Part shown: positions 1-64,000 of the stretch, one piece after another
Layout of the letters: each line of letters starts with the position of its first letter
Numbering within the stretch: position 1 is the first letter of the stretch
Source: an uncultured Planctomycetales bacterium
GTDB lineage: Bacteria; Planctomycetota; Phycisphaerae; UBA1845; PWPN01
Direction: 5' to 3'
NCBI GenBank assembly: GCA_964548565.1
Contig: CAZJTF010000002.1
Location: forward strand, 3,573 to 67,572
Length of the DNA stretch: 64,000 bases
Notes under the pieces: model-generated
What the model saw: only the letters and a program-made list of their open reading frames with translations
Database searches by the model: none
What the model was told of the DNA's origin: nothing
Made by a program: the position numbers and the translations under genes

Positions 1-680
1 GTCCCCGAGTCGAGGCCCTTTTCCAGAACGCGCTTCGAGATCGTGTCTGGGTTTTCGAGCACGGCCTTGTAGTTCTCGGCCGAGCCGATGCTCGTGACGA
101 TGCCCTCGCCGACGCGGGCGATGATCGTCTCCTCGGTGGCACCGCCGACGAGCCGCTCGATGTTCGTCCGCACCGTCACGCGGGCCTTCGCCCGGAGCTG
201 AATGCCGTCCTTGGCGACGGCGTCGATGCTCGACTTGCCGCTCGCGTGGCTCGGGCAGTCGATCACCTTCGGGTTCACCGACGTGTGCACGGCGTCGAGC
301 ACGTCACGACCGGCCAGGTCGATCGCGCAGGCGGTCTTGTAGCCGAGGTTGATGCGGGCGCGGTCCGCGGCAATGAGCGCGGAGATCACGTTCTGCACGC
401 GCCCGCCCGCCAGGTAGTGCGTCTCCAGGTCGTTCGTCGAGATGTCGAGCCCCGACTTCACCGCGCGAATCTTGCTCAGCACAATGGAACGCGAGTCGAC
501 CTTCCGAAGGCGCATCCCGATGAGATCGGCGAACGACACGTCCGCCTTGCTCATGAACGCCTGCAGCCACAGCCCGAAGAACTGGGCAATGACCACGACG
601 AACGTGATGACAATAACGAGCAGGACGAGTGGAATGATGATTTCCCAGGGGATGCCCTGTGCCAGCAGGTTCATCAGCAT
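1..680 (-). CDS. floA: Flotillin-like protein FloA (UPF0365/YqfA family); 3' end runs off the window
   Basis: Absent from the ORF track because it is open at the window edge. Reverse translation from the ATG at 680 gives [62 protein letters not shown]...[26 protein letters not shown]...[22 protein letters not shown]...[34 protein letters not shown]. This is collinear with B. subtilis FloA as I remember it. It follows two NfeD genes, as in the yqeZ-yqfA operon. Confidence 0.85.
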
Positions 681-724
681 GGTCGTTCCTTTCTCGGTTC
701 ATCCGCCCCGCCGCACTGGCGGAG

Positions 725-1213
725 TCAGGCAGGTTCAGCAACAGGTCGTACAACCAGTGTGCGATCGCTCAGTCGAACGCCTTCAACCACCGCGTTCGCG
801 GGCAGCATTCCATATTCCGCACAGCATTCCACCCGCTGGCCGTCGAAAACGGCGGTCCCCACGGGACGCAGCGGCGTGACCGTCCGCCCCACCGCGCCGA
901 TCATCCGTTCAAGCTGCTCGACCGGCATGCGATCCGCCTCGGTCAGCACGGGATTCGGCGGCGAAATGCGCCTGCCCACTGGCGTGCGGTGCCAGTTCTT
1001 TATTGTGACGACGAGAATCGCCGGGACGAGCACCATCACCGCCAGCGTCGCTACGTAACCGACCGTCGTGTCGAGGCGGAACGTCATGAACAGCGCCATT
1101 CCCCAGAAGATCAGCGAGGTGATCGTGAGGATCCCGTGGGACGGCAGGAAAATGTCCCCCAGGAGCAGGATCAGCGCCAGGAGGTACAGCATGCTGATGC
1201 CGAGCCAGTCCAT
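725..1213 (-). CDS. NfeD-like membrane protein (TM helices plus C-terminal OB-fold)
   Basis: 162-aa ORF with three hydrophobic helices followed by the tail GAVGRTVTPLRPVGTAVFDGQRVECCAEYGMLPANAVVEGV, typical of the NfeD C-terminal domain. It lies between the NfeD protease gene and floA. Confidence 0.7.
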   Translation of the reverse strand: MDWLGISMLYLLALILLLGDIFLPSHGILTITSLIFWGMALFMTFRLDTTVGYVATLAVMVLVPAILVVTIKNWHRTPVGRRISPPNPVLTEADRMPVEQLERMIGAVGRTVTPLRPVGTAVFDGQRVECCAEYGMLPANAVVEGVRLSDRTLVVRPVAEPA

Positions 1214-1234
1214 ACGCGAGCCCCAGCCGGCGGG

Positions 1235-2944
1235 TCAGTCCACCCGCCTCACGACGACACGGTTTCCAGAGTGCTCGACCACTTCCACGCGGACGTTCTT
1301 GTCGATGTACTCGCCCTCACTGACGACGTCAACCATCATCGCGCCGAAACGGGCCTTGCCGGCAGGCCGCAGAGGCCCTTCGGTCCGCCCGATATCGCCG
1401 ACTCTCGCGAATCCCTCGTAAGGATCATCCATGGTGATCTGTTCGCGCGTCGGATTTGGTGCGACCAGCCGCCCCGCCACCGGTACCCGCGGCAGGTACC
1501 GCGCGAGCACCGCCGCGCCGATCACCGCGCCGAGCGAGCCCGACGCCAGCGCCCATAACCCGTTCTTCAGGTACGTGAACGACGACGGGAGTCGCGGCCA
1601 GTGCGGCCAGTGTCCAAAACCCGGCTCGGCCGGCACGAACGACGAGATCAACCCCACCCCGAGCAGGATCAGCCCGGTGACCCCCGCCACACCGAAGCCG
1701 GGCAGCACGAAAATCTCCACCGCGAGCAGCGCGACACCCAGCAGGATGACGACGATTTCCCACGTCACGGTGAATCCGGCGACGTACGGAGCTCCCAGGA
1801 ACAGCAGCAGCGACACGATCGCGACGGCCCCCGGCAGCCCCAGACCCGGATGCTGGAACTCGGCGTACGCACCCAGCAGGATCAGCAGGAACAGCACGCC
1901 GCGCACCACCGGCGACGCCAGCCAGGTCACCACCCACTCGACCCACGTGTTGTCCAGCCGCTCGACGGGGCCGGTGATGTTCAGCGACGAACTCAGGCTC
2001 GCCTCGTCCGGTATCTTGCCCTGCGCGAAGCCGTACGCGATGGCTTCGGCCGTCCGCATCGTGAGCAGTTCGCGATCCGTCATGATCGGCTGCGTCACGG
2101 TATTCAGCGGCGGCGCCGACTGGACGTATTTCCACGGGCCGCCGCTCAGCGAGTCCGGAACCGGTTCGCTCCGGACGATCGAGTCGCCCGCCGGCCGGCT
2201 CGCCGTCAGGCCGAAGAGCTCGTCCCGCGTGGAGGTGTCCACAAAGCGCCGCTCGCCGGTCTCCGTGTTCACCACCCAGAAGACCTGCATCTCGCGAACC
2301 AGCGCCATCATCATCGTCATGTCATAGCCGTTTCGCCGGGCGGAGTCGCGCAGCTCGGCCAGCAGCGGGCTCATCGCCTTTGCCTCGATGTCCTTGGCGA
2401 GCCCTTTCGCGCCCTCCGGTGTCATCACGATCGGTTTGCAGTCGCCGATCGTCGCGTTGCCTGTCATGTAGATGCCGTCGGTGGCGAGTGCGATGATCGT
2501 CCCGGCACTGTACGCCTGGCTGTTGATCCATGCGTACGTGCGGATCCCCCGGTCGCGGGCGGCCTTGATCGCGTGACAGATGTCCAGGGTGGGGCCAAGC
2601 GCGCCCCCGGGCGTGTCGAGTTCGAAGATCACCAGCGGGATGTGCTCCTCGCGGGCCCTGTCCAGGCGCCGCTCGATGCTGTCCTGCGTGATCTCCGTGA
2701 TTTCTCCCTGAACCGGAATAATAACCGCGCGGTCCGCGGCAGGACGGCTGGCCGTATCCGACGCGACGCCGATCCCCGCGCCCAGTAGCAGAACCCACGC
2801 CAGGAGCGGATAAAGCCCCGCGAAACCACGCGACCGTTGTGGAAGAGAGCCGTTGCGCACCGCGAACCTCTTTTCTGGCAAGACGTTGCTGCCAACGGAT
2901 GATAAGAACAATGGCATTCTAAATGGCGCGGGCTCCGGCCGCAA
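1235..2944 (-). CDS. NfeD-family membrane-bound ClpP-class serine protease
   Basis: 569-aa ORF. The N-terminal part is ClpP-like (VIIPVQGEITE, VIFELDTPGGALGPTLDICHAIKAAR, WINSQAYSAGTIIALATDGIYM). A central block has about 5 TM helices. The C-terminal part is an NfeD OB domain (GRTEGPLRPAGKARFGAMMVDVVSEGEYI). Confidence 0.8.
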   Translation of the reverse strand: MRPEPAPFRMPLFLSSVGSNVLPEKRFAVRNGSLPQRSRGFAGLYPLLAWVLLLGAGIGVASDTASRPAADRAVIIPVQGEITEITQDSIERRLDRAREEHIPLVIFELDTPGGALGPTLDICHAIKAARDRGIRTYAWINSQAYSAGTIIALATDGIYMTGNATIGDCKPIVMTPEGAKGLAKDIEAKAMSPLLAELRDSARRNGYDMTMMMALVREMQVFWVVNTETGERRFVDTSTRDELFGLTASRPAGDSIVRSEPVPDSLSGGPWKYVQSAPPLNTVTQPIMTDRELLTMRTAEAIAYGFAQGKIPDEASLSSSLNITGPVERLDNTWVEWVVTWLASPVVRGVLFLLILLGAYAEFQHPGLGLPGAVAIVSLLLFLGAPYVAGFTVTWEIVVILLGVALLAVEIFVLPGFGVAGVTGLILLGVGLISSFVPAEPGFGHWPHWPRLPSSFTYLKNGLWALASGSLGAVIGAAVLARYLPRVPVAGRLVAPNPTREQITMDDPYEGFARVGDIGRTEGPLRPAGKARFGAMMVDVVSEGEYIDKNVRVEVVEHSGNRVVVRRVD

Positions 2945-2974
2945 TTACACGGAACGGCGTTCTTTGTAACCGCA

Positions 2975-4108
2975 TCAGACCTGCGCAGCGGAAACTGGGA
3001 TGCGGCACGCTTCCCGATAGAGCCACGCCATCGACGTCACCATCGTCGAGGCCTGGTGGTGGGCACGGACGTGGTCGAGGGCGCCGTGCGCGAGTTCCCG
3101 GGCGCGTGACCGATCCTCCAGAAGCGCCCCCCACTGCCGCGTCAGGTCCGACGGATGCGCGGCGTCGAACAGGCACGCCGTCGTACCGTTGATGAGGTAA
3201 TCTTCGACCGTCCCTGCCGGGGCGATCACCGCCAACCCGCTGGCCATGGCCGCGAGCGTGTGGATCGTGAAGCGGTGCCGGCGCGTCGGCAGGATGAAGA
3301 AATCGGCGCTGCGCATGGCGTCCTGCAGCGTGGACCACTCCCGCATAGGCCCGGCGAAGGTCACGTTCGATCGCAACCCGAGTTCCTCCACCAGCCGGCG
3401 AAGCATGGGCTCCGCTGGCCCGCTCGAGAGCACGAACAGCTGCAGCTCCTGCCCGGCCCGGACGAGCGCGTGGAGCGAGTGAAACACGTTTTCCATCCCG
3501 CAGTCGCGGGTGAGCGGCACCGTCACCAGCACCGCCGGGATGCGCTCCGGGCGGGCAAGGCACGCCGGTTCGGTCTGCGCAGGAAGCCCATGCGGAACGA
3601 GGCGCACGGAGTCACGCAGGTCGGGGCAGCGATCCAGTACCGTCTGCTCCAGTCGCGGAGTAGTGGCAATCGCCAGGATTCGTCCCGCCAGCCTCATGTC
3701 ACAGAACTGCCGCACGTCCAGCGCATCGGAGAGGTGCACGATCAGCGAGCTGTCCCACTCCATCGCCCAGTTGTGCGCCCAGGCAGCCAGCTCGGGCGAG
3801 AAGCAGTGCACCACGTCCGGCGGCTCGAGGTCGCCCGCGTCGAGAACCTCATCGCCCCCCGGCACCCGCCAACGCCAGAAGGTGCGCGGCAGACGCACGA
3901 CCCGGCTCGGCCCCACCCAGTCACCCGCCAGGTCCCGCCCCGTACGCGAGAGAACGTGCATCCGAACCGGTTCGTCCATCATCCCGACGCACAGGTGGCG
4001 CAGCACGCTTCCCAGTCGCTCGAGAACATCCGTGTCGGCGACGGCGAGGACCTGGATGGATGCAGGCGTGTTGTCCACGATCTCTCTTTCCGGAAACCAA
4101 GCGGGCAA
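2975..4108 (-). CDS. GT-B glycosyltransferase (GT4-like)
   Basis: 377-aa ORF. The C-terminal nucleotide-sugar binding half reads VTFAGPMREWSTLQDAMRSADFFILPTRRHRFTIHTLAAMASGLAVIAPAGTVEDYLINGTTACLFD, the group-1 glycosyltransferase pattern. Confidence 0.7.
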   Translation of the reverse strand: MPAWFPEREIVDNTPASIQVLAVADTDVLERLGSVLRHLCVGMMDEPVRMHVLSRTGRDLAGDWVGPSRVVRLPRTFWRWRVPGGDEVLDAGDLEPPDVVHCFSPELAAWAHNWAMEWDSSLIVHLSDALDVRQFCDMRLAGRILAIATTPRLEQTVLDRCPDLRDSVRLVPHGLPAQTEPACLARPERIPAVLVTVPLTRDCGMENVFHSLHALVRAGQELQLFVLSSGPAEPMLRRLVEELGLRSNVTFAGPMREWSTLQDAMRSADFFILPTRRHRFTIHTLAAMASGLAVIAPAGTVEDYLINGTTACLFDAAHPSDLTRQWGALLEDRSRARELAHGALDHVRAHHQASTMVTSMAWLYREACRIPVSAAQV

Positions 4109-4248
4109 ACCGGACGTGCCATTGACTGATAGGGTCTACACCCCATTGTACCACCCGCTCGGCCGGTTCTTCCGGGGAAAAATCGCGAAAGCTCCGCCCG
4201 GGGCGTCCTGCTGCCCTGTTTATCGACGGAAGCGGCAGCCGCGAGAAG

Positions 4249-5064
4249 CTACGGCTCGATGAACTCCGGCCCATCCTGCTTGGCCGAGCGGGAACGCCCC
4301 GTGAGGAGCTTCAGAAGGGTGCGGCGGAGCAGCGTGAGCGGCCGGGAGAGCCGCCGGTGCAGCCGGATAGACCAGCCATGGCGATACGAGGCGGTAAACT
4401 CGTCCGCCGTGAGCGTATCCGGTCGATGGCGGCGCCGGTGCTTGAGCAGGTGGTACCGGTCGCCGTCCTGAAGCCTCCGAAGGATGAAATCACCGAGTTC
4501 CCGGGGAATCAGCCGCAGAAGCCCGTCTCGGCGCCCGCCCGGGCCCGGGTCCCACCGCCAGGAAATCTGGAAATCGATCAGGCTCGGCTGGCCATCGGCG
4601 TCTACGAGGATATTCTCCCGCTTCTCGAGATCGACGTACGCGATTCCTCGGTTGTGCAGCGCTTCAATGATGGCAGCCAACCGCGGGAAGAATGCGTCGT
4701 CCACCCACTCGTTGCGTTGGAGCGGATGACCTTCCACGAACGCGTGGGCAAAACCCGTCTCGCCCCACCGCCCCAGGCACTGCGGTACGCCCGGCAGATC
4801 CTGCACGGCTTCGTAGATCCGCCACTCGTGGTTCGCCAGGTACTTCCCCATCCAGCTCAGCGGGACCCCGAACAGCGGCGCCTGACGGCCGATCTTGAGG
4901 ATCACCCGCCCGGTCGGCCCTTCATACAGGCCCGTGGCTGCAAAGAAGTCGTGCTTGTACGTCCGGCGGTGCGCGTAATCGTGCCCGTTGAGGCGGATGC
5001 GCGACGGCATCTCCTCCCTTCCCAGGGCACGGAGCCACGAAAATCGGGGCGGCTTTTCGTTCAT
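4249..5064 (-). CDS. Protein-kinase-fold protein (Kdo/WaaP/RIO-like)
   Basis: The kinase catalytic loop and metal loop are visible: IAYVDLEKRENILVDADGQPSLIDFQIS (D-x-x-K-x-x-N then IDF). The track ORF extends to 5280 but would overlap the upstream peptidase gene. I prefer the start at MNEKPPRFSW (5064). Confidence 0.6.
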   Translation of the reverse strand: MNEKPPRFSWLRALGREEMPSRIRLNGHDYAHRRTYKHDFFAATGLYEGPTGRVILKIGRQAPLFGVPLSWMGKYLANHEWRIYEAVQDLPGVPQCLGRWGETGFAHAFVEGHPLQRNEWVDDAFFPRLAAIIEALHNRGIAYVDLEKRENILVDADGQPSLIDFQISWRWDPGPGGRRDGLLRLIPRELGDFILRRLQDGDRYHLLKHRRRHRPDTLTADEFTASYRHGWSIRLHRRLSRPLTLLRRTLLKLLTGRSRSAKQDGPEFIEP

Positions 5065-5176
5065 GCCGCGATGAAGGTACAGGAGCGTGCAGGGAAAATC
5101 ATCTGCGTGCGAAAGCTGCAGCGCGGGCGAAAGTCGCTCGGACGGATGAGGCGCGGCCGGCGTGCTGCGTAGATGA

Positions 5177-6724
5177 CTACTCGCCGGCGACCGGCACGAC
5201 CTGCGGCACTTCAACTGGATTGCCGTCCCCCTTCGCGGAGGCCCGCCGAATGACGGCCACCGCTCCCGGCTGGGCGGCATCTCCCTCGCCCCGCGCCGCC
5301 AGCAGCGTCGGAGACGGTGCGAACTCGGTCGCGATATCCCACGTAAGGCAGTAGTCCCACGCGCGATCGCCGGTCACCTCGATCACGTACCGTCCAGCCG
5401 GAAGACTGCGGAGGTACACGTGCTCCACGTTGTCAACCGGCGAGACGCTCGCGTCGATCGGAGCTCCCGTCGTAAAGCCGTTGGCACGGCAGAGCCGAAG
5501 AGTGAGGTTGGCCATGGACGGATTGAGGCGCAGCGGGTCACCGTCCGTGATCGTCATCCTGCGATGCCAGGTGAGCAGAAAGGACGCGGAGCTCCCCCGG
5601 CGGTTCTCAGGGATCTCGAAGTAGTAGCGCTGCGGCGCCGAAGCCTCCGCCCGCCCGTAATCCCAGCCGGTCACCGGCACATCGTCCTCGCCCGGTTCGT
5701 GCTCGCCGGCGACCAGGATGCGGTAGCTGTTGTCAACGTCGAGCTGTCCGGCACCGTAGCGATAATCCAGCGGAACGGTGCCATCGGTGCAGGGCGTCTC
5801 GAACCCGCGATGCCAGTCGGTCCACGCTTGCTTCGTCGCGCCGCCCATCAGCAGTGCCTTGGCAAGCATCGCACGCGCCGCCGGACGCTCCGCGGCTCGG
5901 ACACCCGCGAGGTGCCGTCCGTCCTCGATGCCCTCGATCAGGATGGACGCACAGGCGGCGACGACCGGCGTCGCCCAGCTCGTCGCGCTCAGCGGCGCAA
6001 CCAGGTCCGGCTTGATCCGCTCCCCGTCCAGTCGAGTCGGCCCGAAACTGGACTCGCCACTCGTCAGCCCAACCGCGATGATGTTGTAAGCGCTGCACAT
6101 CAGCTTGGGCATCGCGGTGCCCGTGCCATTCTTCACGCCGGCGGTGACAACCGCACCGTCACGCTGCACGACGTAGTCAATCCGTCGCAGCACGTCGAGG
6201 TCCACGGAGTCGACGCCGAACGACCCGATCCAGCTGTGATTCTGGACCGTCCGGACTTCGTGGAGCGGCTCGAGCGAGCTGTTGATGTTGAGGAAGCCCC
6301 CCTCGGCCCAGTCGTTCGCGTCGTACGAGGCGATCTGCCGCACGCCCGGGGTCACGCTGCTCGCCACCCCGCAGTAGTACTGGGCGACCGTGGTGGCGTG
6401 GTTCGACACGCCGCTCACACCGCTCAGGCGACTGATGGCCTTCCCGGCAAACTGCGGATCGCTCACGTCGGGCATGTAATCCCGGCTGGAATTCACGGCC
6501 ATCTCGACCTGCGAAATCGTGACGGTGCTGCCTGTCGGAAGTCGTCCGCCGAGCCGCTGCTGCAGACGCGTGTAGCCGATCTCCGCCCGCCAGTCGGCCC
6601 GGGTCGTGCCCGCCAGCGCAACGATGGCGATCAGCGAAACCGCAATCCGGGTGGTCTCGATACGGCGGGAGAGGCGTTGGCGCCGGGGGAAAGGACAGAC
6701 GCTGCTGAGGAAGTAAACACTCAA
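5177..6724 (-). CDS. Secreted subtilase-like (S8) peptidase homolog
   Basis: 515 aa with a signal/anchor segment (IAVSLIAIVALAGTTRA). S8-like motifs appear in D-H-N-S order: VTISQVEMAV (Asp position reads Glu), SNHATTVAQ (His), VQNHSWIGSF (Asn), SATSWATPVVAACASIL (Ser). A C-terminal beta-rich domain follows. Confidence 0.6.
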   Translation of the reverse strand: MSVYFLSSVCPFPRRQRLSRRIETTRIAVSLIAIVALAGTTRADWRAEIGYTRLQQRLGGRLPTGSTVTISQVEMAVNSSRDYMPDVSDPQFAGKAISRLSGVSGVSNHATTVAQYYCGVASSVTPGVRQIASYDANDWAEGGFLNINSSLEPLHEVRTVQNHSWIGSFGVDSVDLDVLRRIDYVVQRDGAVVTAGVKNGTGTAMPKLMCSAYNIIAVGLTSGESSFGPTRLDGERIKPDLVAPLSATSWATPVVAACASILIEGIEDGRHLAGVRAAERPAARAMLAKALLMGGATKQAWTDWHRGFETPCTDGTVPLDYRYGAGQLDVDNSYRILVAGEHEPGEDDVPVTGWDYGRAEASAPQRYYFEIPENRRGSSASFLLTWHRRMTITDGDPLRLNPSMANLTLRLCRANGFTTGAPIDASVSPVDNVEHVYLRSLPAGRYVIEVTGDRAWDYCLTWDIATEFAPSPTLLAARGEGDAAQPGAVAVIRRASAKGDGNPVEVPQVVPVAGE

Positions 6725-6989
6725 CTTTCCAGCATCCTACTGGAGGTAGCCCCACAGGTGTCTTACCTGGGTGCGCATCTGCGCAACGATCAGGGCGGCC
6801 GCAGTGACCCCCTGGCCCCGATCGTATTCATCGGATTTTAATCAACGCGGCTACGGCGTCAAAGGGGAATCTGCCCGAAGTGCCGATGGCAGCAGGAGAA
6901 CCGTCAATCCGCCGGATGGCATGTCCTGGCGGCTCGGCCCCCCGGAGGGGTGGCGGCGCCCCCCCTTTCTGTCGACGAGTCAGGCGACT

Positions 6990-7307
6990 TCAGCGTCGAT
7001 CCAGCAGCTTGCCCAGCAGGATCCCGAAGCCGAAGGCCACAAGCAGGCTCGTGACCGGGCGCTGCTCAATCTGCTCGTGGACGTTTTCGACCGTCTGGCG
7101 GCTCTTCTTTCCGGCAACACTGAACGCGTCCCGAAGATCACCGGCCCACTTCTCCGCATTCTCCGAGAGACGCTCGCGCAGGTTCGTGGCGCCGCTGCGC
7201 CCGCTGGAGATCAGTGACTCCAGAATATCCGCAACGCTGTTCCGCAGCTTGCCGAGGTCATCGCGGAGATCCTGGACCTCATCCGACAGTTCGAATCGTC
7301 GCGCCAT
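6990..7307 (-). CDS. DUF883 / ElaB-YqjD family tail-anchored protein
   Basis: 105 aa. A coiled N-terminal part (DLRDDLGKLRNSVADILESL...) is followed by a C-terminal TM anchor EQRPVTSLLVAFGFGILLGKLL, characteristic of the ElaB/YqjD/YgaM family. Confidence 0.7.
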   Translation of the reverse strand: MARRFELSDEVQDLRDDLGKLRNSVADILESLISSGRSGATNLRERLSENAEKWAGDLRDAFSVAGKKSRQTVENVHEQIEQRPVTSLLVAFGFGILLGKLLDRR

Positions 7308-7467
7308 GTGAAAAACCTCCGATCAGCTTGGTTAACGTAGATCATATGAGGCACTTGGCGTTTTTCTATCGGGCCTCGGAATTCACTGCTGCCTCCTCAT
7401 TGGAGGACGATGGCGAGGCGGCCCCGCCCCGCGTCGGGCACGAGAAGTTTCGCCGCCGAGCTGCGAC

Positions 7468-7497
7468 TTGGCCTCGGCAAAGCACGCGGTCTATACT
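7468..7497 (+). promoter_or_regulatory. Candidate sigma70-type promoter for the CsrA-REC gene
   Basis: TTGGCC (7468-7473), an 18-nt spacer, then TATACT (7492-7497), about 60 nt upstream of the ATG at 7556. Confidence 0.3.
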
Positions 7498-7555
7498 GTT
7501 GATGTGTCACTCCTCGTCTGTGCCGTTGTCCAAACGGGTTTCAAGGTGGTAAAAA

Positions 7556-8155
7556 ATGCTCGTGATTTCCCGATGCCTGAACAGCGCGGTGCGGATCGGC
7601 GAAAACGTCACCATCAAAGTGCTGCGGATTGGACAAAAACGCGTGACCCTCGGCGTGGATGCACCGCCCGAGGTCACGGTGCGACGCGACGAGGTGGTGG
7701 ACGCGGTACGCCCCTCAAACGGCAGTGCGGAACTGCCCGGCCTCGACCTTCGCGTACTCGTGGTTGAGGATACGCCGGTGCACGCCCTCCTGATCGAGCG
7801 CGTCCTGAGCCGGCGCGGCGTCAAGAACATCGTTCGCACCTCCTGCGGCGAGGATGCCATTCGTCTTCTCACCCTCGCGCGGGAGAGCAAGGCCCTCAAG
7901 CCCGACCTGATCCTGTTGGACCTGCAGCTCCCCGGCGTCTCCGGCCTCCAGGTGCTCGAAACGGTCAAATCGCACCCGGCCCTGCGATCCATCCCGGTCG
8001 TCGTGCTGAGCTGCTCGGATTCCGATGAGGAAGTCGCGCGGTGCATGGCCGCCGGCGCCAACGCCTTCGTGTCCAAATCGGAAAGTTACGACAACCTGAG
8101 GCAGGCAATCCTTCGTATCACTGATTTCTGGAGCCAGGTGCGAAAGGTCGGCTGA
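7556..8155 (+). CDS. CsrA-like RNA-binding domain fused to a CheY-like receiver domain
   Basis: The N-terminus MLVISRCLNSAVRIGENVTIKVLRIGQKRVTLGVDAPPEVTVRRDEV aligns residue-for-residue with E. coli CsrA [47 protein letters not shown]. The remainder is a complete receiver: LRVLVVEDT, phospho-acceptor context DLILLDLQLPG, VVVLSCS, AFVSKS. SD-like AAGGTGG lies 8 nt upstream. Confidence 0.8.
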   Translation: MLVISRCLNSAVRIGENVTIKVLRIGQKRVTLGVDAPPEVTVRRDEVVDAVRPSNGSAELPGLDLRVLVVEDTPVHALLIERVLSRRGVKNIVRTSCGEDAIRLLTLARESKALKPDLILLDLQLPGVSGLQVLETVKSHPALRSIPVVVLSCSDSDEEVARCMAAGANAFVSKSESYDNLRQAILRITDFWSQVRKVG

Positions 8156-8193
8156 ATGCCCCTGCTGAATTCGGAAGGCAAGGCCGATTTGCC

Positions 8194-8222
8194 TTGACAT
8201 TCCGATCGCTTTCCTTTAATTA
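8194..8222 (+). promoter_or_regulatory. Candidate promoter for the GGA-rich leader and CBM48 gene
   Basis: A perfect -35 TTGACA (8194-8199) is followed by an AT-rich -10 region, TTTAAT (8215-8220) or TAATTA (8217-8222), giving a spacer of 15-17 nt. This is an isolated AT-rich patch in GC-rich DNA. Confidence 0.35.
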
Positions 8223-8380
8223 GAACGTGCTGCATTACGCGGCGCCAACTCGCACGAAGCGAACCTCGATCGCAATCTTCCGCCGCATGGCGCACGAGAC
8301 CGCCTCGGCCGGATGAGTGATAAAAACAATCTCAACGCAGGTGACGTGGCCGACAGCCACGCGAGAGGTGATTCCTTACG

Positions 8381-8577
8381 GGAGCGGGAAAGAGGCCCGG
8401 ACGGACCGGGTCCGCAGACCGAGCGGCAGGCTGTCGACCGCGGAGCACCCAGTCGAGGAGGAGGGGCGTGTACGGACGCAGGGGAACGGAGTCCGTGTGG
8501 TGAACACACGGAAGGCGGCATCCAGAGGACCAGCAGGGATGACAGCCATCACGGAGGTGCAGGATGGTCGCACGGGA
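8381..8577 (+). promoter_or_regulatory. GGA-dense 5' leader (candidate CsrA-binding RNA) ending on the SD and start codon of the CBM48 gene
   Basis: I count 17 GGA trinucleotides on the + strand in 197 nt, versus 3 TCC. Many sit in ACGGA or CACGGA contexts. AGCAGGGAUGA (8533-8543) and GCAGGAUGG (8558-8566) resemble the CsrA SELEX core ARGGAUG, and the latter includes the ATG at 8564. GGAGG at 8553-8557 is the SD. There is an 8-bp hairpin TCCGTGTG/CACACGGA at 8492-8512. Confidence 0.55.
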
Positions 8578-8866
8578 TCTTGAAGGCGAAGTCGAATTCC
8601 GGCTCCATAACCCTTCCGCACGACAGGTCTACCTCGTCGGAGACTTCAACGGATGGCAGGAGTGCAGCCTGCCCATGACGCGTCAGCAGAGCGGCGAATG
8701 GGTCTGCCGCCTCCACCTCCCCGAGGGCGTCTACCAGTACAAGTACCTCGTCGACGGAGAGTGGTGCCTCGACAGTGACCCGGTCGGCATCGGCTGGGCC
8801 CCCTTCGGGTGCAACTCGGTCATGGTGATGCACACCGGTGACGTGCCGGCGTTTCCCGTCGGTTGA
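8564..8866 (+). CDS. Stand-alone CBM48 / AMPK-beta-type glycogen-binding domain protein
   Basis: The 100-aa product EVEFRLHNPSARQVYLVGDFNGWQECSLPMTRQQSGEWVCRLHLPEGVYQYKYLVDGEWCLDSDP matches the AMPK beta GBD pattern (VYLSGSFNNW...LPEGEHQYKFFVDGQW..DP). Confidence 0.8.
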   Translation: MVARDLEGEVEFRLHNPSARQVYLVGDFNGWQECSLPMTRQQSGEWVCRLHLPEGVYQYKYLVDGEWCLDSDPVGIGWAPFGCNSVMVMHTGDVPAFPVG

Positions 8867-8975
8867 ACTTGACACCGGCCGCCGCGTTCGGTTTCCTTGT
8901 CCCACGGACGCGTCGCGCGGATCGGCCGAGGGCCGCGACACGCCCGGTCGATGCCTGAGTCACAGGGATTCAGCC

Positions 8976-9006
8976 GCCGCCCGCACCGCGCGGGCGGCTT
9001 TGTTTT
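8976..9006 (+). terminator. Rho-independent terminator after the CBM48 gene
   Basis: A 9-bp GC stem GCCGCCCGC (8976-8984) / GCGGGCGGC (8990-8998) with a 5-nt loop is followed by TTTGTTTTG. Confidence 0.7.
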
Positions 9007-9027
9007 GCCCTCGCCCGGAACCACGCC

Positions 9028-9519
9028 ATGCCAGCACATGTCGGTGTCATAATGGGTTCGCGATCGGACTGGGAGACGATGCAGCACTGCGCCGCCACCC
9101 TGGAGGCGCTGGGCATCGGGTTCGAGGCCCGTGTGCTCTCTGCACACCGCACGCCCGACGCGGCCCTGGAATATGCCGCCACCGCCGAGAGTCGCGGGCT
9201 GCACGTGATCATCGCGGCCGCGGGAGGCGCAGCCCATCTGGCTGGCGTGATGGCCGCCAAGACCGCCCTGCCCGTCCTCGGCGTCCCCATGCAGTCGCAG
9301 AGCCTGCAGGGGCTCGACTCGCTGCTCTCCATGGTGCAGATGCCCGCGGGAATCCCGGTGGGAACGCTCGCCATCGGCAAAGCCGGCGCGATCAACGCCG
9401 CCCTCTTCGCGGCCGCGATTCTCGCGCGCCACGACGCGAACGTCCGCACCGCCCTCGAGCGGTATCGGTCGGATCAGACCAAGAAGGTGCTGGCGAGTTC
9501 GGACCCGCGCCAGGGCTGA
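9028..9519 (+). CDS. purE: N5-carboxyaminoimidazole ribonucleotide mutase
   Basis: 163 aa. [16 protein letters not shown]...VLSAHRTPD...[29 protein letters not shown]...[19 protein letters not shown] is the canonical PurE sequence pattern. Confidence 0.92.
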
Positions 9520-9529
9520 CCGCGCCCTG

Positions 9530-10513
9530 TCAGAACACCCGGCTCAGTTCCCCGCGTGCGCCGTTGAGGACACGGTCCCAGTCGAACGCCGGCCCCGGGT
9601 CGATCTTGCCGCGCGTAATGTGCCAGTGGCCGAGGAGCCCTGACCAGGCGTTCAGCTCTTCCTCGGTCATGACGTCGGCACGCACCCGCCCGTCGGCGTC
9701 GCGCGGGACATCCAGTTTCATCCTCGGGAAGACGCGTGTCAGCGCGGCGCACAGCCGGATCATCGCCGTGTACTGTTCGGGCGTGAAATCGTACTGCACC
9801 AGGTCATGGCCGTTGATGCGCCCGCGCACCACCTCCGGCCGGGCCGGTCTGCCCACGAACCCCGGCGTGCGGATGCCCCCGTCCCCCATCCACGCCGGCA
9901 GCGTGATGCACGGCCAGGCGAACGCGTCGAGGCTGTACCACTCATTGAGCGTCCGCATGTCCGGGTACGCCCCGATGTGTGCAATCTCGACGCCGATCGA
10001 GCGATCGTTGGCCGTGCCTGCATGCCACGCCCGCTCCTTGAGGTCGAGCGTCTGGTACAGCGTGCCGTCAATGTCCAGCATGAACTGCACGGACAGCCCG
10101 CGAACATCGTGCAGGATCTTGAAGCACTGCTGGGAGGTGCCGCAGACGTCGTAGTGAATCACGAACTGGTCCACCGCCTGCTGCAGGTTGGGGAGAGTCC
10201 AGCCGTCCTTCGCGACCGCCTGCTCGAGTTCCGGCGAAAGCTTCTTACGGACGCCGTAGCGGTTCGGGTCGTCCTTCGACACCGGCGCTTTCGGCATGAT
10301 CTGGTCCGACTCGAAATGTCGCCGGCAGCGATACGCGTCATAGCCCCCGGGATCCGTCCAGAGCACGACCGGCGTCCCCGTATGGAAAAGCTGGCCGGCC
10401 GCGACGATCTCGTCCCCTTTCCGCTCCACGCGATCACCCGGACGCCCGCATCCGGTGCAGGCGATGACCGCGCCGCAGACAAGCACTCCCCACGCCTGAA
10501 AGCCGCTCCGCAT
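9530..10513 (-). CDS. N-acetylmuramoyl-L-alanine amidase (Amidase_2/PGRP fold), secreted or lipoprotein
   Basis: 327 aa. The signal plus Cys reads WGVLVCGAVIACTGC. The core FVIHYDVCGTSQQCFKILHDVRGLSVQFMLDIDGTLYQTLDLKERAWHAGTANDRSIGVEIAHIG is AmpD/PGRP-like. Confidence 0.75.
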   Translation of the reverse strand: MRSGFQAWGVLVCGAVIACTGCGRPGDRVERKGDEIVAAGQLFHTGTPVVLWTDPGGYDAYRCRRHFESDQIMPKAPVSKDDPNRYGVRKKLSPELEQAVAKDGWTLPNLQQAVDQFVIHYDVCGTSQQCFKILHDVRGLSVQFMLDIDGTLYQTLDLKERAWHAGTANDRSIGVEIAHIGAYPDMRTLNEWYSLDAFAWPCITLPAWMGDGGIRTPGFVGRPARPEVVRGRINGHDLVQYDFTPEQYTAMIRLCAALTRVFPRMKLDVPRDADGRVRADVMTEEELNAWSGLLGHWHITRGKIDPGPAFDWDRVLNGARGELSRVF

Positions 10514-10525
10514 CGTGTCCTCCCG

Positions 10526-12073
10526 TCAGTGGCTGGCAGGCTGCCACTCGAACTGAACGTCGTAATCCCACGCGTCGAAGTACAGATTCCGCCCGTCAAC
10601 CTCCACCTCGCCCCGCTGGAAATCCGCCGGCTCGCTCCGGAGCGACTCCTTCGGCGGCTGCAGCGCCGTGCCGTAGTCCAGGTTGACGATCATGCGGTAC
10701 GAATCGATATGCCCGAAGTAGAACTCGCGGACGCGCGGATCGTCCGACTCCTGCAGGCCGTAGGACACGTCCGCCGGGAGCCACCCCCACGGGGCGACAT
10801 AGAACTCGGCCCAATCGTGCATGTTCCAGCCCCAGGGCTTGGTCTCCCAGCCGCTCTGCCAGCGCGCGGGAATCCCGGCTGCCCGGCACATCGCGATGAA
10901 GAGCATCGCCTGCGCCCCGCAGTCCCCCCGCCGGCGCGTGTGGGTGCGGATCGACAGGCTCGGGATGATCGTGTACTCCTCCTCGTAGGCATACCGCAGC
11001 TCCTTGCAGAGGTGCAGGTAGATCCTCCGCGCCCGGGCCACGGGGTTCCGCTCGTCGCCTACCGCTGCCTTCACCTCCGCCAGCAGTTCAGGCGTCATCG
11101 CGATATGGGGAAGCCGCTCGCCCAGTCCGCCGCCGTTCCAGTCCGCGGGAAGCGGTCGGGCCGCCGCGTCATCGAGTTTCGGGCAGTAGGCTCGCGAGAC
11201 GAACGAGAAGTCCGCCGCGAAACGGATCGGCTGCGACGGGTCCGCAATTGTGCTTTCAAGATAGATCGTCCGCTGCGGCGCGCCGCTGATGGTGGCGCCG
11301 TTGAACGAGGCTGCCGGCGCGATCCGCGGTTCGCCCGGCGAGGCGGACGCGAGTTCGACATCCCCCTGCTGGCGGTACACCTGCGGATACGGCAGCCAGC
11401 ACCGCACGCGCGAGCCCGCTTTCAACGCGGGATCCGGCTTCACCGTCAGCGTATACCGCACGCGGTGCCGGACGGGAGCCACCTCGTCCCTCCCCGTCGC
11501 GTCCGCCTCCGCCAGCACGTTCCGGATGTGCTCGACCAGCTTCTCCGAATCGCCGGGCTTCACCGCGCCCGCCGCATCGCGCCGGCGCTTTGCCTCTTCA
11601 GAGAACCGGAAGATGTTCGACGGCTCGCGCCTCCAGTACCGGACGGCTCCGTCGATCATGCGGTACTGCGCTTCGCCCGCCGTCCGCCAGCGATCGAGAT
11701 CCGCGGCCGTAACGTCCGGGATGCTTCTGCGCAGCTTCGCCAGCAGCGCATCCGCGTCGAGGCTGTACTCGTGCCGCGTCCGCCGGATGATCTCCAAAAC
11801 TTCATCCCGGACATCCGCCGGGAGTGATGCCTCCGCGACCGTTTTCCCCGCCTGCTCGAACAGTCCCCGCTCAAGCAGTTGCCGCGCTGTCACGACCGCG
11901 GGGTCTTTCGACGTGAACGCCCGCGAAGCGCCCGGAGGGCCCGGGTCGATCTGTTGCGCACCGATCATCACTGCTGCCGCCGTCACGATCATCCACAGGC
12001 CCACGGCTGGTCTCCAGAGGTGCCGAGACGTCCACCGGTCTCGCGCCAGGCGCTGCCCCGGTGCGACGACCAC
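10526..12073 (-). CDS. Transglutaminase-like cysteine protease-fold protein
   Basis: 515 aa. The transglutaminase core reads RRGDCGAQAMLFIAMCRAAGIPARWQSGWE...NMHDWAEFYVAPWGWLPADVSYG (Cys, His and Asp contexts). Confidence 0.75.
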   Translation of the reverse strand: MVVAPGQRLARDRWTSRHLWRPAVGLWMIVTAAAVMIGAQQIDPGPPGASRAFTSKDPAVVTARQLLERGLFEQAGKTVAEASLPADVRDEVLEIIRRTRHEYSLDADALLAKLRRSIPDVTAADLDRWRTAGEAQYRMIDGAVRYWRREPSNIFRFSEEAKRRRDAAGAVKPGDSEKLVEHIRNVLAEADATGRDEVAPVRHRVRYTLTVKPDPALKAGSRVRCWLPYPQVYRQQGDVELASASPGEPRIAPAASFNGATISGAPQRTIYLESTIADPSQPIRFAADFSFVSRAYCPKLDDAAARPLPADWNGGGLGERLPHIAMTPELLAEVKAAVGDERNPVARARRIYLHLCKELRYAYEEEYTIIPSLSIRTHTRRRGDCGAQAMLFIAMCRAAGIPARWQSGWETKPWGWNMHDWAEFYVAPWGWLPADVSYGLQESDDPRVREFYFGHIDSYRMIVNLDYGTALQPPKESLRSEPADFQRGEVEVDGRNLYFDAWDYDVQFEWQPASH

Positions 12074-12180
12074 TCTCCCGCCCCGAGTGTCCGCACGCCG
12101 CGGAGAACGGACGGGGCGAAGCCCTACGATACCCGCCTCGGCCCGCGCGGGCGAGCCTCCGTGGCAGCCCGCGCAGAGAA

Positions 12181-12213
12181 CGACCGGCGGGAACCACTGG
12201 CGCCCGCCGGTCG
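12181..12213 (-). terminator. GC-rich hairpin downstream of paralog A (candidate terminator)
   Basis: A perfect 11-bp stem CGACCGGCGGG / CCCGCCGGTCG with an 11-nt loop lies 45-77 nt past the stop at 12258. The trailing T tract is weak. Confidence 0.45.
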
Positions 12214-12257
12214 AAATAGGCGGATCAGTCAGACCGGCCGGTGCCGGCCTGGCGGAC

Positions 12258-13900
12258 TCAGTTCGGACACTGCGGATGCTGGGCGGCGACGAACGGCACG
12301 TTCGGCCCGGTCGCGCATTCCAGGAAATCCGCGAAGTCCAGGCTGTTGACGACGTTGTCGGCGTTCAGGTCCGCACAGAAACACCCGGACGCAGGCGCGC
12401 CGGTCGGGTTGTAGCACGCCTGGAACGCGCCGAAGTCGTCCATGTCCACGTCGCCGTCGCGATCCGAATCGGCCGCCGGAGAACCGCAACCCTGCAGCAG
12501 CAGCCGGACTGTGATCGGCTGGCTGAGGTCAACCTGCGGGTTCTGATGTGGCATGTCCGGCGTGTTGCTGGCGTCGTTCGTCGTCAGGCGAACCCACCGC
12601 GCCGCCGCCAGGCTGTTGAACTGCCACTCGACCCGCAGCGACTTGCCCGCCCCGTCCGCAACGCCGGCATCGACCGCCGACACGTTTGGCTGGACCAGCA
12701 GGTACCCCGTCGTCGCCGATGCCCGCGGCTCGCGGAACATCGCCGGTTCATCCACCGTCAACTGGTCGAAATCGGCGATCAGCGTCGAGCCGTTCATGAC
12801 CGTGTCAATGTAGACCTTGTAACGCCCGGTGTTCGCCGTCGTCGGCGTGAACGCCAGGTGCTCGAGCACGCCGAACGACCCGTCGAGTGCCCCGTTGCCG
12901 TTCGAGTAGCTCAGGACCGGATCCGTACCGCCCCGGTTGGCCGCATGGAACGTGAACGTCTGCCAGCCGGCGCCCGGCGTCAGCAGTTTGCCGACCGGCG
13001 CACTTCCGCCGGAGGAGCCCGTCGCCCCCACCCACTCGATGGCCTGCCCCGTTCCCGGAGCGCCTGCATCCGCGCCGATCGGCCCCGCCAGGGACGTGTT
13101 CTCCCGGATCCCCAGCGTCACCCGCAAGGCATCGTTCCGCCCGGCACCCACAACCGGCCCGGTGAACGCCTTCGCGCCTTCAATAGCCGTCGTGCACGAG
13201 GACGTCGCGGGCTGATACGTCTGCGTCGCCACGATGGTGTCGCCCATCACGAGCGGCTCCGTCAGGAACACGGTCGCTTCGGGAGCCCCGCCCGGGTCGC
13301 CTGTGCCCAGCAGCGTCCAGGTGTCGGGCGCGTGCGTGTACTTGTAGACGGACACCAGCGTCGCCGCGGGGTTCTGGCTCACGCCGGTGACCCGCAGTTC
13401 CGTGGCGCCGGCCTCGACCGGACCCGGGATCGAAACCGCCTTCACATCCGACGGCAGGCACGGGCGCGGCCCGCGGACCAGCTTGATGTTGTCGATCAGC
13501 ATTCCGACGTACTTGGCGTTCGCCGCGCTCTTGCCGGCATCCCAGGTCCCGCAGTTCGTTGAGAACGCGATCAGCAGGTCATCGCCTGCGTTCGCCGTGA
13601 ACGTGTCCGTCAGAACCCGGATCGGCTGGCTGCTGTTGTCGAAGTAGCCGTCCTGGTCCGGCGTGAGCGGGCCTGTGTAGTTGCCGATCGGCGAAGCGAT
13701 TGCCGGCAGAGCGCCGGTGCTCGGCCGGTGAGCCCCGTTGACCACCACGCCGACCTGGTACGACCGGATGAAATCCTTGTCGTAAAGGTCGCCGCGCTCA
13801 TCCACCAGCATGTCTACCTGCAGGTGGTACTGGTTACCGATGGCTGGATTCGGATCCGCGGCGGGAATCACCTGCTCGAATTTGGCATACGCACCGTTAC
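12258..13900. repeat. DNA-level paralogous repeat (copy 1), 3' half of paralog A
   Basis: The 3' ends of A and B align at the nucleotide level over the dockerin and C-module, with long runs of identity such as ggctgttgaactgccactcgacccgcagcga versus ggctgttgaactgccattcgacccgcagcga. Protein similarity continues to about residue 520 from the C-terminus. Confidence 0.7.
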
Positions 13901-15491
13901 CCCAGCCGTGATCGGCAATGTCGAGGCAGTTGCTGCCCGCAAGCTGCGGCGCCGTGACCTCGCTGCCCGTCGAACCCGTGCGGAGGACTTCCGTGTAGGC
14001 GTTGCTCGCCACGTCGTACCACGTGCGATACGCCGTCCCGACGCCCGACTGCACGATTGCCACCGCAGTCTCGAAATCCTCGATGATGCCCGCCCCCTTC
14101 ACGGCCACACCGGAGCCGGGCGTGCACCCGTGCAGCCCGCGGCTGCCCTGCGTGGCCTTGAGGATCTGCCCGTTCACGAGCGCGGGAACGTTGACGACAG
14201 TGGTTGGAGAGCTGACGGTCGTGTTGTTCGTCCCGACCAGGACGTCGTCCGCATAAACCCGGACCTCGGTGGCGCCCGCGCTCACGCCCGTGACGCGCAC
14301 GGCCGTTTCACCCTCGGAAATCAGCCCCACGATCCGCACCGCCGCCATCTGGGCGCAGTCCCCGACCTTCAGCCCCGTCGTGGGAGCGCACCCGGCAAGT
14401 CCCCGGATCGTCTGGGTCGCGCCGATCACGTGCCCATCCTGGACGGCCGGCAGACCGGTCACCGTTACGCTCGTACTGCCCGGACCCGGCGGGACCGCGA
14501 ACGTCACCGTCTTCAACTGCGTGTTGGCCGTCACGTCCCAGACCGTCACCGCCTCCGCGCGAGTCGCGTCCACCCCCGTCACCACGACGGAGGTATCGCC
14601 GGCCAGCAGGACCGAGTTGGCTGCCTGCACGCTGACCGCCGGAACCTGATTGCAGCCGTCCACCTCGATGCCGAGGTAGTCGATGCAGCTGGTCGCACTG
14701 CCGACGGTCTGAGTCGCCGATACCATGTGCCCGCCAAGAGCGCTCAGGTTGACCGGGACGTCCTGCGATGCCGGAGTTGCCCCGGCGCCAGGGAGCGGGA
14801 AAGAGGTGAGCAGGGTGCTCACGTTGTTGAAGTTGTCGTAAATGTGGACGGCCGTCGCGTTCGGATCGAGCCCCGACACCGTCACCGTCGTGTCCGTGTG
14901 AAGCAGCGGGCTGGGAGCGGTGATCGTCGGATGCGCGAGATTGACGTCGCAGTCCGCCGAGACGAGCACCCATTTCACCGCGTCCAGGTAGAAGCTGCCG
15001 CTCAGGTCGTTGTTCAGGTTGTTGATTTCGACCGTGCCGGCGTCGATGCCCGCATTGAAGGCGAATCGCCCCAGCGACACCCACGTGTTGACGCTCGCGG
15101 TCTGATCGATCGCCACGTCCGTGCTGCCGTCGCGGTGGGTCACCGTGTGGCGGATGTTGGCTCGCCGGTTCGCGCCGGAGCCCCAGGTGGTGAAGACCTC
15201 ATAGGTGCCGGCGACGCTCAGGTCGGCCTTGAAAAAGCCCCGCTTGGTGCCCACGACGGAGCGGTACGTACTCGCGTAGCGTGAGCCGCCGACCGTGGCG
15301 ATGGGGGTGCAGGCCTCAGCCGTGCTCTTGGCCCCACTGTTAGCTAGCGCCGGCGTTTCGGAGTACTTGTTGAAGTTCTTGCCGCCGCTCCGGCTCTCCA
15401 CGATGTAGTCCGCAGCCAGCGCCGGGCCGGCCGACGCCAGCACCGTCACCGCCAGCACTGCCGCGATAAAACCTCTGTGACGGGTTATCAT
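12258..15491 (-). CDS. Secreted multidomain surface protein, paralog A (golvesin-like N-domain, Ig-like repeats, conserved bipartite C-module, dockerin-like tail)
   Basis: 1077 aa with signal peptide MITRHRGFIAAVLAVTVLASAGPALA. The N-domain reads YIVESRSGGKNFNKYS...GSRYAST...TYEVFTTWGS. About four ~90-aa repeats each end in ATQT..G...C. The C-module reads LRVTLGIRENTSLAGPIGADAG...GVLEHLAFTP...YKVYIDTV then MFREPRASATTG...LRVEWQFNSLAAARWVRLTT...VDLSQPITVRLLL. The tail is DSDRDGDVDMDDFGAFQAC...DLNADNVVNSLDFADFLEC. Confidence 0.85.
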   Translation of the reverse strand: MITRHRGFIAAVLAVTVLASAGPALAADYIVESRSGGKNFNKYSETPALANSGAKSTAEACTPIATVGGSRYASTYRSVVGTKRGFFKADLSVAGTYEVFTTWGSGANRRANIRHTVTHRDGSTDVAIDQTASVNTWVSLGRFAFNAGIDAGTVEINNLNNDLSGSFYLDAVKWVLVSADCDVNLAHPTITAPSPLLHTDTTVTVSGLDPNATAVHIYDNFNNVSTLLTSFPLPGAGATPASQDVPVNLSALGGHMVSATQTVGSATSCIDYLGIEVDGCNQVPAVSVQAANSVLLAGDTSVVVTGVDATRAEAVTVWDVTANTQLKTVTFAVPPGPGSTSVTVTGLPAVQDGHVIGATQTIRGLAGCAPTTGLKVGDCAQMAAVRIVGLISEGETAVRVTGVSAGATEVRVYADDVLVGTNNTTVSSPTTVVNVPALVNGQILKATQGSRGLHGCTPGSGVAVKGAGIIEDFETAVAIVQSGVGTAYRTWYDVASNAYTEVLRTGSTGSEVTAPQLAGSNCLDIADHGWGNGAYAKFEQVIPAADPNPAIGNQYHLQVDMLVDERGDLYDKDFIRSYQVGVVVNGAHRPSTGALPAIASPIGNYTGPLTPDQDGYFDNSSQPIRVLTDTFTANAGDDLLIAFSTNCGTWDAGKSAANAKYVGMLIDNIKLVRGPRPCLPSDVKAVSIPGPVEAGATELRVTGVSQNPAATLVSVYKYTHAPDTWTLLGTGDPGGAPEATVFLTEPLVMGDTIVATQTYQPATSSCTTAIEGAKAFTGPVVGAGRNDALRVTLGIRENTSLAGPIGADAGAPGTGQAIEWVGATGSSGGSAPVGKLLTPGAGWQTFTFHAANRGGTDPVLSYSNGNGALDGSFGVLEHLAFTPTTANTGRYKVYIDTVMNGSTLIADFDQLTVDEPAMFREPRASATTGYLLVQPNVSAVDAGVADGAGKSLRVEWQFNSLAAARWVRLTTNDASNTPDMPHQNPQVDLSQPITVRLLLQGCGSPAADSDRDGDVDMDDFGAFQACYNPTGAPASGCFCADLNADNVVNSLDFADFLECATGPNVPFVAAQHPQCPN

Positions 15492-15850
15492 ACTTTCGGG
15501 CTCCTGCTGCTAGAACACTGCGAAAAAATCCACACCGGGGCCGCGTGGCCCCGTGGTCATTCACTGCTTCGGTCGGGTCAGTCTCTGCAGGGAGGCAGGC
15601 AGGCTCGATCGCTTTTCCCACACGTGCTCGGGAGGCGAACCGACAAAACCACTGGCTCCCGGTTGCTCAACGCGCTGTAACACACACCCCCACGGACGGC
15701 AGGCCGATTCTGGGCCGCTCCGCCGTGCCGGGTCTCCGCAATGCATCGGCGCGACGGATTTCTGTCATTATCTGCGCCCGCACATGGGGGTCAACCGTGT
15801 TTCGGCAGGATTCCCTGGCCGCAACACCATCAGGGGCGGGTGCAAGGACG

Positions 15851-15881
15851 CCCGGTGGGAGCCGAAACGACTCCCACCGGG
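15851..15881 (-). terminator. GC-rich hairpin downstream of paralog B (candidate terminator)
   Basis: A perfect 11-bp stem CCCGGTGGGAG / CTCCCACCGGG with a 9-nt loop lies about 50 nt past the stop at 15930. Confidence 0.45.
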
Positions 15882-15929
15882 CCAAATCCACCAGTCATGC
15901 CGGCGACAGCCTTCCCTGGCGTACCGGGC

Positions 15930-17560
15930 TCACTCCGTGCACTGCGGGTGCTCCGCCGGAACGAACGGCACATTCGGGCCGGTCGCGCACTCGAGGAACT
16001 CCGCGAAGTCCTGCAGGTTCACGACGTTATCGGAGTTCAGGTCCGAGCAGAAGCACGCCGATGAGGGCGCCCCGGACGGCTTGAAACACGCCTGGAACTC
16101 GCCGAAGTCGTCCATATCGACGTCGCCATCGAGGTCAAAGTCGGCCGACGGCAGGCCGCAGCCCACCAGCAGCAGCCGGACCGAAACCGGCTGGCTCAGG
16201 TCGATCTGCGGGTTCGAGTGCGGCATGTCCGCGCTGTTGGCATCGTCGAACGTCGTCAACCGCAACCACCGGTTCGCCGCGAGGCTGTTGAACTGCCATT
16301 CGACCCGCAGCGACTGCCCCGCGCCGTCCGCGACGCCGGTGTCAACGGCAGAAACGTTCGGCTGGGTCAGCAGGAACGGTGCCGTTGTGCCCGAGTGGCT
16401 CGGGACCCGGAACAGCGCCACGCTGTCGGCCTCCAGCCCCTCGAAATTGGCAACAACCGTCGCGCCGTTCATCACATTGTCGATGTAGACCTTGTAGCGA
16501 CCGGTATTCTCGGCCGTCGGCGTGAACGCCAGGTGCTCGAGAATCCCGAACGCCCCGTTGAGCGTCGTGTCCCCGGCGTTGAAGCTCAGCACCGGGTCCG
16601 TACCGCCCCTTCCTTCCGCCCAGAAGGTCACCGTCTGCCACTCGCCGCTCGGAGCGATCAGCTTGCCGACCGGCGCATTGGCGCCGCTCGATCCCGTCGC
16701 GCCGACCCACTGGATCGTGCTCGTCGCGATGCCGCCGTCCGCACCGATGGGACCGGTCAGCGCCGTGTTCTCACGCACGCCGAGCGTCACCCGCAGCGGG
16801 CTGTTCTTACCGAGCCCCACAATCGGGCCCGTGAAGTGCTTCTCGCCTTCCATCTCTGCCGTGCACTCCGCGACGGCCGGCATGTACGTCTGCGTCGCGA
16901 CGACTGTCCACCCCGTCTCCAGGGCCGTCGTCAGCGGTACACTCACATCCGGAGCCCCGCCGCGAGCCACCGTGCCCAGCAGCGTCCAGGTATCCGGCGA
17001 CGGTGTGTACCGGTACACCGAAACGAGGGATGCCGCCGGGTTCTGGCTGACGCCGCTGACCTGCAGTTGTGTCGCCCCTGCCTCGACTGGTCCGGGGATC
17101 GAGACAGACTTGACGTCCGACGCCAGGCATGGCCGGGCGCCGGAATTCAGCTTGATGTTGTCAATCTTCATGCCCGGGAAGGGAGAGGTCGGCGCCCCGC
17201 CGCCCTGTGTGTAAGTCCCCACGTTCGTCGCGAACGCGATGAGCAGGTTGTCGCCGGCGTTCGCCGTGAACGACGACGTGAGCACCACCACCGCCTGCGT
17301 GGCCGTCGCACCGTCAAGGTCCACCGTGAGCGGGCCGGTGTAGTTCCCGATGAGCGAACAGGCAGCGATCTGACCGCCGGGCGTACGATGAGCCCCGTTG
17401 ACGATCACGCCTGCCTGGAAGTTGCTGAGCCAATCCAGATCTCCTGCGCCGACCTCATCGATGAGCATGTCAATCTGCAGGTGGTAGGTCCCAGTAGACG
17501 GGATCACCTGCTCGTAGACAGCGTACATGCCGTTGCCGAAACCGTTGTCGGCAAAACGGA
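15930..17560. repeat. DNA-level paralogous repeat (copy 2), 3' half of paralog B
   Basis: See copy 1 (12258-13900). This is a tandem, same-strand duplication separated by a 438-bp intergenic region. Confidence 0.7.
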
Positions 17561-19190
17561 TGCATTGACTGCCGAACAACGTGCTGATCGTCGGAGTTGT
17601 CGCCATGAATCCGGAATCGCCCGCGTTGTACCACACCCGGTTGGTCGCACCGCTGGCAGGCGGATTCCCGGTGATCTTGGGATACACGCCGTCGGTCAGG
17701 TTCGTCGTCAGGTCTCCGAAGTCCTCAATGAGATTCGCCGCCATGACGCGCCTTCCGGCAGTCGGGAGGCAACCCGGGATACGAATGGTCTGTGTTGCCT
17801 TGATGATCTGCCCCTCCACCAACGCCGGAACGGTCACGAGGGTCGTCCCTGCTGTTGCCGGCGCGTTGGTGACGATCGGAGCATCATTAGCGTAGACGGT
17901 CACCCCCGTGGCACTCGCACTGACCCCGGAGACACGTACGACCGTCCGGCCGGCATCGACGAGACCGACGACGCTCACCGCAGGCACCTGGCCGCAGGCT
18001 CCGACAACCGCACCGTCCGTCGGCGGGACGGTACAGGGCGCCAATCCGCGGATCTCCTGGATTGCGGCCACGGTTGCGTCCGCAGTCAGTGAGTTCGGGG
18101 CGACGGATACGTTCACCGTGCTCGCCCCGCCGGGCGAATTGTTCGTGCCGATCAGCGTCCCGTTCTGGTACACCTTCACCGCGGTAGCCTGCGGATCGAC
18201 GCCGGAGACCGGAACACTGGTATCGCCGGCCACCAGGACCCCGCCGATTGTCACGCCTCCAATCTGGTTACAGTTGTTGGTCTGCGGCCCATCCTTCAAT
18301 GCACACCCTTCTGCCCCCCCGATCGTCTGCGTGGCATTGATGTTTGCGTTCGCGGGCAGTGACGTCGTGGTGGCGATCACGGTCGTGGCGCCGCCTGTCG
18401 GAGTCCCCGTCGGAGGGTTCGACACGTTCAAGCCGTTGGCGTAAACCTTCACCACGGTTGCCGCGGGATCGACGCCGGTCACCGTCACGGTCGTGTCCCC
18501 CGTCAGCACCGGCGTCCGCACGGAAACCGTGGGAACACCCGTACAGACCGCGTTGGGGTTACGGAAGAGGACCGCGTCCGCCATCAATCGATTCGTGCCC
18601 GCCGGCTCCATGACCGCGTTGGTCGCGACGACCGTGTAGGTGACTCCCGCGTTCATCGGGTAGGCCATCGTGCCGATCTGGTGCCATTCATGCTGCCCGA
18701 CGTTCCTCTGGTTGAAATTGGACGTGACGCTCCCGCCCTCGTAATTGAGGGTGTACTGAACGCTGGAGTCGCCGGTGCTTGATTGCCCCCATGTAGCATA
18801 CACCTCGTATGTTCCGGTCTCGACGGGGGTAAAGCTGAAGGTGGCGCTGGACGTGGTCTGGGTCGAGAACTTGCCGCCGATTCCGGTGGTCAGGTCGTCG
18901 TCTGTGCGATTCGGACATGCAGGAACGCTGGAGCACGTAATCCGCGTGGGGAACCCCGCGACATTGGGGTTGCTGTGGGCACTGGTATAGAACCATGTGC
19001 CCGACCGCGTCGCATTCGTCAGGGTGTGATTGCCATACAGTGTGTTCGCCGGAGGCGGATTGGCGTTCGCACTGTTGTCATCACCCATCTCCACCACATA
19101 GTCGACGACAACGCCCAGAGCAGTGCCTGACGTGGCGAGCACGGCCAGCACCGCCATCCCGGCCGCCAGATACGTTTTGCTGGTGTTCAT
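15930..19190 (-). CDS. Secreted multidomain surface protein, paralog B
   Basis: 1086 aa with signal MNTSKTYLAAGMAVLAVLATSGTALG. The architecture matches A. The C-module reads LRVTLGVRENTALTGPIGADGG...GILEHLAFTP...YKVYIDNV, LFRVPSHSGTT...LRVEWQFNSLAANRWLRLTT...IDLSQPVSVRLLL. The tail is DFDLDGDVDMDDFGEFQAC...DLNSDNVVNLQDFAEFLEC. Confidence 0.85.
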   Translation of the reverse strand: MNTSKTYLAAGMAVLAVLATSGTALGVVVDYVVEMGDDNSANANPPPANTLYGNHTLTNATRSGTWFYTSAHSNPNVAGFPTRITCSSVPACPNRTDDDLTTGIGGKFSTQTTSSATFSFTPVETGTYEVYATWGQSSTGDSSVQYTLNYEGGSVTSNFNQRNVGQHEWHQIGTMAYPMNAGVTYTVVATNAVMEPAGTNRLMADAVLFRNPNAVCTGVPTVSVRTPVLTGDTTVTVTGVDPAATVVKVYANGLNVSNPPTGTPTGGATTVIATTTSLPANANINATQTIGGAEGCALKDGPQTNNCNQIGGVTIGGVLVAGDTSVPVSGVDPQATAVKVYQNGTLIGTNNSPGGASTVNVSVAPNSLTADATVAAIQEIRGLAPCTVPPTDGAVVGACGQVPAVSVVGLVDAGRTVVRVSGVSASATGVTVYANDAPIVTNAPATAGTTLVTVPALVEGQIIKATQTIRIPGCLPTAGRRVMAANLIEDFGDLTTNLTDGVYPKITGNPPASGATNRVWYNAGDSGFMATTPTISTLFGSQCIRFADNGFGNGMYAVYEQVIPSTGTYHLQIDMLIDEVGAGDLDWLSNFQAGVIVNGAHRTPGGQIAACSLIGNYTGPLTVDLDGATATQAVVVLTSSFTANAGDNLLIAFATNVGTYTQGGGAPTSPFPGMKIDNIKLNSGARPCLASDVKSVSIPGPVEAGATQLQVSGVSQNPAASLVSVYRYTPSPDTWTLLGTVARGGAPDVSVPLTTALETGWTVVATQTYMPAVAECTAEMEGEKHFTGPIVGLGKNSPLRVTLGVRENTALTGPIGADGGIATSTIQWVGATGSSGANAPVGKLIAPSGEWQTVTFWAEGRGGTDPVLSFNAGDTTLNGAFGILEHLAFTPTAENTGRYKVYIDNVMNGATVVANFEGLEADSVALFRVPSHSGTTAPFLLTQPNVSAVDTGVADGAGQSLRVEWQFNSLAANRWLRLTTFDDANSADMPHSNPQIDLSQPVSVRLLLVGCGLPSADFDLDGDVDMDDFGEFQACFKPSGAPSSACFCSDLNSDNVVNLQDFAEFLECATGPNVPFVPAEHPQCTE

Positions 19191-19892
19191 GATCGTTCGC
19201 TCCCGCTAAACGTGGTTTGCAGTTCGAGGACACCTTCCGCGGTTACATCCCGGCTGGACGTCGATGCGACGCGTCCGGCCGGTGCGGTACGGGCCTCGGT
19301 ATTCGACATCAACCCGCACGCCGATCGCTCTCCCGTAGAATGATCGGCCGGCCCCGCTCGCTCCCGCGGCAAAACGGCCGGCCACCGGCCCGATCCGCCC
19401 TGCCCCGGGGCACCCCCACTGAAGGTCTGGGCCTATAACCCGCGAAGCGGCACCACTCCGCGGAGGGGGGCGAACCCGAAGAGGCCGGCTCTGCTTTCAT
19501 GGCCACCGGAGCGACTCCCAAACGACACGGAGCCGATCCTCAACGGGGAATCCGGGACTCGCCGGCCGAGCGCAATCCGCCCTCATCCGGGAGCCCACGC
19601 CCGTGTGCAAACATCGACAGTTATTGAACTCCGCGACCTTCCGAGCGACTTACCGCGTGTGTTCCGACGGCGGGCCAGAAACGCCGATGTGAAAGGCTCG
19701 TCTTCCCTCCGCGGGGCCTTCGCGCGCACTCGGAAGATTATGCAATTATGCAACGAATTATCGTCCAAAATCGCAGTCCTGTCAATCCAAAAAACGTGTT
19801 TCGTGCCGTATCGCAGCGTCAGGTATGCTCGTTGACCGAACCGCTGCAAACATCCGCCGGACACGGCCGTCCCCGGCTCCGCGCGCAGAGAA

Positions 19893-19923
19893 GACCCCCG
19901 TCCGGAACGCCCGGCCGGGGGTC
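19893..19923 (-). terminator. Hairpin downstream of the PEP-CTERM gene (candidate terminator)
   Basis: GACCCCCG / CGGGGGTC outer stem with inner CCGG/CCGG pairing, 32 nt past the stop at 19955. On the coding strand it is followed by TCTTCTCT. Confidence 0.45.
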
Positions 19924-19954
19924 GGTTGTGTTCAGACGAATCAGCCAGAACGCG

Positions 19955-20611
19955 TTACGAACGCCGCCGACGGAACATGATCGGCAGACCCAGTCCCAAC
20001 AGCCCCAGCGTGGCCGGCTCGGGAACTGCGGTGAACTTCACGGCACCGGCTGCGACGCGATTGGACGGATCGCCGGCGGCAGCGCTGTTGAGAGATTTGT
20101 ACCCGCCGTAGATCCCAACCTTGTAGGTGGTTCCGGCGGTCAGGGACACGTCATCAAATGCGAGGTTCCACTTGCCAACATTCACGTAGTACATGTCCAT
20201 TGTGGTCCTGGCGACTACGCCACCCGGGCCCGCGTTGCCCCAAGGATCCGGGTCTCCGCCCGAGGACACGCCGGTGTACAGGACAACGGCCGTCTGCTTC
20301 TGCCCCGCAGTGCTCGGCCAGGCGAGTTCGATGTCGTACGCGCTTGTCGTTGACGGAGTGAAACTGAAGATCGCCTGCCGCGTCGGACCAAAGAAGCTGG
20401 TCGTCCCGCTGTATCGCGACCCTGCGGCGGTCGTCCCGGGTGCGCCCACGACCCCGCTGCTGTCTGCGAACCCCGCGTCGGAGTACGCGGAGAAGTTCTT
20501 TCCGGTGCTGCGGCTCTCGATGATCACCGCGCCGTCCGGTTCAACAACGTACGCCTTGGCTGCCCCCGTGATCAGCAGCACGGTCAGACCGAAGTACAGT
20601 GCTTTCTTCAT
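19955..20611 (-). CDS. PEP-CTERM-anchored protein carrying a stand-alone copy of the golvesin-like N-domain of paralog A
   Basis: The preferred start is MKKALYFGLTVLLITGAAKA (ATG 20611, with SD GGAGGAGG upstream). IIESRSTGKNFSAYS, GSRYSGT and AYDIELAWPS parallel the A N-domain. The C-terminus VPEPATLGLLGLGLPIMFRRRRS is a PEP-CTERM sorting signal. Confidence 0.8.
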   Translation of the reverse strand: MKKALYFGLTVLLITGAAKAYVVEPDGAVIIESRSTGKNFSAYSDAGFADSSGVVGAPGTTAAGSRYSGTTSFFGPTRQAIFSFTPSTTSAYDIELAWPSTAGQKQTAVVLYTGVSSGGDPDPWGNAGPGGVVARTTMDMYYVNVGKWNLAFDDVSLTAGTTYKVGIYGGYKSLNSAAAGDPSNRVAAGAVKFTAVPEPATLGLLGLGLPIMFRRRRS

Positions 20612-20735
20612 CCGCTTTTCCTCCTCCCAGTTAGAGTGGACGACAAAACTGAAATCCCCTCCTCCGACGCGATCCTCATCACGGCGGCTCGTGGAGAGAT
20701 TTGACCCGGCGAGACCTTCCCGCCTCCTTCGCGGC

Positions 20736-20764
20736 ATCTTATATAATCACGCCACCGACTTCAA
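20736..20764 (-). promoter_or_regulatory. Candidate promoter with the ATTATATAAGAT box
   Basis: On the coding strand: TTGAAG, 17 nt, TAAGAT, embedded in GATTATATAAGAT. It lies about 125 nt upstream of the ATG at 20611. Confidence 0.4.
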
Positions 20765-21185
20765 GAGCAAAACCCGCTTTCGATGGTCGTGGCGATGCTG
20801 CTTGATCTTACCCCGCTCGTTTGCTCCTTTCAGAAGAAACTCCGACTGCCGCTTGAATTTCATGAGGGGAAGAGTGGGGAACTCCAACTGGGTTATCACC
20901 TGTCCGATAAAGCCATTGCCCTCGAGATCAAAATGCCCCCGGACCGCGTGTCCGGGAATCCCGGAATAAGCTCTCGCTCTCACCTGGGGGACCGGTAACA
21001 AAGATAGTTGAATGGAATGGACGTGGGGGCGCCGGGTCGGTGGCGCGGCGACGGCCGGGCTGAACACAGGCAGTACGGCACCGAAACCGGCGGTGAGCCC
21101 ACCGCTGCGCGCAAAAAGAACCGGGCTCCGGACCAGCCGTCTGGCGGCCGGTCCGGAGCCCGGAAATCATGTGCATGACGCTCTG

Positions 21186-22094
21186 TCAGAATTCGTCGCG
21201 ATACTCGGTGAACCGCCCGAAACCTCGCTGCGACTCGACGTGCATGTCGAAGTACAGCGTGTTCGTGCGTCCTTTGTACGTCCAACTGCCCGGACGCTCG
21301 TCCCAGCCGGTACCCAGGTGGAACGGTGACCGCGGCAGAGGATTGCCGCTGTTCGCGCTCGAAACGTCCTCGCGCGGCCAGCTTCCCCGCGGCAGCATGT
21401 TCGCCCTCGGGTTCTCGTCGGAACGCGGCCTCTGGAACGCGTCAGCCAGCGCCCACTCGCGGCCCGGCATCTTGATGCGCGACACCTTCTTCGGGCTGTA
21501 GTTGAAGCACTTCTCGGAGGTGTTGCAGTAGGTAGTGTACCACCCGTTGTAGTCCTTGATGCCGGCGTGCGTGAAGCCGAAGTAGTAATTCAAATCCTGG
21601 GTCAGGCTGGCCGGCGTCCCCTTGAATCCGAACGGCTTCGTGTTCGTCCACGAGTTGATCGCGTAGTTGAACGGGTTCGGACCCTGACCGAAAACGCTCA
21701 GGAACGCGCTGTCCTGGACGGGGTAGCTCGGGCACGTCGCGATCGAATCGGACATCGAGCCCGCCCCGCGCTTGTCGCCGAAATACTTCCGTAGCATCGC
21801 TGGCAGATAGAAGTATTTCTGGAAGTCGTTGGTGTTGCGGACGTACTTGAGCATGGCGGGATGCAGCGGCCCCGGCAGCGTCTCCTTGTACTCCGTCAGG
21901 TACATGTGCATCGCGCCGCCCATTTCCTTCAGGTGCGTCTGGCACACGACCGACCGCGACTGCTCGCGGGCCCTGCTCAAGGACGGCAGCAGAATCGAGA
22001 CCAGGAGGGCGATGATCGCGACCACGACCAGCACCTCGATCAGGGTGAAGCCCTGCCGACGCCGGCCGCACAAGGTGACCTGATGCACAGACAT
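21186..22094 (-). CDS. DUF1559 (H-X9-DG) protein with prepilin-type N-terminal cleavage/methylation domain
   Basis: [51 protein letters not shown] is the pseudopilin N-terminus. The C-terminal TNTLYFDMHVES region fits the DUF1559 tail. The alternative start is 22124. Confidence 0.85.
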   Translation of the reverse strand: MSVHQVTLCGRRRQGFTLIEVLVVVAIIALLVSILLPSLSRAREQSRSVVCQTHLKEMGGAMHMYLTEYKETLPGPLHPAMLKYVRNTNDFQKYFYLPAMLRKYFGDKRGAGSMSDSIATCPSYPVQDSAFLSVFGQGPNPFNYAINSWTNTKPFGFKGTPASLTQDLNYYFGFTHAGIKDYNGWYTTYCNTSEKCFNYSPKKVSRIKMPGREWALADAFQRPRSDENPRANMLPRGSWPREDVSSANSGNPLPRSPFHLGTGWDERPGSWTYKGRTNTLYFDMHVESQRGFGRFTEYRDEF

Positions 22095-22193
22095 GAGGAA
22101 TCTTCCCGTGTTACGCCGCCGCAATCTGTGTGGCAGAGAGACAGTGCTGACCCGGCGGCTCGCCTCTAACGTTATCGTCCGCTCCTCTATCCT

Positions 22194-22220
22194 ATCTTAT
22201 ATAATATCCTTTGCAAGCCC
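22194..22220 (-). promoter_or_regulatory. Conserved upstream box shared by both DUF1559 genes
   Basis: The coding strand reads GGGCTTGCAAAGGATATTATATAAGAT. 22 of 27 positions are identical to the box at 23587-23613. It lies 70-100 nt upstream of the start. Confidence 0.45.
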
Positions 22221-22450
22221 CAACCGCGTGATTTTCCCACAAAAGCCTCGCTTGTGCACGGAGCTCCGGCCAGCACGGGGGGGACGTTCCGGAAAAAGTG
22301 CGTAAACGCCCCAAGATCAGCCAGGGCTCGGGGACTTGCACCCGGCACCCAGACTCGGCAGGCAGAGAATGAGGCACACCACCGAAATGCGGGGCACCGC
22401 CGTTGCACCCATGCAGCGGGTTGAGACGACCGACAGCGGCCGGAGCACGC

Positions 22451-23458
22451 CTACTCGCACTCCACGGCGCTGCCGCCCTTACTGTTCCAACACGGATTGA
22501 CGGTCCCCCTCCACACGCGGACACCTTCTCCGTGGCCGTCAAAGAACCCTGCGTTCGTGCGCCCGGTTATCAGCCGCGGAGAATTCGTGCGCGCATCGTT
22601 CGTGTCGATCTCTGATCCGTAGCCGGAGTTGGTCAGATGGAACGGGTACGACGGGACTTTCAACATGCCGCCGTTGGAAATGGAAGCGGATTCCCCGCTG
22701 GCCAGCGTGAAAGGCCACGTGCCCACCGCACGCGACGTTCCCCGCGGAGGGGCAGCCTGCCAGTACCAGAGATCAGCCACCGCCCACTCACGCCCGGCGT
22801 TGTCGACCTGGTCAAGCCGCTTCGGTGAGCGCAGATACTGTTCCGTCACGCTGAATTTCGAGAAAGCCGCCTCCCCGGGCATCGGATCCCCGAGATTCAG
22901 CCGGCCAAAATAATTCGGAGGTCGCGTGGCATACAGCGGGGTGGGCCACTGTGGGTTCGTCCCCTGCGGCCGCGGCGTGCTGCCGAAGCTTGCACCAGTG
23001 TTGGCGATGTAGAACGACCGCGGTTGGTAATACCAGGGCTGCCCGGACGAACTCGCAACATTGATCCGCTCCGCGGTCGGACATACACCGACCGCGTCCA
23101 CGTTCTTCCCGCGTTTGTCTCCCAGATAACGCGCGAGCCGGTACGCCAGATTCGTCTTGAACCACTTGACCTGCTGGTCGTTTGCGCTCCACTGGTCTGC
23201 CGTATCCCGGTAAAGCAGGATATGGACCGGCCCCGGAAGGCTCGTGCGGTTGTCGTTCGCGTACATCCCCAGAGCTGAGCCAAGTTGCTTCAAATTCGCG
23301 AGGCACTGCGCGGACCTTGCTTGCTCCCGCGCCCTCGCCAGCGAAGGCAGCAGGATGGCCACGAGGAGCGCGATGATCGCGACGACCACGAGCACCTCGA
23401 TGAGAGTGAAGCCCCGATGCCAGAATCGTCCTGAGCGGACGTGCTGAACCTTTTGCAT
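22451..23458 (-). CDS. DUF1559 (H-X9-DG) protein with prepilin-type N-terminal domain
   Basis: The preferred start is [60 protein letters not shown] (ATG 23458). The C-terminal part reads [13 protein letters not shown]. The track ORF extends to 23569. Confidence 0.85.
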
Positions 23459-23586
23459 GGCGTTTGCACCATCTCTTGAATGACGCCGCAGCACCTGCGT
23501 AGGTACGGTGGCCGCCAACGGACGTGATCCTGGAAACAAACCGGCGGTGCCTGCTGCACGCCGAAACATGTGACGTCCAGAATTCT

Positions 23587-23613
23587 AATCTTATATAATA
23601 AAGTCCGCAAGCC
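23587..23613 (-). promoter_or_regulatory. Conserved upstream box shared by both DUF1559 genes
   Basis: The coding strand reads GGGCTTGCGGACTTTATTATATAAGAT, about 130 nt upstream of the ATG at 23458. Confidence 0.45.
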
Positions 23614-23771
23614 CGTGACCAAAAAAAAGTGCCACCTGCCTTCGGTCGCAGACCTCGCCTCTCACGTTAATCGCACGTCGCGCGAAAACTCACACCTAAG
23701 TTCAGATCGCACAGTAATTTACAGTCAGACCCCGGCGCATCCACCGCGCCCGTGCGGCTGCGATTCGCCCG

Positions 23772-23800
23772 GCGGCCGTCCTGGAACGCTGGACGGCCGC
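23772..23800 (-). terminator. GC-rich hairpin downstream of paralog C (candidate terminator)
   Basis: A perfect 10-bp stem GCGGCCGTCC / GGACGGCCGC with a 9-nt loop lies 18 nt past the stop at 23818. Confidence 0.45.
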
Positions 23801-23817
23801 AGCAACTCCCCAGCCAT

Positions 23818-26800
23818 CTATGGGCACTGAGGCGAGGACACCCAGGGGATGCCCGGTCCGGTCGCGCACTGCTCGAATTTCGCAAAGTCGAGCAGATTCA
23901 CGCCGCCGTTTCTGTCAAGATCGAAGCACTCGCAGCCGGGCGCGACAATCAATGGGTTGAAGCACAGTTGGAATGCACCGAAATCGTCCATATCGACGTC
24001 GTGATCGCCGTCCGTATCCGCAAACAGCCCGGCACATGCTTTCGGAGGAAGCAGCAGTACGCGCATGGTGATTGGCTGCGAGAGATCCACCTGCGGATTG
24101 GGGAGAGCTTCCGTATTCTGCGTGGTCAGCCGGAACCACCGTGTCGCCGCCTCGTCCCGGAACCGCCAGCGGACCCGGAGCGATTTGATGCTCGCATCAC
24201 CGTACCAGTTCGTCACGGCCGTGCTGTTCGGCGGCGTGGACAGGTTCGAACTCGTGCCCGCCTGGCCCGGGTTGCGGAAGATTACCTGGGTGTCCACGGC
24301 CGCGCTCTCGAAATCGCTCAGCAGCGTCTGGCCGTTGTAGATGTTGTCGATGTACAGCGTGTACGGACCCACGTCCGGAGCGGCCGCATTCATCGTGATG
24401 GCCAGGTGCTCGAGCACACCGAACGCACCGTTCAGAACGTCGTTCCCCAGGGTGTAAGACTTGATGACGTCGCCTGGAACGTTGAACGTGACGGTCTGCC
24501 ACTGAGTTGAGGGCATGATCAGCTTGCCACTTGGGCCGTTGTTCGGCGTATCGACCTGCACCAGCCGGCCGTCGTCCGGATCGTTCGGATCGTCCGGGAT
24601 GACAAACTCGATGGCCGTCGACGGGGGGACTCCGCCGTCTGCACCGATCGGCCCCGCCAGCCCGTCGACTTCGCGGATTCCCAGCGAGAGGCGGATCGCC
24701 GCGTTGCCCCCGGAGCCAACGGTCTGCCCCGATGTCGGGACGCAGCCCTGGAGAGTCCCCGCCGATGACTGCGTCGCGGGCAGAGTCTGTGTCGCAGCGA
24801 TCCACTGGTTCTTGACGAGCGGCGGAACCGGCACATCCTCCGTGCCGTCTCCGCTGAGCGCGGTCAGCTGAGCGAGTTGCGTGCCGTTGGCGTACACTGT
24901 CACGGCCACGGCCGATTCGGAAACGCCGTTCACGGTGACGAAGGTCCCGCCCGCACTCACCGGGCCGGCGACGCTCACCGTTCCCACCTGGTTGCAGTCA
25001 TCCACCGCCGGTCCGACGTCCGGAAGGCAGCCTTCGACGTCGCCGATAGTCTGGGTCGCAGTAACGACCTGCGCCGAAGATAGCGCGGGGGTGACGGGTA
25101 CGAACACGCTCGTGGAACCACCCGGTTCGGCCGTCCCCACCTTGGTGGCATTGGCGTAGACGGTCACCAGATTGGCCGTGGGGTCGATCTGGCTCACCTT
25201 GACCTGAGTCTGGCCTGCCACCAGTGGCGTATCGACATGGACGGGATCAATCTGCGTGCACGGGATGATCTTGACCAGCTTGATGTCGTCCACCCGGACG
25301 TTCCACCCGCCGCCAAGGCCGGTTGTCGCGCCGGCGGTCAGGAACCGGCTCACCCCCCAGTTCCACGTGCCCTGCGCATTGAAAACAGGGCGAGGCGCAG
25401 GCGGGAATCCACCAGGCGTCTCGCACGTATCCAGAGGATCCAGCCTGTTGTCGATCGTGGAGACGGTCAGGTCCTGCCACTGTGTCTCGACGTTCGTGGA
25501 GAAGACGATTAGCAGGCTGTCGCCTTCGTTTGCGGAGAACACACCGGTAATCACCTGCTGCGGAGGAAGCCCGCTGTCGTTTCCGGTCGTGATGCCGGCG
25601 TAGTTGCCGACCACGTTTCCCGGCAGGGTCGTGTCCACCGCCAGCAGGGACTCATTGTGGCAACGATAGGTCTTGCAGCCCGGGCTGCCGCAACTCGTAA
25701 TGTCGCGGTGCACACCGTTGACAATGACGCCCATCTGGTACTGTTTGGCGCCGTCAGGCACACTCTCATCCTCGGTCATGTGCATTTTGGCCTGAACCTG
25801 GTACTGCCCCGTAGCCGGCACGACCCCGTCGTACACGGCGTAGACGCCGTTCATGTTTCCGCCGTCCCTGATCCGGAGAGCTGCGCTGTTGCTCCATTGG
25901 ACCGTGTCGGACGTCGCGAACGCCTGACTGTTGACCTGGTACCAGACACGCGGCGCAGCCGGTGCAGCCGCAGTGGGGTTCCTGGAGGCGCCGCCGTTAA
26001 CTCCGAGCTCAAAGTCATCGATGGTCACGCCGTCGGAAACGACGAGTCCCGCCGATCTCGGCTCTTCAATGCCGCCAACCACCTGCATTGCTGTGATCAC
26101 ATCGCCTGCCGCGAATTCGAGGCCGGTGAACGTGTGGGCACCGTCACTGAAGTCTTCGGACGGGCTGGTGGCGGTCCGCACAAGGACGTTATTGATGTAC
26201 AGCCGGACCTCGGTCGCCGTGGGATCGATATACGAGACCGTCACCTTCTGGTGGAGATTCGAAACCGGGCCGTTCACAAGTACCGGATCGAGCACGCCAG
26301 GCGCATCAATGACGATGTTGTCAATGTTGATGAACCACTTTTTCGTGACGTCGTCTGTGGGAGCCTTGCGAACTGTGAGGCTGTCGAGGGTCGCGCGATG
26401 GGTGGGGGTGGAGAGAATGCCGTTTCCGGTCCAGGCGGCGATATTCCTGCGGACCGGCGTCCCGCCTCCGACGCTCACGTCAACTTTCGTGACTCCGCCG
26501 TCGTCCACAAACTGCCACTTGATGGTAGTGAAAAAAGCGGAAGGTGAGAGCGCCACGCCACCGACGGGCGTTCGGACATCAGTGGTTGAGCCACCGGGGC
26601 AGCCGGTCGCCAGCCCCACGCAGTTAACACCGACGAATTCAACCGGACCCGTGGTCCCACCGTTGAGTCCGAGCGGAAGATTGCGATCCGTTTCCCGCAA
26701 AGCGAGCGAAAACTCCAGCTGCCCTGAATCGTTGACGACTCCGCCTGCATCCTGCCCAAATATCAGCACATCCATCGAGATTGAGCTGCCGGGGCGGATG

Positions 26801-27204
26801 TCCACCGTCGGGGCCTGGCGCCACGGAATCACACCGGATGCGCTGGCAGTCCATAACCGCACCCAGGTGTCATCGTTCGCCGGGTCGACCCAGCTGAAAC
26901 GGAGTTCGTTGCTGCCCGGAGGCGTGGAGCTGAATTCTGTCGTCCGGAGGCTGTCGCTCCCGTTCGTCCCCCCGGCCTGCCCCTCACCGCATCCCGCGGG
27001 ATCCACGATATAGGCAGCCGTGGCTCCTGCATATTCCGCCCGGTTAAACAGCGGTGGTCGCGGATTATCCACACAGGGCGCATTGGCCGGTCCGAACGTT
27101 GCGTCATCAAAAGTGAGAACCCCCGTTGCACCCGACAGTGAACCGGCGGCCAGCAGGAGGACAAAAGCTCCAACCACGACAAGCGTGTCAGCACTGTGGC
27201 GCAT
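23818..27204 (-). CDS. Secreted multidomain surface protein, paralog C
   Basis: 1128 aa with signal MRHSADTLVVVGAFVLLLAAGSLSGA. The N-terminal two-thirds diverge from A and B. The C-module is shared: IRLSLGIREVDGLAGPIGADGG...GVLEHLAITM...YTLYIDNI, IFRNPGQAGTS...LRVRWRFRDEAATRWFRLTT...VDLSQPITMRVLLL. The tail is DTDGDHDVDMDDFGAFQLC...DLDRNGGVNLLDFAKFEQC. Confidence 0.85.
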   Translation of the reverse strand: MRHSADTLVVVGAFVLLLAAGSLSGATGVLTFDDATFGPANAPCVDNPRPPLFNRAEYAGATAAYIVDPAGCGEGQAGGTNGSDSLRTTEFSSTPPGSNELRFSWVDPANDDTWVRLWTASASGVIPWRQAPTVDIRPGSSISMDVLIFGQDAGGVVNDSGQLEFSLALRETDRNLPLGLNGGTTGPVEFVGVNCVGLATGCPGGSTTDVRTPVGGVALSPSAFFTTIKWQFVDDGGVTKVDVSVGGGTPVRRNIAAWTGNGILSTPTHRATLDSLTVRKAPTDDVTKKWFINIDNIVIDAPGVLDPVLVNGPVSNLHQKVTVSYIDPTATEVRLYINNVLVRTATSPSEDFSDGAHTFTGLEFAAGDVITAMQVVGGIEEPRSAGLVVSDGVTIDDFELGVNGGASRNPTAAAPAAPRVWYQVNSQAFATSDTVQWSNSAALRIRDGGNMNGVYAVYDGVVPATGQYQVQAKMHMTEDESVPDGAKQYQMGVIVNGVHRDITSCGSPGCKTYRCHNESLLAVDTTLPGNVVGNYAGITTGNDSGLPPQQVITGVFSANEGDSLLIVFSTNVETQWQDLTVSTIDNRLDPLDTCETPGGFPPAPRPVFNAQGTWNWGVSRFLTAGATTGLGGGWNVRVDDIKLVKIIPCTQIDPVHVDTPLVAGQTQVKVSQIDPTANLVTVYANATKVGTAEPGGSTSVFVPVTPALSSAQVVTATQTIGDVEGCLPDVGPAVDDCNQVGTVSVAGPVSAGGTFVTVNGVSESAVAVTVYANGTQLAQLTALSGDGTEDVPVPPLVKNQWIAATQTLPATQSSAGTLQGCVPTSGQTVGSGGNAAIRLSLGIREVDGLAGPIGADGGVPPSTAIEFVIPDDPNDPDDGRLVQVDTPNNGPSGKLIMPSTQWQTVTFNVPGDVIKSYTLGNDVLNGAFGVLEHLAITMNAAAPDVGPYTLYIDNIYNGQTLLSDFESAAVDTQVIFRNPGQAGTSSNLSTPPNSTAVTNWYGDASIKSLRVRWRFRDEAATRWFRLTTQNTEALPNPQVDLSQPITMRVLLLPPKACAGLFADTDGDHDVDMDDFGAFQLCFNPLIVAPGCECFDLDRNGGVNLLDFAKFEQCATGPGIPWVSSPQCP

Positions 27205-27473
27205 GAACGGCTACCTCCGTAGTTTGTGGCTGACCCGGGGCTGCAGTCATTCGGACGGCACTGCACAGTCTCGGGTCGGGCGTTGACCGCCAGGGAATCC
27301 TCGCGATGAACCGATGCAGCAGTCGTCCCGGACAGCTGCGAGAGACCTTTCCCGCGCGGTAGCCGAGACCACACACCGCAATCCATCTGGTATCGACAGT
27401 GCGCCTTGTCGCCTGGCTGAGCTCGCGGTCAGTTACGACGGCCTCAGCCATCGCAAGCGCAAACTTGGATGAT

Positions 27474-27516
27474 GGGCAAAACACACGGCCGCCGGAGCGG
27501 CACATTCCGCTCCGGC
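27474..27516 (-). terminator. Rho-independent-like terminator after the PEP-CTERM gene
   Basis: A 10-bp stem GCCGGAGCGG / CCGCTCCGGC (27491-27516) with a 6-nt loop lies about 22 nt past the stop at 27538. On the coding strand it is followed by GTGTGTTTTGCC. Confidence 0.6.
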
Positions 27517-27537
27517 AGGCCGTGGATCTGCGCGCGC

Positions 27538-28362
27538 TTAAGCGCGGCGACGCCGCAACAGGGGCATGCCGCCGAGTAGCAGCAATGCCAGCGTCGCCGG
27601 CTCGGGAACCATGTAAATCACCAGGTTGTCGGCTCCGCCTGACCCCGTGGAGCTGAGATTCGACGGCCCGCCCCAGCGGACATGGTCGTACTTCTTGCCA
27701 ACGTGCGTTGTCAACGGAATGGTGATGGAGTGGAGCGAATCCAGCGTTCCATCCACATCTGTGTCAACGTTGACCGATGCAGTGGCAAAGGTCTCGCCGA
27801 TCTCGAGCTTGAAGTGATGCCAACCGCCGACCCCCACGAGCTTGCTGGGGGTGATCAGGAACCAGGACTGGTTCGCAGGGGTATTCGTTGGTGGGGTGGC
27901 AAACACCGTCCGGACTGAATAGCCCTGGGTCATAGCATCGTTTCCTCCGAGCACGCTTGGGTCGGAAGAGTTGTACTCGCCGAGTTCAAAAAATGCCCCG
28001 ACGCTGTTGCCTCCGCTGTGCCGCAGCCCCATGGTGATGCGGGCATCCGCCACGTCATAATCCCAGTAGTCATACTCAATCACGAGGCGCTTCGCATCGG
28101 TGATCACCGGCGTCTCGGGGAACTGGTGAATCGCAGCCGCTCCGCCGCTCGAAAACACACCTTGGCCAGGGTGGCCATTGGGCGGCGGCAACAGCACGGC
28201 CGGCGCGGCGCCTGAGCTCAAATCACCCCAGGCCCCCGCTGCATGGAAAGCCGCCTCGTCCGCATACGACTCAAAATTGTCCTGGAACAGAATTTGTGCA
28301 TTGGCCCCGACAGCCACGATCAGTAGACCCGCGGCTGCCCCGATCAGTGTTCGTGCCCGCAT
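27538..28362 (-). CDS. PEP-CTERM-anchored secreted protein (lectin/jelly-roll-like)
   Basis: 274 aa with signal MRARTLIGAAAGLLIVAVGANA. The C-terminus is VPEPATLALLLLGGMPLLRRRRA. Confidence 0.8.
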   Translation of the reverse strand: MRARTLIGAAAGLLIVAVGANAQILFQDNFESYADEAAFHAAGAWGDLSSGAAPAVLLPPPNGHPGQGVFSSGGAAAIHQFPETPVITDAKRLVIEYDYWDYDVADARITMGLRHSGGNSVGAFFELGEYNSSDPSVLGGNDAMTQGYSVRTVFATPPTNTPANQSWFLITPSKLVGVGGWHHFKLEIGETFATASVNVDTDVDGTLDSLHSITIPLTTHVGKKYDHVRWGGPSNLSSTGSGGADNLVIYMVPEPATLALLLLGGMPLLRRRRA

Positions 28363-28478
28363 ACGTTCTCCTCCTCAAAGAGAAATGCAAAAAGAAGTGA
28401 ACCACCTCCAACAATTACTAACCGCGTTAGACTGGGAAATGCAATGGCGGGGAACGCCTTTCCCGACCACTGAATCGC

Positions 28479-28507
28479 ATGTTATATAATCCGCCGGGGC
28501 GAAGCAA
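28479..28507 (-). promoter_or_regulatory. Candidate promoter with a variant of the ATTATATAA box
   Basis: On the coding strand: TTGCTT, 17 nt, TAACAT, inside GATTATATAACAT. It lies about 120 nt upstream of the ATG at 28362. Confidence 0.4.
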
Positions 28508-28775
28508 GAGAAATTCCCGCAATGAAATGGGAGATGAAGCTCAGCTGCAGTGCACGTGCGTCCTATAACGTGGCCGCATGCATCAGAAATCCGGCTACAC
28601 CTCGCTGCAGATGCGTGACCGGGAGAGCGCAACCAACGATCTCGCGCAGCGACCGCCCTCTGTGGAACTCTGCACGTCGAACGAGCGGCGGCTGGAAACA
28701 TCAACGCAAACCGGGCGCAAACCGTTGCGCAACAAAGACGGCCGGGCAACCGCACCCGTGCGTAACGTCAGAACC

Positions 28776-28804
28776 TTGGCGCTGCCTTGTGACGCAGGCA
28801 TAAT
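28776..28804 (+). promoter_or_regulatory. Candidate promoter for the metallophosphoesterase gene
   Basis: TTGGCG (28776-28781), 17 nt, CATAAT (28799-28804), about 60 nt upstream of the start at 28867. Confidence 0.35.
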
Positions 28805-28866
28805 CGGCGCGAGATCGCCCGTATTTCACGAGCCGGCGCCCACGTACCGGCGCCACCGGAGTAAGT

Positions 28867-31053
28867 GTGTCTCAGCAGGCCAGATCTGGCAGGAGTACCC
28901 CCTTGCAGTACCACCGCAGTGTCCCCCGTCTCCTATCGACAGCAGTATTCGTCCTGGCCGAGGCGGCCGCCCTCGCGGCCCCGCCCCCGGACTTCTCCTT
29001 CCTGCAGATCTCCGATATCCACTTCTCGCCGATCCCGCACGGCTCCAACTTCGAGGACTCCCGCAGCGTGGACACCCTCGCCTGGGTTTCCGGCGAGGCC
29101 CGCACGCCCCAGAAGCTGGAACCCCTCGGCATCACCGCGCCGCCCCCGTCGTTCATCATCGCCACCGGCGACGTCACCGAGTTCGGCGTGATCGACCGCA
29201 CGTTTAATCGGTTCGAGGCCGCATTCAAGAACCTCGAAATCCCCCTCTACGTCGTCCCGGGCAACCACGACAACACCTGGACCTCGATCCTGGGCGTGAT
29301 GCGGCGCAAGTACGGCGGCGACCACTACTCCTTTGACAAGTTCGGCTGCCATTTCGTCGGCATCGACACCGCCTCCCCCCAGGAACCCGTGCCGAGCCTT
29401 GAACAGCGGACCCTCACCTGGCTTGCCGATGACCTGCGGAAAGTCGGCCCCACGCGCCCGGTGTTCATCTTCTGCCATCACCCGCTCTCGACCACCGAGT
29501 ACGCGGAGCCCTACGAGCAGATCCGCTTCCTGCAGACCATCCGCGGCTACAACGTCGTGCTGCTGCTGATGGGGCACGGCCACGGTGTCCGTGCGGAGCG
29601 CTGGGGAGGGCTCGACAGCGTCATGGGCGGCTCGACCTTCGGCCCGAACACCGGCTACAGCATCATCTCGTGCGTGGACGGCGTCCTCCGCGTCGTGTAC
29701 CGCTTCCGCGAGACGACCAAGCCGATGCAGACCGTCCTTGAGAAGCCATTGATGGCGAAAGCCCGCCCCGACCTTGAGATCACCACGCCCGCCGACGGTC
29801 TCCAGGTCGACGGCTCCGGCGTCACCGTGAAGGCGAAGGTCCGCGGTGCCCGCCCGCAGAAGCTCACCGCTTCGCCTGATAACACGAAGGACAAGACGGT
29901 CGCCATGGAGCCCGGTGCCGGCGACTACACCTGCGTGGTGACGACCGACGGCCTCCTGCCCGGCGCGCATTATGTCAAGGTCACCGCGGAGTTCCCGAAA
30001 ACTACCCTCGACCGCGCCGTGCGGTTCGACTACGCACCGTCAGGCAGCCCCGAGGCCGCTCGCCTCACGCTCAACTCGGGCATGAAGGCCGGACCGGTCG
30101 TCGCCGGGCGCGAACTGCTTGTCGGCACGACCGCCGGCGAGCTCCTCGCCATCCCCCTGGATCGCATGGATGCCGGCAGGGTCCGCACCATCCAGAAGAC
30201 CGGCGGCGAGATCCTCAGCCCCCCCGCCTTCGCTGAAGGCGTCGTTTATGCCGCGTCCGGCGACGCCCACGTGTACGCCACACGGCTCGATGGTCGCCTT
30301 GTGTGGAAGGCCGACCTCAAGGCTCCCGTGTACGGCACGCCCGCCATCGGTGACGAGGCCGTCTACGCCGGCGACATCGAAGGCATCGTGCACGCCGTCG
30401 ACCGCCGCACCGGCCGGGTCCTCTGGTCGAAACGCACCGCCGCCTTCACCATCGAGCAGCCGCTGCTCCTGCACGAAGGCGTGCTCTATTTCGGCGCATG
30501 GGACGGTTACGTCTACGCCCTGAACGCGTCCGACGGCTCGGTGAAGTGGAAGTCCGCCGGCCCCCAGGGCCAGGCCGCCAAGAAGGCGCCCAATCGCTAC
30601 TACGCTCCGGCCGATTGCTCCCCGATCGTCGTAGGCGACCGCCTGTTCATCACGGATCGCGCGTACTTCCTCGCGGCCTACACACTCGACGGCCAGTACA
30701 TCGAGCAGATTTCGGACAAGATCGCCGGCATCGCCGCCTCCGCCGACGGTCGGAGCTTCTACGCACGCGGTTCCGAGCGGGGCCTGACGCGCTACGGCGC
30801 CGACGGCAAAAAGATCTGGTCCTCGCCGCTGGCGCTGGGTCGCTTCCCCATTCCGCCGACCGAAGCGGGCGACCGCGTCTACGTCTGCTCGAACCAGGGC
30901 GTGTTGAGCGCCGTGGACGCAGGCTCCGGCAAGACCCTCTGGCAGTACCAGGTCACGCCCGAGCTCCACGTCATGTCGCAGGTCGGCGTCGACGGTGCCG
31001 GAAGCGCGTACGTCACCGGCATGGACGGATCCGTCACCCGCGTACGGAAGTAA
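28867..31053 (+). CDS. Secreted calcineurin-like metallophosphoesterase fused to a PQQ-like beta-propeller
   Basis: 728 aa. The phosphoesterase motifs appear in order: QISDIHFSP, ATGDVTEFG, VVPGNHDN, FCHHPL, MGHGHG. The C-terminal 330 aa carry repeated Y(A/V)xxxDGxVxA / LW(K/S) propeller blades (VYAASGDAHVYATRLDGRLVWK, VYAGDIEGIVHAVDRRTGRVLWS, LYFGAWDGYVYALNASDGSVKWK). Confidence 0.75.
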   Translation: MSQQARSGRSTPLQYHRSVPRLLSTAVFVLAEAAALAAPPPDFSFLQISDIHFSPIPHGSNFEDSRSVDTLAWVSGEARTPQKLEPLGITAPPPSFIIATGDVTEFGVIDRTFNRFEAAFKNLEIPLYVVPGNHDNTWTSILGVMRRKYGGDHYSFDKFGCHFVGIDTASPQEPVPSLEQRTLTWLADDLRKVGPTRPVFIFCHHPLSTTEYAEPYEQIRFLQTIRGYNVVLLLMGHGHGVRAERWGGLDSVMGGSTFGPNTGYSIISCVDGVLRVVYRFRETTKPMQTVLEKPLMAKARPDLEITTPADGLQVDGSGVTVKAKVRGARPQKLTASPDNTKDKTVAMEPGAGDYTCVVTTDGLLPGAHYVKVTAEFPKTTLDRAVRFDYAPSGSPEAARLTLNSGMKAGPVVAGRELLVGTTAGELLAIPLDRMDAGRVRTIQKTGGEILSPPAFAEGVVYAASGDAHVYATRLDGRLVWKADLKAPVYGTPAIGDEAVYAGDIEGIVHAVDRRTGRVLWSKRTAAFTIEQPLLLHEGVLYFGAWDGYVYALNASDGSVKWKSAGPQGQAAKKAPNRYYAPADCSPIVVGDRLFITDRAYFLAAYTLDGQYIEQISDKIAGIAASADGRSFYARGSERGLTRYGADGKKIWSSPLALGRFPIPPTEAGDRVYVCSNQGVLSAVDAGSGKTLWQYQVTPELHVMSQVGVDGAGSAYVTGMDGSVTRVRK

Positions 31054-31109
31054 AGCCCCCCGGCGCCACATCGCGCGCCCGTGGCGGGCTCAACCCGGAA
31101 AGGCGTCGC

Positions 31110-32333
31110 ATGCTGTGGGCAGCATTCTCCACGATAGCGGGCATGGTATCGGCGGTGGCCCTCGTTCAGTCCCGCCCTGCCCTGACGCCTGCAGTGGACC
31201 TCGCGCCGCGCTTCCAGGAACTCGGCCTCGCCCCCGGTCACCAGGGCGGGCGCGACACCTGCTCGCTCTTCGCCGTCGCCGCGGCCGCCAATTACGAGTG
31301 GGCCCGCGCGCAGCCGGACGCCGCTGAACCCTGGTCCGCCGACTTTCTCGTCTGGGCCGCGCGCGAAACATGCTCCAAAGACCGCGAGCAGGCCATGTTC
31401 TACGAGGCGGTGGCCGGACTGAACGCCTTCGGTCTCTGTCCTGAACGCCTCATGCCGTACGCGCGTGCTGCCGCGAGCCAGACGCGACCGTCCGAGGAAG
31501 CGATCCGCGCCGCGGAACCGTTCCGCAACCGTTGGAGAGTGCACTGGATTCGCCGGTGGGACGTCTCCAGCCAGGTCTCGCCCTCCCAGTTCAACGCCAT
31601 CAGGCAGGCACTGGCGGAGGGCCACCCTGTCGCCTGCGGTCTCCGGTGGCCGGTTGGCGATCGGCTCCGCGCCTTGATCGATCCGCCCGCCCCGCGTGAT
31701 GTCCGCGACGGCCACTGCGTGCTGCTCGTCGGCTATCGCGACGATACGTCAACGCCTGGCGGCGGCGTCCTGCGTTTCCGCAACAGCTACGGCCCGAAGT
31801 GGAACGGCAGCGGCCACGGCGAGATGTCCTATGCCTACCTGCGCGCCTACGCCAACGACGCCCTCTGGCTGGAGCTCACAGGCCCCCCCGGCGAGCTCCC
31901 CATCCAGCGGTTTGAGGCCGAGGACCTGCCGATCATCGAGCGCGACAAGTGCCAGGTCGCCCCGCAGGCCATGGACGCCTGGAACGCCCGCCTGTGGAGC
32001 GGCGGAAAACAGCTGTTTTGCACCGCGGACCGTGACGGCTCCGTCACCATGGCGTTCGAGGTCGCGCACCCCGGGACCTGCCGCGTGCGTGTTCTTGGCA
32101 CCGCAGCACCGGATTACGGCCGGATTCGGTTCTCACTCGACAGTCGGAACGTCGGTGAGGTGTTCGACCTGCACGCGGGCCGGGTGTGCCCCGCCGGCTC
32201 CCTCGAACTCGGCCACCACGAGCTGGCCGCCGGCCGCCACACCCTGAAGGTCTCCCTGGCCGGTACGAACCGGCTCTGGAGCGCCCGCGCCTTCGGCATT
32301 GACGCCGTGGATCTCCTGCCCGCGACAAAGTGA
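31110..32333 (+). CDS. Secreted papain-like (C1 family) cysteine peptidase with C-terminal beta-sandwich domain
   Basis: The preferred start is MLWAAFSTIAGMVSAVALVQS (31110). The track ORF start at 30498 overlaps the previous gene. The catalytic contexts are GGRDTCSLFAV (Cys), DGHCVLLVGY (His) and LRFRNSYG (Asn). Confidence 0.7.
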   Translation: MLWAAFSTIAGMVSAVALVQSRPALTPAVDLAPRFQELGLAPGHQGGRDTCSLFAVAAAANYEWARAQPDAAEPWSADFLVWAARETCSKDREQAMFYEAVAGLNAFGLCPERLMPYARAAASQTRPSEEAIRAAEPFRNRWRVHWIRRWDVSSQVSPSQFNAIRQALAEGHPVACGLRWPVGDRLRALIDPPAPRDVRDGHCVLLVGYRDDTSTPGGGVLRFRNSYGPKWNGSGHGEMSYAYLRAYANDALWLELTGPPGELPIQRFEAEDLPIIERDKCQVAPQAMDAWNARLWSGGKQLFCTADRDGSVTMAFEVAHPGTCRVRVLGTAAPDYGRIRFSLDSRNVGEVFDLHAGRVCPAGSLELGHHELAAGRHTLKVSLAGTNRLWSARAFGIDAVDLLPATK

Positions 32334-32600
32334 CCGCTCCACCGCCGCCGCCCGCCGGACGCCTTGGAATTCCGTTGACATCCCCCATGGAAGTCGTAGT
32401 GTGGAGGACGGACTCGCCTTGTTGAAGGCCCCATCCCTGTCTTCGCCCCTGTATGAGACTGGGACGTCCACAGGTCCATCCGCAGCTGGAAAGCGGTTGC
32501 CCGTCACGGACGGGGTCCGTGCGGGTTTGTACCGTACCGGCAGGAGCCGGCGCGGCAGGCTCTCGCAGGACCGACTGATCGGCACCAGGGGAATGACAGC

Positions 32601-33344
32601 ATGACGCCCGGATCTCTCCGCCGCACGCGCAGCCTTCTCACGCTTCTCTCCGCGACTGCAATGCCCGCAGCGGCCTGCGCCACTGCCCTCTACTACGACG
32701 GCTCGCTCGACAAGCACGGCGCCGCCGCCCTGGCCAACCTCGGGTTCACGTTCACCACCGTCACCACGGACGCGGAGTTTCAAAGCCAACTCGCGTCGGC
32801 AACCTGGCAGGTCGTTGTCATCGAACGCTACAACAACAGCATCAGCCCCGCTTCTGCGACCGCCCTCGGCAGTTACATCGCCGGCGGCGGGCGTGTCGTG
32901 TGCTCGTACTGGGCCGTGAGCGATCCCACCGCATTGAGCCTCCGAGAGGCGTTCGGAGTGGCAGCCGCGTTCGACCAGGGCGCGTCCGTGGAGCCGGCGC
33001 ACCCGTGGTTGCCCTCCAGCCCCGTGTTCACGACCCATCATGCGATGGGCGTCATTGTTCCCAGCCCGCCCTACAACTGGACTGACAACGGGGACCGTCT
33101 GCAGATCGCCGCGGGTGCAACCGCGCTCGCCGGCTACACCAGCATGCCAAACGCCGCGCAGGTTGCCATTATCCAGGCGAACGCCGGCCGAACCATCTTC
33201 AATGGATTCCTCTTTGACAATGTGGAGCCGGGTACCGCGACGCGCCTGCTGGAGAACGAGATCCGCGCCGTCGTGCCGGAACCGCTGTGCCTGGCGATGC
33301 TGATCGCCGCCGCGCCTCTCCTCGGCCGCTGGCATCGAAAGTGA
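32601..33344 (+). CDS. PEP-CTERM-like anchored protein
   Basis: 247 aa with signal SLLTLLSATAMPAAACA. The C-terminus is VPEPLCLAMLIAAAPLLGRWHRK (PEP motif, TM helix, basic tail). Confidence 0.65.
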   Translation: MTPGSLRRTRSLLTLLSATAMPAAACATALYYDGSLDKHGAAALANLGFTFTTVTTDAEFQSQLASATWQVVVIERYNNSISPASATALGSYIAGGGRVVCSYWAVSDPTALSLREAFGVAAAFDQGASVEPAHPWLPSSPVFTTHHAMGVIVPSPPYNWTDNGDRLQIAAGATALAGYTSMPNAAQVAIIQANAGRTIFNGFLFDNVEPGTATRLLENEIRAVVPEPLCLAMLIAAAPLLGRWHRK

Positions 33345-33378
33345 TGCCCCCGCGCACCGGGAGGCTCGAAAACCGCCC

Positions 33379-36300
33379 TCAGTTCGTGCACTCCGGGCTT
33401 GCGGTCGTGTTCGCCCCGCTGAAGCAGTTCATGAAGAGCGCGAAATCGGTGTCATCCACGTCCGAGTCAGAATCGAGGTGAGCCCGCGCACACTTCGGGT
33501 TGTTTTGGTCCGCCACCCCCGAGAAGCAGAGCTGCAGGTAGCCGAAGTCCGCCTGGTCGACGTCCCCGTCCCCGTCGAAATCCGCCCGCGGCGGACACGC
33601 CTGCTCGACGCCGTCAATGTAGACCGTCAACGGGCCGGCCGCCTCAACCGGGCTCAGTGCCAGATGTTCGAGCACGCCCCGACCGGTGGGCGTCCAGAGC
33701 ACGCCGTCGCCTGTGTACGCTTTCGCCGCCGGCGCGGGCAGGAACGTGATCGTCTGCCACGTTCCCGGCTGCGCGGTCACCAGCAGGCCCTGCGGAGCCC
33801 CGTCGACCACGCTGTCGGCACCCACCCACTCGATCGTGCCCGTGGTCCCGCCGTCCGCGCCGATCGGCACGTCGACGTTCGTCTCGCGGACGCCGAGAGC
33901 CACGCGCAGCGAACCGCTGTCCAGCCGCAACCGCAGCCGGACCGGCCGATGCAGGTCGATCGCCGGATTCGCCACGCCTGGCGTATCCGCCGTCGTCAGC
34001 CGCAGCCAGCGCCCCGGCGCCGTATCCGCCCACTGCCACTGGACCTTGCAGACTTGGCTGCCGTCGTACGCCGCCACCTCGCTGGTCACGGCGGCGAGAT
34101 TCGGAGATTCAAGCAGGTGCTGCTGCGTCGCTGTCGAGAACCGCGGCTCCCGAAACAACACCGCTGCACCGTCCGGCTGCCCCTCGAAGTCGGCGATCGG
34201 CGACACGATGCACCGCGCGCTCAGCAGGAAAGCCATAGCCCGGGCCATGATGTCGTTGCGCACCGCCGGCGAGCCGATCGTCTCGAACGGCAGCGCCAGC
34301 ATGACCACGCGGTACCCGCCGGAGTCGTACTGAATGCCTGCGCCCATCCCACCGCCGTAGCTCAGGATCTGCACCGCACCTGCACGCGGCGCGATCCGGT
34401 CCGGCGCGAAGGCGACATACGGCGCGCCCGCCTGCGTGCTGAAACTGAAGGCCGGTACATCCTGCATGATCCCCCCGGTGCCCGACACGGTGAATGTGGC
34501 CGCATCATCAGCGACCCAGTCGGCGCGAAGAATGTTCTCGTAGAACGTCCGCCCGGCGTTCAGGCTGTCGAGTTCGTAGCCGATGTCCGTGCCGCTCACG
34601 AACAGCCCCCCGCCGCCGGCCAGCCAGTTCGTCAGCAGCGACTGCTCCGTCGCATCGAATGTCCTGTCCGTTTCCGATTCGCGCCCGAGGATCCACACCA
34701 CCGCCTGGTAGGCCCGCAACGGCACCTGCCCCGCGACGATCGCCTCGTTCGAGCACGAGTCGAAGCTGACACCCGCCGCGCCGACCGCCGACGCGTGCTG
34801 CACGATGTAATCGAACGAGTTCACCACCCGCGGGATCGTCCGCTCGATCGTGCCGGCCGGGATCAGGTCGAGAAGGTCCTGCTTGCGGTCCACACGGTCG
34901 TAGCCGTTCACGATCAGCACCTGCGCCGGCCCGCTCGACGGAACCCGCACCGCCAACGTCTCCGACGGCATGGACTCGCCGCCCGCGTTGCAGGCGGCCA
35001 CCCGCAGGTAGGTCGTCTCGCCTGCCGGGATGTCGGTCAGGGTTGTACTCAGGTTGTTGCCGACGTCGACCCCCTGGCCAAAGCCGTAACCGTTGCTGGA
35101 GCGGTAGATCTTATAGCTGGTGGCGAAATCTCCACTGGCCGGGCTCGACGGTCGCGACGGACCTGCCTGCCAGGACACGACGACGCCGGCTCCGGCCTGG
35201 TACCGCGCCTCCACCCGCTCCGGCGGGTCCGGCAGGAACACGGTGGGCACCTGCGTCCCCGGGAAGATCGTCGGATCCGACAGAAACTGCACGATCCCCT
35301 GCACCGTGGAGCGTGCGATCGCGTCCCGCACCTTCAGGTCGCGCATCAGCGCCGCGTCCTGCATGTTGTCGTGGAAGGCCACCTCGAGAAGCGCCGCGTC
35401 GAACTCGTTCGAGTTGTTGGCCGTGCTGATCGCCCCGTATGCGAAGTTCTCCCGGAAGTAGGTGTTGGGCTCGCGCTCGCCCCACGGGTACTCGAACCGG
35501 TCGTCGATGGCCAGCATGTCCGCTTCGAGTTTCTCTCCGAGGATCCTCGCGTACTGAATCTGGTTCGTCGTCGCCCGGATGTCGTTGTACACGCCGACCA
35601 CGCCGCGCCCGTCCGCCGCGTTCGAGTGAAACTCGATGTAGACGCGCCGCCACCGGTCGTTATTGACGTCCGTGCGATTCATCTCGCGTGCCCAGCGGGC
35701 CGCCGTCCCCACGTTGTCATCGGTGTCCGTGTCGGCGGAGTCCCAGATGCTCGACGGCAGCCCCTCCGCATTGATGCCCGCCTCGCTCTCGGCCCAATAG
35801 CGCTGGGCCTCTTCATCCCGCCCGTATCCGCTCACCGTGTTCAGGTTGCCGCCGCGCACGCTCCCCATGCCGTTGCCGAAGCGGATCGCGTCCGCCACGA
35901 CCGTGCTGATCGTCGACGCCTGGTTGGAGATCTCGACGTAACCGCTCGTGCCGGCCTCGAAATGGAAATTCCCCAGCCAGATCCAGCCTTTGCCCACCAC
36001 CTGGTGATCGATCCGCACCTCCGCCGTTCCGCCGCTGTGCCGGATGCGGTAGAGCTGCTTCACGCGGTCCGTGTTGTCGCGCGTCCAGCAGTAGACAGGG
36101 TAGAAGTCCGCCGCCGGGATGTTCGGCGTGTAGCGCGCCGTGGCCGTTTCGGTCAGGCTCGATGTCGTGTAACGATAGCGCACGCCGCTGCCGGTGACGC
36201 CGTTCTCGTAGTACTCGGGCGCGTCCGAACTGTTGCTCCAGGCGCCCGTCCACGTCACGCCCGGATCGTCGTTGTCCAACACGATTTCCCGGTCCTGGTA

Positions 36301-36996
36301 GCCAACCGGTCGGAACGGCACGACCGTCGCGCCGGCGTTGTACAGGTAATGCACGAAGCAGTTGAGCTGGTCGATGTTCCCGTAATCCTCGACCATGCTG
36401 AAGAGGAGCGGCCGCTGCAGCACCCAGCCCGCGCTTCCCACCGTCCAGCCGTGCCCCCCGGTGCAGAAGACCACCACGCCGCTGAGCGCGCCGGCGGGCT
36501 GCCCGTCCGCGTTGGCCAGCGGGCCTCCGGGCGAGGCGAGTTCCGCTCCCGCAGCCTTCGGCCGAACGACATCCGGTACGGATCGGACCACCGGCGCCGG
36601 TGCCGACGGTTCCTGCACCAGCGAGCCCAGGCTCCGCAGCGTGCCGGCCGATCGGATCTGGACACCCAGGCCGCGGATCTGGCGGATGGACGCGATCCCC
36701 CCGCGGATCACTTCATCGATCCGTTCCGCACGGCTTTCGGGGAACGTCGGGACAACCGCACCCGCGGGGAGCGCCAGCACGACCCGCGCAACCGCCTCGG
36801 GATCCACCGCCAGCGACTCCAGCACCGTCCCCGCTGGCAGGAGTGGGTCCGCCCCACCGGATAGTCGCGCCACGGCGGCAGCGACTGCATCCGAAAGGGG
36901 GTTGCCGGACGCGTCCTGCTCTGCGGGCGACCGCGACACGACCAGGAGAACCATCGTCAGGAAATGAACGAACCGCAACGGGCGGGGATCACACAT
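33379..36996 (-). CDS. Secreted Amidase_3 (MurNAc-L-Ala amidase)-containing surface protein, paralog D, with permuted C-module and dockerin-like tail
   Basis: The preferred start is MCDPRPLRFVHFLTMVLLVVS (36996, with AGAGG SD). The track start is 37041. The Amidase_3 motifs are FCTGGHGW, YIEFHSNAADG and LLEVAFHDN, with a golvesin-like insert (VTWTGAWSNS...RYRYTT...FYPVYCWT...GWIWLGNFHF) and an FN3-like segment. The C-module halves run in the order LFREPRFS...RWLRLTT...VRLRLRL then LRVALGVRETN..PIGADGG...GVLEHLALSP..VYIDGV. The tail is DFDGDGDVDQADFGYLQLC...DSDSDVDDTDFALFMNC. Confidence 0.8.
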   Translation of the reverse strand: MCDPRPLRFVHFLTMVLLVVSRSPAEQDASGNPLSDAVAAAVARLSGGADPLLPAGTVLESLAVDPEAVARVVLALPAGAVVPTFPESRAERIDEVIRGGIASIRQIRGLGVQIRSAGTLRSLGSLVQEPSAPAPVVRSVPDVVRPKAAGAELASPGGPLANADGQPAGALSGVVVFCTGGHGWTVGSAGWVLQRPLLFSMVEDYGNIDQLNCFVHYLYNAGATVVPFRPVGYQDREIVLDNDDPGVTWTGAWSNSSDAPEYYENGVTGSGVRYRYTTSSLTETATARYTPNIPAADFYPVYCWTRDNTDRVKQLYRIRHSGGTAEVRIDHQVVGKGWIWLGNFHFEAGTSGYVEISNQASTISTVVADAIRFGNGMGSVRGGNLNTVSGYGRDEEAQRYWAESEAGINAEGLPSSIWDSADTDTDDNVGTAARWAREMNRTDVNNDRWRRVYIEFHSNAADGRGVVGVYNDIRATTNQIQYARILGEKLEADMLAIDDRFEYPWGEREPNTYFRENFAYGAISTANNSNEFDAALLEVAFHDNMQDAALMRDLKVRDAIARSTVQGIVQFLSDPTIFPGTQVPTVFLPDPPERVEARYQAGAGVVVSWQAGPSRPSSPASGDFATSYKIYRSSNGYGFGQGVDVGNNLSTTLTDIPAGETTYLRVAACNAGGESMPSETLAVRVPSSGPAQVLIVNGYDRVDRKQDLLDLIPAGTIERTIPRVVNSFDYIVQHASAVGAAGVSFDSCSNEAIVAGQVPLRAYQAVVWILGRESETDRTFDATEQSLLTNWLAGGGGLFVSGTDIGYELDSLNAGRTFYENILRADWVADDAATFTVSGTGGIMQDVPAFSFSTQAGAPYVAFAPDRIAPRAGAVQILSYGGGMGAGIQYDSGGYRVVMLALPFETIGSPAVRNDIMARAMAFLLSARCIVSPIADFEGQPDGAAVLFREPRFSTATQQHLLESPNLAAVTSEVAAYDGSQVCKVQWQWADTAPGRWLRLTTADTPGVANPAIDLHRPVRLRLRLDSGSLRVALGVRETNVDVPIGADGGTTGTIEWVGADSVVDGAPQGLLVTAQPGTWQTITFLPAPAAKAYTGDGVLWTPTGRGVLEHLALSPVEAAGPLTVYIDGVEQACPPRADFDGDGDVDQADFGYLQLCFSGVADQNNPKCARAHLDSDSDVDDTDFALFMNCFSGANTTASPECTN

Positions 36997-46100: not shown

Positions 46101-49100
46101 ACATCATCGTGGCGGCCGGTGCGAACGGCGTGCTCGATACGACGCCGAACCCGAACGGCAACGACATGGTCAGCCTCGACGGCCTGAGCATCGTGGAGCC
46201 GCAGCGGGCGGCGGAGACGGCAGCGGGCGGCGACGACGTGCAGGTGGTCGCGGTGGGCGCGGTGCCGACGCCCGGCGAAGTGATCGTGACGAGCGGGCCC
46301 AACGGCGTGCTGGAGTCCACGCCGGCGGGCAACGACGTGATCACCGGGCCGGGCTACGCGTGCCAGAACGGCTGCCCCGGGGGCGCTTGCAAGCAGATTG
46401 AAGTCCTGACCAGCATGAAAGGGGTCGCCAATGACCCCGCGGCGGCGCGATTCTGGGTACTGATGACGGACGCCCCCATCGACCGCGGGGCGGATCTCGA
46501 CGACATCGTGCTGACGGCGGGCGAAACGTACACGCTCGCGTACGTGCAGGACAGGGACAACGACGGGCTGTTCGCGTGTGAAGAGTACCTGTACGGGAGT
46601 TCCGACCGGCGGATCAACACGGACGGCTGCCCCGACCCGCAGAATTCCACGAACTTCATCTGCAATCACCCCAGCTGCCAGGGATTCGACACGGACTGCC
46701 TCACCGATTTCCAGGAGGTCAAGGTCGGCTGGGAGGTGAGCGTGGAGGGGCGGCCGGGGTACAAGAGCTACGCGAGCCCGGCCTGGCCCGATACGGATGC
46801 GGACGGCATTCTCGATCACGACGAGCGGGTCTACGGCACCGACCCGATGAAGCGCGACACCGACGGCGACGGCATCCCGGACGGCGAGGAGATCAAGGGT
46901 TATGCCGTGCTGGGGAAGGATCGCAAGACGGTGCTGCGGTACATCGACGCGTACGAAACGCTGGTGATCGTCGACGGCGGGGATGGTGTGATCGACACGC
47001 CGCTGGCCGGTGACGACGTCCTCGCGAATCGCAACAAGTGCTCGGCGGCGGCCTCAAACGCGGAGGCGTCGTGCCTCACCGACGTGGACTGCCCCGGCGG
47101 GACTTGCGTCGCGGCCGGGCCGCCGCTGGTCGGGGCGATCGTCATCATCCCGGGCCCGAACGGCGTGCTGGAGAGCCTCCCCGCCGGGGACGACCGCACA
47201 GAGCTGAGCCAGGTGATTCTGGACGGCGGCAACGGCACAGTGGAAACCACGCCGGTGCCCGACGACGCATACTCGGCCGGCGCCGGCAGGACGCTGGTGA
47301 AGGTGAAATTCGCCAGCTACAACGCCGGTGCGGACGATTGTGACGCGGACAATGCCGTCGAGGGCGTCTGCAGCGATACGTCGAGCAATGCCAACGCGCG
47401 GTGCACGGTCGCCCAGCAGGCGACGCAATGCCCCCCGGTCCCTCCGACGTGCGATCTGAGCGCCCGCACCTGCTCGGGCGGCGGCAACAACGGTGCTCTC
47501 TGCACGTCGAGCGGCGACTGTCCCGGCGGCAGCTGCCTGGGGGTCTGCGTGAATGCAGCCATCGGGAATCCGTGCGCGGACGACTCAAGCTGCGCGCCGA
47601 TGGCGACGTCCTGCGAAATCCCTTCGAAGACATGCGTCGGCGGCATCAACACCGGCGACGAATGCACCGTGCCGGCGGACTGCCCCGGCGGCACCTGCGT
47701 CCAGCAGCCGAACCTGCTGCCGAGGGGCGAGTACAACATGGAATTCACCGTCACCAGGGACGGTGAGACGGTGCTCGAGGCGAGCTACCCGATGGTGTCC
47801 ATCAACGGCGGAGAAGGAACGGTGATACTCGGCGACACCGCGGAGTTCCAGCTCAGCGCGGGAGAAAGCTTCACCGTATCGGCCGTGTTTACCGAGGTCG
47901 ATCCGCCGGAGCAGGCATTCGAGGACGCGCTGCCGGGAAATGATCCGCCGGTGACGTGGAGCGTGACGCGGACGTTCGCGTTCAGCCAGCTCGCCAAGAA
48001 TTCGTCGCAGGACTACGAAGTCGACGGGCCGAACGGCGGGTGCCTGGAGGATGACACCTTCACGTACAACATCGCGGTCGGCGGCACCGTGAGGCCGGGC
48101 GGCGTGATGGTCGTGCCGGGGGCGAACGGGCGGCTCAATACCACGACGCCGGGCGGGGACGACTTCAAGGCCGTCCCCCACGCCGCCTTCTTCGCGACTG
48201 ACCCGCTCAACCGCGACACGGACGGCGACACGCTTCCGGACGGTCTCGAGCGGGCGCTGGGCGCCAATCCGAACGATCCGTCCGATGTCGGGCGGTTCCG
48301 GGATTCCGATCACGACGGGCTGACCGACGGGGAGGAGTCGGATGGTTGGTTCATCGGCTACCGGGACAACGGCGGTGCGATTCTCTGCCGGAACGGCGAC
48401 GGCGACTTCGTGGTCGTCCCCGACCCGGCGCGCCCGCCGGCGGCGTGCGTGATCGTCACGTCAGACCCGCTGGAGGCGGACACCGATCACGACCGGCTGC
48501 CGGACGCGCTCGAGATGGTGCTGCGGACGGATCCGCGCAGCCGCGACACGGACGGCGACAGTCTGTTGGATTACGACGAATTCGATTCCTCGTCGTCGTC
48601 GAGTATCGCGTACACCGATTTCCGGGATTTCGGCGAGATCTGCGGCGCGGCGGAACGTTGCTCGTACAACGGATCCGACTCGAAGAAATACGGGACGAGC
48701 CTGGCGAGGATGGATACGGACGGGGACGGGCTGTCTGACCCGGAGGAGGTGTTCGGCGGCTGGGTGGTCTCGCCGTGCGAGATGGTCCCGCGTTACGTGC
48801 AGAGCAACCCGCGGGAAGCGGACGCGGATCTGGACGGCTGGCTCGACGGGCGCGAGCAGTTGGAGGCCACGGACCCCAACTCGGCGGACACGGATGAAGA
48901 CATGACCCAGGCCGGCGGCGGAATCGACAGCAGCGATCCTTTCCCGTCCTCGTGCGGCAAGCTGCTGCTCGTCAGCATCGTCAGCTGGAACGTCGGCGGG
49001 GACGACTGCGATTCGGGCGTCAAGTACGAGGGCGACTTTACGTTTCACTTCGAGGTGCGCGTCGACGGCGACCTGATCACGCAGTGGAACAGCGGCGGCG

Positions 49101-49360
49101 AGGTCGAAATCGACGAAGGCGATTCGTACTCGTTCGGCCTGAAGACGGAGCAGTTCGCCATGACGCCGGGGCAGACGCTCACCGTCTCAGGGTATACGGA
49201 CGAGATTGACGTCAGCGCCATCGACGAGCCACCGACCTGGAGCTTCTCGAGGAGTTTCACGTATTCCGTCGTGACTAATGGCGACAATTCGTTCCAGACC
49301 GGTCCGGACTGCTTCTCGGATGACACGATCACCTTCCGCATCCAGGTGGTCGGCGGGTGA
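43184..49360 (+). CDS. Giant lipoprotein: SbsA-type Ig domains, TSP3-like Ca-binding repeats, PA/binary-toxin-B-like core, AAGDD repeats, Cys-rich DCPGGTC repeats, duplicated C-terminal beta-sandwich domain
   Basis: 2058 aa with lipobox LLLIPIASC. There are three ~100-aa domains of the type VLRAVALSNTSVQVTFSEEM / VLGAMAVTSTSVVVSFSEPL / IVAAISTGNTTVAVTFSRPM, and more than 15 DxDxDGxxDxxE repeats. See the findings for the PA-like segment at 44267-45600. Confidence 0.85.
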   Translation: MTRERLTRWSMAALLLIPIASCDVQNLPSLFPWTSKPAGAPTVLRAVALSNTSVQVTFSEEMEESCGGVGFYRITPGLAITAGARDEGGTTVTLTTGAQKDLPYTLEVGAMLSAAGQMLDPAKSGATFYGIATPDTAPPRVLGAMAVTSTSVVVSFSEPLDDSALNVSAYRITSASDGARLPVAGAALNATRTEVMLATSAQAGVEYALVVTNLADQAGNVIADANTASFAGIPAETVVQLPRIVAAISTGNTTVAVTFSRPMADTAAQGGNYAIVQKNVVSEAAGLIVTGAQFLRSDRTVVQLTTMSQSQVTYELTVAGVTDIEGNPMAPRQTGVGGIYDPSVATFAGTGATVGGETGLTDTDGDGLPDSVEQKGWVVVVVRDDGSSERSDVSSDPTVKDTDGDGLDDREERRGATDPRNPDTDADTISDSDEVNLYYSSPIHQDTDEDQLADHWELTLYRTSLIRSDTDGDGFKDAEEVSTMNRDPRIADLPRPRIDVGDTALRLDTRFTFTDKQGVTRSSQKSSSTELQESESRTLSFTDTQTTTNTVQIGTKVGGEHSWGLQGGDGVGGFSNKFTYEVSAGYTYTDEKTSTVNRQSTESSQQTYNDSLTTSESVDETQEVQRQVVGAQMSALVKIGNIGDTAFTMSQLEITAMQQDPENKERFLPVATLVPASQLTTGQIPSYTTGPFVPERGPFVFTSREVFPSLVEDLMRNPRGLLFKVANFNVTDEFGRNFAFVSQTVNDRTAGLTIDYGNGKVDRLRVATNGCIDERTGAYIGGFDERGRETGLPLGYVLQQMRGLPKNAPANAITVGDDGCAQSWAAGDDIQLVTPICPPVAPGGVIVTSGPNGRLESIPAGDDLRSGDSVIDGGDGCAHTVAAGDDMTVVQGACATGDSGLVVLAGPNGVLDSTPRGDDQRAEINGYGTSVVSRCDGNTIEVVVEPVNLHAQTRAAGDDVQVVAYGAPVLPGDIIVAAGANGVLDTTPNPNGNDMVSLDGLSIVEPQRAAETAAGGDDVQVVAVGAVPTPGEVIVTSGPNGVLESTPAGNDVITGPGYACQNGCPGGACKQIEVLTSMKGVANDPAAARFWVLMTDAPIDRGADLDDIVLTAGETYTLAYVQDRDNDGLFACEEYLYGSSDRRINTDGCPDPQNSTNFICNHPSCQGFDTDCLTDFQEVKVGWEVSVEGRPGYKSYASPAWPDTDADGILDHDERVYGTDPMKRDTDGDGIPDGEEIKGYAVLGKDRKTVLRYIDAYETLVIVDGGDGVIDTPLAGDDVLANRNKCSAAASNAEASCLTDVDCPGGTCVAAGPPLVGAIVIIPGPNGVLESLPAGDDRTELSQVILDGGNGTVETTPVPDDAYSAGAGRTLVKVKFASYNAGADDCDADNAVEGVCSDTSSNANARCTVAQQATQCPPVPPTCDLSARTCSGGGNNGALCTSSGDCPGGSCLGVCVNAAIGNPCADDSSCAPMATSCEIPSKTCVGGINTGDECTVPADCPGGTCVQQPNLLPRGEYNMEFTVTRDGETVLEASYPMVSINGGEGTVILGDTAEFQLSAGESFTVSAVFTEVDPPEQAFEDALPGNDPPVTWSVTRTFAFSQLAKNSSQDYEVDGPNGGCLEDDTFTYNIAVGGTVRPGGVMVVPGANGRLNTTTPGGDDFKAVPHAAFFATDPLNRDTDGDTLPDGLERALGANPNDPSDVGRFRDSDHDGLTDGEESDGWFIGYRDNGGAILCRNGDGDFVVVPDPARPPAACVIVTSDPLEADTDHDRLPDALEMVLRTDPRSRDTDGDSLLDYDEFDSSSSSSIAYTDFRDFGEICGAAERCSYNGSDSKKYGTSLARMDTDGDGLSDPEEVFGGWVVSPCEMVPRYVQSNPREADADLDGWLDGREQLEATDPNSADTDEDMTQAGGGIDSSDPFPSSCGKLLLVSIVSWNVGGDDCDSGVKYEGDFTFHFEVRVDGDLITQWNSGGEVEIDEGDSYSFGLKTEQFAMTPGQTLTVSGYTDEIDVSAIDEPPTWSFSRSFTYSVVTNGDNSFQTGPDCFSDDTITFRIQVVGG

Positions 49361-49423
49361 GGGCGGCCGGTCCGGCGGGGAGTGCGGCACTATGATGGTG
49401 AGGCCCGCTGGGGCGGGGATCGC

Positions 49424-49452
49424 TTGACAGGCGCGGGGGAAGGCCCAATGAT
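49424..49452 (+). promoter_or_regulatory. Candidate promoter of the aldolase leader
   Basis: A perfect TTGACA (49424-49429), 17 nt, then AATGAT (49447-49452). An alternative -10, GATAAT, lies at 49494-49499. Confidence 0.3.
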
Positions 49453-49532
49453 GCTGGAGAGGCTGGCGGCTCAAGTGCCGCCGGACCTCGTTCGATAATT
49501 TGAGAACGCGATCGCAGGGTACCGGCCGGAAA

Positions 49533-49601
49533 GGCCAGGCGTTGGCTGCGATCGCCACGAGGCCGATCGGATTCGCCCGGGCCAGACACCAACGCCTGGC
49601 C
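49533..49601 (+). promoter_or_regulatory. 13-bp perfect inverted repeat (candidate antiterminator helix)
   Basis: GGCCAGGCGTTGG (49533-49545) and CCAACGCCTGGCC (49589-49601) are separated by 43 nt. The 3' arm overlaps the 5' arm of the downstream terminator by 4 nt. Confidence 0.4.
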
Positions 49602-49632
49602 GGGTGGGCGAAACCGACCGGCCTTTGTTTTT
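49598..49632 (+). terminator. Rho-independent terminator between the giant gene and the aldolase gene
   Basis: Stem GGCCGG (49598-49603) / CCGGCC (49618-49623) with a 14-nt loop, then TTTGTTTTT (49624-49632). The aldolase ATG is 71 nt downstream. Confidence 0.55.
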
Positions 49633-49702
49633 AGATGGTCAGCGCGGTCGGGCGGGTCTGCCTGTTCGGAAGGCCGCGGCTCCTGGAGAAGGCGAGGACA
49701 CG

Positions 49703-50743
49703 ATGCGGCGGATCTCCCGGAAAAAGCTGGGGCGCCTCGAGCGAATCGCTGATGACAACGGCGTCATCGCCGCGGCCGCCATGGACCAGCGGGGGTCGCT
49801 CCGCAAGTCCATCGCCAAAGAAATGGGCGTCGAGCCGGCGCAGGTCACGCCGCAGCAGATGTCGGAGTTCAAGGCGGCCGTCAGCCGGGTGCTGACGCCG
49901 CACGCGTCGGCCATCCTGCTCGACACGGAATACGGCCAGGAGGCGATCGAGGCCCGGGCTGCCGGAACGGGGCTGCTGCTGGCGTACGAGAAGACCGGTT
50001 ACGACAACACGCAACCCGGACGGCTCGGCGACCTGATCGAGGACCTGAGCGTCCAGCGGATGATCGGGCACGAGGGCGACGCGGTGAAGCTCCTGCTGTA
50101 CTACAGCGCGCAGGAGAAGCCGGAGATCAACGACATCAAGCACGCGTGGGTCGAGCGGATCGGCGCGGAATGCGCGGCGGAGGAGATGCCGCTCTTTATG
50201 GAGGTGGTCGCGTACGATCCCGGCGACGGGAGCGAGAAATCGCTGGAGTTCGCGAAGAAGAAGCCCGAGATGGTGATGGCCTACATGCGCGAGTTTTCGC
50301 GACCGCAGTACCGCGTCGACGTGCTGAAGGTCGAGTTTCCGTTCAACATTGCATTCGTGAAGGGCTCGCGGGCCAACAAGACGGGCGAGGTCGCGTACGA
50401 TCAGGCGCAGGCGCAGGACTACATCGCGAAGGCAGCGGCCGCAACGCACCTGCCGTTCATCTACCTGTCGGCCGGGGTGGACGATGACGTTTTCCGCGAG
50501 TCGCTCGAAATGGCGGGCGCAGCGGGCGTGTCGTTCGGCGGCGTGCTCTGCGGGCGCGCGACCTGGAAGGACGGGATTCCGGTTTACGCGAAGCGCGGCG
50601 TCAAGGCGCTGGAAGACTGGCTCGCGGACCGGGGCGTGAAGAATATCGAGGCGCTGAACGCCACGCTGCGGCAGACGGCCAAGCCGTGGTATCACAAGCT
50701 CGGCGGACGCGACAAGCTGGAGGTCGTGGAACGCACGGCGTAG
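49703..50743 (+). CDS. lacD: Class I tagatose-1,6-bisphosphate aldolase (LacD family)
   Basis: From MRRISRKKLGRLERIADDNGVIAAAAMDQRGSLRK...ASAILLDTEYG...GLLLAYEKTGYD...AVKLLLYY...RVDVLKVEFP...THLPFIYLSAGV...GVLCGRATW. This is collinear with staphylococcal LacD as I remember it. Confidence 0.85.
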   Translation: MRRISRKKLGRLERIADDNGVIAAAAMDQRGSLRKSIAKEMGVEPAQVTPQQMSEFKAAVSRVLTPHASAILLDTEYGQEAIEARAAGTGLLLAYEKTGYDNTQPGRLGDLIEDLSVQRMIGHEGDAVKLLLYYSAQEKPEINDIKHAWVERIGAECAAEEMPLFMEVVAYDPGDGSEKSLEFAKKKPEMVMAYMREFSRPQYRVDVLKVEFPFNIAFVKGSRANKTGEVAYDQAQAQDYIAKAAAATHLPFIYLSAGVDDDVFRESLEMAGAAGVSFGGVLCGRATWKDGIPVYAKRGVKALEDWLADRGVKNIEALNATLRQTAKPWYHKLGGRDKLEVVERTA

Positions 50744-50861
50744 TCAACGGCGCGGGCGCCCCGGCGCGGGGCGCGGACCGCGGCAGGCATCACGGAGCAA
50801 CAGCCCCCGATCCCGCCTCCTGAGGCAGGGTCGCTTATTCACCAGAGAGGAGTCGTCACTC

Positions 50862-52406
50862 ATGGCCGACGAGGAATTGCTGGACCAGGACGCGGAAGAG
50901 ACTGAAGAAGGCGAAGGTGCAGCTGAAGGCGCGGAGAAGTCCCTCCAGGAGAAGCTGAAGGAGGCGATCGACGTCAAGACCGACGACGTCGGCCCGCTTC
51001 GCAAGAAGCTCACCGTGACGGTGCCGGAGGCGACGATCGGCGAGCAGCTCGACCAGCAGTACGGCGACCTGCGCCGCGACGCGAACGTCCCGGGCTTCCG
51101 CAAGGGCAGGGCCCCGCGGCGTCTCCTCGAAAAGCGCTTCGGGACGGAGGTGGGCGAGACGCTGGTGCAGCAACTCGTCACGAACTCGTACATGGCGGCC
51201 ATCGAGCGGCTGGATCTCAAGGTTGTCGGCGACCCGCTGCTCTGGGTGAAGGAGGAAAACGGCGAGACACTGGTGGACGTCCAGAAGGCCATCGAAACGA
51301 TGAAGCTGCCGAAGGAGGGCGACCTGGTCTACGCGTGCGAGGTCGAGATCCGGCCGGAGTTCGAGCTGCCGGAGATCGAGGGCATCCCGGTCGAGAAGCC
51401 GACGCTGACCGTGAGCGACGAGCAGGTCGAGAGCACGATCGACCGGTTGCGGCGCAACATGGGCACGTTCGTGCCGGTGCTGCAGGGCGGCGTCGAGGCG
51501 GACGATGTGATCCTGGCCGACATCAAGATCACGTCCGGCGAAACCGTCCTGCAGGAGCAGGAGAACGTCCGCCTGGCGGCGCGACCGCAGGTGGTGGACG
51601 GCGTGGTGCTCGACAACCTCGGCGAGGTGCTGAAGGACGCAACGACCGGCCAGACGCGGACAATCTCCGGCACGATTCCGGACGACTACGCGAAGCAGGA
51701 TTTCCGCGGCAAGCAGGCGGATTTCGAGATCAAGGTCCGCGAGATCCAGCGGCTGCAGATGCCCGAGCTCGACGAGCGCCTGCTGCACAGCCTGGGCTTC
51801 GATTCACAGGAAGAGCTGCGGAAATGGGTCCGCGCCGACATGGAGAGCCGCATCGGCGAGGAGGTCCGGCGCGGGATGCGTGGGCAGGTCTATAACTATC
51901 TGCTCGAGAAGACATCCTTCGAGGTGCCGGGGCGGCTGTCCGAGCGCCAGAGCAACCGGGCGCTGGTTCGGCGCATGCTCGACCTGTACCGTGAGGGCGT
52001 CTCGTCCAGCGATGTCGAGAAGCACCTGGATGAGCTGAAGACGGGCGCACAGGAGCAGACCACCCGCGAGCTCAAACTGTTCTTTATCATGGAGAAGCTC
52101 GCGGAGAAGATCGAAGTGGACGTCAGCGAGGGCGAGCTGAACAGCCAGATCGCCGCGATCGCCCAGCGGCAGGGCCGGCGGTTCGACCGCGTGCGGGACG
52201 AGCTGGCGCGCGAGGGCACGCTGGCGATGCTGTTCATGCAGCTCCGCGATGACAAGATTGTCGACCATCTGCTCGAGAAGGCGAACGTGACGGAAAAGAC
52301 GCCGGAGCAGATCACTGCCGAGGCGGAAGCGAAGGAGCCCGAGAAGAAGCCCCGGGCGAAGAAGACACAGAAGAAGGATGCCGACGAGGCGGCCGACGCG
52401 ACGTGA
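50862..52406 (+). CDS. tig: Trigger factor
   Basis: 514 aa. After an acidic N-terminal extension it reads LRKKLTVTVPEATIGEQLDQQYGDLRRDANVPGFRKGRAPRRLLEKRFG (the GFRxGxxP ribosome-binding motif). It is followed directly by clpP genes. Confidence 0.9.
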   Translation: MADEELLDQDAEETEEGEGAAEGAEKSLQEKLKEAIDVKTDDVGPLRKKLTVTVPEATIGEQLDQQYGDLRRDANVPGFRKGRAPRRLLEKRFGTEVGETLVQQLVTNSYMAAIERLDLKVVGDPLLWVKEENGETLVDVQKAIETMKLPKEGDLVYACEVEIRPEFELPEIEGIPVEKPTLTVSDEQVESTIDRLRRNMGTFVPVLQGGVEADDVILADIKITSGETVLQEQENVRLAARPQVVDGVVLDNLGEVLKDATTGQTRTISGTIPDDYAKQDFRGKQADFEIKVREIQRLQMPELDERLLHSLGFDSQEELRKWVRADMESRIGEEVRRGMRGQVYNYLLEKTSFEVPGRLSERQSNRALVRRMLDLYREGVSSSDVEKHLDELKTGAQEQTTRELKLFFIMEKLAEKIEVDVSEGELNSQIAAIAQRQGRRFDRVRDELAREGTLAMLFMQLRDDKIVDHLLEKANVTEKTPEQITAEAEAKEPEKKPRAKKTQKKDADEAADAT

Positions 52407-52479
52407 GTGGAGGTCCGGACAGCGAGCCCGGATCCTGACAAGCGCCGCCGGGCCTGTCGCGGCGGCTGGAAAGGATACC

Positions 52480-53103
52480 ATGCAACATCCAGACGATATC
52501 CTGCGGACGGTGAACCAGCAGGCCCCGCCCTACCAGCGGTACCGGGAGATGTCGATCGAGGACATGCTCCTGGAGAACCGCATCATCTTCCTGGCGGGAC
52601 CGATCTCGGACCGGACGGCCAGCATCGTGATCATGCGGCTGCTGTACCTGCAGTCGATCAAGCGGGACCAGCCGATCAACCTCTACATCAACTCGCCGGG
52701 CGGGCTCGTGGACCAGACGCTGGCGATCTACGACACGATGCAGTTCCTGGGCTGCGAGGTGGCGACGTACTGCATCGGGCAGGCCTCGAGCGGGGCCGCG
52801 ATCATCCTGGCGGCGGGGACCAAGGGGCAGCGGTACGCGCTCCCGAACGCCAAGGTGATGCTGCACCAGCCTTACAGCGGGATCACCGGACAGGCCGAGG
52901 ATATCCGCATCCAGGCCGAGGAAGTCCTGAAGGACAAGAAGCTGCTGAACGACATCCTCGCCAAGCACACGGGCCAGGACCCGGAGAAGATCGCGCGGGA
53001 GATCGAGCGCGATCGCTACATGAACGCCCAGGAGGCGCTGGCATACGGGCTGGTGGACGAGATCCTGGTGGATACGGACAAGGATAAGAAGAAGAAAAAG
53101 TAA
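52480..53103 (+). CDS. clpP: ATP-dependent Clp protease proteolytic subunit (copy 1)
   Basis: [13 protein letters not shown]...[25 protein letters not shown]...[15 protein letters not shown]...MLHQP...[21 protein letters not shown]. It ends in a lysine-rich tail DKDKKKKK. Confidence 0.9.
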
Positions 53104-53188
53104 GACAGGCGGAAAAGCGCGGAAACTGGAAGTTTCGCACAACCTACGGCGGATGCCGGCAATGCACCGGCAGGAAGGCCGGGCAGGA

Positions 53189-53827
53189 ATGGCAATGACC
53201 CAAAACAACCTGGTACCGATCGTCATCGAGAAGACCGGACGCGGCGAGCGGGCGTACGATATCTACTCGCGCCTGCTGCGCGACCGGATCGTGTTCCTCG
53301 GCGGCGGGATCGACGACGAAGTGGCCAACCTGATCATCGCCCAGATGCTCTTCCTCTCCAACGAGGATTCGAAATCGCCGATCAGCTTTTACATCAACTC
53401 GCCCGGCGGGTCGGTCACGGCCGGGCTGGCGGTGTACGACACGATGCAGTTCCTGCGCTGCGAGGTGCAGACGTTCTGCGTCGGCATGGCAGCGAGCATG
53501 GGGGCGGTGCTCATGTGCGGCGGCGCCAAGGGCAAGCGGTTCCTGCTGCCGAACTCGCGCATGCTGCTGCACCAACCGCTGATCGGCGGCGTGCTCGAAG
53601 GGCCGGCGACCGACCTCTCCATCGAGGCGAAGGAGATCATCCGCCTGCGCGTGCGGCTCTACGAGATCATCGCCAGGCACAGCGGGCAGCCGCTCGAGCG
53701 GATCGAGCGGGACTGCGACCGCAACAAGTGGCTCGACGCCAACGAGGCGATCGAGTACGGCCTGGCCGACAAGATTCTCGACCGCGCCCCTGAAGTGATC
53801 ACCCGCCCGCGCGACGAGAGCGAGTAA
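53189..53827 (+). CDS. clpP: ATP-dependent Clp protease proteolytic subunit (copy 2)
   Basis: [33 protein letters not shown]...[25 protein letters not shown]...[15 protein letters not shown]...LLHQP...[23 protein letters not shown]. Alternative starts are 53153 and 53195. Confidence 0.9.
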
Positions 53828-53895
53828 CTGCACTGCGGAGCCGTGCGGCGCCGGCGATTTGCGCCGCGCGGCCTGCGAAGAACCGAGGCAACACC

Positions 53896-54552
53896 GTGAG
53901 ATCCGGCCCGTCACTCCTGGGCGTCGTGGCTGTCGCGGCACTGGCCATGCCGGCGTGCAATACGGTGCCGGGCGAGAAGTTTCAGAACGTGCAGCGCGAG
54001 CTTCAGCTCGCCCAGGAGAAGATCCAGCAGCTTGAGCGCCAGGTCCTTGACCAGCAGCAGACGATCCGGTCGCAGCAGGAGCAGGTTGCCACGCTCCGGG
54101 GCGTGAAGACGTCGGACATCGATCAGCTGGTCATCCCGGACAAGATCGAGCTCGAACGGCTCTCGGGGGCGTACGACAATGACGGCAAGCCGGGCGACGA
54201 CGGAATCGTGCTCTACGTGCAGCCGGTAGATCGCGACGGGAGCGTCATCAAGGCCGCGGGCACGATCGACGTCAAACTCGTGGACCTCGCCAACCCGCCG
54301 GACGACATGGTGATCGCGACCTACCACTTCGACCCACCGACCACCCGATCGCTCTGGTACGGGCGGCTGATGACCAACCACTTCACCGTGCGGTGCCCGT
54401 GGCCGCCGAACCGGCTGCCCGAACACCCGGACATCACGGCGCAGGTAACCTTCACCGAGCTGCTCACGGGACGCGTGCTGCAGGCGCAGGGCGTGTTCAA
54501 GGTGAAACTGCCGGGGGCGACCTCTCCTGCCACGGCCGCCGCGGCATTTTGA
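53896..54552 (+). CDS. Lipoprotein with N-terminal coiled coil, function unknown
   Basis: 218 aa with lipobox AALAMPAC. A heptad-rich stretch reads QRELQLAQEKIQQLERQVLDQQQTIRSQQEQVATL. GTG start. Confidence 0.55.
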   Translation: MRSGPSLLGVVAVAALAMPACNTVPGEKFQNVQRELQLAQEKIQQLERQVLDQQQTIRSQQEQVATLRGVKTSDIDQLVIPDKIELERLSGAYDNDGKPGDDGIVLYVQPVDRDGSVIKAAGTIDVKLVDLANPPDDMVIATYHFDPPTTRSLWYGRLMTNHFTVRCPWPPNRLPEHPDITAQVTFTELLTGRVLQAQGVFKVKLPGATSPATAAAAF

Positions 54553-54590
54553 CCGCATTTCGCGCTTCTGCCGGATGGTTCTGCCTCTCC

Positions 54591-54631
54591 GAATGCCGCG
54601 CGGGCTGAAGCCTGCGGCCCCTTCGGCATTC
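54591..54631. terminator. Hairpin between convergent genes (possible bidirectional terminator)
   Basis: GAATGCCG (54591-54598) / CGGCATTC (54624-54631) with a 25-nt structured loop. It lies between the stops at 54552 (+) and 54655 (-). There is no clear T tract. Confidence 0.3.
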
Positions 54632-54654
54632 CGGCAAGCGGCACGTCATTCCCT

Positions 54655-55272
54655 TTACGACTGGATTTGTTTGAGGCAGCGGGCGAGGCGGAGCGCATCG
54701 TCCAGTACGCGCGCGGCCGCGCTCTCGGACGAGTCGCCGAGGGTGGCGACGGCGATGAGATTCCCGCGGACCTCGATGTGCGTGTCCGGCGGAACCTGCC
54801 CGAGAACGGTGGCCAGGGCGCTGCGGGCCAGCGACTCGCCGGCCCGGGGATGGGTGAACTGCACGCGAAGCGGCCCGACCGGAGTCGGGTACTCGCTTGC
54901 GAGAGGGTGCGATGCCGGGACTGCGCGCCACGTCTCCAGGAGTTGCGGCGTTTCGAGGACCGCAAGCCACCAGTCTTCGACAAGCCGCTGCGAGCCGAAA
55001 CCGAGCTCGCACGTGAAGCGAAACGCCGTCGCCAGGCCGGCATCGGTTGCCCCGTAGAGCAGATCGAGCACATGGCGCGAGTGCCCGCGCTGCAGGAGTT
55101 CGAGGTTGGCATAGCGCTGCTGGACGCCGATCAGGTCGTCGGGAGAGAACGTCATACGACGTCCGCGGGCGAACTCGGCGAGCGCAGCGATATGGCGGCG
55201 GCGAACCAGCAGGGACCGGATGGCGGCCGCGGCGAGGATAAGCAGCCCGGCGATGATCCACGGCAGATGCAT
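54655..55272 (-). CDS. Hypothetical N-terminally anchored membrane protein
   Basis: The start is MHLPWIIAGLLILAAAAIRSLLVRRRH (55272); the track start is 55311. I recognise no family. Confidence 0.45.
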   Translation of the reverse strand: MHLPWIIAGLLILAAAAIRSLLVRRRHIAALAEFARGRRMTFSPDDLIGVQQRYANLELLQRGHSRHVLDLLYGATDAGLATAFRFTCELGFGSQRLVEDWWLAVLETPQLLETWRAVPASHPLASEYPTPVGPLRVQFTHPRAGESLARSALATVLGQVPPDTHIEVRGNLIAVATLGDSSESAAARVLDDALRLARCLKQIQS

Positions 55273-55367
55273 GGGCGTTGACCGTGTCCTCCGGCGACCC
55301 CTACGATACACGGGCTACAATACGCCAGACGCCGGCCTGGCGGCAAACCGCAGCGGGAGTTCGCCTC

Positions 55368-55634
55368 ATGAGCAGCCTCGAGAGCCTGATCGGTCAACCC
55401 GTGGTCCTCGATACCGCCGGAACGATGGTCTACCTCGGGCGGCTCACGTCGTACGACGATGTCGGCTTCTGGCTGGAGGAAGCCGACATGCACAACGTCG
55501 CGGAAGGCCACGCTCCGCGGGAGCAGTACATCGCCGAAGCCGGTCGCGACGGCATCCGCGTCAACCGCAGCCGCGTGCTGGTCATGCGGCACGCGGTGAT
55601 CAGCATTTCCTGCCTCGCTGACATTGTTCGCTGA
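55368..55634 (+). CDS. Small Sm-like (LSm-fold) hypothetical protein
   Basis: 88 aa from the ATG at 55368 (GGGAG SD). LIGQPVVLDTAGTMVYLGRLTSYDDVGFWLEEA resembles an Sm1 motif. Tentative. Confidence 0.4.
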   Translation: MSSLESLIGQPVVLDTAGTMVYLGRLTSYDDVGFWLEEADMHNVAEGHAPREQYIAEAGRDGIRVNRSRVLVMRHAVISISCLADIVR

Positions 55635-55703
55635 ATTATTGTCGGCCGCGTAGAGCAGCACTTGTTAACATACGTTTCCCTACAGAGGGGAGGCCGTATG
55701 GTA

Positions 55704-55957
55704 ATGCCTGATGTTGCCCGCCATATGTTTCCATTCTTCTGCTCGCCGGGCCTGGGTTGGCGGACGTCCAGATTACGATCCAGCCTGCCTCACGGCACCA
55801 GACCATCATCGGCTGGGGCGCCTCTTCCTGGACGCCCCGGAACATCACCCCGCTCGTGACGACAGGGGCGTACAGGTTCGAGCTCACGGTGGTCGACATC
55901 CTGTTCTCGCGATTCAACGGCGCGAACAACCCGCCCGCCTCTTCCTGCGGCAGCTGA
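55704..55957 (+). pseudogene. Frameshifted, truncated remnant of a secreted GH30-like glycosidase N-terminus
   Basis: The frame of 55757-55957 reads ..SILLLAGPGLA/DVQITIQPASRHQTIIGWGASSW, a signal-peptide end followed by the Q-x-I-x-G-(F/W)-G-(A/G)-S start typical of GH30. The only ATG (55704) is in a different frame, and the reading frame stops after 66 codons. Confidence 0.35.
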
Positions 55958-56179
55958 GAACCGCAACCCATTCCCCATGCGCGCAAACCTCCGCGCGCGA
56001 GTGTCACCGGTTTGGCACACACAGTGTGACCGAATTCCGCCGCTGAGCTTGCACCACCGCGGAGGTCCGTTACGCTTCCCCGATCAGCTTCGGCTGAATG
56101 GCCAGGGAAGGGCTGCCCGCAGGAGGGCACCAGGATGGCGCCCGCCGCCCGATAGAGCCCGTTTCGCCCGACAGGCCCA

Positions 56180-58213
56180 GTGGAGGATCCACTCGTGAAC
56201 ACGACTCGCTTCCGCCTTCAATTGTCCCACGCCGCCTTTGTCGCGTGCCTGCTGGCCGCGCTGCTCACCGGTTGCACCGGCACCGCGGACCCCGACGGTG
56301 CCAACCCTCTGTCACAAGCAATCGATGCGGGGCTGGACGATCTCTTTGGAGGCGTGCCCGCCGGGACACCTTCGCCGGCGGAGCAGCCCGCGCCGGAGCA
56401 GGCGGCTTCCCCGGGAACCCCGATTCGGGCGCTGCCGCAATCGGTCGCGGTGCAGGTCAGCAGTATCAAACCCATCACGCTCAAAGCGGTCGCGGCGGAC
56501 GAGGCGGCGCTGGCGTACACGGTGCTGGAACCGCCGCGGCACGGGGTGCTCGACGGAACGCCCCCCAACGTCACCTATATTCCCGCGCTGGCGTACGCGG
56601 GGCCGGATGCGTTCACCTTCACGTGCAGCGACGGCATCGCGGAGAGTTCGCCGGCGACGGTGGAGATCTCGGTGGAGGCATGGGCGCCGCCGATCGGCAT
56701 CCCCACGCCGCCATTCGGCATCCGCGAGGTCGCGCCGGCGCGTCCGGAGCCGTGGGCGGGTGAGGTGGCGGGGTTCTACTACGTCGATTACGAGCGCGGC
56801 AGCGACACGCGCACGTTCGGCAGCCCTGACAACCCACGGAAGACCGTGCCCGACGTCCTGCCGGCAGGATCGGTCGTCGAGGTGCACGGGATGTACGCGT
56901 ATGCGCCACAGGGCTACCAGGAGATCGAGTGCCAGGGGACATCGGACCGCCCGGTCTTCATCCGCGGGCAGGCGCTGTCGCAGCGGCCCGAGTGGCTACG
57001 GGCCCTGTACATCCGGGGATCCTACTGCATCGTCGAAAACATCGTCTTTCGGGATGACGACGGCGTGAACCAGGGGTCCGTGTGGTTTCTCGCGCCGGCG
57101 AATCACGCGGGGCTGCGGCACTGCGATGTGAGCGGCAACCGCAATCGCGGCGGCGGGGTGCGGGCCGTGAGCTGGGATGAGAACATCGCGCACAACATCG
57201 TGATCTACGCCAACGCGATCCACGATCACGGCGACTGGTCAAACCGCGGCGGCGACCAGGACGTGCACGGGGTTGCGGTCAGCGCCAACGCTCATCACAT
57301 CTGGATCCTCGACAACGAGATCTACCACAACAGCGGCGACGGGATCCAGATCAACGCCGGCAGCCGGGCGAAACAGTCCACCACGCACCACATCTACGTG
57401 GGTCGCAACGTCTCGCATGACAACAAGCAGACCGGCATGTGGACCAAGCAGGCGGAGGACGTGATCTTCTCGCAGAACACGTGCTACAACCACCGGCCGA
57501 GCGATTCGTCGAATGGCGCGGGGATGGGGTTCCAGTACGACCCGGAAAACGTCTGGTTTCTCTACAACCACATCTACCACTGCAGCTACGGCATCTCCAC
57601 GGAGAGCGGCAGCGACCTGGGATACGGCAGAAACAGCTATCTCATCGGGAATGTCATCCACGACATCCATCACGACCCGACATACCCGTACAACCCGGAC
57701 ACGGCCTGGTCGAATGCGGCCATCATGCTCGTCGGTGGCGCGACCGCGCACGTGGTCAACAACTCCATCGACAACGTCGATGCGGGGATCAACTGCCCGG
57801 CAAGCCTGTCGCTGCGGATCCAGAACAACATCATCAGCAACGTGACCGAGCCGCAGGGGAATCACGTTTTCCTCGAGTTCGCGGCGGCGGCGGAGACGTC
57901 GGTGATGGAGAGCACGCTGCTGCACCAGGCGTCCGGCGGCGTGCGGATCAAGTGGGCATCGGCCGCGCAGGATCTGGCACAGTTCCAGGCGAGTTCCAGG
58001 GGAGCGGGATGCGTCTCGGCGGATCCGCAATTCCGCGATCCGGCGTCCGGCGACCTTCGGCTCGTGCCGACGAGCGCGGGAGTGAACGCGGGCACGACGC
58101 CGGAAGCGTTCCGGCTGTTTTTCGAGCGGTATGGGATCGATCTGAACGCGGATGCGGCGGGTATGCCACGTCCGTCGGGCGGGGAGATTGATATCGGGGC
58201 GTTCGAGCAGTGA
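56180..58213 (+). CDS. Lipoprotein with Ig-like domain and right-handed parallel beta-helix
   Basis: 677 aa with lipobox LLAALLTGC. The Ig/cadherin-like segment reads LAYTVLEPPRHGVLDGTPPNVTYIPALAYAGPDAFTFTCSDG. Repeated beta-helix rungs follow (IVENIVFRD, NIVIYANAIHD, HIWILDNEIYHN, HIYVGRNVSHDN, VIFSQNTCYN, WFLYNHIYH, YLIGNVIHD, HVVNNSIDN, RIQNNIISN). Confidence 0.75.
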   Translation: MEDPLVNTTRFRLQLSHAAFVACLLAALLTGCTGTADPDGANPLSQAIDAGLDDLFGGVPAGTPSPAEQPAPEQAASPGTPIRALPQSVAVQVSSIKPITLKAVAADEAALAYTVLEPPRHGVLDGTPPNVTYIPALAYAGPDAFTFTCSDGIAESSPATVEISVEAWAPPIGIPTPPFGIREVAPARPEPWAGEVAGFYYVDYERGSDTRTFGSPDNPRKTVPDVLPAGSVVEVHGMYAYAPQGYQEIECQGTSDRPVFIRGQALSQRPEWLRALYIRGSYCIVENIVFRDDDGVNQGSVWFLAPANHAGLRHCDVSGNRNRGGGVRAVSWDENIAHNIVIYANAIHDHGDWSNRGGDQDVHGVAVSANAHHIWILDNEIYHNSGDGIQINAGSRAKQSTTHHIYVGRNVSHDNKQTGMWTKQAEDVIFSQNTCYNHRPSDSSNGAGMGFQYDPENVWFLYNHIYHCSYGISTESGSDLGYGRNSYLIGNVIHDIHHDPTYPYNPDTAWSNAAIMLVGGATAHVVNNSIDNVDAGINCPASLSLRIQNNIISNVTEPQGNHVFLEFAAAAETSVMESTLLHQASGGVRIKWASAAQDLAQFQASSRGAGCVSADPQFRDPASGDLRLVPTSAGVNAGTTPEAFRLFFERYGIDLNADAAGMPRPSGGEIDIGAFEQ

Positions 58214-58301
58214 GTCGGCCGGGCGCGCCGGTTTCGGACGCTGCGGCAGGGGGGCGGTCACTCGCGCGGTCGCCACGGCCTGTCTCCGCCATCCGGACGG
58301 C

Positions 58302-58381
58302 GGAGCCAGACCGTGCCACACCGCATGGGCGGAGACAGACCGTGTGTCACACCTCACATGGGGAGACCGACCGTGCCACAC
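58302..58381 (+). repeat. Three degenerate tandem ~30-nt direct repeats upstream of moeA
   Basis: GGAGCCAGACCGTGCCACAC (58302-58321), GGAGACAGACCGTGTGTCACAC (58331-58352) and GGAGACCGACCGTGCCACAC (58362-58381). Each is followed by a ..(A/G)TGGGG spacer. Confidence 0.6.
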
Positions 58382-58476
58382 TTGGCGTGGGGCAGATCAG
58401 GTTCCACCTGACGCGGAACCAGAGCGCGCCGGACGACGCAATTGACGCGTTCTGATGGTTCGCACAGAATGCGGCC

Positions 58477-59715
58477 ATGCGTGAGAAGCGGCCGTTGACC
58501 AGCGTTCTCGACGCTCTCTCGGTCATCGGCCGGGAGGTGCGGCCGCTGCCGACCGTGCGCGTCCCGCCGTCGGCGGCACTCGGCATGACCCTGGCCGAAA
58601 CGATCCGAACCGATATCGATACCCCCCCTTTCGACAAGGCGATGATGGACGGCTTTGCCGTGCGGTCGGCGGACTGCCAGGGGCCGGGTACACGCTTGCG
58701 GATTACTGGCGAAATCGCTGCCGGGGGACCACCGATCCCCGTCGGCCCCGGGCAGGCCGTGCGGATCAACACCGGAGCCCCCCTGCCGCCGGGCGCGGAC
58801 GCAGTTGTGGTCATCGAAAACTGCGAAATTCTCCCAGGCGGCGTCGAGGTCGCCACGGATGACGTGCCGGCGGTCGGGATCAACATCGCGCGACGGGGTG
58901 TCGACGCGCGGGCAGGGACAGTCGTGCTGGAACCGGGCACGCGGATCGGCCCGGCGCAGGTCGCGGCCGCCGCGGCAGCCGGTGCGACGACGCTGCAGGT
59001 CCATGAGCGGCCCCGCATCGCGATCGTGGTCACGGGGAGCGAACTCGTTTCGCCGGGCCAGCGCCCGGGACCGGCCCAGATCCGTAATACGAATGGCCCG
59101 TGCCTGGCGGCGCTGGCGGCGTCCGCCGGATGCACATGGACGGACCTCGGCATCGCACGTGACGACCCGGCGGCCCTGTCGGAAGCCATCCACCGCGGGC
59201 TGGAAGCTGACGTCCTGTGCATCAGCGGCGGAGTGTCGATGGGCCAGTACGATCTGGTGCCGGGCGAACTCGAGCGGGCGGGCGTGCACGCGCGGCTGCA
59301 CCGGATTGGCATGAAACCCGGGAAACCATCGCTGTTCGGGCATGGGCCACGCGGGCAGATCGTCTTCGGCCTGCCGGGAAACCCGGTGAGCGCGTTCGTG
59401 TGCTTCAAGATCCTCGTGGAGCCGGCACTCGAAGCGTTGCAGGGTCGGCCGGCGCGTTTTCAGCCCACGCTGGAGGCGACGCTCGAGGAACCGGTGCCGA
59501 CGGCGGGCGCGCGGATGGAGTTCCTGCCGGCGCTCGCTCACGAGGAACCTCCGGGCACGTGGCGTGTGCGGGCATCACAGTGGCAGGGCTCGGCCGACCT
59601 GTTCGGACTCGCGCGGAGCAACGCGCTGATGATCCGCGAGCCGAATGCGGCGGCGGCACCAGCCGGCACCGTGGTGCGGATCATCCCGCTGTGGGCACCG
59701 CTGCTGCAGACGTGA
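58477..59715 (+). CDS. moeA: Molybdopterin molybdenumtransferase
   Basis: 412 aa. DTPPFDKAMMDGFAVRSAD...GQAVRINTGAPLPPGADAVVVIE...IAIVVTGSELV...GQIRNTNG...DVLCISGGVSMGQYD...MKPGKPSLFG...FGLPGNPVSAFV is the canonical MoeA pattern. Confidence 0.9.
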   Translation: MREKRPLTSVLDALSVIGREVRPLPTVRVPPSAALGMTLAETIRTDIDTPPFDKAMMDGFAVRSADCQGPGTRLRITGEIAAGGPPIPVGPGQAVRINTGAPLPPGADAVVVIENCEILPGGVEVATDDVPAVGINIARRGVDARAGTVVLEPGTRIGPAQVAAAAAAGATTLQVHERPRIAIVVTGSELVSPGQRPGPAQIRNTNGPCLAALAASAGCTWTDLGIARDDPAALSEAIHRGLEADVLCISGGVSMGQYDLVPGELERAGVHARLHRIGMKPGKPSLFGHGPRGQIVFGLPGNPVSAFVCFKILVEPALEALQGRPARFQPTLEATLEEPVPTAGARMEFLPALAHEEPPGTWRVRASQWQGSADLFGLARSNALMIREPNAAAAPAGTVVRIIPLWAPLLQT

Positions 59716-59755
59716 TACGCAACGGGCGGTGCGACGGACAAGGGCTCAGTACGGT

Positions 59756-61531
59756 TTGAAGGCAGAGGCGCGATTGAGACGACGGCAGGAACGTGTCCGA
59801 ACACCGGCGGCGACACCCCGGCTCGCCGGTGCCAGCGCGCCCGTCGTTTTCGAGCAGCCGTGGCAGGTTCTCACGCTGTCGCTACTGTCGTGGGTGCTGA
59901 GCCTGCCGCTATTCGCGCCATGGTCGATCTGGCCGCTCGGGTACATCGTGTTCGTGCCGTGGCTGCTCGCGGTGTGCGGCGCGCGTTCGACGGCGTGGAC
60001 GATTGCGGGCAGCTACCTGCTGGGGGCGGCGTTTTTTCTGACGCACTGGCGGTGGCTGTACAGCACGACACCGCCGGGGTACTTCGCCGGCGCGCTGTGG
60101 TTCGCGCTGCACTTCCCCCTGTGCGGGTGGATCGTGCGGCACCTGGTGCGGCGCCGGCGGGTCAATGCCGCCGTCGCGTTCGCGTTCGTGTGGGTGCTCA
60201 CGGAACTGATGCGATCGCGGGGGCCGCTGGCGTTTCCGTGGTTCCTGCTCGGCCACAGCCAGATCCGCCTGCTGCCGCTGGTGCAGATTGCGGACATCAC
60301 GGGTGTCTACGGCGTGTCACTGCTGGTCGCACTGGTGAACGGCTGGCTGTGCGACATGCTGCTCGGGCGGCTGGGTGCACGAGCGCCGGAACCGTTGCGG
60401 GTGCCGATGCTGCACGCGTCGATCGGGATCGTGCTGCTGTTCGCGGCGACGCTGATTTACGGGCGACAGCGGATGGACGGCGAGGCCGTCGAGAAAGGGC
60501 CGCGGGTCTCGGTCCTGCAGGGCGATTTTGAGCTCTCGCCGGTCTCCGACCCGAACGCCCCGAAGGACTCCGACAAGCGGCAGACGTACCTGAAGATGAT
60601 GGCGGCGGCGGCAGCCGATTCGCCCGACCTGATCGTGCTGCCGGAGACGCCCTGGGGGCTGTATCTCAACCGGGAGCTGCGCGAGTTTCCGTCGAACGCG
60701 GCGATCGTTCACGAGAGCCGGCGGCAGCACGCCGCTATCCAGAAACTGGCCTCCGCCTTCGGCAGCGACGTTGTGATTGGCAGCATTTCGCTCGAGCCGC
60801 AGCCGGAGGGCAGTTACCCGGACACCCACCGGTACAATTCGGCCTTCGTGTACCACCCGGACGGCTCGGAGCCGGGACGCTACGACAAGATTCACCTCGT
60901 TCTGTTTGGAGAGTACGTTCCTTTCCGTTACTGGTACGGCCTGCACTGGTTTTACCGCTGGCTAAACAGCATCACGCCGTGGGGACATGACGGCTTCGAA
61001 TACTCGCTCACTGCGGGGCGCGAATTCGACGTGTTCGCGACGCGGCCGCGGGCCGGGGGGCAGGAGCGGCACTTCGGGATCACCATCTGCTACGAAGACG
61101 TCATCCCGCAGGTGTTTCGGCAGTTCATCACGGACGCGGCCGGTGGCAAGCGTGTCGACTTCATGCTCAACATCAGTAATGACGGGTGGTTCGGCCACGG
61201 CAGCCAGCAGCCGCAGCACCTGGTGAACTGCGCCTTCCGGGCGATCGAGAACCGGGTCGGGATCGCCCGGGCCGTCAACACCGGCGTGAGCGGCTTCATC
61301 GCCCCCGACGGCGGCTGGTACGACATCATCACCCCTCAGCCCGGGCGACCGCTCGCCGGGGGCGAGGGGCATCGCAGTTCGACGATCCTGATCGATCCAC
61401 GCGTCACGTTCTACAGCAGGCACGGTGACCTCTTTGGCGCCGCCTGCTCGCTCGTCGGGCTCGCCGGCCTGGCGGACGCCATTGCGACGGGCGTGCGGAA
61501 CCGGCCGAAGCGCAGGAAGCGCAAGGAGTGA
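59756..61531 (+). CDS. lnt: Apolipoprotein N-acyltransferase
   Basis: Multiple N-terminal TM helices, then a CN-hydrolase domain with the Lnt hallmarks DLIVLPETPW, YDKIHLVLFGEYVP and GITICYEDVIP. The start is uncertain: TTG 59756 or 59774, or ATG 59645 with a 71-nt overlap of moeA. Confidence 0.85.
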   Translation: MKAEARLRRRQERVRTPAATPRLAGASAPVVFEQPWQVLTLSLLSWVLSLPLFAPWSIWPLGYIVFVPWLLAVCGARSTAWTIAGSYLLGAAFFLTHWRWLYSTTPPGYFAGALWFALHFPLCGWIVRHLVRRRRVNAAVAFAFVWVLTELMRSRGPLAFPWFLLGHSQIRLLPLVQIADITGVYGVSLLVALVNGWLCDMLLGRLGARAPEPLRVPMLHASIGIVLLFAATLIYGRQRMDGEAVEKGPRVSVLQGDFELSPVSDPNAPKDSDKRQTYLKMMAAAAADSPDLIVLPETPWGLYLNRELREFPSNAAIVHESRRQHAAIQKLASAFGSDVVIGSISLEPQPEGSYPDTHRYNSAFVYHPDGSEPGRYDKIHLVLFGEYVPFRYWYGLHWFYRWLNSITPWGHDGFEYSLTAGREFDVFATRPRAGGQERHFGITICYEDVIPQVFRQFITDAAGGKRVDFMLNISNDGWFGHGSQQPQHLVNCAFRAIENRVGIARAVNTGVSGFIAPDGGWYDIITPQPGRPLAGGEGHRSSTILIDPRVTFYSRHGDLFGAACSLVGLAGLADAIATGVRNRPKRRKRKE

Positions 61532-61534
61532 GAC

Positions 61535-62578
61535 ATGACCCGACGCACGAGCCGTGCAAGGGGCCTGTTTTCCGTGGTTGTCGCCGCTGCAGGGGCAATT
61601 CTGCTCGTGGCGGGCTGCGCGATCACCCCCCCGGCCTCGCAGGAACCCGCGCTGCGCGAGTTGGCCACGCGGTACGTGCGGGCAGCGATGGAGTTTCCGG
61701 ACAACCCGGCGGTGCGGGCGCAGGCCGTCGAGGCGGCCGGGTACCTGGATGAGCAGGGACGCCTGCTGGTCCGCGAGCGACTCAAAGACGAGCACCCGGG
61801 TGTGCGGTTTGCCGCGTGCATGACGATCGGCCGCATGCAGGACCGCAGCGCGATGCCGGTCGTGCGCCCGCTGCTGCAGGATTCGGACGGGAGTGTGCGA
61901 ATCGCGGCGTACTACGCGCTCGAGCGCCTCGGAGATTCGAGTTATCGCCGGGTGTGGGTGGACGCGCTCACGAAGGGTACGGATGTCGCGGTCCGGCGGA
62001 ACGCGGCGTTTGCGCTCGGTCAGCTCGAGAGCAAGGAGGTGATGCCGCTCCTGCAGACGTCGCTCACCAAGGACGACGATGAAGGCGTGCGGCTGCAGGC
62101 GCTCGAAGCGATGGCGATCCTGGGCGACCGGCAGTCGGTGCAGCGCTTCATCCACGACGCGTATGGCGGCGTCGGGTACCGGCAGACCTTTGCGCTGCTC
62201 ACGCTGGGCAAGTCGCCGGATGACCGCGTGATCGGCACGCTCCGCAAGCGGCTGGCGGAGGCCCCCCACCTCGAGGCGCGTCTTGCGGCGGCCCGGGCGC
62301 TCGGGATGAAGGGCTATCGCGACGGCTTTGAACTCGCGCTGGCGTCGATCGACTGGAACCAGCCGCAGGCGAATCTCCCTGATGATCCGCCGGAAAACCA
62401 GGTGATGCGGATGCGTTCGATGGCGGCGATGGCGCTCGGGGAGATCCGCGACCGGCGCGCCCTCGGGGCGTTGAAACGGCGGATGCAGACGCCCGACGAT
62501 TCGCGCGTGCAACTTGCGGCCGCCACCGCCATGCTGATGATCCTGGAATCCCCACCGGGCTCCGCGGGCCCGGCCTGA
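61535..62578 (+). CDS. HEAT/PBS-lyase-repeat lipoprotein
   Basis: 347 aa with lipobox AILLVAGC. Repeated helical units: NPAVRAQAVEAAGYL, HPGVRFAACMTIGRM, DGSVRIAAYYALERLGD, DVAVRRNAAFALGQL, DEGVRLQALEAMAILGD, HLEARLAAARALG, MRMRSMAAMALGEI, DSRVQLAAATAM. Confidence 0.7.
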   Translation: MTRRTSRARGLFSVVVAAAGAILLVAGCAITPPASQEPALRELATRYVRAAMEFPDNPAVRAQAVEAAGYLDEQGRLLVRERLKDEHPGVRFAACMTIGRMQDRSAMPVVRPLLQDSDGSVRIAAYYALERLGDSSYRRVWVDALTKGTDVAVRRNAAFALGQLESKEVMPLLQTSLTKDDDEGVRLQALEAMAILGDRQSVQRFIHDAYGGVGYRQTFALLTLGKSPDDRVIGTLRKRLAEAPHLEARLAAARALGMKGYRDGFELALASIDWNQPQANLPDDPPENQVMRMRSMAAMALGEIRDRRALGALKRRMQTPDDSRVQLAAATAMLMILESPPGSAGPA

Positions 62579-62601
62579 TTCGCTCCTGTGCGCACGATGT
62601 C

Positions 62602-63105
62602 ATGAGATGGTTGCCGTTCACAGTGCTGGCCCTCGTCATGATCGTCCTGCAGACGGCAGTGGCGCGGTACATGGCCATTCGCGGCATCTGGCCCGACCTG
62701 ATGTTCATCCTGGCAGTGCATTACGCGCTCTGGGGCCCGTGGCCGGAGGCGGCCATCGCGTCGTGGATTCTCGGCCTGATCGTGGGACTCGCGAGCCAGG
62801 ACCGCATCGGACTGCACGCCCTGTGCTTCGCCACGGCGGCGTGGGCGATCTTCCGGGTGCGGCAGGCGGTGTTCCGCGATCACCCGCTGACGCAACTGGT
62901 GGTGACGCTGCTGGCGTGCCTTGTCGTGCAGGTAGCGGTCGGCATCTACCACCAGTGGAGCGCGTCGGAGGGAACGGATATCCCCATCTGGGGGCCGGCG
63001 TTCTTCACCGCGATCTACACGGCCGCCCTCGCGCCGTACCTGCACTGGGGGCTCCAGCGTCTCGGGCGGTGGACCGGGCTGCGGTCGCTGCACGCGGCAC
63101 GGTAG
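62602..63105 (+). CDS. mreD: Rod shape-determining protein MreD
   Basis: 167 aa and polytopic. ...PDLMFILAVHYAL...ASWILGLIVGL... is typical of MreD. It lies immediately upstream of a PBP2 gene. Confidence 0.7.
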   Translation: MRWLPFTVLALVMIVLQTAVARYMAIRGIWPDLMFILAVHYALWGPWPEAAIASWILGLIVGLASQDRIGLHALCFATAAWAIFRVRQAVFRDHPLTQLVVTLLACLVVQVAVGIYHQWSASEGTDIPIWGPAFFTAIYTAALAPYLHWGLQRLGRWTGLRSLHAAR

Positions 63106-63572
63106 CAGGGAGTCGTTGTCGACTGTTGATTTCCGATTGCCAATCCGGCGCGATCACAACCGCTAATCCCTGAGGCACCCGCACGCCGGCATCGGGTCAT
63201 CACTCGCAACAGCGAGGGCACGCCTTCTTGTTTCCGAGCTTGTCGGCGGTCACCTCCAACCGATCGGTCGGATTCATCGCTTGTACGATCCTGCATTCCG
63301 GGCGGGGGAGCCGTCGACATCGATTTCCTCAGCTACACAGTTGGCGTGAGTGCACCTGTGCCTGAGCCGGCGATGCTCGGCCACTGGGCGGTGGCGATGC
63401 GATGGTGTGTCGCCTGGCGTCGCTTCCAGCAACAGGACGCGGGCGATAGCAGGAGATTGTGCGGCGGAAACCAGGTAGATCGTCGGTCATTGGCCGCCGG
63501 TTCACCCGTGAGCACCTGCCTTGCCCCCCTTCCGTCGCGAATCCCGGAACTGACCACGACAATTCCGTTATA

Positions 63573-64000: not shown

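Follow-up and report, generated by a model that had tools for sequence, protein, structure and literature searches.

CsrA proteins are global post-transcriptional regulators, and the classical glgC-type design of their targets consists of short hairpin sites, one of them placed over the Shine-Dalgarno sequence. CsrA is also said to protect the 5′ end of the flhDC mRNA in E. coli. To our knowledge, the activity of CsrA is set only indirectly, through decoy sRNAs or through protein antagonists such as FliW and CesT. We likewise know of few response-regulator outputs that bind RNA, the main studied one being ANTAR; in the ANTAR regulators AmiR, NasR, and EutV, a receiver is combined with an RNA-binding output that acts on paired hairpin loops in 5′ leaders. 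Here we describe a locus, lying in a 64-kb stretch of planctomycete DNA (the window), in which a gene for a CsrA domain fused to a receiver (csrA-REC) is followed by a non-coding gap of 408 nt and by a gene for a stand-alone CBM48 protein (Table 1). The first-pass annotation of this DNA had proposed these three parts, and their positions and Pfam identities were confirmed. None of the titles listed by a limited literature search concerns a CsrA-REC fusion, and earlier mentions in domain censuses may have been missed.

Table 1. Features of the csrA-REC/CBM48 block and its conserved neighbor (positions are those of the window).
Feature	Position	Strand	Basis or remark
orf105, tail-anchored DUF883/ElaB-like small protein, divergent	6990..7307	-	conserved neighbor of the block
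Candidate promoter P1 for csrA-REC: TTGGCC, 18 nt, TATACT	7468..7497	+	9/12 consensus match; weak evidence
csrA-REC, 199 aa	7556..8155	+	Pfam CsrA and Response_reg above cutoffs
Hairpin 3′ of the csrA-REC stop codon: AAGGCAA / TTGCCTT, no T-run	8175..8195	+	read from sequence
Internal promoter P2, sigma-70-like: TTGACA (8194), 17 nt, TAATTA (8217)	8194..8222	+	conserved
HP1, 5′ end of the predicted P2 transcript: GUGCUGC AUUAC GCGGCGC	8227..8245	+	folds in every locus
HP2, candidate operator: UCGC-ACGAA-GCGA, A-N-G-A-N pentaloop	8250..8262	+	near-invariant
Site 3: GGCG-CACGAGAC-CGCC, second CA[AC]GA motif, 40 nt past HP2	8289..8304	+	
GGA-rich, T-poor tract: 14 GGA and 5 ACGGA in 183 nt	8381..8563	+	GGA-density scan
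Hairpin GGCCCGG-ACGGA-CCGGGUC, canonical CsrA-type A-N-G-G-A pentaloop	8394..8412	+	hairpin scan
Hairpin CAUC-ACGGA-GGUG	8547..8559	+	hairpin scan, sequence reading
Stand-alone CBM48/AMPK-beta-type carbohydrate-binding protein, 100 aa	8564..8866	+	Pfam above cutoff
Intrinsic terminator: 9-bp stem (all GC), 5-nt loop, TTTGTTTT	8976..9006	+	terminator scan

The CsrA-REC protein carries its CsrA domain at the N-terminus (residues 1-47), followed by a disordered linker of about 15 residues and a C-terminal receiver of the Rcp1 type. The Pfam CsrA profile (PF02599, 53 positions) matched residues 1-51 with 55.5 bits against a cutoff of 27, and Response_reg matched residues 67-185 with 78.8 bits against 30.2; the NCBIfam csrA equivalog gave 50.8 bits, under its full-length cutoff of 70-73. 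Codon bias was gene-like in both the csrA-REC and the CBM48 open reading frames (GC3 0.80). The likeness to CsrA, RsmA, and RsmE lies in the 47 N-terminal residues, which give a gap-free alignment with the solved structures of CsrA from E. coli and B. subtilis and of RsmE. Among the positions that reportedly contact RNA (regions 2-7 and 40-47, especially R44), L2, R6, V40, V42, R44, and E46 are retained, L4 and I47 are replaced by I and V, respectively, and R7 is not conserved, being C, S, or G. The fusion differs from these regulators in its C-terminal receiver and in the disordered linker that takes the place of the C-terminal CsrA helix. In the AF2 model (pLDDT 88, with linker residues 47-57 below 50), no helix follows beta5, and the fusion is not a stand-alone CsrA of ~60-75 aa with a C-terminal helix. 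The reduced confidence at residues 1-10 and 40-50 of this monomer model would agree with strand swapping, without demonstrating it.

The receiver has the full set of phospho-acceptor Asp, acidic pair, Ser/Thr, and Lys, and residues E71, D72, D122, S152, and K174 were nearly invariant in an alignment of 26 fusions. Its best solved relatives are the Rcp1/RcpA/RcpB receivers (3heb, 1k68, 1k66, and 1i3c), with which it has the C-terminal FW helix in common; those receivers stand alone, whereas the one encoded by csrA-REC bears a CsrA domain. As in the ANTAR regulators, a receiver is coupled to an RNA-binding output, but the fusion has an unrelated fold and the opposite domain order, its output being N-terminal, and the antitermination exerted by ANTAR would probably be replaced here by an effect on translation or stability. 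A parallel can also be drawn with FliW and CesT, as a protein module at or near the C-terminus of CsrA could modulate RNA binding, and the best structure matches include the FliW-type CsrAs 1t3o and 5dmb. In the fusion, however, the modulator is a covalently attached phospho-receiver, so that control would come from a histidine kinase. No histidine kinase gene was found anywhere in the 64-kb window; one adjoins csrA-REC in the related loci L081, L085, L090, and L098. The fusion is represented by 56 clusters in the database. A profile search of genome contigs with an alignment containing the receiver returned generic receivers almost exclusively, with one true family locus among 80, and a metagenome search with the CsrA part yielded three loci.

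The CBM48 protein matched the Pfam families AMPK1_CBM (54.8 bits against 26.8) and CBM_48 (45.8 bits against 22.4). Its best match in both sequence and structure is the carbohydrate-binding module of AMPK beta (1z0n and 1z0m), with E = 1.8e-12 against the beta1 module and with top Foldseek matches to the AMPK beta module for an AF2 model of pLDDT 81 (probability 1.0; target-normalized TM-score 0.74-0.79). Residues W31, K60, and W67 align to AMPK W100, K126, and W133, which are said to contact the sugar in rat beta1, and W31 and W67 are invariant or nearly so among the orthologs (54-72% identity). The protein is predicted to bind glycogen. It differs from the AMPK module in being a free protein, with no catalytic or scaffold partner, and in its C-terminal PAFPVG tail, which is conserved and family-specific. 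When representatives were searched with the CBM48 profile, mainly multi-repeat CBM48 proteins came up, and the search was uninformative on free 100-aa forms.

The adjacency of the two genes, whose conservation the first-pass annotation had proposed to check, proved to be conserved in related genomes. Five independent loci (the window, L086, L096, L097, and L100) share the arrangement csrA-REC, gap, CBM48, with both genes on one strand, and the genes beyond CBM48 differ in each of them, with variable outer flanks. On the other side of the block, orf105 has a tblastn match in L086, and genes of 104-106 aa occupy the corresponding position in L086, L096, and L097; its match to NCBIfam PRK10132 is weak (4.9e-6). 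In L085, the deepest-branching member, a divergent CBM48 gene lies 3 kb away, beside a cluster of histidine kinase, receiver, and csrA-REC genes, all within 4 kb. One could argue that the genes are neighbors by descent alone, with no functional link, since CBM48 is directly downstream in only 5 of about 16 csrA-REC loci. We give this explanation almost no credence, as the outer flanks are different in every locus, the association recurs in another geometry in the deepest branch, and a leader element is common to both genes across genomes. These data support the view that csrA-REC, the gap with its RNA element, and CBM48 form an evolutionary unit.

The block had also been interpreted as a self-contained operon bracketed by a promoter at 7468 and a terminator at its distal end. 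The terminator was recovered by the scan, with its stem-loop part at 8976-8998 and the T-run after it; scans of orthologous loci found none at the corresponding position. The proposed promoter P1 fared worse, showing no conservation in comparison with L096, the most similar arrangement. Internal promoter P2, on the contrary, has a layout that recurs in 14 of the 16 family loci (-35 box TTGAC[ATG]/TTGAT/TTGCTT, spacer of 16-18 nt, -10 box TAnnnn), and the two brackets do not delimit one transcription unit. A single transcript spanning 7468-9006, in which the gap would be intercistronic, would be favored by the absence of a canonical terminator after csrA-REC in the window, which leaves read-through possible; the only structure there is the hairpin lacking a T-run, which overlaps the P2 -35 box and fails the criteria of the terminator scan. 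Even so, we regard a single operon as very improbable in view of the conservation of P2 but not of P1, of the intrinsic terminator that lies 3′ of csrA-REC and upstream of a P2-type promoter in L097, and of the CBM48 gene of L099, which retains its leader with no csrA-REC gene beside it. The first-pass annotation had itself named independent expression of the CBM48 gene as evidence that would speak against the module, and the conserved P2 together with the L097 terminator brings down the operon picture on this point. A post-transcriptional link between regulator and target does not fall with it.

What is conserved in the gap is P2 together with two hairpins, HP1 and HP2, within ~40 nt of the predicted transcription start. 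This P2/HP1/HP2 element was present in 16 family loci, where it heads CBM48 in seven, csrA-REC itself in six, and no visible gene in three (L088, L090, and L093). HP1 covaries: all five modeled pairs are changed on both sides, and none of 500 shuffles reached the observed values. In the covariation test, 95.7% of the cells were paired, with double changes in seven of nine pairs, while slid controls were 20-55% paired. A covariance model was built from three loci, since MAFFT failed on the structural alignment of HP1; it recovered the window site with E = 2.4e-7 and had no second significant match in the 64 kb, where two weak antisense matches were seen (E of 0.09 and 0.78). The HP2 pattern TCGCAMGANGCGA matched family loci only, on the plus strand every time, and none of 80 unrelated loci. 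The sequence of the HP2 stem is nearly invariant and does not covary, and the loop A[ACU]GAN is retained in L091 and L094, where the stem is the variant GGC/GCC; this constancy of the loop despite stem change is the pattern expected for a loop recognized by a protein.

The conserved HP2 loop, A-N-G-A-N, is devoid of the GGA required by canonical CsrA proteins, and in this respect, as in the replacement of R7, the system departs from CsrA, RsmA, and RsmE. The HP1 loop of L096 and L081 has the canonical CsrA motif CAGGAU. The CA[AC]GA motif of site 3 occurs at +40 to +42 in the window, L097, and L090, and the leader of L098 has the identical 11-mer GCGCACGAGAC of this site. The 172-528 nt that separate HP2 from the CBM48 start are too many for simple occlusion of the Shine-Dalgarno sequence. 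A pair of sites at the very 5′ terminus of a long leader and far from the Shine-Dalgarno sequence is reminiscent of flhDC, which may serve as a working analogy. Two other readings of the region were discarded. HP1 was flagged by the scan as a minus-strand terminator in L086, L099, and L100, but no minus-strand gene converges there, and its T-run is simply the A/T-rich -10 box read on the other strand; and the similarity of box 2 to the start of a minus-strand peptide (MAGIRAR...) ends, by eye, after eight codons.

The distribution of the element also fits a co-regulated regulon, in which a third factor would act on the shared promoter and HP1/HP2 leader, and csrA-REC and CBM48 would both be members. 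Candidates for such a factor are a transcription factor bound to the TCGC-N5-GCGA inverted repeat in DNA, another RNA-binding protein, or an RNase; in a further variant, the leader would simply be a 5′ stabilizer. The GGA targets of CsrA-REC would, in such a regulon, be others that have escaped notice. The placement of the element upstream of csrA-REC in six loci and of CBM48 in seven, as well as an HP2 stem that is near-invariant with no covariation and a loop devoid of GGA, are in line with this proposal. Several observations run counter to it: the covariation of HP1 is indicative of an RNA and not a DNA element, HP2 is found at variable distances from the -10 box (33 to 51 nt), the loop is kept in the variant stems, and CsrA-REC is the only conserved RNA-binding protein of the neighborhood. 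Altogether, we consider a third-factor regulon rather unlikely, although it is the alternative that we take most seriously.

The first-pass annotation had defined the RNA of the gap by its richness in GGA, as a candidate CsrA target. A conserved RNA element does lie between the genes, but its conserved part is the promoter with the two 5′ hairpins and their A-N-G-A-N loop, and the GGA richness belongs to the window. There, GGA occurs 16 times in the gap, the window average for 408 nt being 8.25, and the GGA-rich tract is the maximum of 12,764 windows of 183 nt on both strands (mean 3.46, sd 1.95); its five ACGGA fall within 8401-8555, a count reached nowhere else in the window. Mononucleotide shuffling of the tract gave a mean of 8.0 GGA, with at least 14 at p = 0.01, so that purine-rich composition explains part of the excess. 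In L086 and L097, the 183 nt upstream of the CBM48 start hold four GGA each, which is background. The loop GGA of the first ACGGA hairpin has an unpaired probability of 0.99-1.00, and the loop and 3′ arm of the second overlap the CBM48 Shine-Dalgarno sequence (GGAGG, 8553-8557), so that candidate short A-N-G-(G)-A-loop hairpins, one of them over the Shine-Dalgarno sequence, recall the glgC-type design. Neither the Shine-Dalgarno hairpin nor the tract is conserved in L086 or L097. Hairpins of this kind reach a frequency of 3.5 per kb in the leaders, compared with 0.42 per kb elsewhere in the window; the window leader contains only three hairpins with ANG(G/A)N loops. The fold of the whole leader was no better than that of shuffled sequence (z = -0.91); there is no global structure signal, and support is limited to the local hairpins. 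An Rfam scan of 6500-10000 at E <= 1 gave no match, gap included, and tblastx against the orthologous gaps revealed no conserved coding sequence or small open reading frame.

The tract, with 7.6 GGA per 100 nt, is CsrB-like in density, and the P2 transcript might be a small RNA of the CsrB/RsmZ kind that titrates CsrA-REC, with CBM48 merely the next gene or reached by read-through. In L088 and L090, the element adjoins csrA-REC and no CBM48 gene is present, the genes 3′ of it being unrelated (a GFO_IDH_MocA oxidoreductase in L090 and a gene with no family match in L088); in L099, the element is followed by a terminator-like stem plus T6, then by a TGTTATAAT box, and then by CBM48. We nevertheless find a decoy improbable. 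Unlike in the sponge RNAs, the loop GGAs are not conserved among the orthologs, nor is the GGA density, and there is no match to a described RNA family. The promoter is conserved, and the scan found no terminator between HP2 and CBM48 in the window. Moreover, in L081, L091, L094, and L095, the element directly heads csrA-REC at 40-56 nt from its start, a leader-like spacing.

The reading that we prefer, to which we give a little less than an even chance, is that a phosphorylation-gated CsrA-REC binds the leader loops, with CBM48 under its control and, in other genomes, its own gene as well. The locus would then consist of an atypical response regulator with a CsrA-type RNA-binding output, its cis-RNA partner, and a target gene. 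According to this model, which is built on sequence comparison, the P2 transcript would start at ~8229, fold at its 5′ end into HP1 and HP2, cross the 300-nt leader into CBM48, and end at the terminator 3′ of that gene (~780 nt). Dimeric CsrA-REC would bind the A-N-G-A and A-N-G-G-A loops of HP2, site 3, and the two ACGGA hairpins, and the CBM48 mRNA would, on binding, be altered in its translation and/or stability. The RNA-binding activity would in turn change upon phosphorylation of the receiver residue D122, and the same leader upstream of csrA-REC in sister genomes would lead to autoregulation. CsrA-REC as the binder of HP2, the direction of control, and the effect of phosphorylation are the predicted parts of this scheme. 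It has to be noted that the replaced R7 and the HP2 loop devoid of GGA count against it, as do the distance of HP2 from the CBM48 start, the lack of conservation of the GGA-rich tract and the Shine-Dalgarno hairpin, the missing global fold of the leader, the absence of a histidine kinase gene from the window, and the three loci in which the element heads no visible gene. A leader common to both genes is, in addition, explained just as well by co-regulation through a third factor.

With its RNA element and CBM48, csrA-REC makes an uncharacterized two-component output directly testable, in a compact system made up of a single regulator, a 13-nt candidate operator whose loop is defined, and a single target gene that is small and conserved. 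If the model is true, the fusion puts RNA binding directly under phosphotransfer control and adds another type of RNA-binding output to the response regulators. Somewhat more tentatively still, CsrA-REC may represent an uncharacterized class of outputs controlled by histidine kinases, with a relaxed A-N-G-A-N/A-N-G-G-A specificity and a dedicated 5′-terminal HP1/HP2 operator on its own and on the CBM48 mRNA, that would couple an environmental signal post-transcriptionally to glycogen-granule biology in Phycisphaerae. The system also offers a first way into the function of free CBM48 proteins in bacteria, and it echoes, in a distant phylum, the historical link between CsrA and glycogen.

All the parts that the first-pass annotation had described (two ORFs, a GGA-rich gap, a promoter-like match and a terminator) were found in the window, and their coordinates are collected in the table. 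Its reading of these parts as a three-part module held in that the module is real and conserved; on the other hand, the module is made up of two transcription units, and what joins them is a conserved RNA element with its promoter and two hairpins, not GGA richness. Sixteen further distinct loci of the family were recovered from other genomes and metagenomes. The same-strand order of csrA-REC (a CsrA domain fused to a receiver domain), a gap of 292-690 nt and the gene for the free CBM48 protein was observed in the window and in loci L086, L096, L097 and L100, with a different gene past CBM48 in each of the five (purE, a GH43 gene, a small ORF, Bac_transf and an unknown gene). The neighbourhood conservation proposed as a check was observed, and neutral synteny as the explanation of this order is extremely improbable. 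The divergent gene upstream of csrA-REC, encoding a DUF883/ElaB-like protein, was kept at the same position in four of these five loci (the window, L086, L096 and L097), and its product may be part of the module.

Coordinates of the features of the csrA-REC/CBM48 region (window positions unless a locus is named)
Feature	Position	Strand	Description
DUF883/ElaB/YqjD-like gene	6990-7307	-	105 aa, tail-anchored; divergent, upstream of csrA-REC; weak PRK10132 and YtxH matches
P1, candidate promoter	7468	+	9/12 consensus match only
csrA-REC ORF	7556-8155	+	199 aa; Pfam CsrA and Response_reg
P2, promoter	-35 TTGACA 8194-8199; -10 TAATTA 8217-8222	+	17-nt spacer; directly 3' of csrA-REC
HP1 hairpin	8227-8245	+	first hairpin 3' of the P2 -10
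HP2 hairpin	8250-8262	+	UCGC-ACGAA-GCGA; 3' of HP1
GGA-rich tract	8381-8563	+	14 GGA in 183 nt
ACGGA hairpin	8394-8412	+	GGCCCGG-ACGGA-CCGGGUC; loop predicted unpaired 0.99-1.00
ACGGA hairpin at Shine-Dalgarno	8547-8559	+	CAUC-ACGGA-GGUG
CBM48 ORF	8564-8866	+	100 aa; AMPK1_CBM and CBM_48
Terminator	8976-8998 plus T-run	+	3' of CBM48; confirmed
Second conserved box	L088 5762-5783; L089 2394-2415; L090 5958-5979; L093 2002-2023; L100 1131-1152		

In L085, which branches deepest in the family tree, a histidine kinase, a REC gene, csrA-REC and a divergent CBM48 gene lay within 4 kb. CBM48 was not in view at L081, L084, L088, L090, L091, L094, L095, L098 and L001, and one CBM48 orthologue, in L099, had no adjoining csrA-REC. 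Histidine kinases or single REC genes flanked csrA-REC in L081, L085, L086, L090, L097 and L098, the single flanking REC being 41% identical to that of the fusion. In L098 (1112-4680), the genes after csrA-REC encode CheR, a GAF-HisKA-HATPase-REC hybrid kinase and a single REC protein, together a candidate complete signalling pathway for the fusion. No kinase, further REC gene or glycogen-metabolism gene was found in the 64-kb window. Elsewhere in the window, a Golvesin_C domain occurred in three very large proteins of 1077-1220 aa (12258-15491, 15930-19190 and 33379-37041, minus strand), one of them with a weak Amidase_3 match under the Pfam cutoff, and a trigger factor gene was followed by two tandem ClpP paralogues (50862-53827, plus strand; ClpP at 52378-53103 and 53153-53827).

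By the sequence tests applied, the proteins of the fusion locus belong to the CsrA, REC and CBM48 families, and both ORFs showed gene-like codon bias (GC3 of 0.80 each). Residues 1-51 of the fusion matched Pfam CsrA (55.5 bits, cutoff 27) and residues 67-185 matched Response_reg (78.8 bits, cutoff 30.2). The CsrA domain aligned free of gaps with E. coli CsrA 1-53, RsmE and B. subtilis CsrA, and retained L2, R6, V40, V42, R44 and E46, with R7 replaced by C in the window; the weight of these positions is known from alanine scanning and from structural work on RsmE-RNA complexes. The receiver is of the Rcp1/RcpA type, and the acidic pair E71/D72, the acceptor D122, S152 and K174 were retained across the 26 fusions compared. 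In the AF2 monomer, REC (pLDDT >90) and CsrA beta2-beta4 were predicted with confidence, linker residues 47-57 fell below a pLDDT of 50, and the canonical CsrA C-terminal helix was absent, so that the fusion departs from the typical CsrA protein, which is small, stands alone and ends in a helix. The database searched held 56 clusters (90% identity) with both domains, all from metagenomes or MAGs; where an organism was named, it was Phycisphaerales or Phycisphaerae, and the source annotations read 'carbon storage regulator CsrA', 'Rcp1' or 'response regulator'. The CBM48 protein matched AMPK1_CBM (54.8 bits, cutoff 26.8) and CBM_48 (45.8 bits, cutoff 22.4); its closest solved relatives were the AMPK beta1/beta2 glycogen-binding modules (E = 1.8e-12), which were again the top structure matches of its AF2 model (pLDDT 81). 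Its residues W31, K60 and W67 align with sugar-contacting residues of these modules, and its orthologues share a PAFPVG C-terminal tail. Within a limited literature search, no experimental work is known to us on a CsrA-receiver fusion or on a free bacterial CBM48 protein.

The 408-nt gap contained 16 GGA, where the window mean for this length is 8.25, and its GGA-rich tract ranked first among 12,764 windows of 183 nt on both strands, with five ACGGA, a count reached nowhere else in the window. This excess is partly compositional: the tract is 43% G and 8% T, and mononucleotide shuffles gave a mean of 8.0 GGA (p = 0.01 for the observed 14). The only other stretches with at least 13 GGA per 183 nt (44371-44563 and 48691-48873, plus strand) are coding, inside a 2058-aa TSP3/Big_5/fn3 repeat protein (43184-49360). 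No Rfam match was obtained in the gap, and tblastx against the orthologous gaps did not find conserved coding potential. In the tests of GGA-hairpin conservation and of Rfam similarity, the gap did not qualify as an RNA of the CsrB/RsmZ type, and a decoy-RNA reading is quite improbable.

The promoter P2 followed by the hairpins HP1 and HP2 was present in 14 of 16 family loci, the exceptions being L088, which lacks the promoter part, and L095, where the contig is cut. The -35 varied as TTGAC[ATG], TTGAT or TTGCTT, with a spacer of 16-18 nt and a -10 of TAnnnn; HP1 began 3-20 nt (mostly at most 7 nt) after the -10, and HP2 4-14 nt after HP1. The HP2 pattern TCGCAMGANGCGA matched family loci only, always on the gene strand, with 0 matches in 80 unrelated loci. 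A covariance model derived from three of the loci recovered the remaining family loci; across the window it gave no second significant match, only two weak antisense ones (E of 0.09 and 0.78). In the model alignment, 95.7% of cells were paired, with double changes in 7 of 9 pairs, a result equalled by 0 of 500 shuffles and compared with 20-55% pairing in slid controls, figures that are only indicative, since three of the aligned matches are probably false and the alignment was itself fitted to the model. The question of covariation is decided by the HP1 stems read directly: GCUGC/GCGGC, GUCGC/GCGAC, GGCUGCA/UGCAGCC, GACGC/GCGUC, GGGCC/GGCCC and GUCGGC/GCCGAC. The HP2 loop A[ACU]GAN was retained across loci, while its usual stem UCGC/GCGA changed to GGC/GCC in L091 and L094 and to CGC/GCG in L085 and L095. 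This is the pattern expected of a loop-specific protein site. The GGA core required by canonical CsrA proteins is missing from this conserved loop.

A second conserved box, CGCGCCCGAATCCC[TG]GCCATGG, lay about 140-250 nt 3' of HP2 in five loci and was not found in the window with up to 3 mismatches permitted; it shares GAATCCC with the HP2 3' flank, and was rejected as coding because its minus-strand similarity ends after 8 codons. In L088 (about 6000-6075), a CT-rich low-complexity repeat (CTTTCCCACCTTCTCAC...) 3' of the RNA element could represent a tandem repeat or have arisen during assembly.

The element headed CBM48 in seven loci, including L099 and L085, 172-528 nt 5' of the start codon, and csrA-REC itself in six (L081, L084, L091, L094, L095 and L098), 40-203 nt 5' of the start; in L088, L090 and L093 it lay 3' of csrA-REC with no visible gene after it. 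Since L081, the nearest relative of the window, is of the self-leader type, the arrangement shifts fast. Such a shared leader could also be acted on by a third factor, csrA-REC and CBM48 then being co-regulated and not regulator and target; this main rival is rather unlikely. L097 has an intrinsic terminator between csrA-REC and the element's promoter, and in L099 a stem and T6, a new -10 box (TGTTATAAT) and then CBM48 come after the RNA. The block is therefore not one operon, contrary to the self-contained unit first proposed, and a single operon, to which the L097 terminator is opposed, is highly improbable. Of the proposed brackets, the terminator was confirmed; P1 is a bare consensus match not kept in L096. 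A long-range stem (GCGCTGGCGGTCCG ... CGGGCCGCCAGCGC) 3' of HP2 is common to L099 (2440-2655) and L090 (5682-5950); together with the T6 that follows it in L099, it suggests that some genomes may make a discrete, structured sRNA about 200 nt long.

Beside HP2, most loci carried a second CA[ACG]GA motif, located at +40 to +42 in the window (GGCG-CACGAGAC-CGCC, 8289-8304), L097 and L090, and inside the HP1 loop as GCAAGA in L100 and L085 or as CAGGAU, the canonical high-affinity CsrA core, in L096 and L081. Hairpins with ANG(G/A)N pentaloops reached 3.5 per kb in the leaders vs 0.42 per kb elsewhere in the window; discounting the HP2 copies that define the set, simple arithmetic gives seven against about two expected. 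The loop and 3' arm of the second ACGGA hairpin of the window overlap the Shine-Dalgarno GGAGG, 6 nt 5' of the CBM48 ATG. In L100 (1439-1451), a second exact HP2 copy, TCGCAAGAAGCGA, starts 4 nt into the CBM48 frame (ATGG-TCGCAAGAAGCGA), and the initial 7 nt of HP2 (TCGCACG) recur in CBM48 codons 2-4 of the window (8567-8573); such copies could form a second operator covering the start codon, or arise from the coding sequence by coincidence. Upstream of P1, GGCACGAGAAG (7437-7447) is similar to the window motif at +40 to +42 (GCGCACGAGAC, 8291-8301) and may be a further copy of a CA[AC]GA site; the identical 11-mer GCGCACGAGAC occurs in the L098 csrA-REC leader (about 203-213).

The best-supported model, which we put forward tentatively and whose binding and regulatory steps we infer throughout, is that CsrA-REC would act as a dimeric RNA-binding response regulator recognising A-N-G-(G)-A loops. 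HP2 and its partner site at the transcript 5' end would form the conserved operator, the extra ACGGA hairpins of the window would bring the CBM48 ribosome-binding site under control, and phosphorylation of D122 would alter the RNA-binding activity. The 5'-terminal site pair, far from the Shine-Dalgarno, resembles flhDC mRNA, which CsrA shields from RNase E, and the window site over the Shine-Dalgarno resembles classical glgC-type repression. The conserved promoter and two-hairpin RNA element is the chief new result, and its RNA may act as a leader in part of the genomes and as a distinct small RNA elsewhere.

Follow-up and report, generated by a model that had tools for sequence, protein, structure and literature searches.

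We found that the open reading frame at positions 7556..8155 (+ strand) of the window, i.e., the whole 64-kb stretch of DNA analyzed here, encodes a genuine two-domain response regulator, with an N-terminal CsrA domain and a C-terminal receiver. The best-supported inference is that a phosphorelay acts directly on a translational regulator of the CsrA type. More specifically, we consider it rather probable that the protein is a genuine CsrA-output response regulator, in which a PAS-HisKA kinase would phosphorylate D122 and thereby act on GGA binding and, through it, on translation. CsrA has been listed together with ANTAR as an RNA-binding output of response regulators (Galperin 2006, J Bacteriol 188:4169, as cited in PMC2222644). 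That class stems from a census of domain architectures and, as far as the citing article describes it, the window protein belongs to it, with the same two Pfam domains in one polypeptide. Our search of the literature on CsrA-output response regulators returned no functional, structural, or genomic-context study. In addition, a 2026 survey of more than 20,000 CsrA homologues, which reports Planctomycetota as a CsrA-rich phylum, does not use the term "response regulator" and mentions neither receiver domains nor domain fusions.

The gene starts with an ATG, encodes 199 aa plus a stop codon, and is preceded by a Shine-Dalgarno sequence (AAGGTGG) located 8 nt 5' of the start. A candidate sigma-70-like promoter, matched by consensus only, lies at 7468..7497 (+ strand; TTGGCC, an 18-nt spacer, and TATACT), and the consensus scan returned 2 such sites vs 0.3 expected in shuffled sequences. 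GC3 is 0.80 and uniform along the single ORF, and neither a stop codon nor an alternative start was found at the junction of the two domains. We also looked for GGA enrichment 5' of the CsrA-receiver genes in the window and in its homologues and saw none, and we therefore did not retain autoregulation through GGA sites at that location. Upstream, a divergent gene at 6990..7307 (- strand) encodes a 105-aa protein with a C-terminal hydrophobic anchor, and its synteny is conserved: orthologues occupy the same position in loci L177 (38% identity) and L181 (30% identity), and its Pfam matches to YtxH and Apolipoprotein are both sub-threshold. An upstream 515-aa protein was considered as a homologue of the S8 peptidase that adjoins the kinase of locus L004, and this was rejected, with no BLAST match at 1e-3 and no Pfam match.

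An earlier note on this DNA had read the N-terminus as CsrA, including the Arg of the V(H/R)REE motif, the remainder as a complete CheY-type receiver, and the fusion as real, and our analyses bear out all of these readings. The Pfam CsrA model (PF02599) matches residues 1-51 (7556..7708, + strand) over model positions 1-51 of 53 with 55.5 bits against a cut-off of 27 (E 5.7e-15). Moreover, residues 1-53 align without gaps to the solved CsrA/RsmE structures 1t3o, 1y00, and 2jpp, with Bacillus subtilis CsrA (1t3o) being the best PDB sequence match and 5dmb chain D also being among the matches. In E. coli CsrA numbering, mutagenesis and RsmE-RNA structures place the RNA contacts at L2, L4, R6, R7, V40, V42, R44, and I47. 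We counted residue conservation over 41 family members (40 sequences for R6) and found R6 in 40/40, R44 in 37/41, E46 in 38/41, and L2 in 36/41; position 4 is I, L, or V, and V40 and V42 remain hydrophobic across the family. The Arg named in the earlier note is R44 (codon 7685-7687), which the window protein carries in the context V-R-R-D-E. Strands 1 and 5 thus keep their RNA-contact residues, with the exception of R7, which is Cys in the window protein and variable across the family. With 50.8 bits, the protein falls short of the NCBIfam CsrA equivalog cut-offs (73 for NF002469 and 70.1 for TIGR00202), and it matches only positions 1-55/57 of these models. A tblastn search of the window with E. 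coli CsrA did not detect the domain at E <= 10, whereas the HMM and phmmer do detect it. In the AlphaFold2 monomer model, the CsrA part has pLDDT values of 83-91, with strands at residues 11-14, 18-25, and 30-35 and a helix at 45-49; the model assigns neither strand 1 nor strand 5, the two that pair between the subunits of the CsrA dimer. The N-terminal module is predicted to bind RNA.

The two domains are joined by a variable linker at about residues 48-64 (7697..7747, + strand) of ~16 residues in the window protein and 12-23 aa across the family. Its mean column conservation is 0.24, as compared with 0.65 for the CsrA domain and 0.64 for the receiver, and the predicted model points to disorder (pLDDT < 50 at residues 49-58) between two confidently modeled domains. 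The receiver occupies residues 65-199 (7748..8152, + strand), and Response_reg (PF00072) matches residues 67-185 with 78.8 bits against a cut-off of 30.2 (E 4.3e-22). The VVED, LLDLQLP, VVLSCS, and FVSKS motifs are all present, and the catalytic set is kept in 39-40 of the 41 members: E71 (40/41), D72 (40/41), the phospho-acceptor D122 (39/41; codon 7919-7921), S/T152 (39/41), F/Y171 (40/41), and K174 (40/41). The model displays the alternating (beta-alpha)x5 fold, with block-mean pLDDT values of 76-97, mostly above 88. The closest PDB entries by sequence are 3heb, 5ic5, 1k68, and 1i3c, and the closest by fold in Foldseek are 1i3c, 6xvu, and 1k68 (target-normalized TM-score ~0.85). Judged by sequence and predicted fold, the receiver is of the Rcp1/RcpA/bacteriophytochrome-regulator type. 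ANTAR (PF03861) is absent among the Pfam matches of the window protein at E <= 1.

The fusion is not restricted to a single assembly. Gene calling gave the identical 199-aa protein in three independent assemblies, each represented by a contig from a different sequencing run. Clustering at 90% identity yielded 56 clusters with the same domain order and similar length, the most divergent being ~39% identical to the query; the fusion is therefore not an assembly artefact. At 50% identity, the family comprises at least ~42 clusters, and this number is a lower bound since the top list of our profile search of 1.84 billion representatives was diluted by multi-receiver hybrid kinases. Few members are labeled, and those that are belong to Phycisphaerae-type Planctomycetota; several are named "Rcp1" by JGI, and the source databases tag both Pfam domains. 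A search of genome contigs with back-translated patterns, which are generic receiver motifs, uncovered one true family member, in a Phycisphaerae MAG (L008). Two further hits that looked full-length were rejected, since L029 is an ordinary receiver protein and L082 is a hybrid kinase, and all 80 loci obtained by the same approach from metagenome contigs matched the receiver part only.

The earlier note had also seen neither a kinase nor a FliW or flagellar gene in the vicinity. This stands for the 64-kb window, in which Pfam scans of the called genes revealed none of these and a phmmer search of all six-frame ORFs with four kinases as queries revealed no kinase; other receivers are likewise absent from the window. 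It does not extend to the family, in which a PAS-HisKA-HATPase kinase adjoins the gene in 5 of the 13 distinct homologous loci (L088, L091, L004, L094, and L096). A stand-alone Rcp1-type receiver adjoins it in 5/13 as well, and one or both are found in 7/13, which points to the family being a two-component output. The window copy is thus an orphan, i.e., it lacks a kinase, in a family that is not kinase-less. The stand-alone receivers of L088, L091, L094, and L177 are 32-44% identical to the fused receiver, and that of L092 is more divergent. The kinase cores of L088, L004, and L094 share 35-43% identity with one another, and L091 is more distant (26-35%). The adjoining kinases belong to one homologous family, and the single-domain receivers are paralogous to the fused one. 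In precomputed Pfam listings, PAS domains are annotated in these kinases and phytochrome (PHY) domains are absent.

Downstream of the CsrA-receiver gene, the gene at 8564..8866 (+ strand) encodes a stand-alone 100-aa CBM48/AMPK-type glycogen-binding module (Pfam AMPK1_CBM, 54.8 bits; CBM_48, 45.8 bits). This gene is syntenic in 4/13 loci. It lies directly downstream in the window, L181, and L177, whereas in L091 it is found ~3 kb upstream and on the opposite strand; the orthologues from L181, L177, and L091 are 41-70% identical to the window protein. A possible promoter, read by eye, is located at 8194..8222 (+ strand; TTGACA followed by the AT-rich TTTAATTA). The consensus promoter scan did not flag this site; in L181 and L177, the orthologous intergenic regions carry a conserved CTTGAC box at the matching position. 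An intrinsic-terminator-like hairpin with a T-run was found by the terminator scan 3' of the CBM48 gene (8976..9008, + strand), and the stretch separating the CsrA-receiver gene from the CBM48 gene yielded no site of this kind.

The CBM48 leader is ~330 nt long with 15-16 GGA motifs, and its segment at 8377..8577 (+ strand), a candidate binding target, holds 16 GGA in 200 nt. No other stretch of the window, on either strand, is as dense in GGA (mean 4.06, SD 2.13); the other GGA-rich spots (44362, 48693, and 52977) were rejected as leaders, all of them sitting inside coding genes. Three CANGGANG sites lie within 51 nt, at 8507, 8534, and 8550, the last of which overlaps the GGAGG Shine-Dalgarno of the CBM48 gene. 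The GGA triplets also have a higher unpaired fraction (0.59) than the average base (0.42), and the folding of the leader is no better than that of shuffled sequences (z = -1.4). We considered whether 8377-8577 could be a sponge sRNA of the CsrB/RsmY/RsmZ type, and this was rejected: Rfam returned no match at E <= 1 over 6500-9500, and there is no terminator before the CBM48 start codon. Without such a terminator, and with the last GGA in the Shine-Dalgarno of CBM48, the segment reads as an mRNA leader. Compared across the orthologous leaders, the strong GGA enrichment of the window drops to a modest level in L181, and L177 and L091 show none. Since neither density nor sequence is conserved, we do not take the GGA-rich leader to be a family feature. 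Locally, the mRNA of the syntenic CBM48 gene is the most likely target, as a candidate.

A comparison with known systems helps to place the protein. Canonical CsrA is a free-standing protein of ~60-75 aa that assembles into an interleaved homodimer of five-stranded subunits, recognizes GGA in the loops of hairpins or at Shine-Dalgarno sequences, and is controlled by sponge sRNAs, FliW, or CesT. With CsrA/RsmA/RsmE (1y00, E. coli; 2jpp, P. fluorescens; 1t3o, B. subtilis), the window protein shares the hydrophobic strand pattern, G15, G33, P37, R6, R44, and E46. It differs in that the proteins in those entries are free-standing (61-95 aa) whereas its 199 aa include a C-terminal receiver, that the C-terminal helix is cut to ~5 residues in the AlphaFold2 model (45-49) before the linker and receiver, and that R7 is Cys. 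In the FliW-CsrA switch (Geobacillus complex 5dmb), a protein rather than an RNA mimic acts at or near the C-terminal region of CsrA, and it is at this same end that the receiver of the window protein is tethered. Unlike FliW, this regulator lies in cis and would answer phosphorylation rather than flagellin levels, and the window holds no FliW or flagellar genes. The receiver itself is closest to those of Rcp1/RcpA/RcpB and bacteriophytochrome regulators (1i3c, 1k68, 1k66, and 6xvu) and of 3heb (E 3e-33 to 7e-22), and the C-terminal F-W motif is common to members of the family (W192 in 40/41). However, Rcp1-type regulators are single-domain proteins, whereas the window receiver bears an N-terminal CsrA module. 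In ANTAR regulators, such as AmiR, EutV, and PdtaR, a receiver controls an RNA-binding output (PMC12471899, PMC2222644). These are alike in principle, in that a kinase signal acts on RNA after initiation, but the RNA-binding folds are unrelated (helical in ANTAR, a beta-sandwich dimer in CsrA), the domain order is opposite (the receiver is N-terminal in ANTAR regulators and C-terminal here), and ANTAR proteins work by antitermination on dual hairpins whereas CsrA acts at GGA/Shine-Dalgarno sites.

We propose the following mechanism. By analogy with every solved CsrA, the N-terminal module would form an interleaved homodimer with two GGA-binding surfaces, in each of which strand 1 from one subunit is combined with strand 5 from its partner, and each surface would lie beside the point at which a receiver is attached. 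When a PAS-HisKA kinase phosphorylates D122, receiver packing or dimerization may change via the alpha4-beta5-alpha5 face, and this change would expose or occlude the RNA-binding surfaces. In this way, kinase activity could directly determine whether GGA motifs located at ribosome-binding sites, or close to them, are bound, and could thereby control translation. With none within 64 kb, the kinase of the window copy is proposed to be encoded elsewhere. As to the direction of the switch, our guess, drawn from most response regulators, is that phosphorylation would activate RNA binding. Counted against this mechanism are the lack of a kinase and of another receiver in the window, the Cys at R7, the missed equivalog cut-off, the unconserved GGA density, the ordinary folding of the leader, and the lack of GGA enrichment 5' of the CsrA-receiver genes.

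Three other explanations were weighed against a phosphorylation-controlled RNA-binding regulator. The CsrA-like module might have lost RNA binding and serve only as a constitutive dimerization scaffold for an Rcp1-type receiver whose output is protein-protein interaction, as in the single-domain phytochrome regulators. Rcp1-type receivers are usually single-domain dimers, and the unconserved R7, the NCBIfam equivalog score that is not reached, and the failure to find a consistently conserved GGA-rich target all fit this explanation. Nevertheless, a scaffold has no need of the surface residues R6, R44, and E46, which are kept in 37-40 of 41 members of a family diverging to ~39% identity. In addition, the CsrA domain is constrained as strongly as the receiver, and the leader in the window holds a statistically unusual cluster of CsrA-consensus sites, so that we regard a scaffold as unlikely.

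Alternatively, RNA binding could be constitutive, with the receiver acting as a phosphate sink or pseudo-receiver that, for example, drains the pathway of a neighboring stand-alone receiver. Several loci do present one kinase followed by a stand-alone and a fused receiver of the same subfamily, a layout typical of branched or sink pathways, and the window copy is an orphan. Against this, all catalytic and switch residues are kept, among them S/T152 and F/Y171, through which phosphorylation is coupled to the alpha4-beta5-alpha5 face, and the short linker (12-23 aa) that would hold the receiver near the RNA-binding edge is kept family-wide; we therefore consider a sink quite unlikely. Finally, a frameshift, mis-assembly, or gene-calling error that merged a small csrA with a downstream receiver gene has a negligible probability. 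The same ORF recurs in three assemblies and the same order and similar length in 56 clusters, GC3 is uniform, and the junction shows neither a stop nor an alternative start. We found no evidence supporting such an artefact, and the one probable indel that we observed, in the homologue P0061 (L007), lies inside the CsrA part and away from the junction.

To our knowledge, all characterized CsrA/Rsm regulators are controlled indirectly: the BarA-UvrY and GacS-GacA two-component systems transcribe sponge RNAs, and FliW and CesT bind CsrA. If a phosphorelay does control the protein described here, CsrA would be set by the phosphorylation of its own receiver, which would shorten the control chain to a single protein. 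We tentatively suggest that this may represent a third mode of control for the CsrA family besides sponge RNAs and FliW/CesT, in which a kinase would phosphorylate the tethered receiver, switch GGA binding of the CsrA dimer on or off, and, in this lineage, gate CBM48 translation via its long multi-GGA leader. The family is small but diverse, with its at least ~42 clusters, and the idea can now be tested using the candidate kinases (L088, L091, L004, and L094 types), the paralogous single-domain receiver, the candidate target CBM48, and the RNA at 8377-8577. If true, these proteins would constitute a second class of RNA-binding output in two-component signaling, after ANTAR, and a one-step kinase-to-translation pathway for carbon storage.

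The ORF at 7556..8155 on the forward strand of the window (G+C content, 65.7%) is preceded by a ribosome-binding site (AAGGTGG, 8 nt 5' of it) and encodes a 199-aa protein with the N-terminus MLVISR, in which we found all the motifs quoted in the earlier note, where a CsrA domain had been described as fused to a CheY-type receiver. Indeed, both domains scored above their curated Pfam thresholds, with CsrA (PF02599) at residues 1-51 (55.5 bits versus 27) and Response_reg (PF00072) at residues 67-185 (78.8 bits versus 30.2). Residues 1-53 align without gaps with the solved structures of CsrA, RsmE, and Bacillus subtilis CsrA, the last of which (1t3o) is the best structure match of this N-terminal part. 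Since the full-length CsrA equivalog models of NCBIfam were matched at positions 1-55/57 only and below their cut-offs (50.8 bits versus 70-73), the N-terminal part is, judging from these profiles, a CsrA domain and not a CsrA equivalog.

The fusion is genuine. Three contigs, each from a different sequencing run, encode the identical 199-aa protein, and a search of 5.8 billion proteins uncovered 56 clusters (at 90% identity) with both Pfam domains, 192-229 aa in length and from 96% down to ~39% identical to the query. In addition, when 1.84 billion representatives (50% identity) were searched with a profile, at least ~42 clusters matched it over its full length with proteins of ~200 aa; five of these clusters were checked with Pfam. 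Among 41 family members, the mean majority-residue frequency was 0.65 in the CsrA part, 0.64 in the receiver, and 0.24 in the interdomain linker, the length of which ranges from 12 to 23 residues. Because both domains are equally constrained while the linker varies, these alignments point to a functional two-domain protein and not to an assembly join, and the observation of the earlier note stands.

Variants of this architecture were also found: one homologue, P0121 (399 aa), is a CsrA-REC-REC form, and three others (P0163, P0207, and P0240; 225-231 aa) have a long linker of ~45 residues. At locus L007 (~9944-10001), the gene call for homologue P0061 begins at an internal GTG. An in-frame ATG encoding MLVLSR lies 5' of this call and IQIGPNIKV is encoded in a different frame, which suggests that the 2.4-Mb L007 contig has an indel error here and that the CsrA domain is not truncated.

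We then counted conserved residues in the alignment of the 41 members. In the CsrA part, R6 (40/40), R44 (37/41), E46 (38/41), and L2 (36/41) are retained, positions 4, 40, and 42 are always hydrophobic, and G15, G33, and P37 are nearly invariant; the RNA-contact arginine to which the earlier note had drawn attention, R44, is thus kept in most of the family. Position 7, where R7 contributes to RNA binding according to E. coli mutagenesis, is Cys in the window protein and variable among family members. The phosphorylation apparatus of the receiver is kept whole, as had been claimed: the acidic pair E71 and D72 (40/41 each), the phospho-acceptor D122 (39/41), S/T152 (39/41), and K174 (40/41) are all present, together with F/Y171 (40/41), three residues ahead of the Lys, in the same placement as Y106 of CheY. 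W192 is found in 40/41 members. H76 (codon 7781-7783), four residues past the acidic pair (VEDxxxH), is invariant (41/41), also occurs in the stand-alone receivers adjoining family genes and in PDB 3heb, and marks this receiver subfamily.

The best PDB sequence matches of the family profile were 3heb, 5ic5, RcpA (1k68), Rcp1 (1i3c/1jlk), a Deinococcus bacteriophytochrome regulator (6xvu), and RcpB (1k66). The likeness to Rcp1, RcpA, and bacteriophytochrome regulators extends to the fold, as Foldseek ranked Rcp1, 6xvu, and RcpA at the top (target-normalized TM-score, ~0.85). The AlphaFold2 monomer model (mean pLDDT, 87; pTM, 0.67) is confident in the CsrA part (pLDDT 83-91) and likewise in the receiver, with residues 49-58 disordered (pLDDT < 50). 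The model assigns neither strand 1 nor strand 5 of the CsrA part, as would be expected if these strands pair across a dimer.

Genomic context was surveyed at 13 distinct family loci. A PAS-HisKA-HATPase kinase gene lies upstream of the CsrA-receiver gene, adjoining it on the same strand, in 5 of them: L088/L089 (homologue 83% identical), L091 (50%), L004 (41%), L094 (where the kinase is of the REC-HisKA-HATPase form), and L096 (where it is fragmented). A stand-alone receiver gene likewise adjoins in five (L088, L091, L094, L092, and L177), such that 7 of the 13 loci have one or the other. Among L088, L004, and L094, the kinase cores show 35-43% identity and have the H-box ASHDLRxPL in common, with that of L091 more distant (26-35%). 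The stand-alone receivers of L088, L091, L094, and L177 show 34-49% mutual identity and are 32-44% identical to the fused receiver; that of L092 is more divergent. Since kinases and stand-alone receivers adjoin its genes, the family is probably the output of a two-component pathway, which often splits into one branch to a single-domain receiver and another to the CsrA-fused receiver.

The window copy itself is an orphan. Pfam scans of ~38 gene calls across the whole 64 kb detected no histidine kinase, FliW, or flagellar family, in agreement with what the earlier note had said of the vicinity; four kinases used as phmmer queries against all six-frame ORFs matched only the receiver of the CsrA-receiver protein itself, and tblastn of the window revealed no further gene for a CsrA or a receiver. 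The 83% identical homologue P0004 is clustered with a kinase, a stand-alone receiver, and a 95-aa membrane protein (L088, 965-4471, and L089), and its two source samples (SRR12234145 and SRR8750958) are also those of the window protein. P0004 may be a same-genome paralogue supplying the kinase for the orphan copy, or else a sister-strain gene.

Upstream of the CsrA-receiver gene and divergent from it, a gene at 6990-7307 (-), whose position is conserved in L177 and L181, encodes a 105-aa protein that is coiled in its N-terminal part and has a hydrophobic anchor at the C terminus; the Pfam matches of this protein (YtxH and Apolipoprotein) were all sub-threshold, and by eye it is like ElaB/YqjD-type tail-anchored stress proteins. 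The 515-aa gene at 5177-6724 (-) has no Pfam match and an L181 orthologue that is 50% identical. It looks S8-like by eye, with a subtilase-like 'SATSWATP' stretch; kinship with the S8 peptidase beside the L004 kinase was rejected, as BLAST showed no similarity. About 2.5 kb upstream, a 271-aa protein is encoded (4249-5064, -) whose sub-threshold Pkinase match (23.6 bits versus a cut-off of 31.7) means that it could be like a Ser/Thr kinase, though an atypical one. The gene content (DUF1559/N_methyl proteins and PEP-CTERM) fits Planctomycetota, and the labeled relatives are Phycisphaerales or Phycisphaerae MAGs. Elsewhere, the window encodes three Golvesin_C proteins of ~1,100-1,200 aa (12258-15491, 15930-19190, and 33379-37041, all -), a 2,058-aa protein with TSP3, Big_5, and fn3 repeats (43184-49360, +), and a trigger factor followed by two tandem ClpP genes (50862-53827, +), the latter being ordinary housekeeping content.

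Downstream, beyond a 408-nt intergenic region, lies a gene for a 100-aa CBM48/AMPK-type glycogen-binding module (8564-8866, +), followed by a terminator-like hairpin and purE. A CBM48 gene is also directly downstream in L181 (6896-7198; CsrA-receiver homologue 81% identical) and L177 (3767-4066; 78%), and in L091 (50%) it is located ~3 kb upstream on the opposite strand (4705-5007, -). These CBM48 proteins are 41-70% identical to that of the window, their leaders are long in all four loci (~220 to >500 nt), and a CTTGAC box is common to the three orthologous intergenic regions, those of the window, L181, and L177. That a 'carbon storage regulator' domain is paired with a glycogen-binding protein in this way is suggestive.

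The leader at 8377-8577 (+) contains 16 GGA per 200 nt, which is the maximum of the 64 kb on both strands (mean, 4.06; sd, 2.13; ~5.6 sd) and coincides with the window maximum for A-N-GGA; the remaining GGA-rich spots are within coding genes, those at ~44362 and ~48693 within the 2,058-aa gene. Three matches to CANGGANG occur within 51 nt (8507, 8534, and 8550), the last overlapping the GGAGG Shine-Dalgarno of the CBM48 gene; given 52 matches in 128 kb (both strands), a rough Poisson estimate predicts ~0.01 such triplets by chance. In the leader, GGA triplets have an unpaired fraction of 0.59 versus 0.42 for the average base. The leader does not fold better than shuffles (z = -1.4), it matched no Rfam family, and GGA enrichment is modest in the L181 leader (9 versus 5.3 expected) and absent from those of L177 and L091. 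Because of this lack of fold excess and Rfam match and the uneven conservation, we regard the 8377-8577 RNA as the best candidate for a target in this genome and not as a feature that defines the system. A separate sponge RNA was also considered for this region and rejected, since no terminator precedes the CBM48 start codon; the region reads as an mRNA leader.

CsrA is an obligate interleaved dimer in which strand 1 and strand 5' make up two RNA-binding edges, and phosphorylation of receivers remodels the alpha4-beta5-alpha5 face and often drives dimerization. In Bacillus-type systems, FliW acts at the C-terminal end of CsrA. The present protein, with its two domains, conserved RNA-contact residues, complete phospho-acceptor site, and family-wide kinase linkage, would have each receiver joined by a ~16-residue tether to the end of strand 5 and a short helix, right beside the RNA-binding edge and at the same end of CsrA where FliW acts. 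Because the receivers would be tethered there, phosphorylation should make the two GGA-binding sites more or less accessible or alter their geometry, which in turn would change translational repression or activation of bound mRNAs; our guess is that phosphorylation activates. The interpretation offered in the earlier note is supported, and we infer from this arrangement that RNA binding would be under phosphorylation control.

The combination of CsrA and a receiver has been catalogued for two decades (Galperin 2006, as cited in PMC2222644), and the architecture is not a discovery; in the source databases, these proteins already carry the annotation of both domains. A search of the full-text literature brought up no study of their function, structure, or context. 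E. coli CsrA is without a receiver domain. The 2025 review in which E. coli CsrA itself is entered as an 'orphan RR' thus adds nothing on CsrA-receiver proteins, and a 2026 survey of >20,000 CsrA homologues mentions neither 'response regulator' nor a receiver domain or domain fusions. The window protein is a new member of a catalogued but uncharacterized class. Four points are new: at the family level, the genes are linked to kinases and to a paralogous receiver; the fused receiver is of the Rcp1 type; a CBM48 gene recurs as neighbor; and there is a concrete candidate RNA. If true, control of CsrA by phosphorylation would give this much-studied regulator a new mode of control.

Follow-up and report, generated by a model that had tools for sequence, protein, structure and literature searches.

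The locus described here lies in a window of 64 kb (the whole stretch of DNA that was analysed, 64,000 nucleotides), whose relatives are found in the Planctomycetota, among Planctomycetales and Phycisphaerae MAGs. On the + strand, positions 7556 to 8155 encode a fusion protein of 199 residues, CsrA-REC, made of an N-terminal CsrA domain and a C-terminal receiver domain similar to Rcp1 and CheY. The presence of a CsrA domain in this gene had been proposed in an earlier, sequence-only reading of the window, and it was confirmed by Pfam, which assigns CsrA to residues 1–51 (55.5 bits, the cut-off being 27) and Response_reg to residues 67–185. Residues 1–53 align gaplessly with the solved structures of E. 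coli CsrA and RsmE (1y00, 2jpp), B. subtilis CsrA can also be aligned without gaps to the CsrA part of the fusion, and among 57 aligned fusion proteins R6, R44 and E46 are conserved in 98%, 91% and 95%, respectively, as is the G-x-x-A-P core. R44A is the substitution that has been used experimentally to disable the RNA-binding surface of CsrA (PMC7652899). As judged from the alignment, CsrA-REC retains the conserved RNA-binding residues and may, with them, have a competence of the CsrA type. R7 is replaced, a linker and the receiver domain take the place of the C-terminal helix of CsrA, and the protein scores below the NCBIfam equivalog cut-offs for CsrA (TIGR00202 and PRK01712; 50.8 bits versus 70.1 and 73). 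Neither a second CsrA nor FliW was found within the 64-kb window.

The region upstream of csrA-REC differs among relatives. In the window, it is occupied by a gene for a YtxH-like protein of 105 residues, on the opposite strand. In nine related loci (L025, L107, L109–L111, L115, L116, L021 and L022), a single-domain receiver gene (142–148 residues) is found directly 5′ of csrA-REC, and further upstream a gene for a PAS/HisKA/HATPase kinase is present in L021 and L022, and L110 and L113 contain fragments of a kinase; neither the receiver gene nor the kinase gene exists in the window. Three sequencing runs (SRR12234145, SRR8750958 and ERR15459716) each hold a locus of the window type (L118–L120) and a second CsrA-REC locus (L021–L023), 83% identical and placed beside genes for a PAS histidine kinase and a REC protein, so that both are probably paralogues in one organism.

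Downstream of csrA-REC, and also on the + strand, positions 8564 to 8866 encode a stand-alone glycogen-binding module of the CBM48/AMPK-beta type (100 residues; AMPK1_CBM 54.8 bits and CBM_48 45.8 bits in Pfam), with a positional GC of 0.67/0.42/0.81, which is of the coding type. Its ATG at 8564 is the first in-frame start following a stop. The transcript is provided with a strong intrinsic terminator at 8976–9008 (+ strand), consisting of a 9-bp all-GC stem followed by TTTGTTTT, and purE lies beyond it.

The spacer between both genes contains a promoter on the + strand, formed by a −35 box TTGACA (8194–8199), a 17-nt spacer and a −10 box TAATTA (8217–8222), with a putative transcription start at about 8229. 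It was missed in a consensus promoter scan because the −10 box lacks the final T. The arrangement TTGA[CT]N / N16–18 / TAnnnn recurs, with an unchanged spacing to the twin hairpins described below, in 10 distinct related loci (L024, L108, L025, L107, L111, L115, L113, L124, L021 and L114), and this conservation supports the earlier suggestion that the TTGACA at 8194 starts the transcript; the leader of the CBM48 gene would therefore measure about 335 nt. Just after the csrA-REC stop, a hairpin is found at 8171–8205 on the + strand (GGAAGGCAAGGC-cgattt-GCCTTGACATTCC), which is paired in the MFE structure and whose 3′ arm contains the −35 TTGACA. This hairpin was not seen in the orthologues, and it may either terminate the transcription of csrA-REC or insulate the two units.

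The predicted transcript opens with a twin-hairpin module (8227–8267, + strand). Hairpin 1 (8227–8245) reads GUGCUGC-AUUAC-GCGGCGC, and its stem covaries among relatives (GCUGC/GCAGC, GUCGC/GCGAC, GACGC/GCGUC), while hairpin 2 (UCGCACGAAGCGA, 8250–8262) reads UCGC-ACGAA-GCGA here and UCGCA[AC]GANGCGA across relatives, its loop being A[AC]GAN or NGA in every homologue. None of the 41 positions of the module differs in strain L122. A covariance model of the twin hairpins (R1), built from nine sequences, scores 47.4 bits at 8227–8267 and at most 15.4 bits in the rest of the window, and it recovers L124, L001 and L113, which were absent from the training set, at 21–24 bits. Homologues of the module were located in L021 (2904–2949), L114 (106–147), L124 (2055–2098), L113 (3186–3231) and L001 (4597–4638), and it corresponds to no Rfam family. 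In L021 and, more weakly, in L114, promoter and hairpins stand upstream of csrA-REC itself, and the fact that one module heads both the CBM48 leader and a csrA-REC mRNA suggests a small co-regulated set.

The 3′ two-thirds of this 5′ UTR, and hence most of its length, are taken up by a GGA- and purine-rich segment, 8381–8577 on the + strand, which is non-coding. Open frames of 121 and 88 residues do exist in the spacer (8313–8678 and 8317–8583), and the earlier reading had named translation of the first as what would overturn its view of the segment as the leader of the next gene. However, their positional GC (0.71/0.61/0.59 and 0.62/0.60/0.70) departs from that of real genes (about 0.68/0.42/0.80), they have no Pfam match, and orthologous spacers contain no equivalent ORF. 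Moreover, the leader of strain L122 carries indels at about 8322 (−1), 8375 (+1) and 8503 (+1) that fragment both frames, in spite of which its CBM48 protein is 100% identical to that of the window. The possibility that either frame is a real gene is thus extremely small; on the grounds of positional GC, the L122 indels and the lack of Pfam matches, a coding reading is effectively refuted, and the description of the segment as a leader stands.

The segment had been singled out for a strand-specific accumulation of GGA motifs. The strand bias was verified, as the + strand carries 16 GGA against 3 for the − strand; the count originally given for the + strand, 17, was one too many. The motifs start at 8381, 8387, 8399, 8403, 8442, 8457, 8460, 8474, 8483, 8488, 8510, 8527, 8537, 8553, 8562 and 8575. 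Fifteen fall in the UTR, including that at 8562, which shares the A of the CBM48 ATG, and one (8575) lies within the coding sequence; between the putative transcription start and the ATG there are 16 GGA, ten of which are found in an A(N)GGA or AGGA context. The segment has the top count for a 197-nt window on either strand of the 64 kb, where the mean is 4.0 (sd 2.1). Peaks of at least 12 GGA occur three times elsewhere, all of them coding and corresponding to DTDGDG repeats of an ORF of 2058 residues. This ORF (43184–49360), with repeats like those of thrombospondin type 3, is GGA-dense at 44336–44609 and 48632–48914.

The enrichment was evaluated against shuffles, as the sequence-only reading had proposed, and against non-genic stretches of the window, and in both cases the segment proved enriched. 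Compared with roughly defined non-genic stretches of the window, it contains 8.1 GGA per 100 nt versus a mean of 1.9 (about 4-fold); the best 197-nt count in non-genic stretches elsewhere is 11, and the Poisson probability of 16 GGA at the non-genic rate is about 2e-6 per window. Dinucleotide shuffles of the segment gave 9.7 ± 2.05 GGA, with P(≥16) = 0.0024, a value somewhat flattered by the fact that the borders 8381–8577 were set post hoc on the GGAs. That shuffles already reach about 10 GGA reflects the extreme purine content of the segment (43% G, 23% A and 8% T), from which part of the excess follows. GGA is nonetheless its most frequent trinucleotide, at 1.65 times the first-order expectation, and GGG reaches only 0.58 times. 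Tandem-repeat and repeat searches revealed no repeat unit underlying the GGAs in the leader; they returned only a 19-nt imperfect direct repeat (8352/8541) and one long-range inverted repeat. Two other readings of the purine-rich stretch were dropped: a G-quadruplex, as the G-runs are too widely spaced, and a "standby" arrangement of multiple SD sequences, as just two GGAGG are present.

The elements that had been described around the translation start, namely the ATG at 8564, the GGAGG at 8553–8557, AGCAGGGAUGA and GCAGGAUGG, as well as the TTGACA at 8194, were all found in the sequence as described, and so were GGAs in consensus-like contexts over both the SD and the start codon. The GGA cluster of the initiation region (8527–8566, + strand) comprises GGA 8527, AGGGAUG at 8535–8541, UCACGGAGG at 8549–8557, which covers the SD and fully matches (A/U)CANGGANG, and GGAUG at 8562–8566, which spans the start codon; sites resembling ARGGAUG are thus found at 8535 and over the ATG. 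The start-to-start gaps between these GGAs are 10, 16 and 9 nt, and the pairs 8527–8553 (26 nt) and 8537–8562 (25 nt) lie within the range of 10–63 nt reported to be bridged by one CsrA dimer (PMC7652899). A search with the RsmE-type consensus [AT]CA.GGA.G yielded 14 matches on the whole + strand, two of them within the last 60 nt of the leader (8506 and 8549). The first of these corresponds to a candidate site, ACACGGAAG, at 8506–8514 on the + strand, also matching (A/U)CANGGANG, which lies on the 3′ side of a stable hairpin stem and is therefore occluded in the MFE structure.

The best structural match to a CsrA site is located further upstream, in a stable hairpin at 8394–8412 on the + strand (GGCCCGG-ACGGA-CCGGGUC, −12.9 kcal/mol), whose ACGGA pentaloop has a predicted unpaired probability of 0.99–1.0. 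The GGA of the SD is also predicted to be unpaired, and a weak hairpin could, according to the folding model, expose ACGGAGGUGCAG in a loop whose closing stem involves the start-codon region. Few of the GGAs are displayed in predicted hairpin loops: only 1 of the 16 lies wholly within a clean loop in the MFE structure, and about half (some 8 of 16) are mostly unpaired in the predicted ensemble. The fold of the whole leader is marginally better than that of shuffled sequences (z = −2.05) and that of the GGA segment is not (z = −0.7).

Comparison with relatives separates two components of this leader. The order csrA-REC, a spacer of 290–620 nt and CBM48 is syntenic in six distinct relatives (L024, L025, L107, L108, L111 and L115; L109 and L110 share the L111 spacer), whose fusion proteins are 76–81% identical to that of the window. 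Their spacers contain 3–9 GGA without strand bias. In L124, the CBM48 orthologue (72% identity) is not beside CsrA-REC, and the 5′ module is present and the pile-up absent. Distant stand-alone CBM48 genes have 0–9 GGA per 212 nt of leader and nothing similar; a metagenome scan for CBM48, used as a negative control, returned 80 loci, all with at most 47% identity, none of which adjoins CsrA or has a GGA-rich leader. The segment 8381–8577 is identical or nearly so in six contigs of the same species (L118–L123), which come from other samples and also encode an identical CBM48 protein, and nothing in L024 or L108 can be aligned to it. From these comparisons, the dense pile-up is confined to one species, represented by the window and L118–L123.

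The initiation region offers a different picture. The interval from −45 to +3 of eight CBM48 orthologues contains 1–4 GGA (mean 2.9), compared with a mean of 1.16 in 45 neighbouring genes taken as controls (Mann–Whitney p = 1.3e-4, or 4.7e-4 without the window); these p-values are optimistic, as the eight orthologues represent about five independent lineages. At least 3 GGA are present in three of the five lineages and in 2 of the 45 controls. Across relatives, it is the GGA cluster at the ribosome-binding site that is conserved, and not the upstream pile-up. Within the species, the middle of the leader (8268–8380, + strand) evolves fast, with a divergence of 8.8% and indels between the window and L122, and it is only weakly alignable to L115 and L111. 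Divergence amounts to 2.2% in the GGA segment and 1% in the CBM48 coding sequence; the former value is close to the synonymous rate and gives no sign of purifying selection on the segment. Variation among L118–L123 is slight, amounting to four changes, all outside GGAs, which is expected by chance in about 30% of cases.

Other genomes provided additional observations on CsrA-REC neighbourhoods. A genome scan identified only two true fusion loci, L001 and L002, both without CBM48 downstream. In L001, csrA-REC and a convergent gene are separated by tandemly repeated TTCTCAC/TTTCCCACC-like units (4940–5080), and the opposite strand of this array is rich in GGA and GGGAA. In L112 (3146–3350), a Gly/Tyr-rich, secreted-looking protein of 132 residues is encoded downstream of a CsrA-REC of 75% identity, and its leader contains GGAGGACUUA twice, one copy being the SD. 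Downstream of CsrA-REC, L111 (2040–2145), L115 (1715–1825), L113 (3455–3565) and L001 (4760–4865) share an invariant UCCGCGCCCGAAUCCC and, 3′ of it, a three-way hairpin in the shape of a Y (z −3.3 to −6.5); a U-run comes after the hairpin in the first three and is missing from L001. This Y-shaped module, absent from the window and without an Rfam match, may serve to terminate or attenuate a transcript of the sRNA type. In L124, the RNA led by the twin-hairpin module ends in a long hairpin and U6 (about 2140–2265), after which an extended −10 box, TGTTATAAT, is found at 2330–2345, which looks as though an sRNA gene and the CBM48 mRNA formed independent units in this locus.

These observations can be integrated in a model, the likeliest of those considered, in which the leader is a multi-site target of the CsrA type and the translation of CBM48 is repressed, most plausibly by the adjacent CsrA-REC; we put it forward tentatively, at slightly below an even likelihood. 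The ground for it is observed directly in the enrichment and the non-coding status of the segment, in the conservation of the promoter and 5′ module and in the synteny, to which the clustering of GGAs around the start codon of orthologues and the conserved RNA-binding residues are added. From this, we infer binding, repression and control by phosphorylation. Briefly, the leader would start at the 8194 promoter and open with the two conserved 5′ hairpins; CsrA dimers would bind the GGAs over the SD (UCACGGAGG) and the start codon (GGAUG) and bridge to nearby upstream GGAs, including that in the ACGGA hairpin loop, so that the ribosome would be blocked. Phosphorylation of the receiver would tune this repression, and the roughly ten further upstream GGAs may represent an elaboration of this species only, leading to higher avidity or to a buffering of the protein in cis. 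The model is favored by the two full (A/U)CANGGANG matches, one of them over the SD, by the ACGGA pentaloop and the predicted unpaired state of the SD GGA, and by the csrA-REC/CBM48 synteny together with the start-site GGA excess in orthologues. Against it stand the orthologous leaders, with 3–9 GGA and a pile-up not conserved beyond the species, the limited accessibility of the GGAs (about 8 of 16) in a segment that folds no better than shuffles, its divergence near the synonymous rate, and the score of the CsrA domain, below the equivalog cut-off.

The main rival explanation, which we consider unlikely although it weighs more than the other alternatives, is that the pile-up is a compositional by-product: the fast-evolving middle of the leader would have become purine-rich in this species, by drift or by replacement, and its many GGAs would not serve as dedicated binding sites; only the promoter, both 5′ hairpins and a strong but ordinary ribosome-binding site would be functional. 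This would explain why the pile-up is missing from every orthologue outside the species, and why the segment is without counterpart in L024 and L108 while L111 and L115 carry the Y-shaped hairpin module in its place; it also agrees with the hypervariability of the adjoining 8268–8380, the nearly neutral divergence of the segment itself, the 10 or so GGA that shuffles of the same composition produce, and the position of most GGAs outside hairpin loops. It does not easily account for a GGA content above the dinucleotide expectation while GGG is depleted, for two full CsrA/RsmE consensus matches within 60 nt, for the recurrence of the start-site GGA excess in orthologues, or for the CsrA-domain gene that adjoins in a conserved arrangement. 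A further alternative is a decoy role, the sequence-only reading having compared the motif density with that of sponge RNAs such as CsrB or RsmZ: the leader, or a 5′ fragment processed from it, would act mainly to titrate CsrA-REC in trans or in cis, the regulation of CBM48 being secondary. The GGA density of the segment (16 motifs, in a leader of about 335 nt) and the possession of its own conserved promoter would fit such a function, as would the homologous RNAs of L113 and L001, which adjoin CsrA-REC without any CBM48 gene, and the hairpin and U-run that follow the homologous RNA in L111, L115, L113 and L124, as in an independent sRNA. However, the analogy was not supported. No Rfam CsrB/Rsm family matches the leader: a search of Rfam gave no hit in 7000–9600 even at E ≤ 10, nothing relevant was obtained in the whole window at the gathering score, and a scan of nine related loci at E ≤ 1 was equally negative. 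A GacA/UvrY box (TGTAAGN6CTTACA-like, with up to 3 mismatches) is absent from the vicinity of 8194, which carries little weight, the box being a gammaproteobacterial trait. In the window, no terminator separates the leader RNA from CBM48 (no terminator-like site exists in 8229–8564, the first being at 8976), the homologous sRNA-like RNAs of relatives contain no more than 3–5 GGA each, and the GGAs of the segment are not arrayed in successive hairpin loops. The leader is thus not a CsrB-like sponge gene, and a mainly decoy function is judged quite improbable.

A broader interpretation, to which we give a low probability, somewhat above that of the decoy, holds that CsrA-REC and the promoter/twin-hairpin RNA may constitute a dedicated, phosphorylation-controlled post-transcriptional switch of Phycisphaerae-like planctomycetes, which here would have acquired a 16-GGA target and decoy. 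A single 5′ module would then head the CBM48 leader, the sRNA-like transcripts terminated by the Y-shaped hairpin and, in some lineages, the csrA-REC mRNA. If true, this would mean a new RNA family and the first function assigned to a response regulator of the CsrA type.

Returning to the model of a repressed target leader, known counterparts are not lacking. Repression by CsrA through the mRNA leader is known for P. fluorescens hcnA and B. subtilis hag, and glycogen is a classic theme of the Csr system. In E. coli, glgC (4 sites) and pgaA (6 sites) combine GGA sites overlapping the SD with upstream ones, bridged at 10–63 nt (PMC7652899). Like those of glgC, pgaA, hcnA and hag, the leader described here is long and contains several GGA or A(N)GGA sites. 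The SD and the start codon are each covered by one of these sites, another GGA further upstream is displayed in a hairpin loop, the spacings are compatible with dimer bridging (PMC7652899), and the gene that would be regulated concerns glycogen. In contrast, it has 16 GGA, a number far beyond that of known target leaders; its presumed regulator is a CsrA–receiver fusion instead of a free CsrA of 61 residues, and its host is a Phycisphaerae-like planctomycete. With the sponge sRNAs CsrB, CsrC and RsmX/Y/Z it shares a high GGA density on one strand and a promoter of its own, but it lacks a covariance-model match, its own terminator and a GacA/UvrY box, its GGAs are mostly not arranged in a series of hairpin loops, and the RNA runs into a coding gene. 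A further parallel is provided by the ANTAR proteins, which cause antitermination by way of a defined motif of two hairpins. These response regulators (AmiR, EutV) likewise join a receiver to an RNA-binding output and have a likely RNA target encoded beside the regulator; the output here is, unlike theirs, CsrA, and it is N-terminal to the receiver. Overall, the leader would best be filed as a putative target of the CsrA type, set apart by the uncommon nature of its regulator and by an unusually high number of sites, while the promoter/twin-hairpin and Y-shaped terminator modules are unannotated RNA elements.

Combinations of REC and CsrA are catalogued in response-regulator classifications (cited in PMC2222644), and a 2026 survey of CsrA diversity describes CsrA as common in Planctomycetota and does not treat receiver fusions (PMC13443453). 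Our literature search found no functional study of CsrA-REC proteins. Sponge RNAs and the protein FliW are the known means of controlling CsrA activity, and the fusion of a CsrA domain to a phosphoreceiver would represent a third way, directly coupling two-component signalling to translation. The locus offers a testable candidate target beside its regulator, in the form of an mRNA for a glycogen-binding protein with GGAs over the ribosome-binding site, and it exposes a conserved leader/sRNA module common to the regulator and its neighbour. If binding were confirmed, it would become a compact model for phosphorylation-gated RNA binding.
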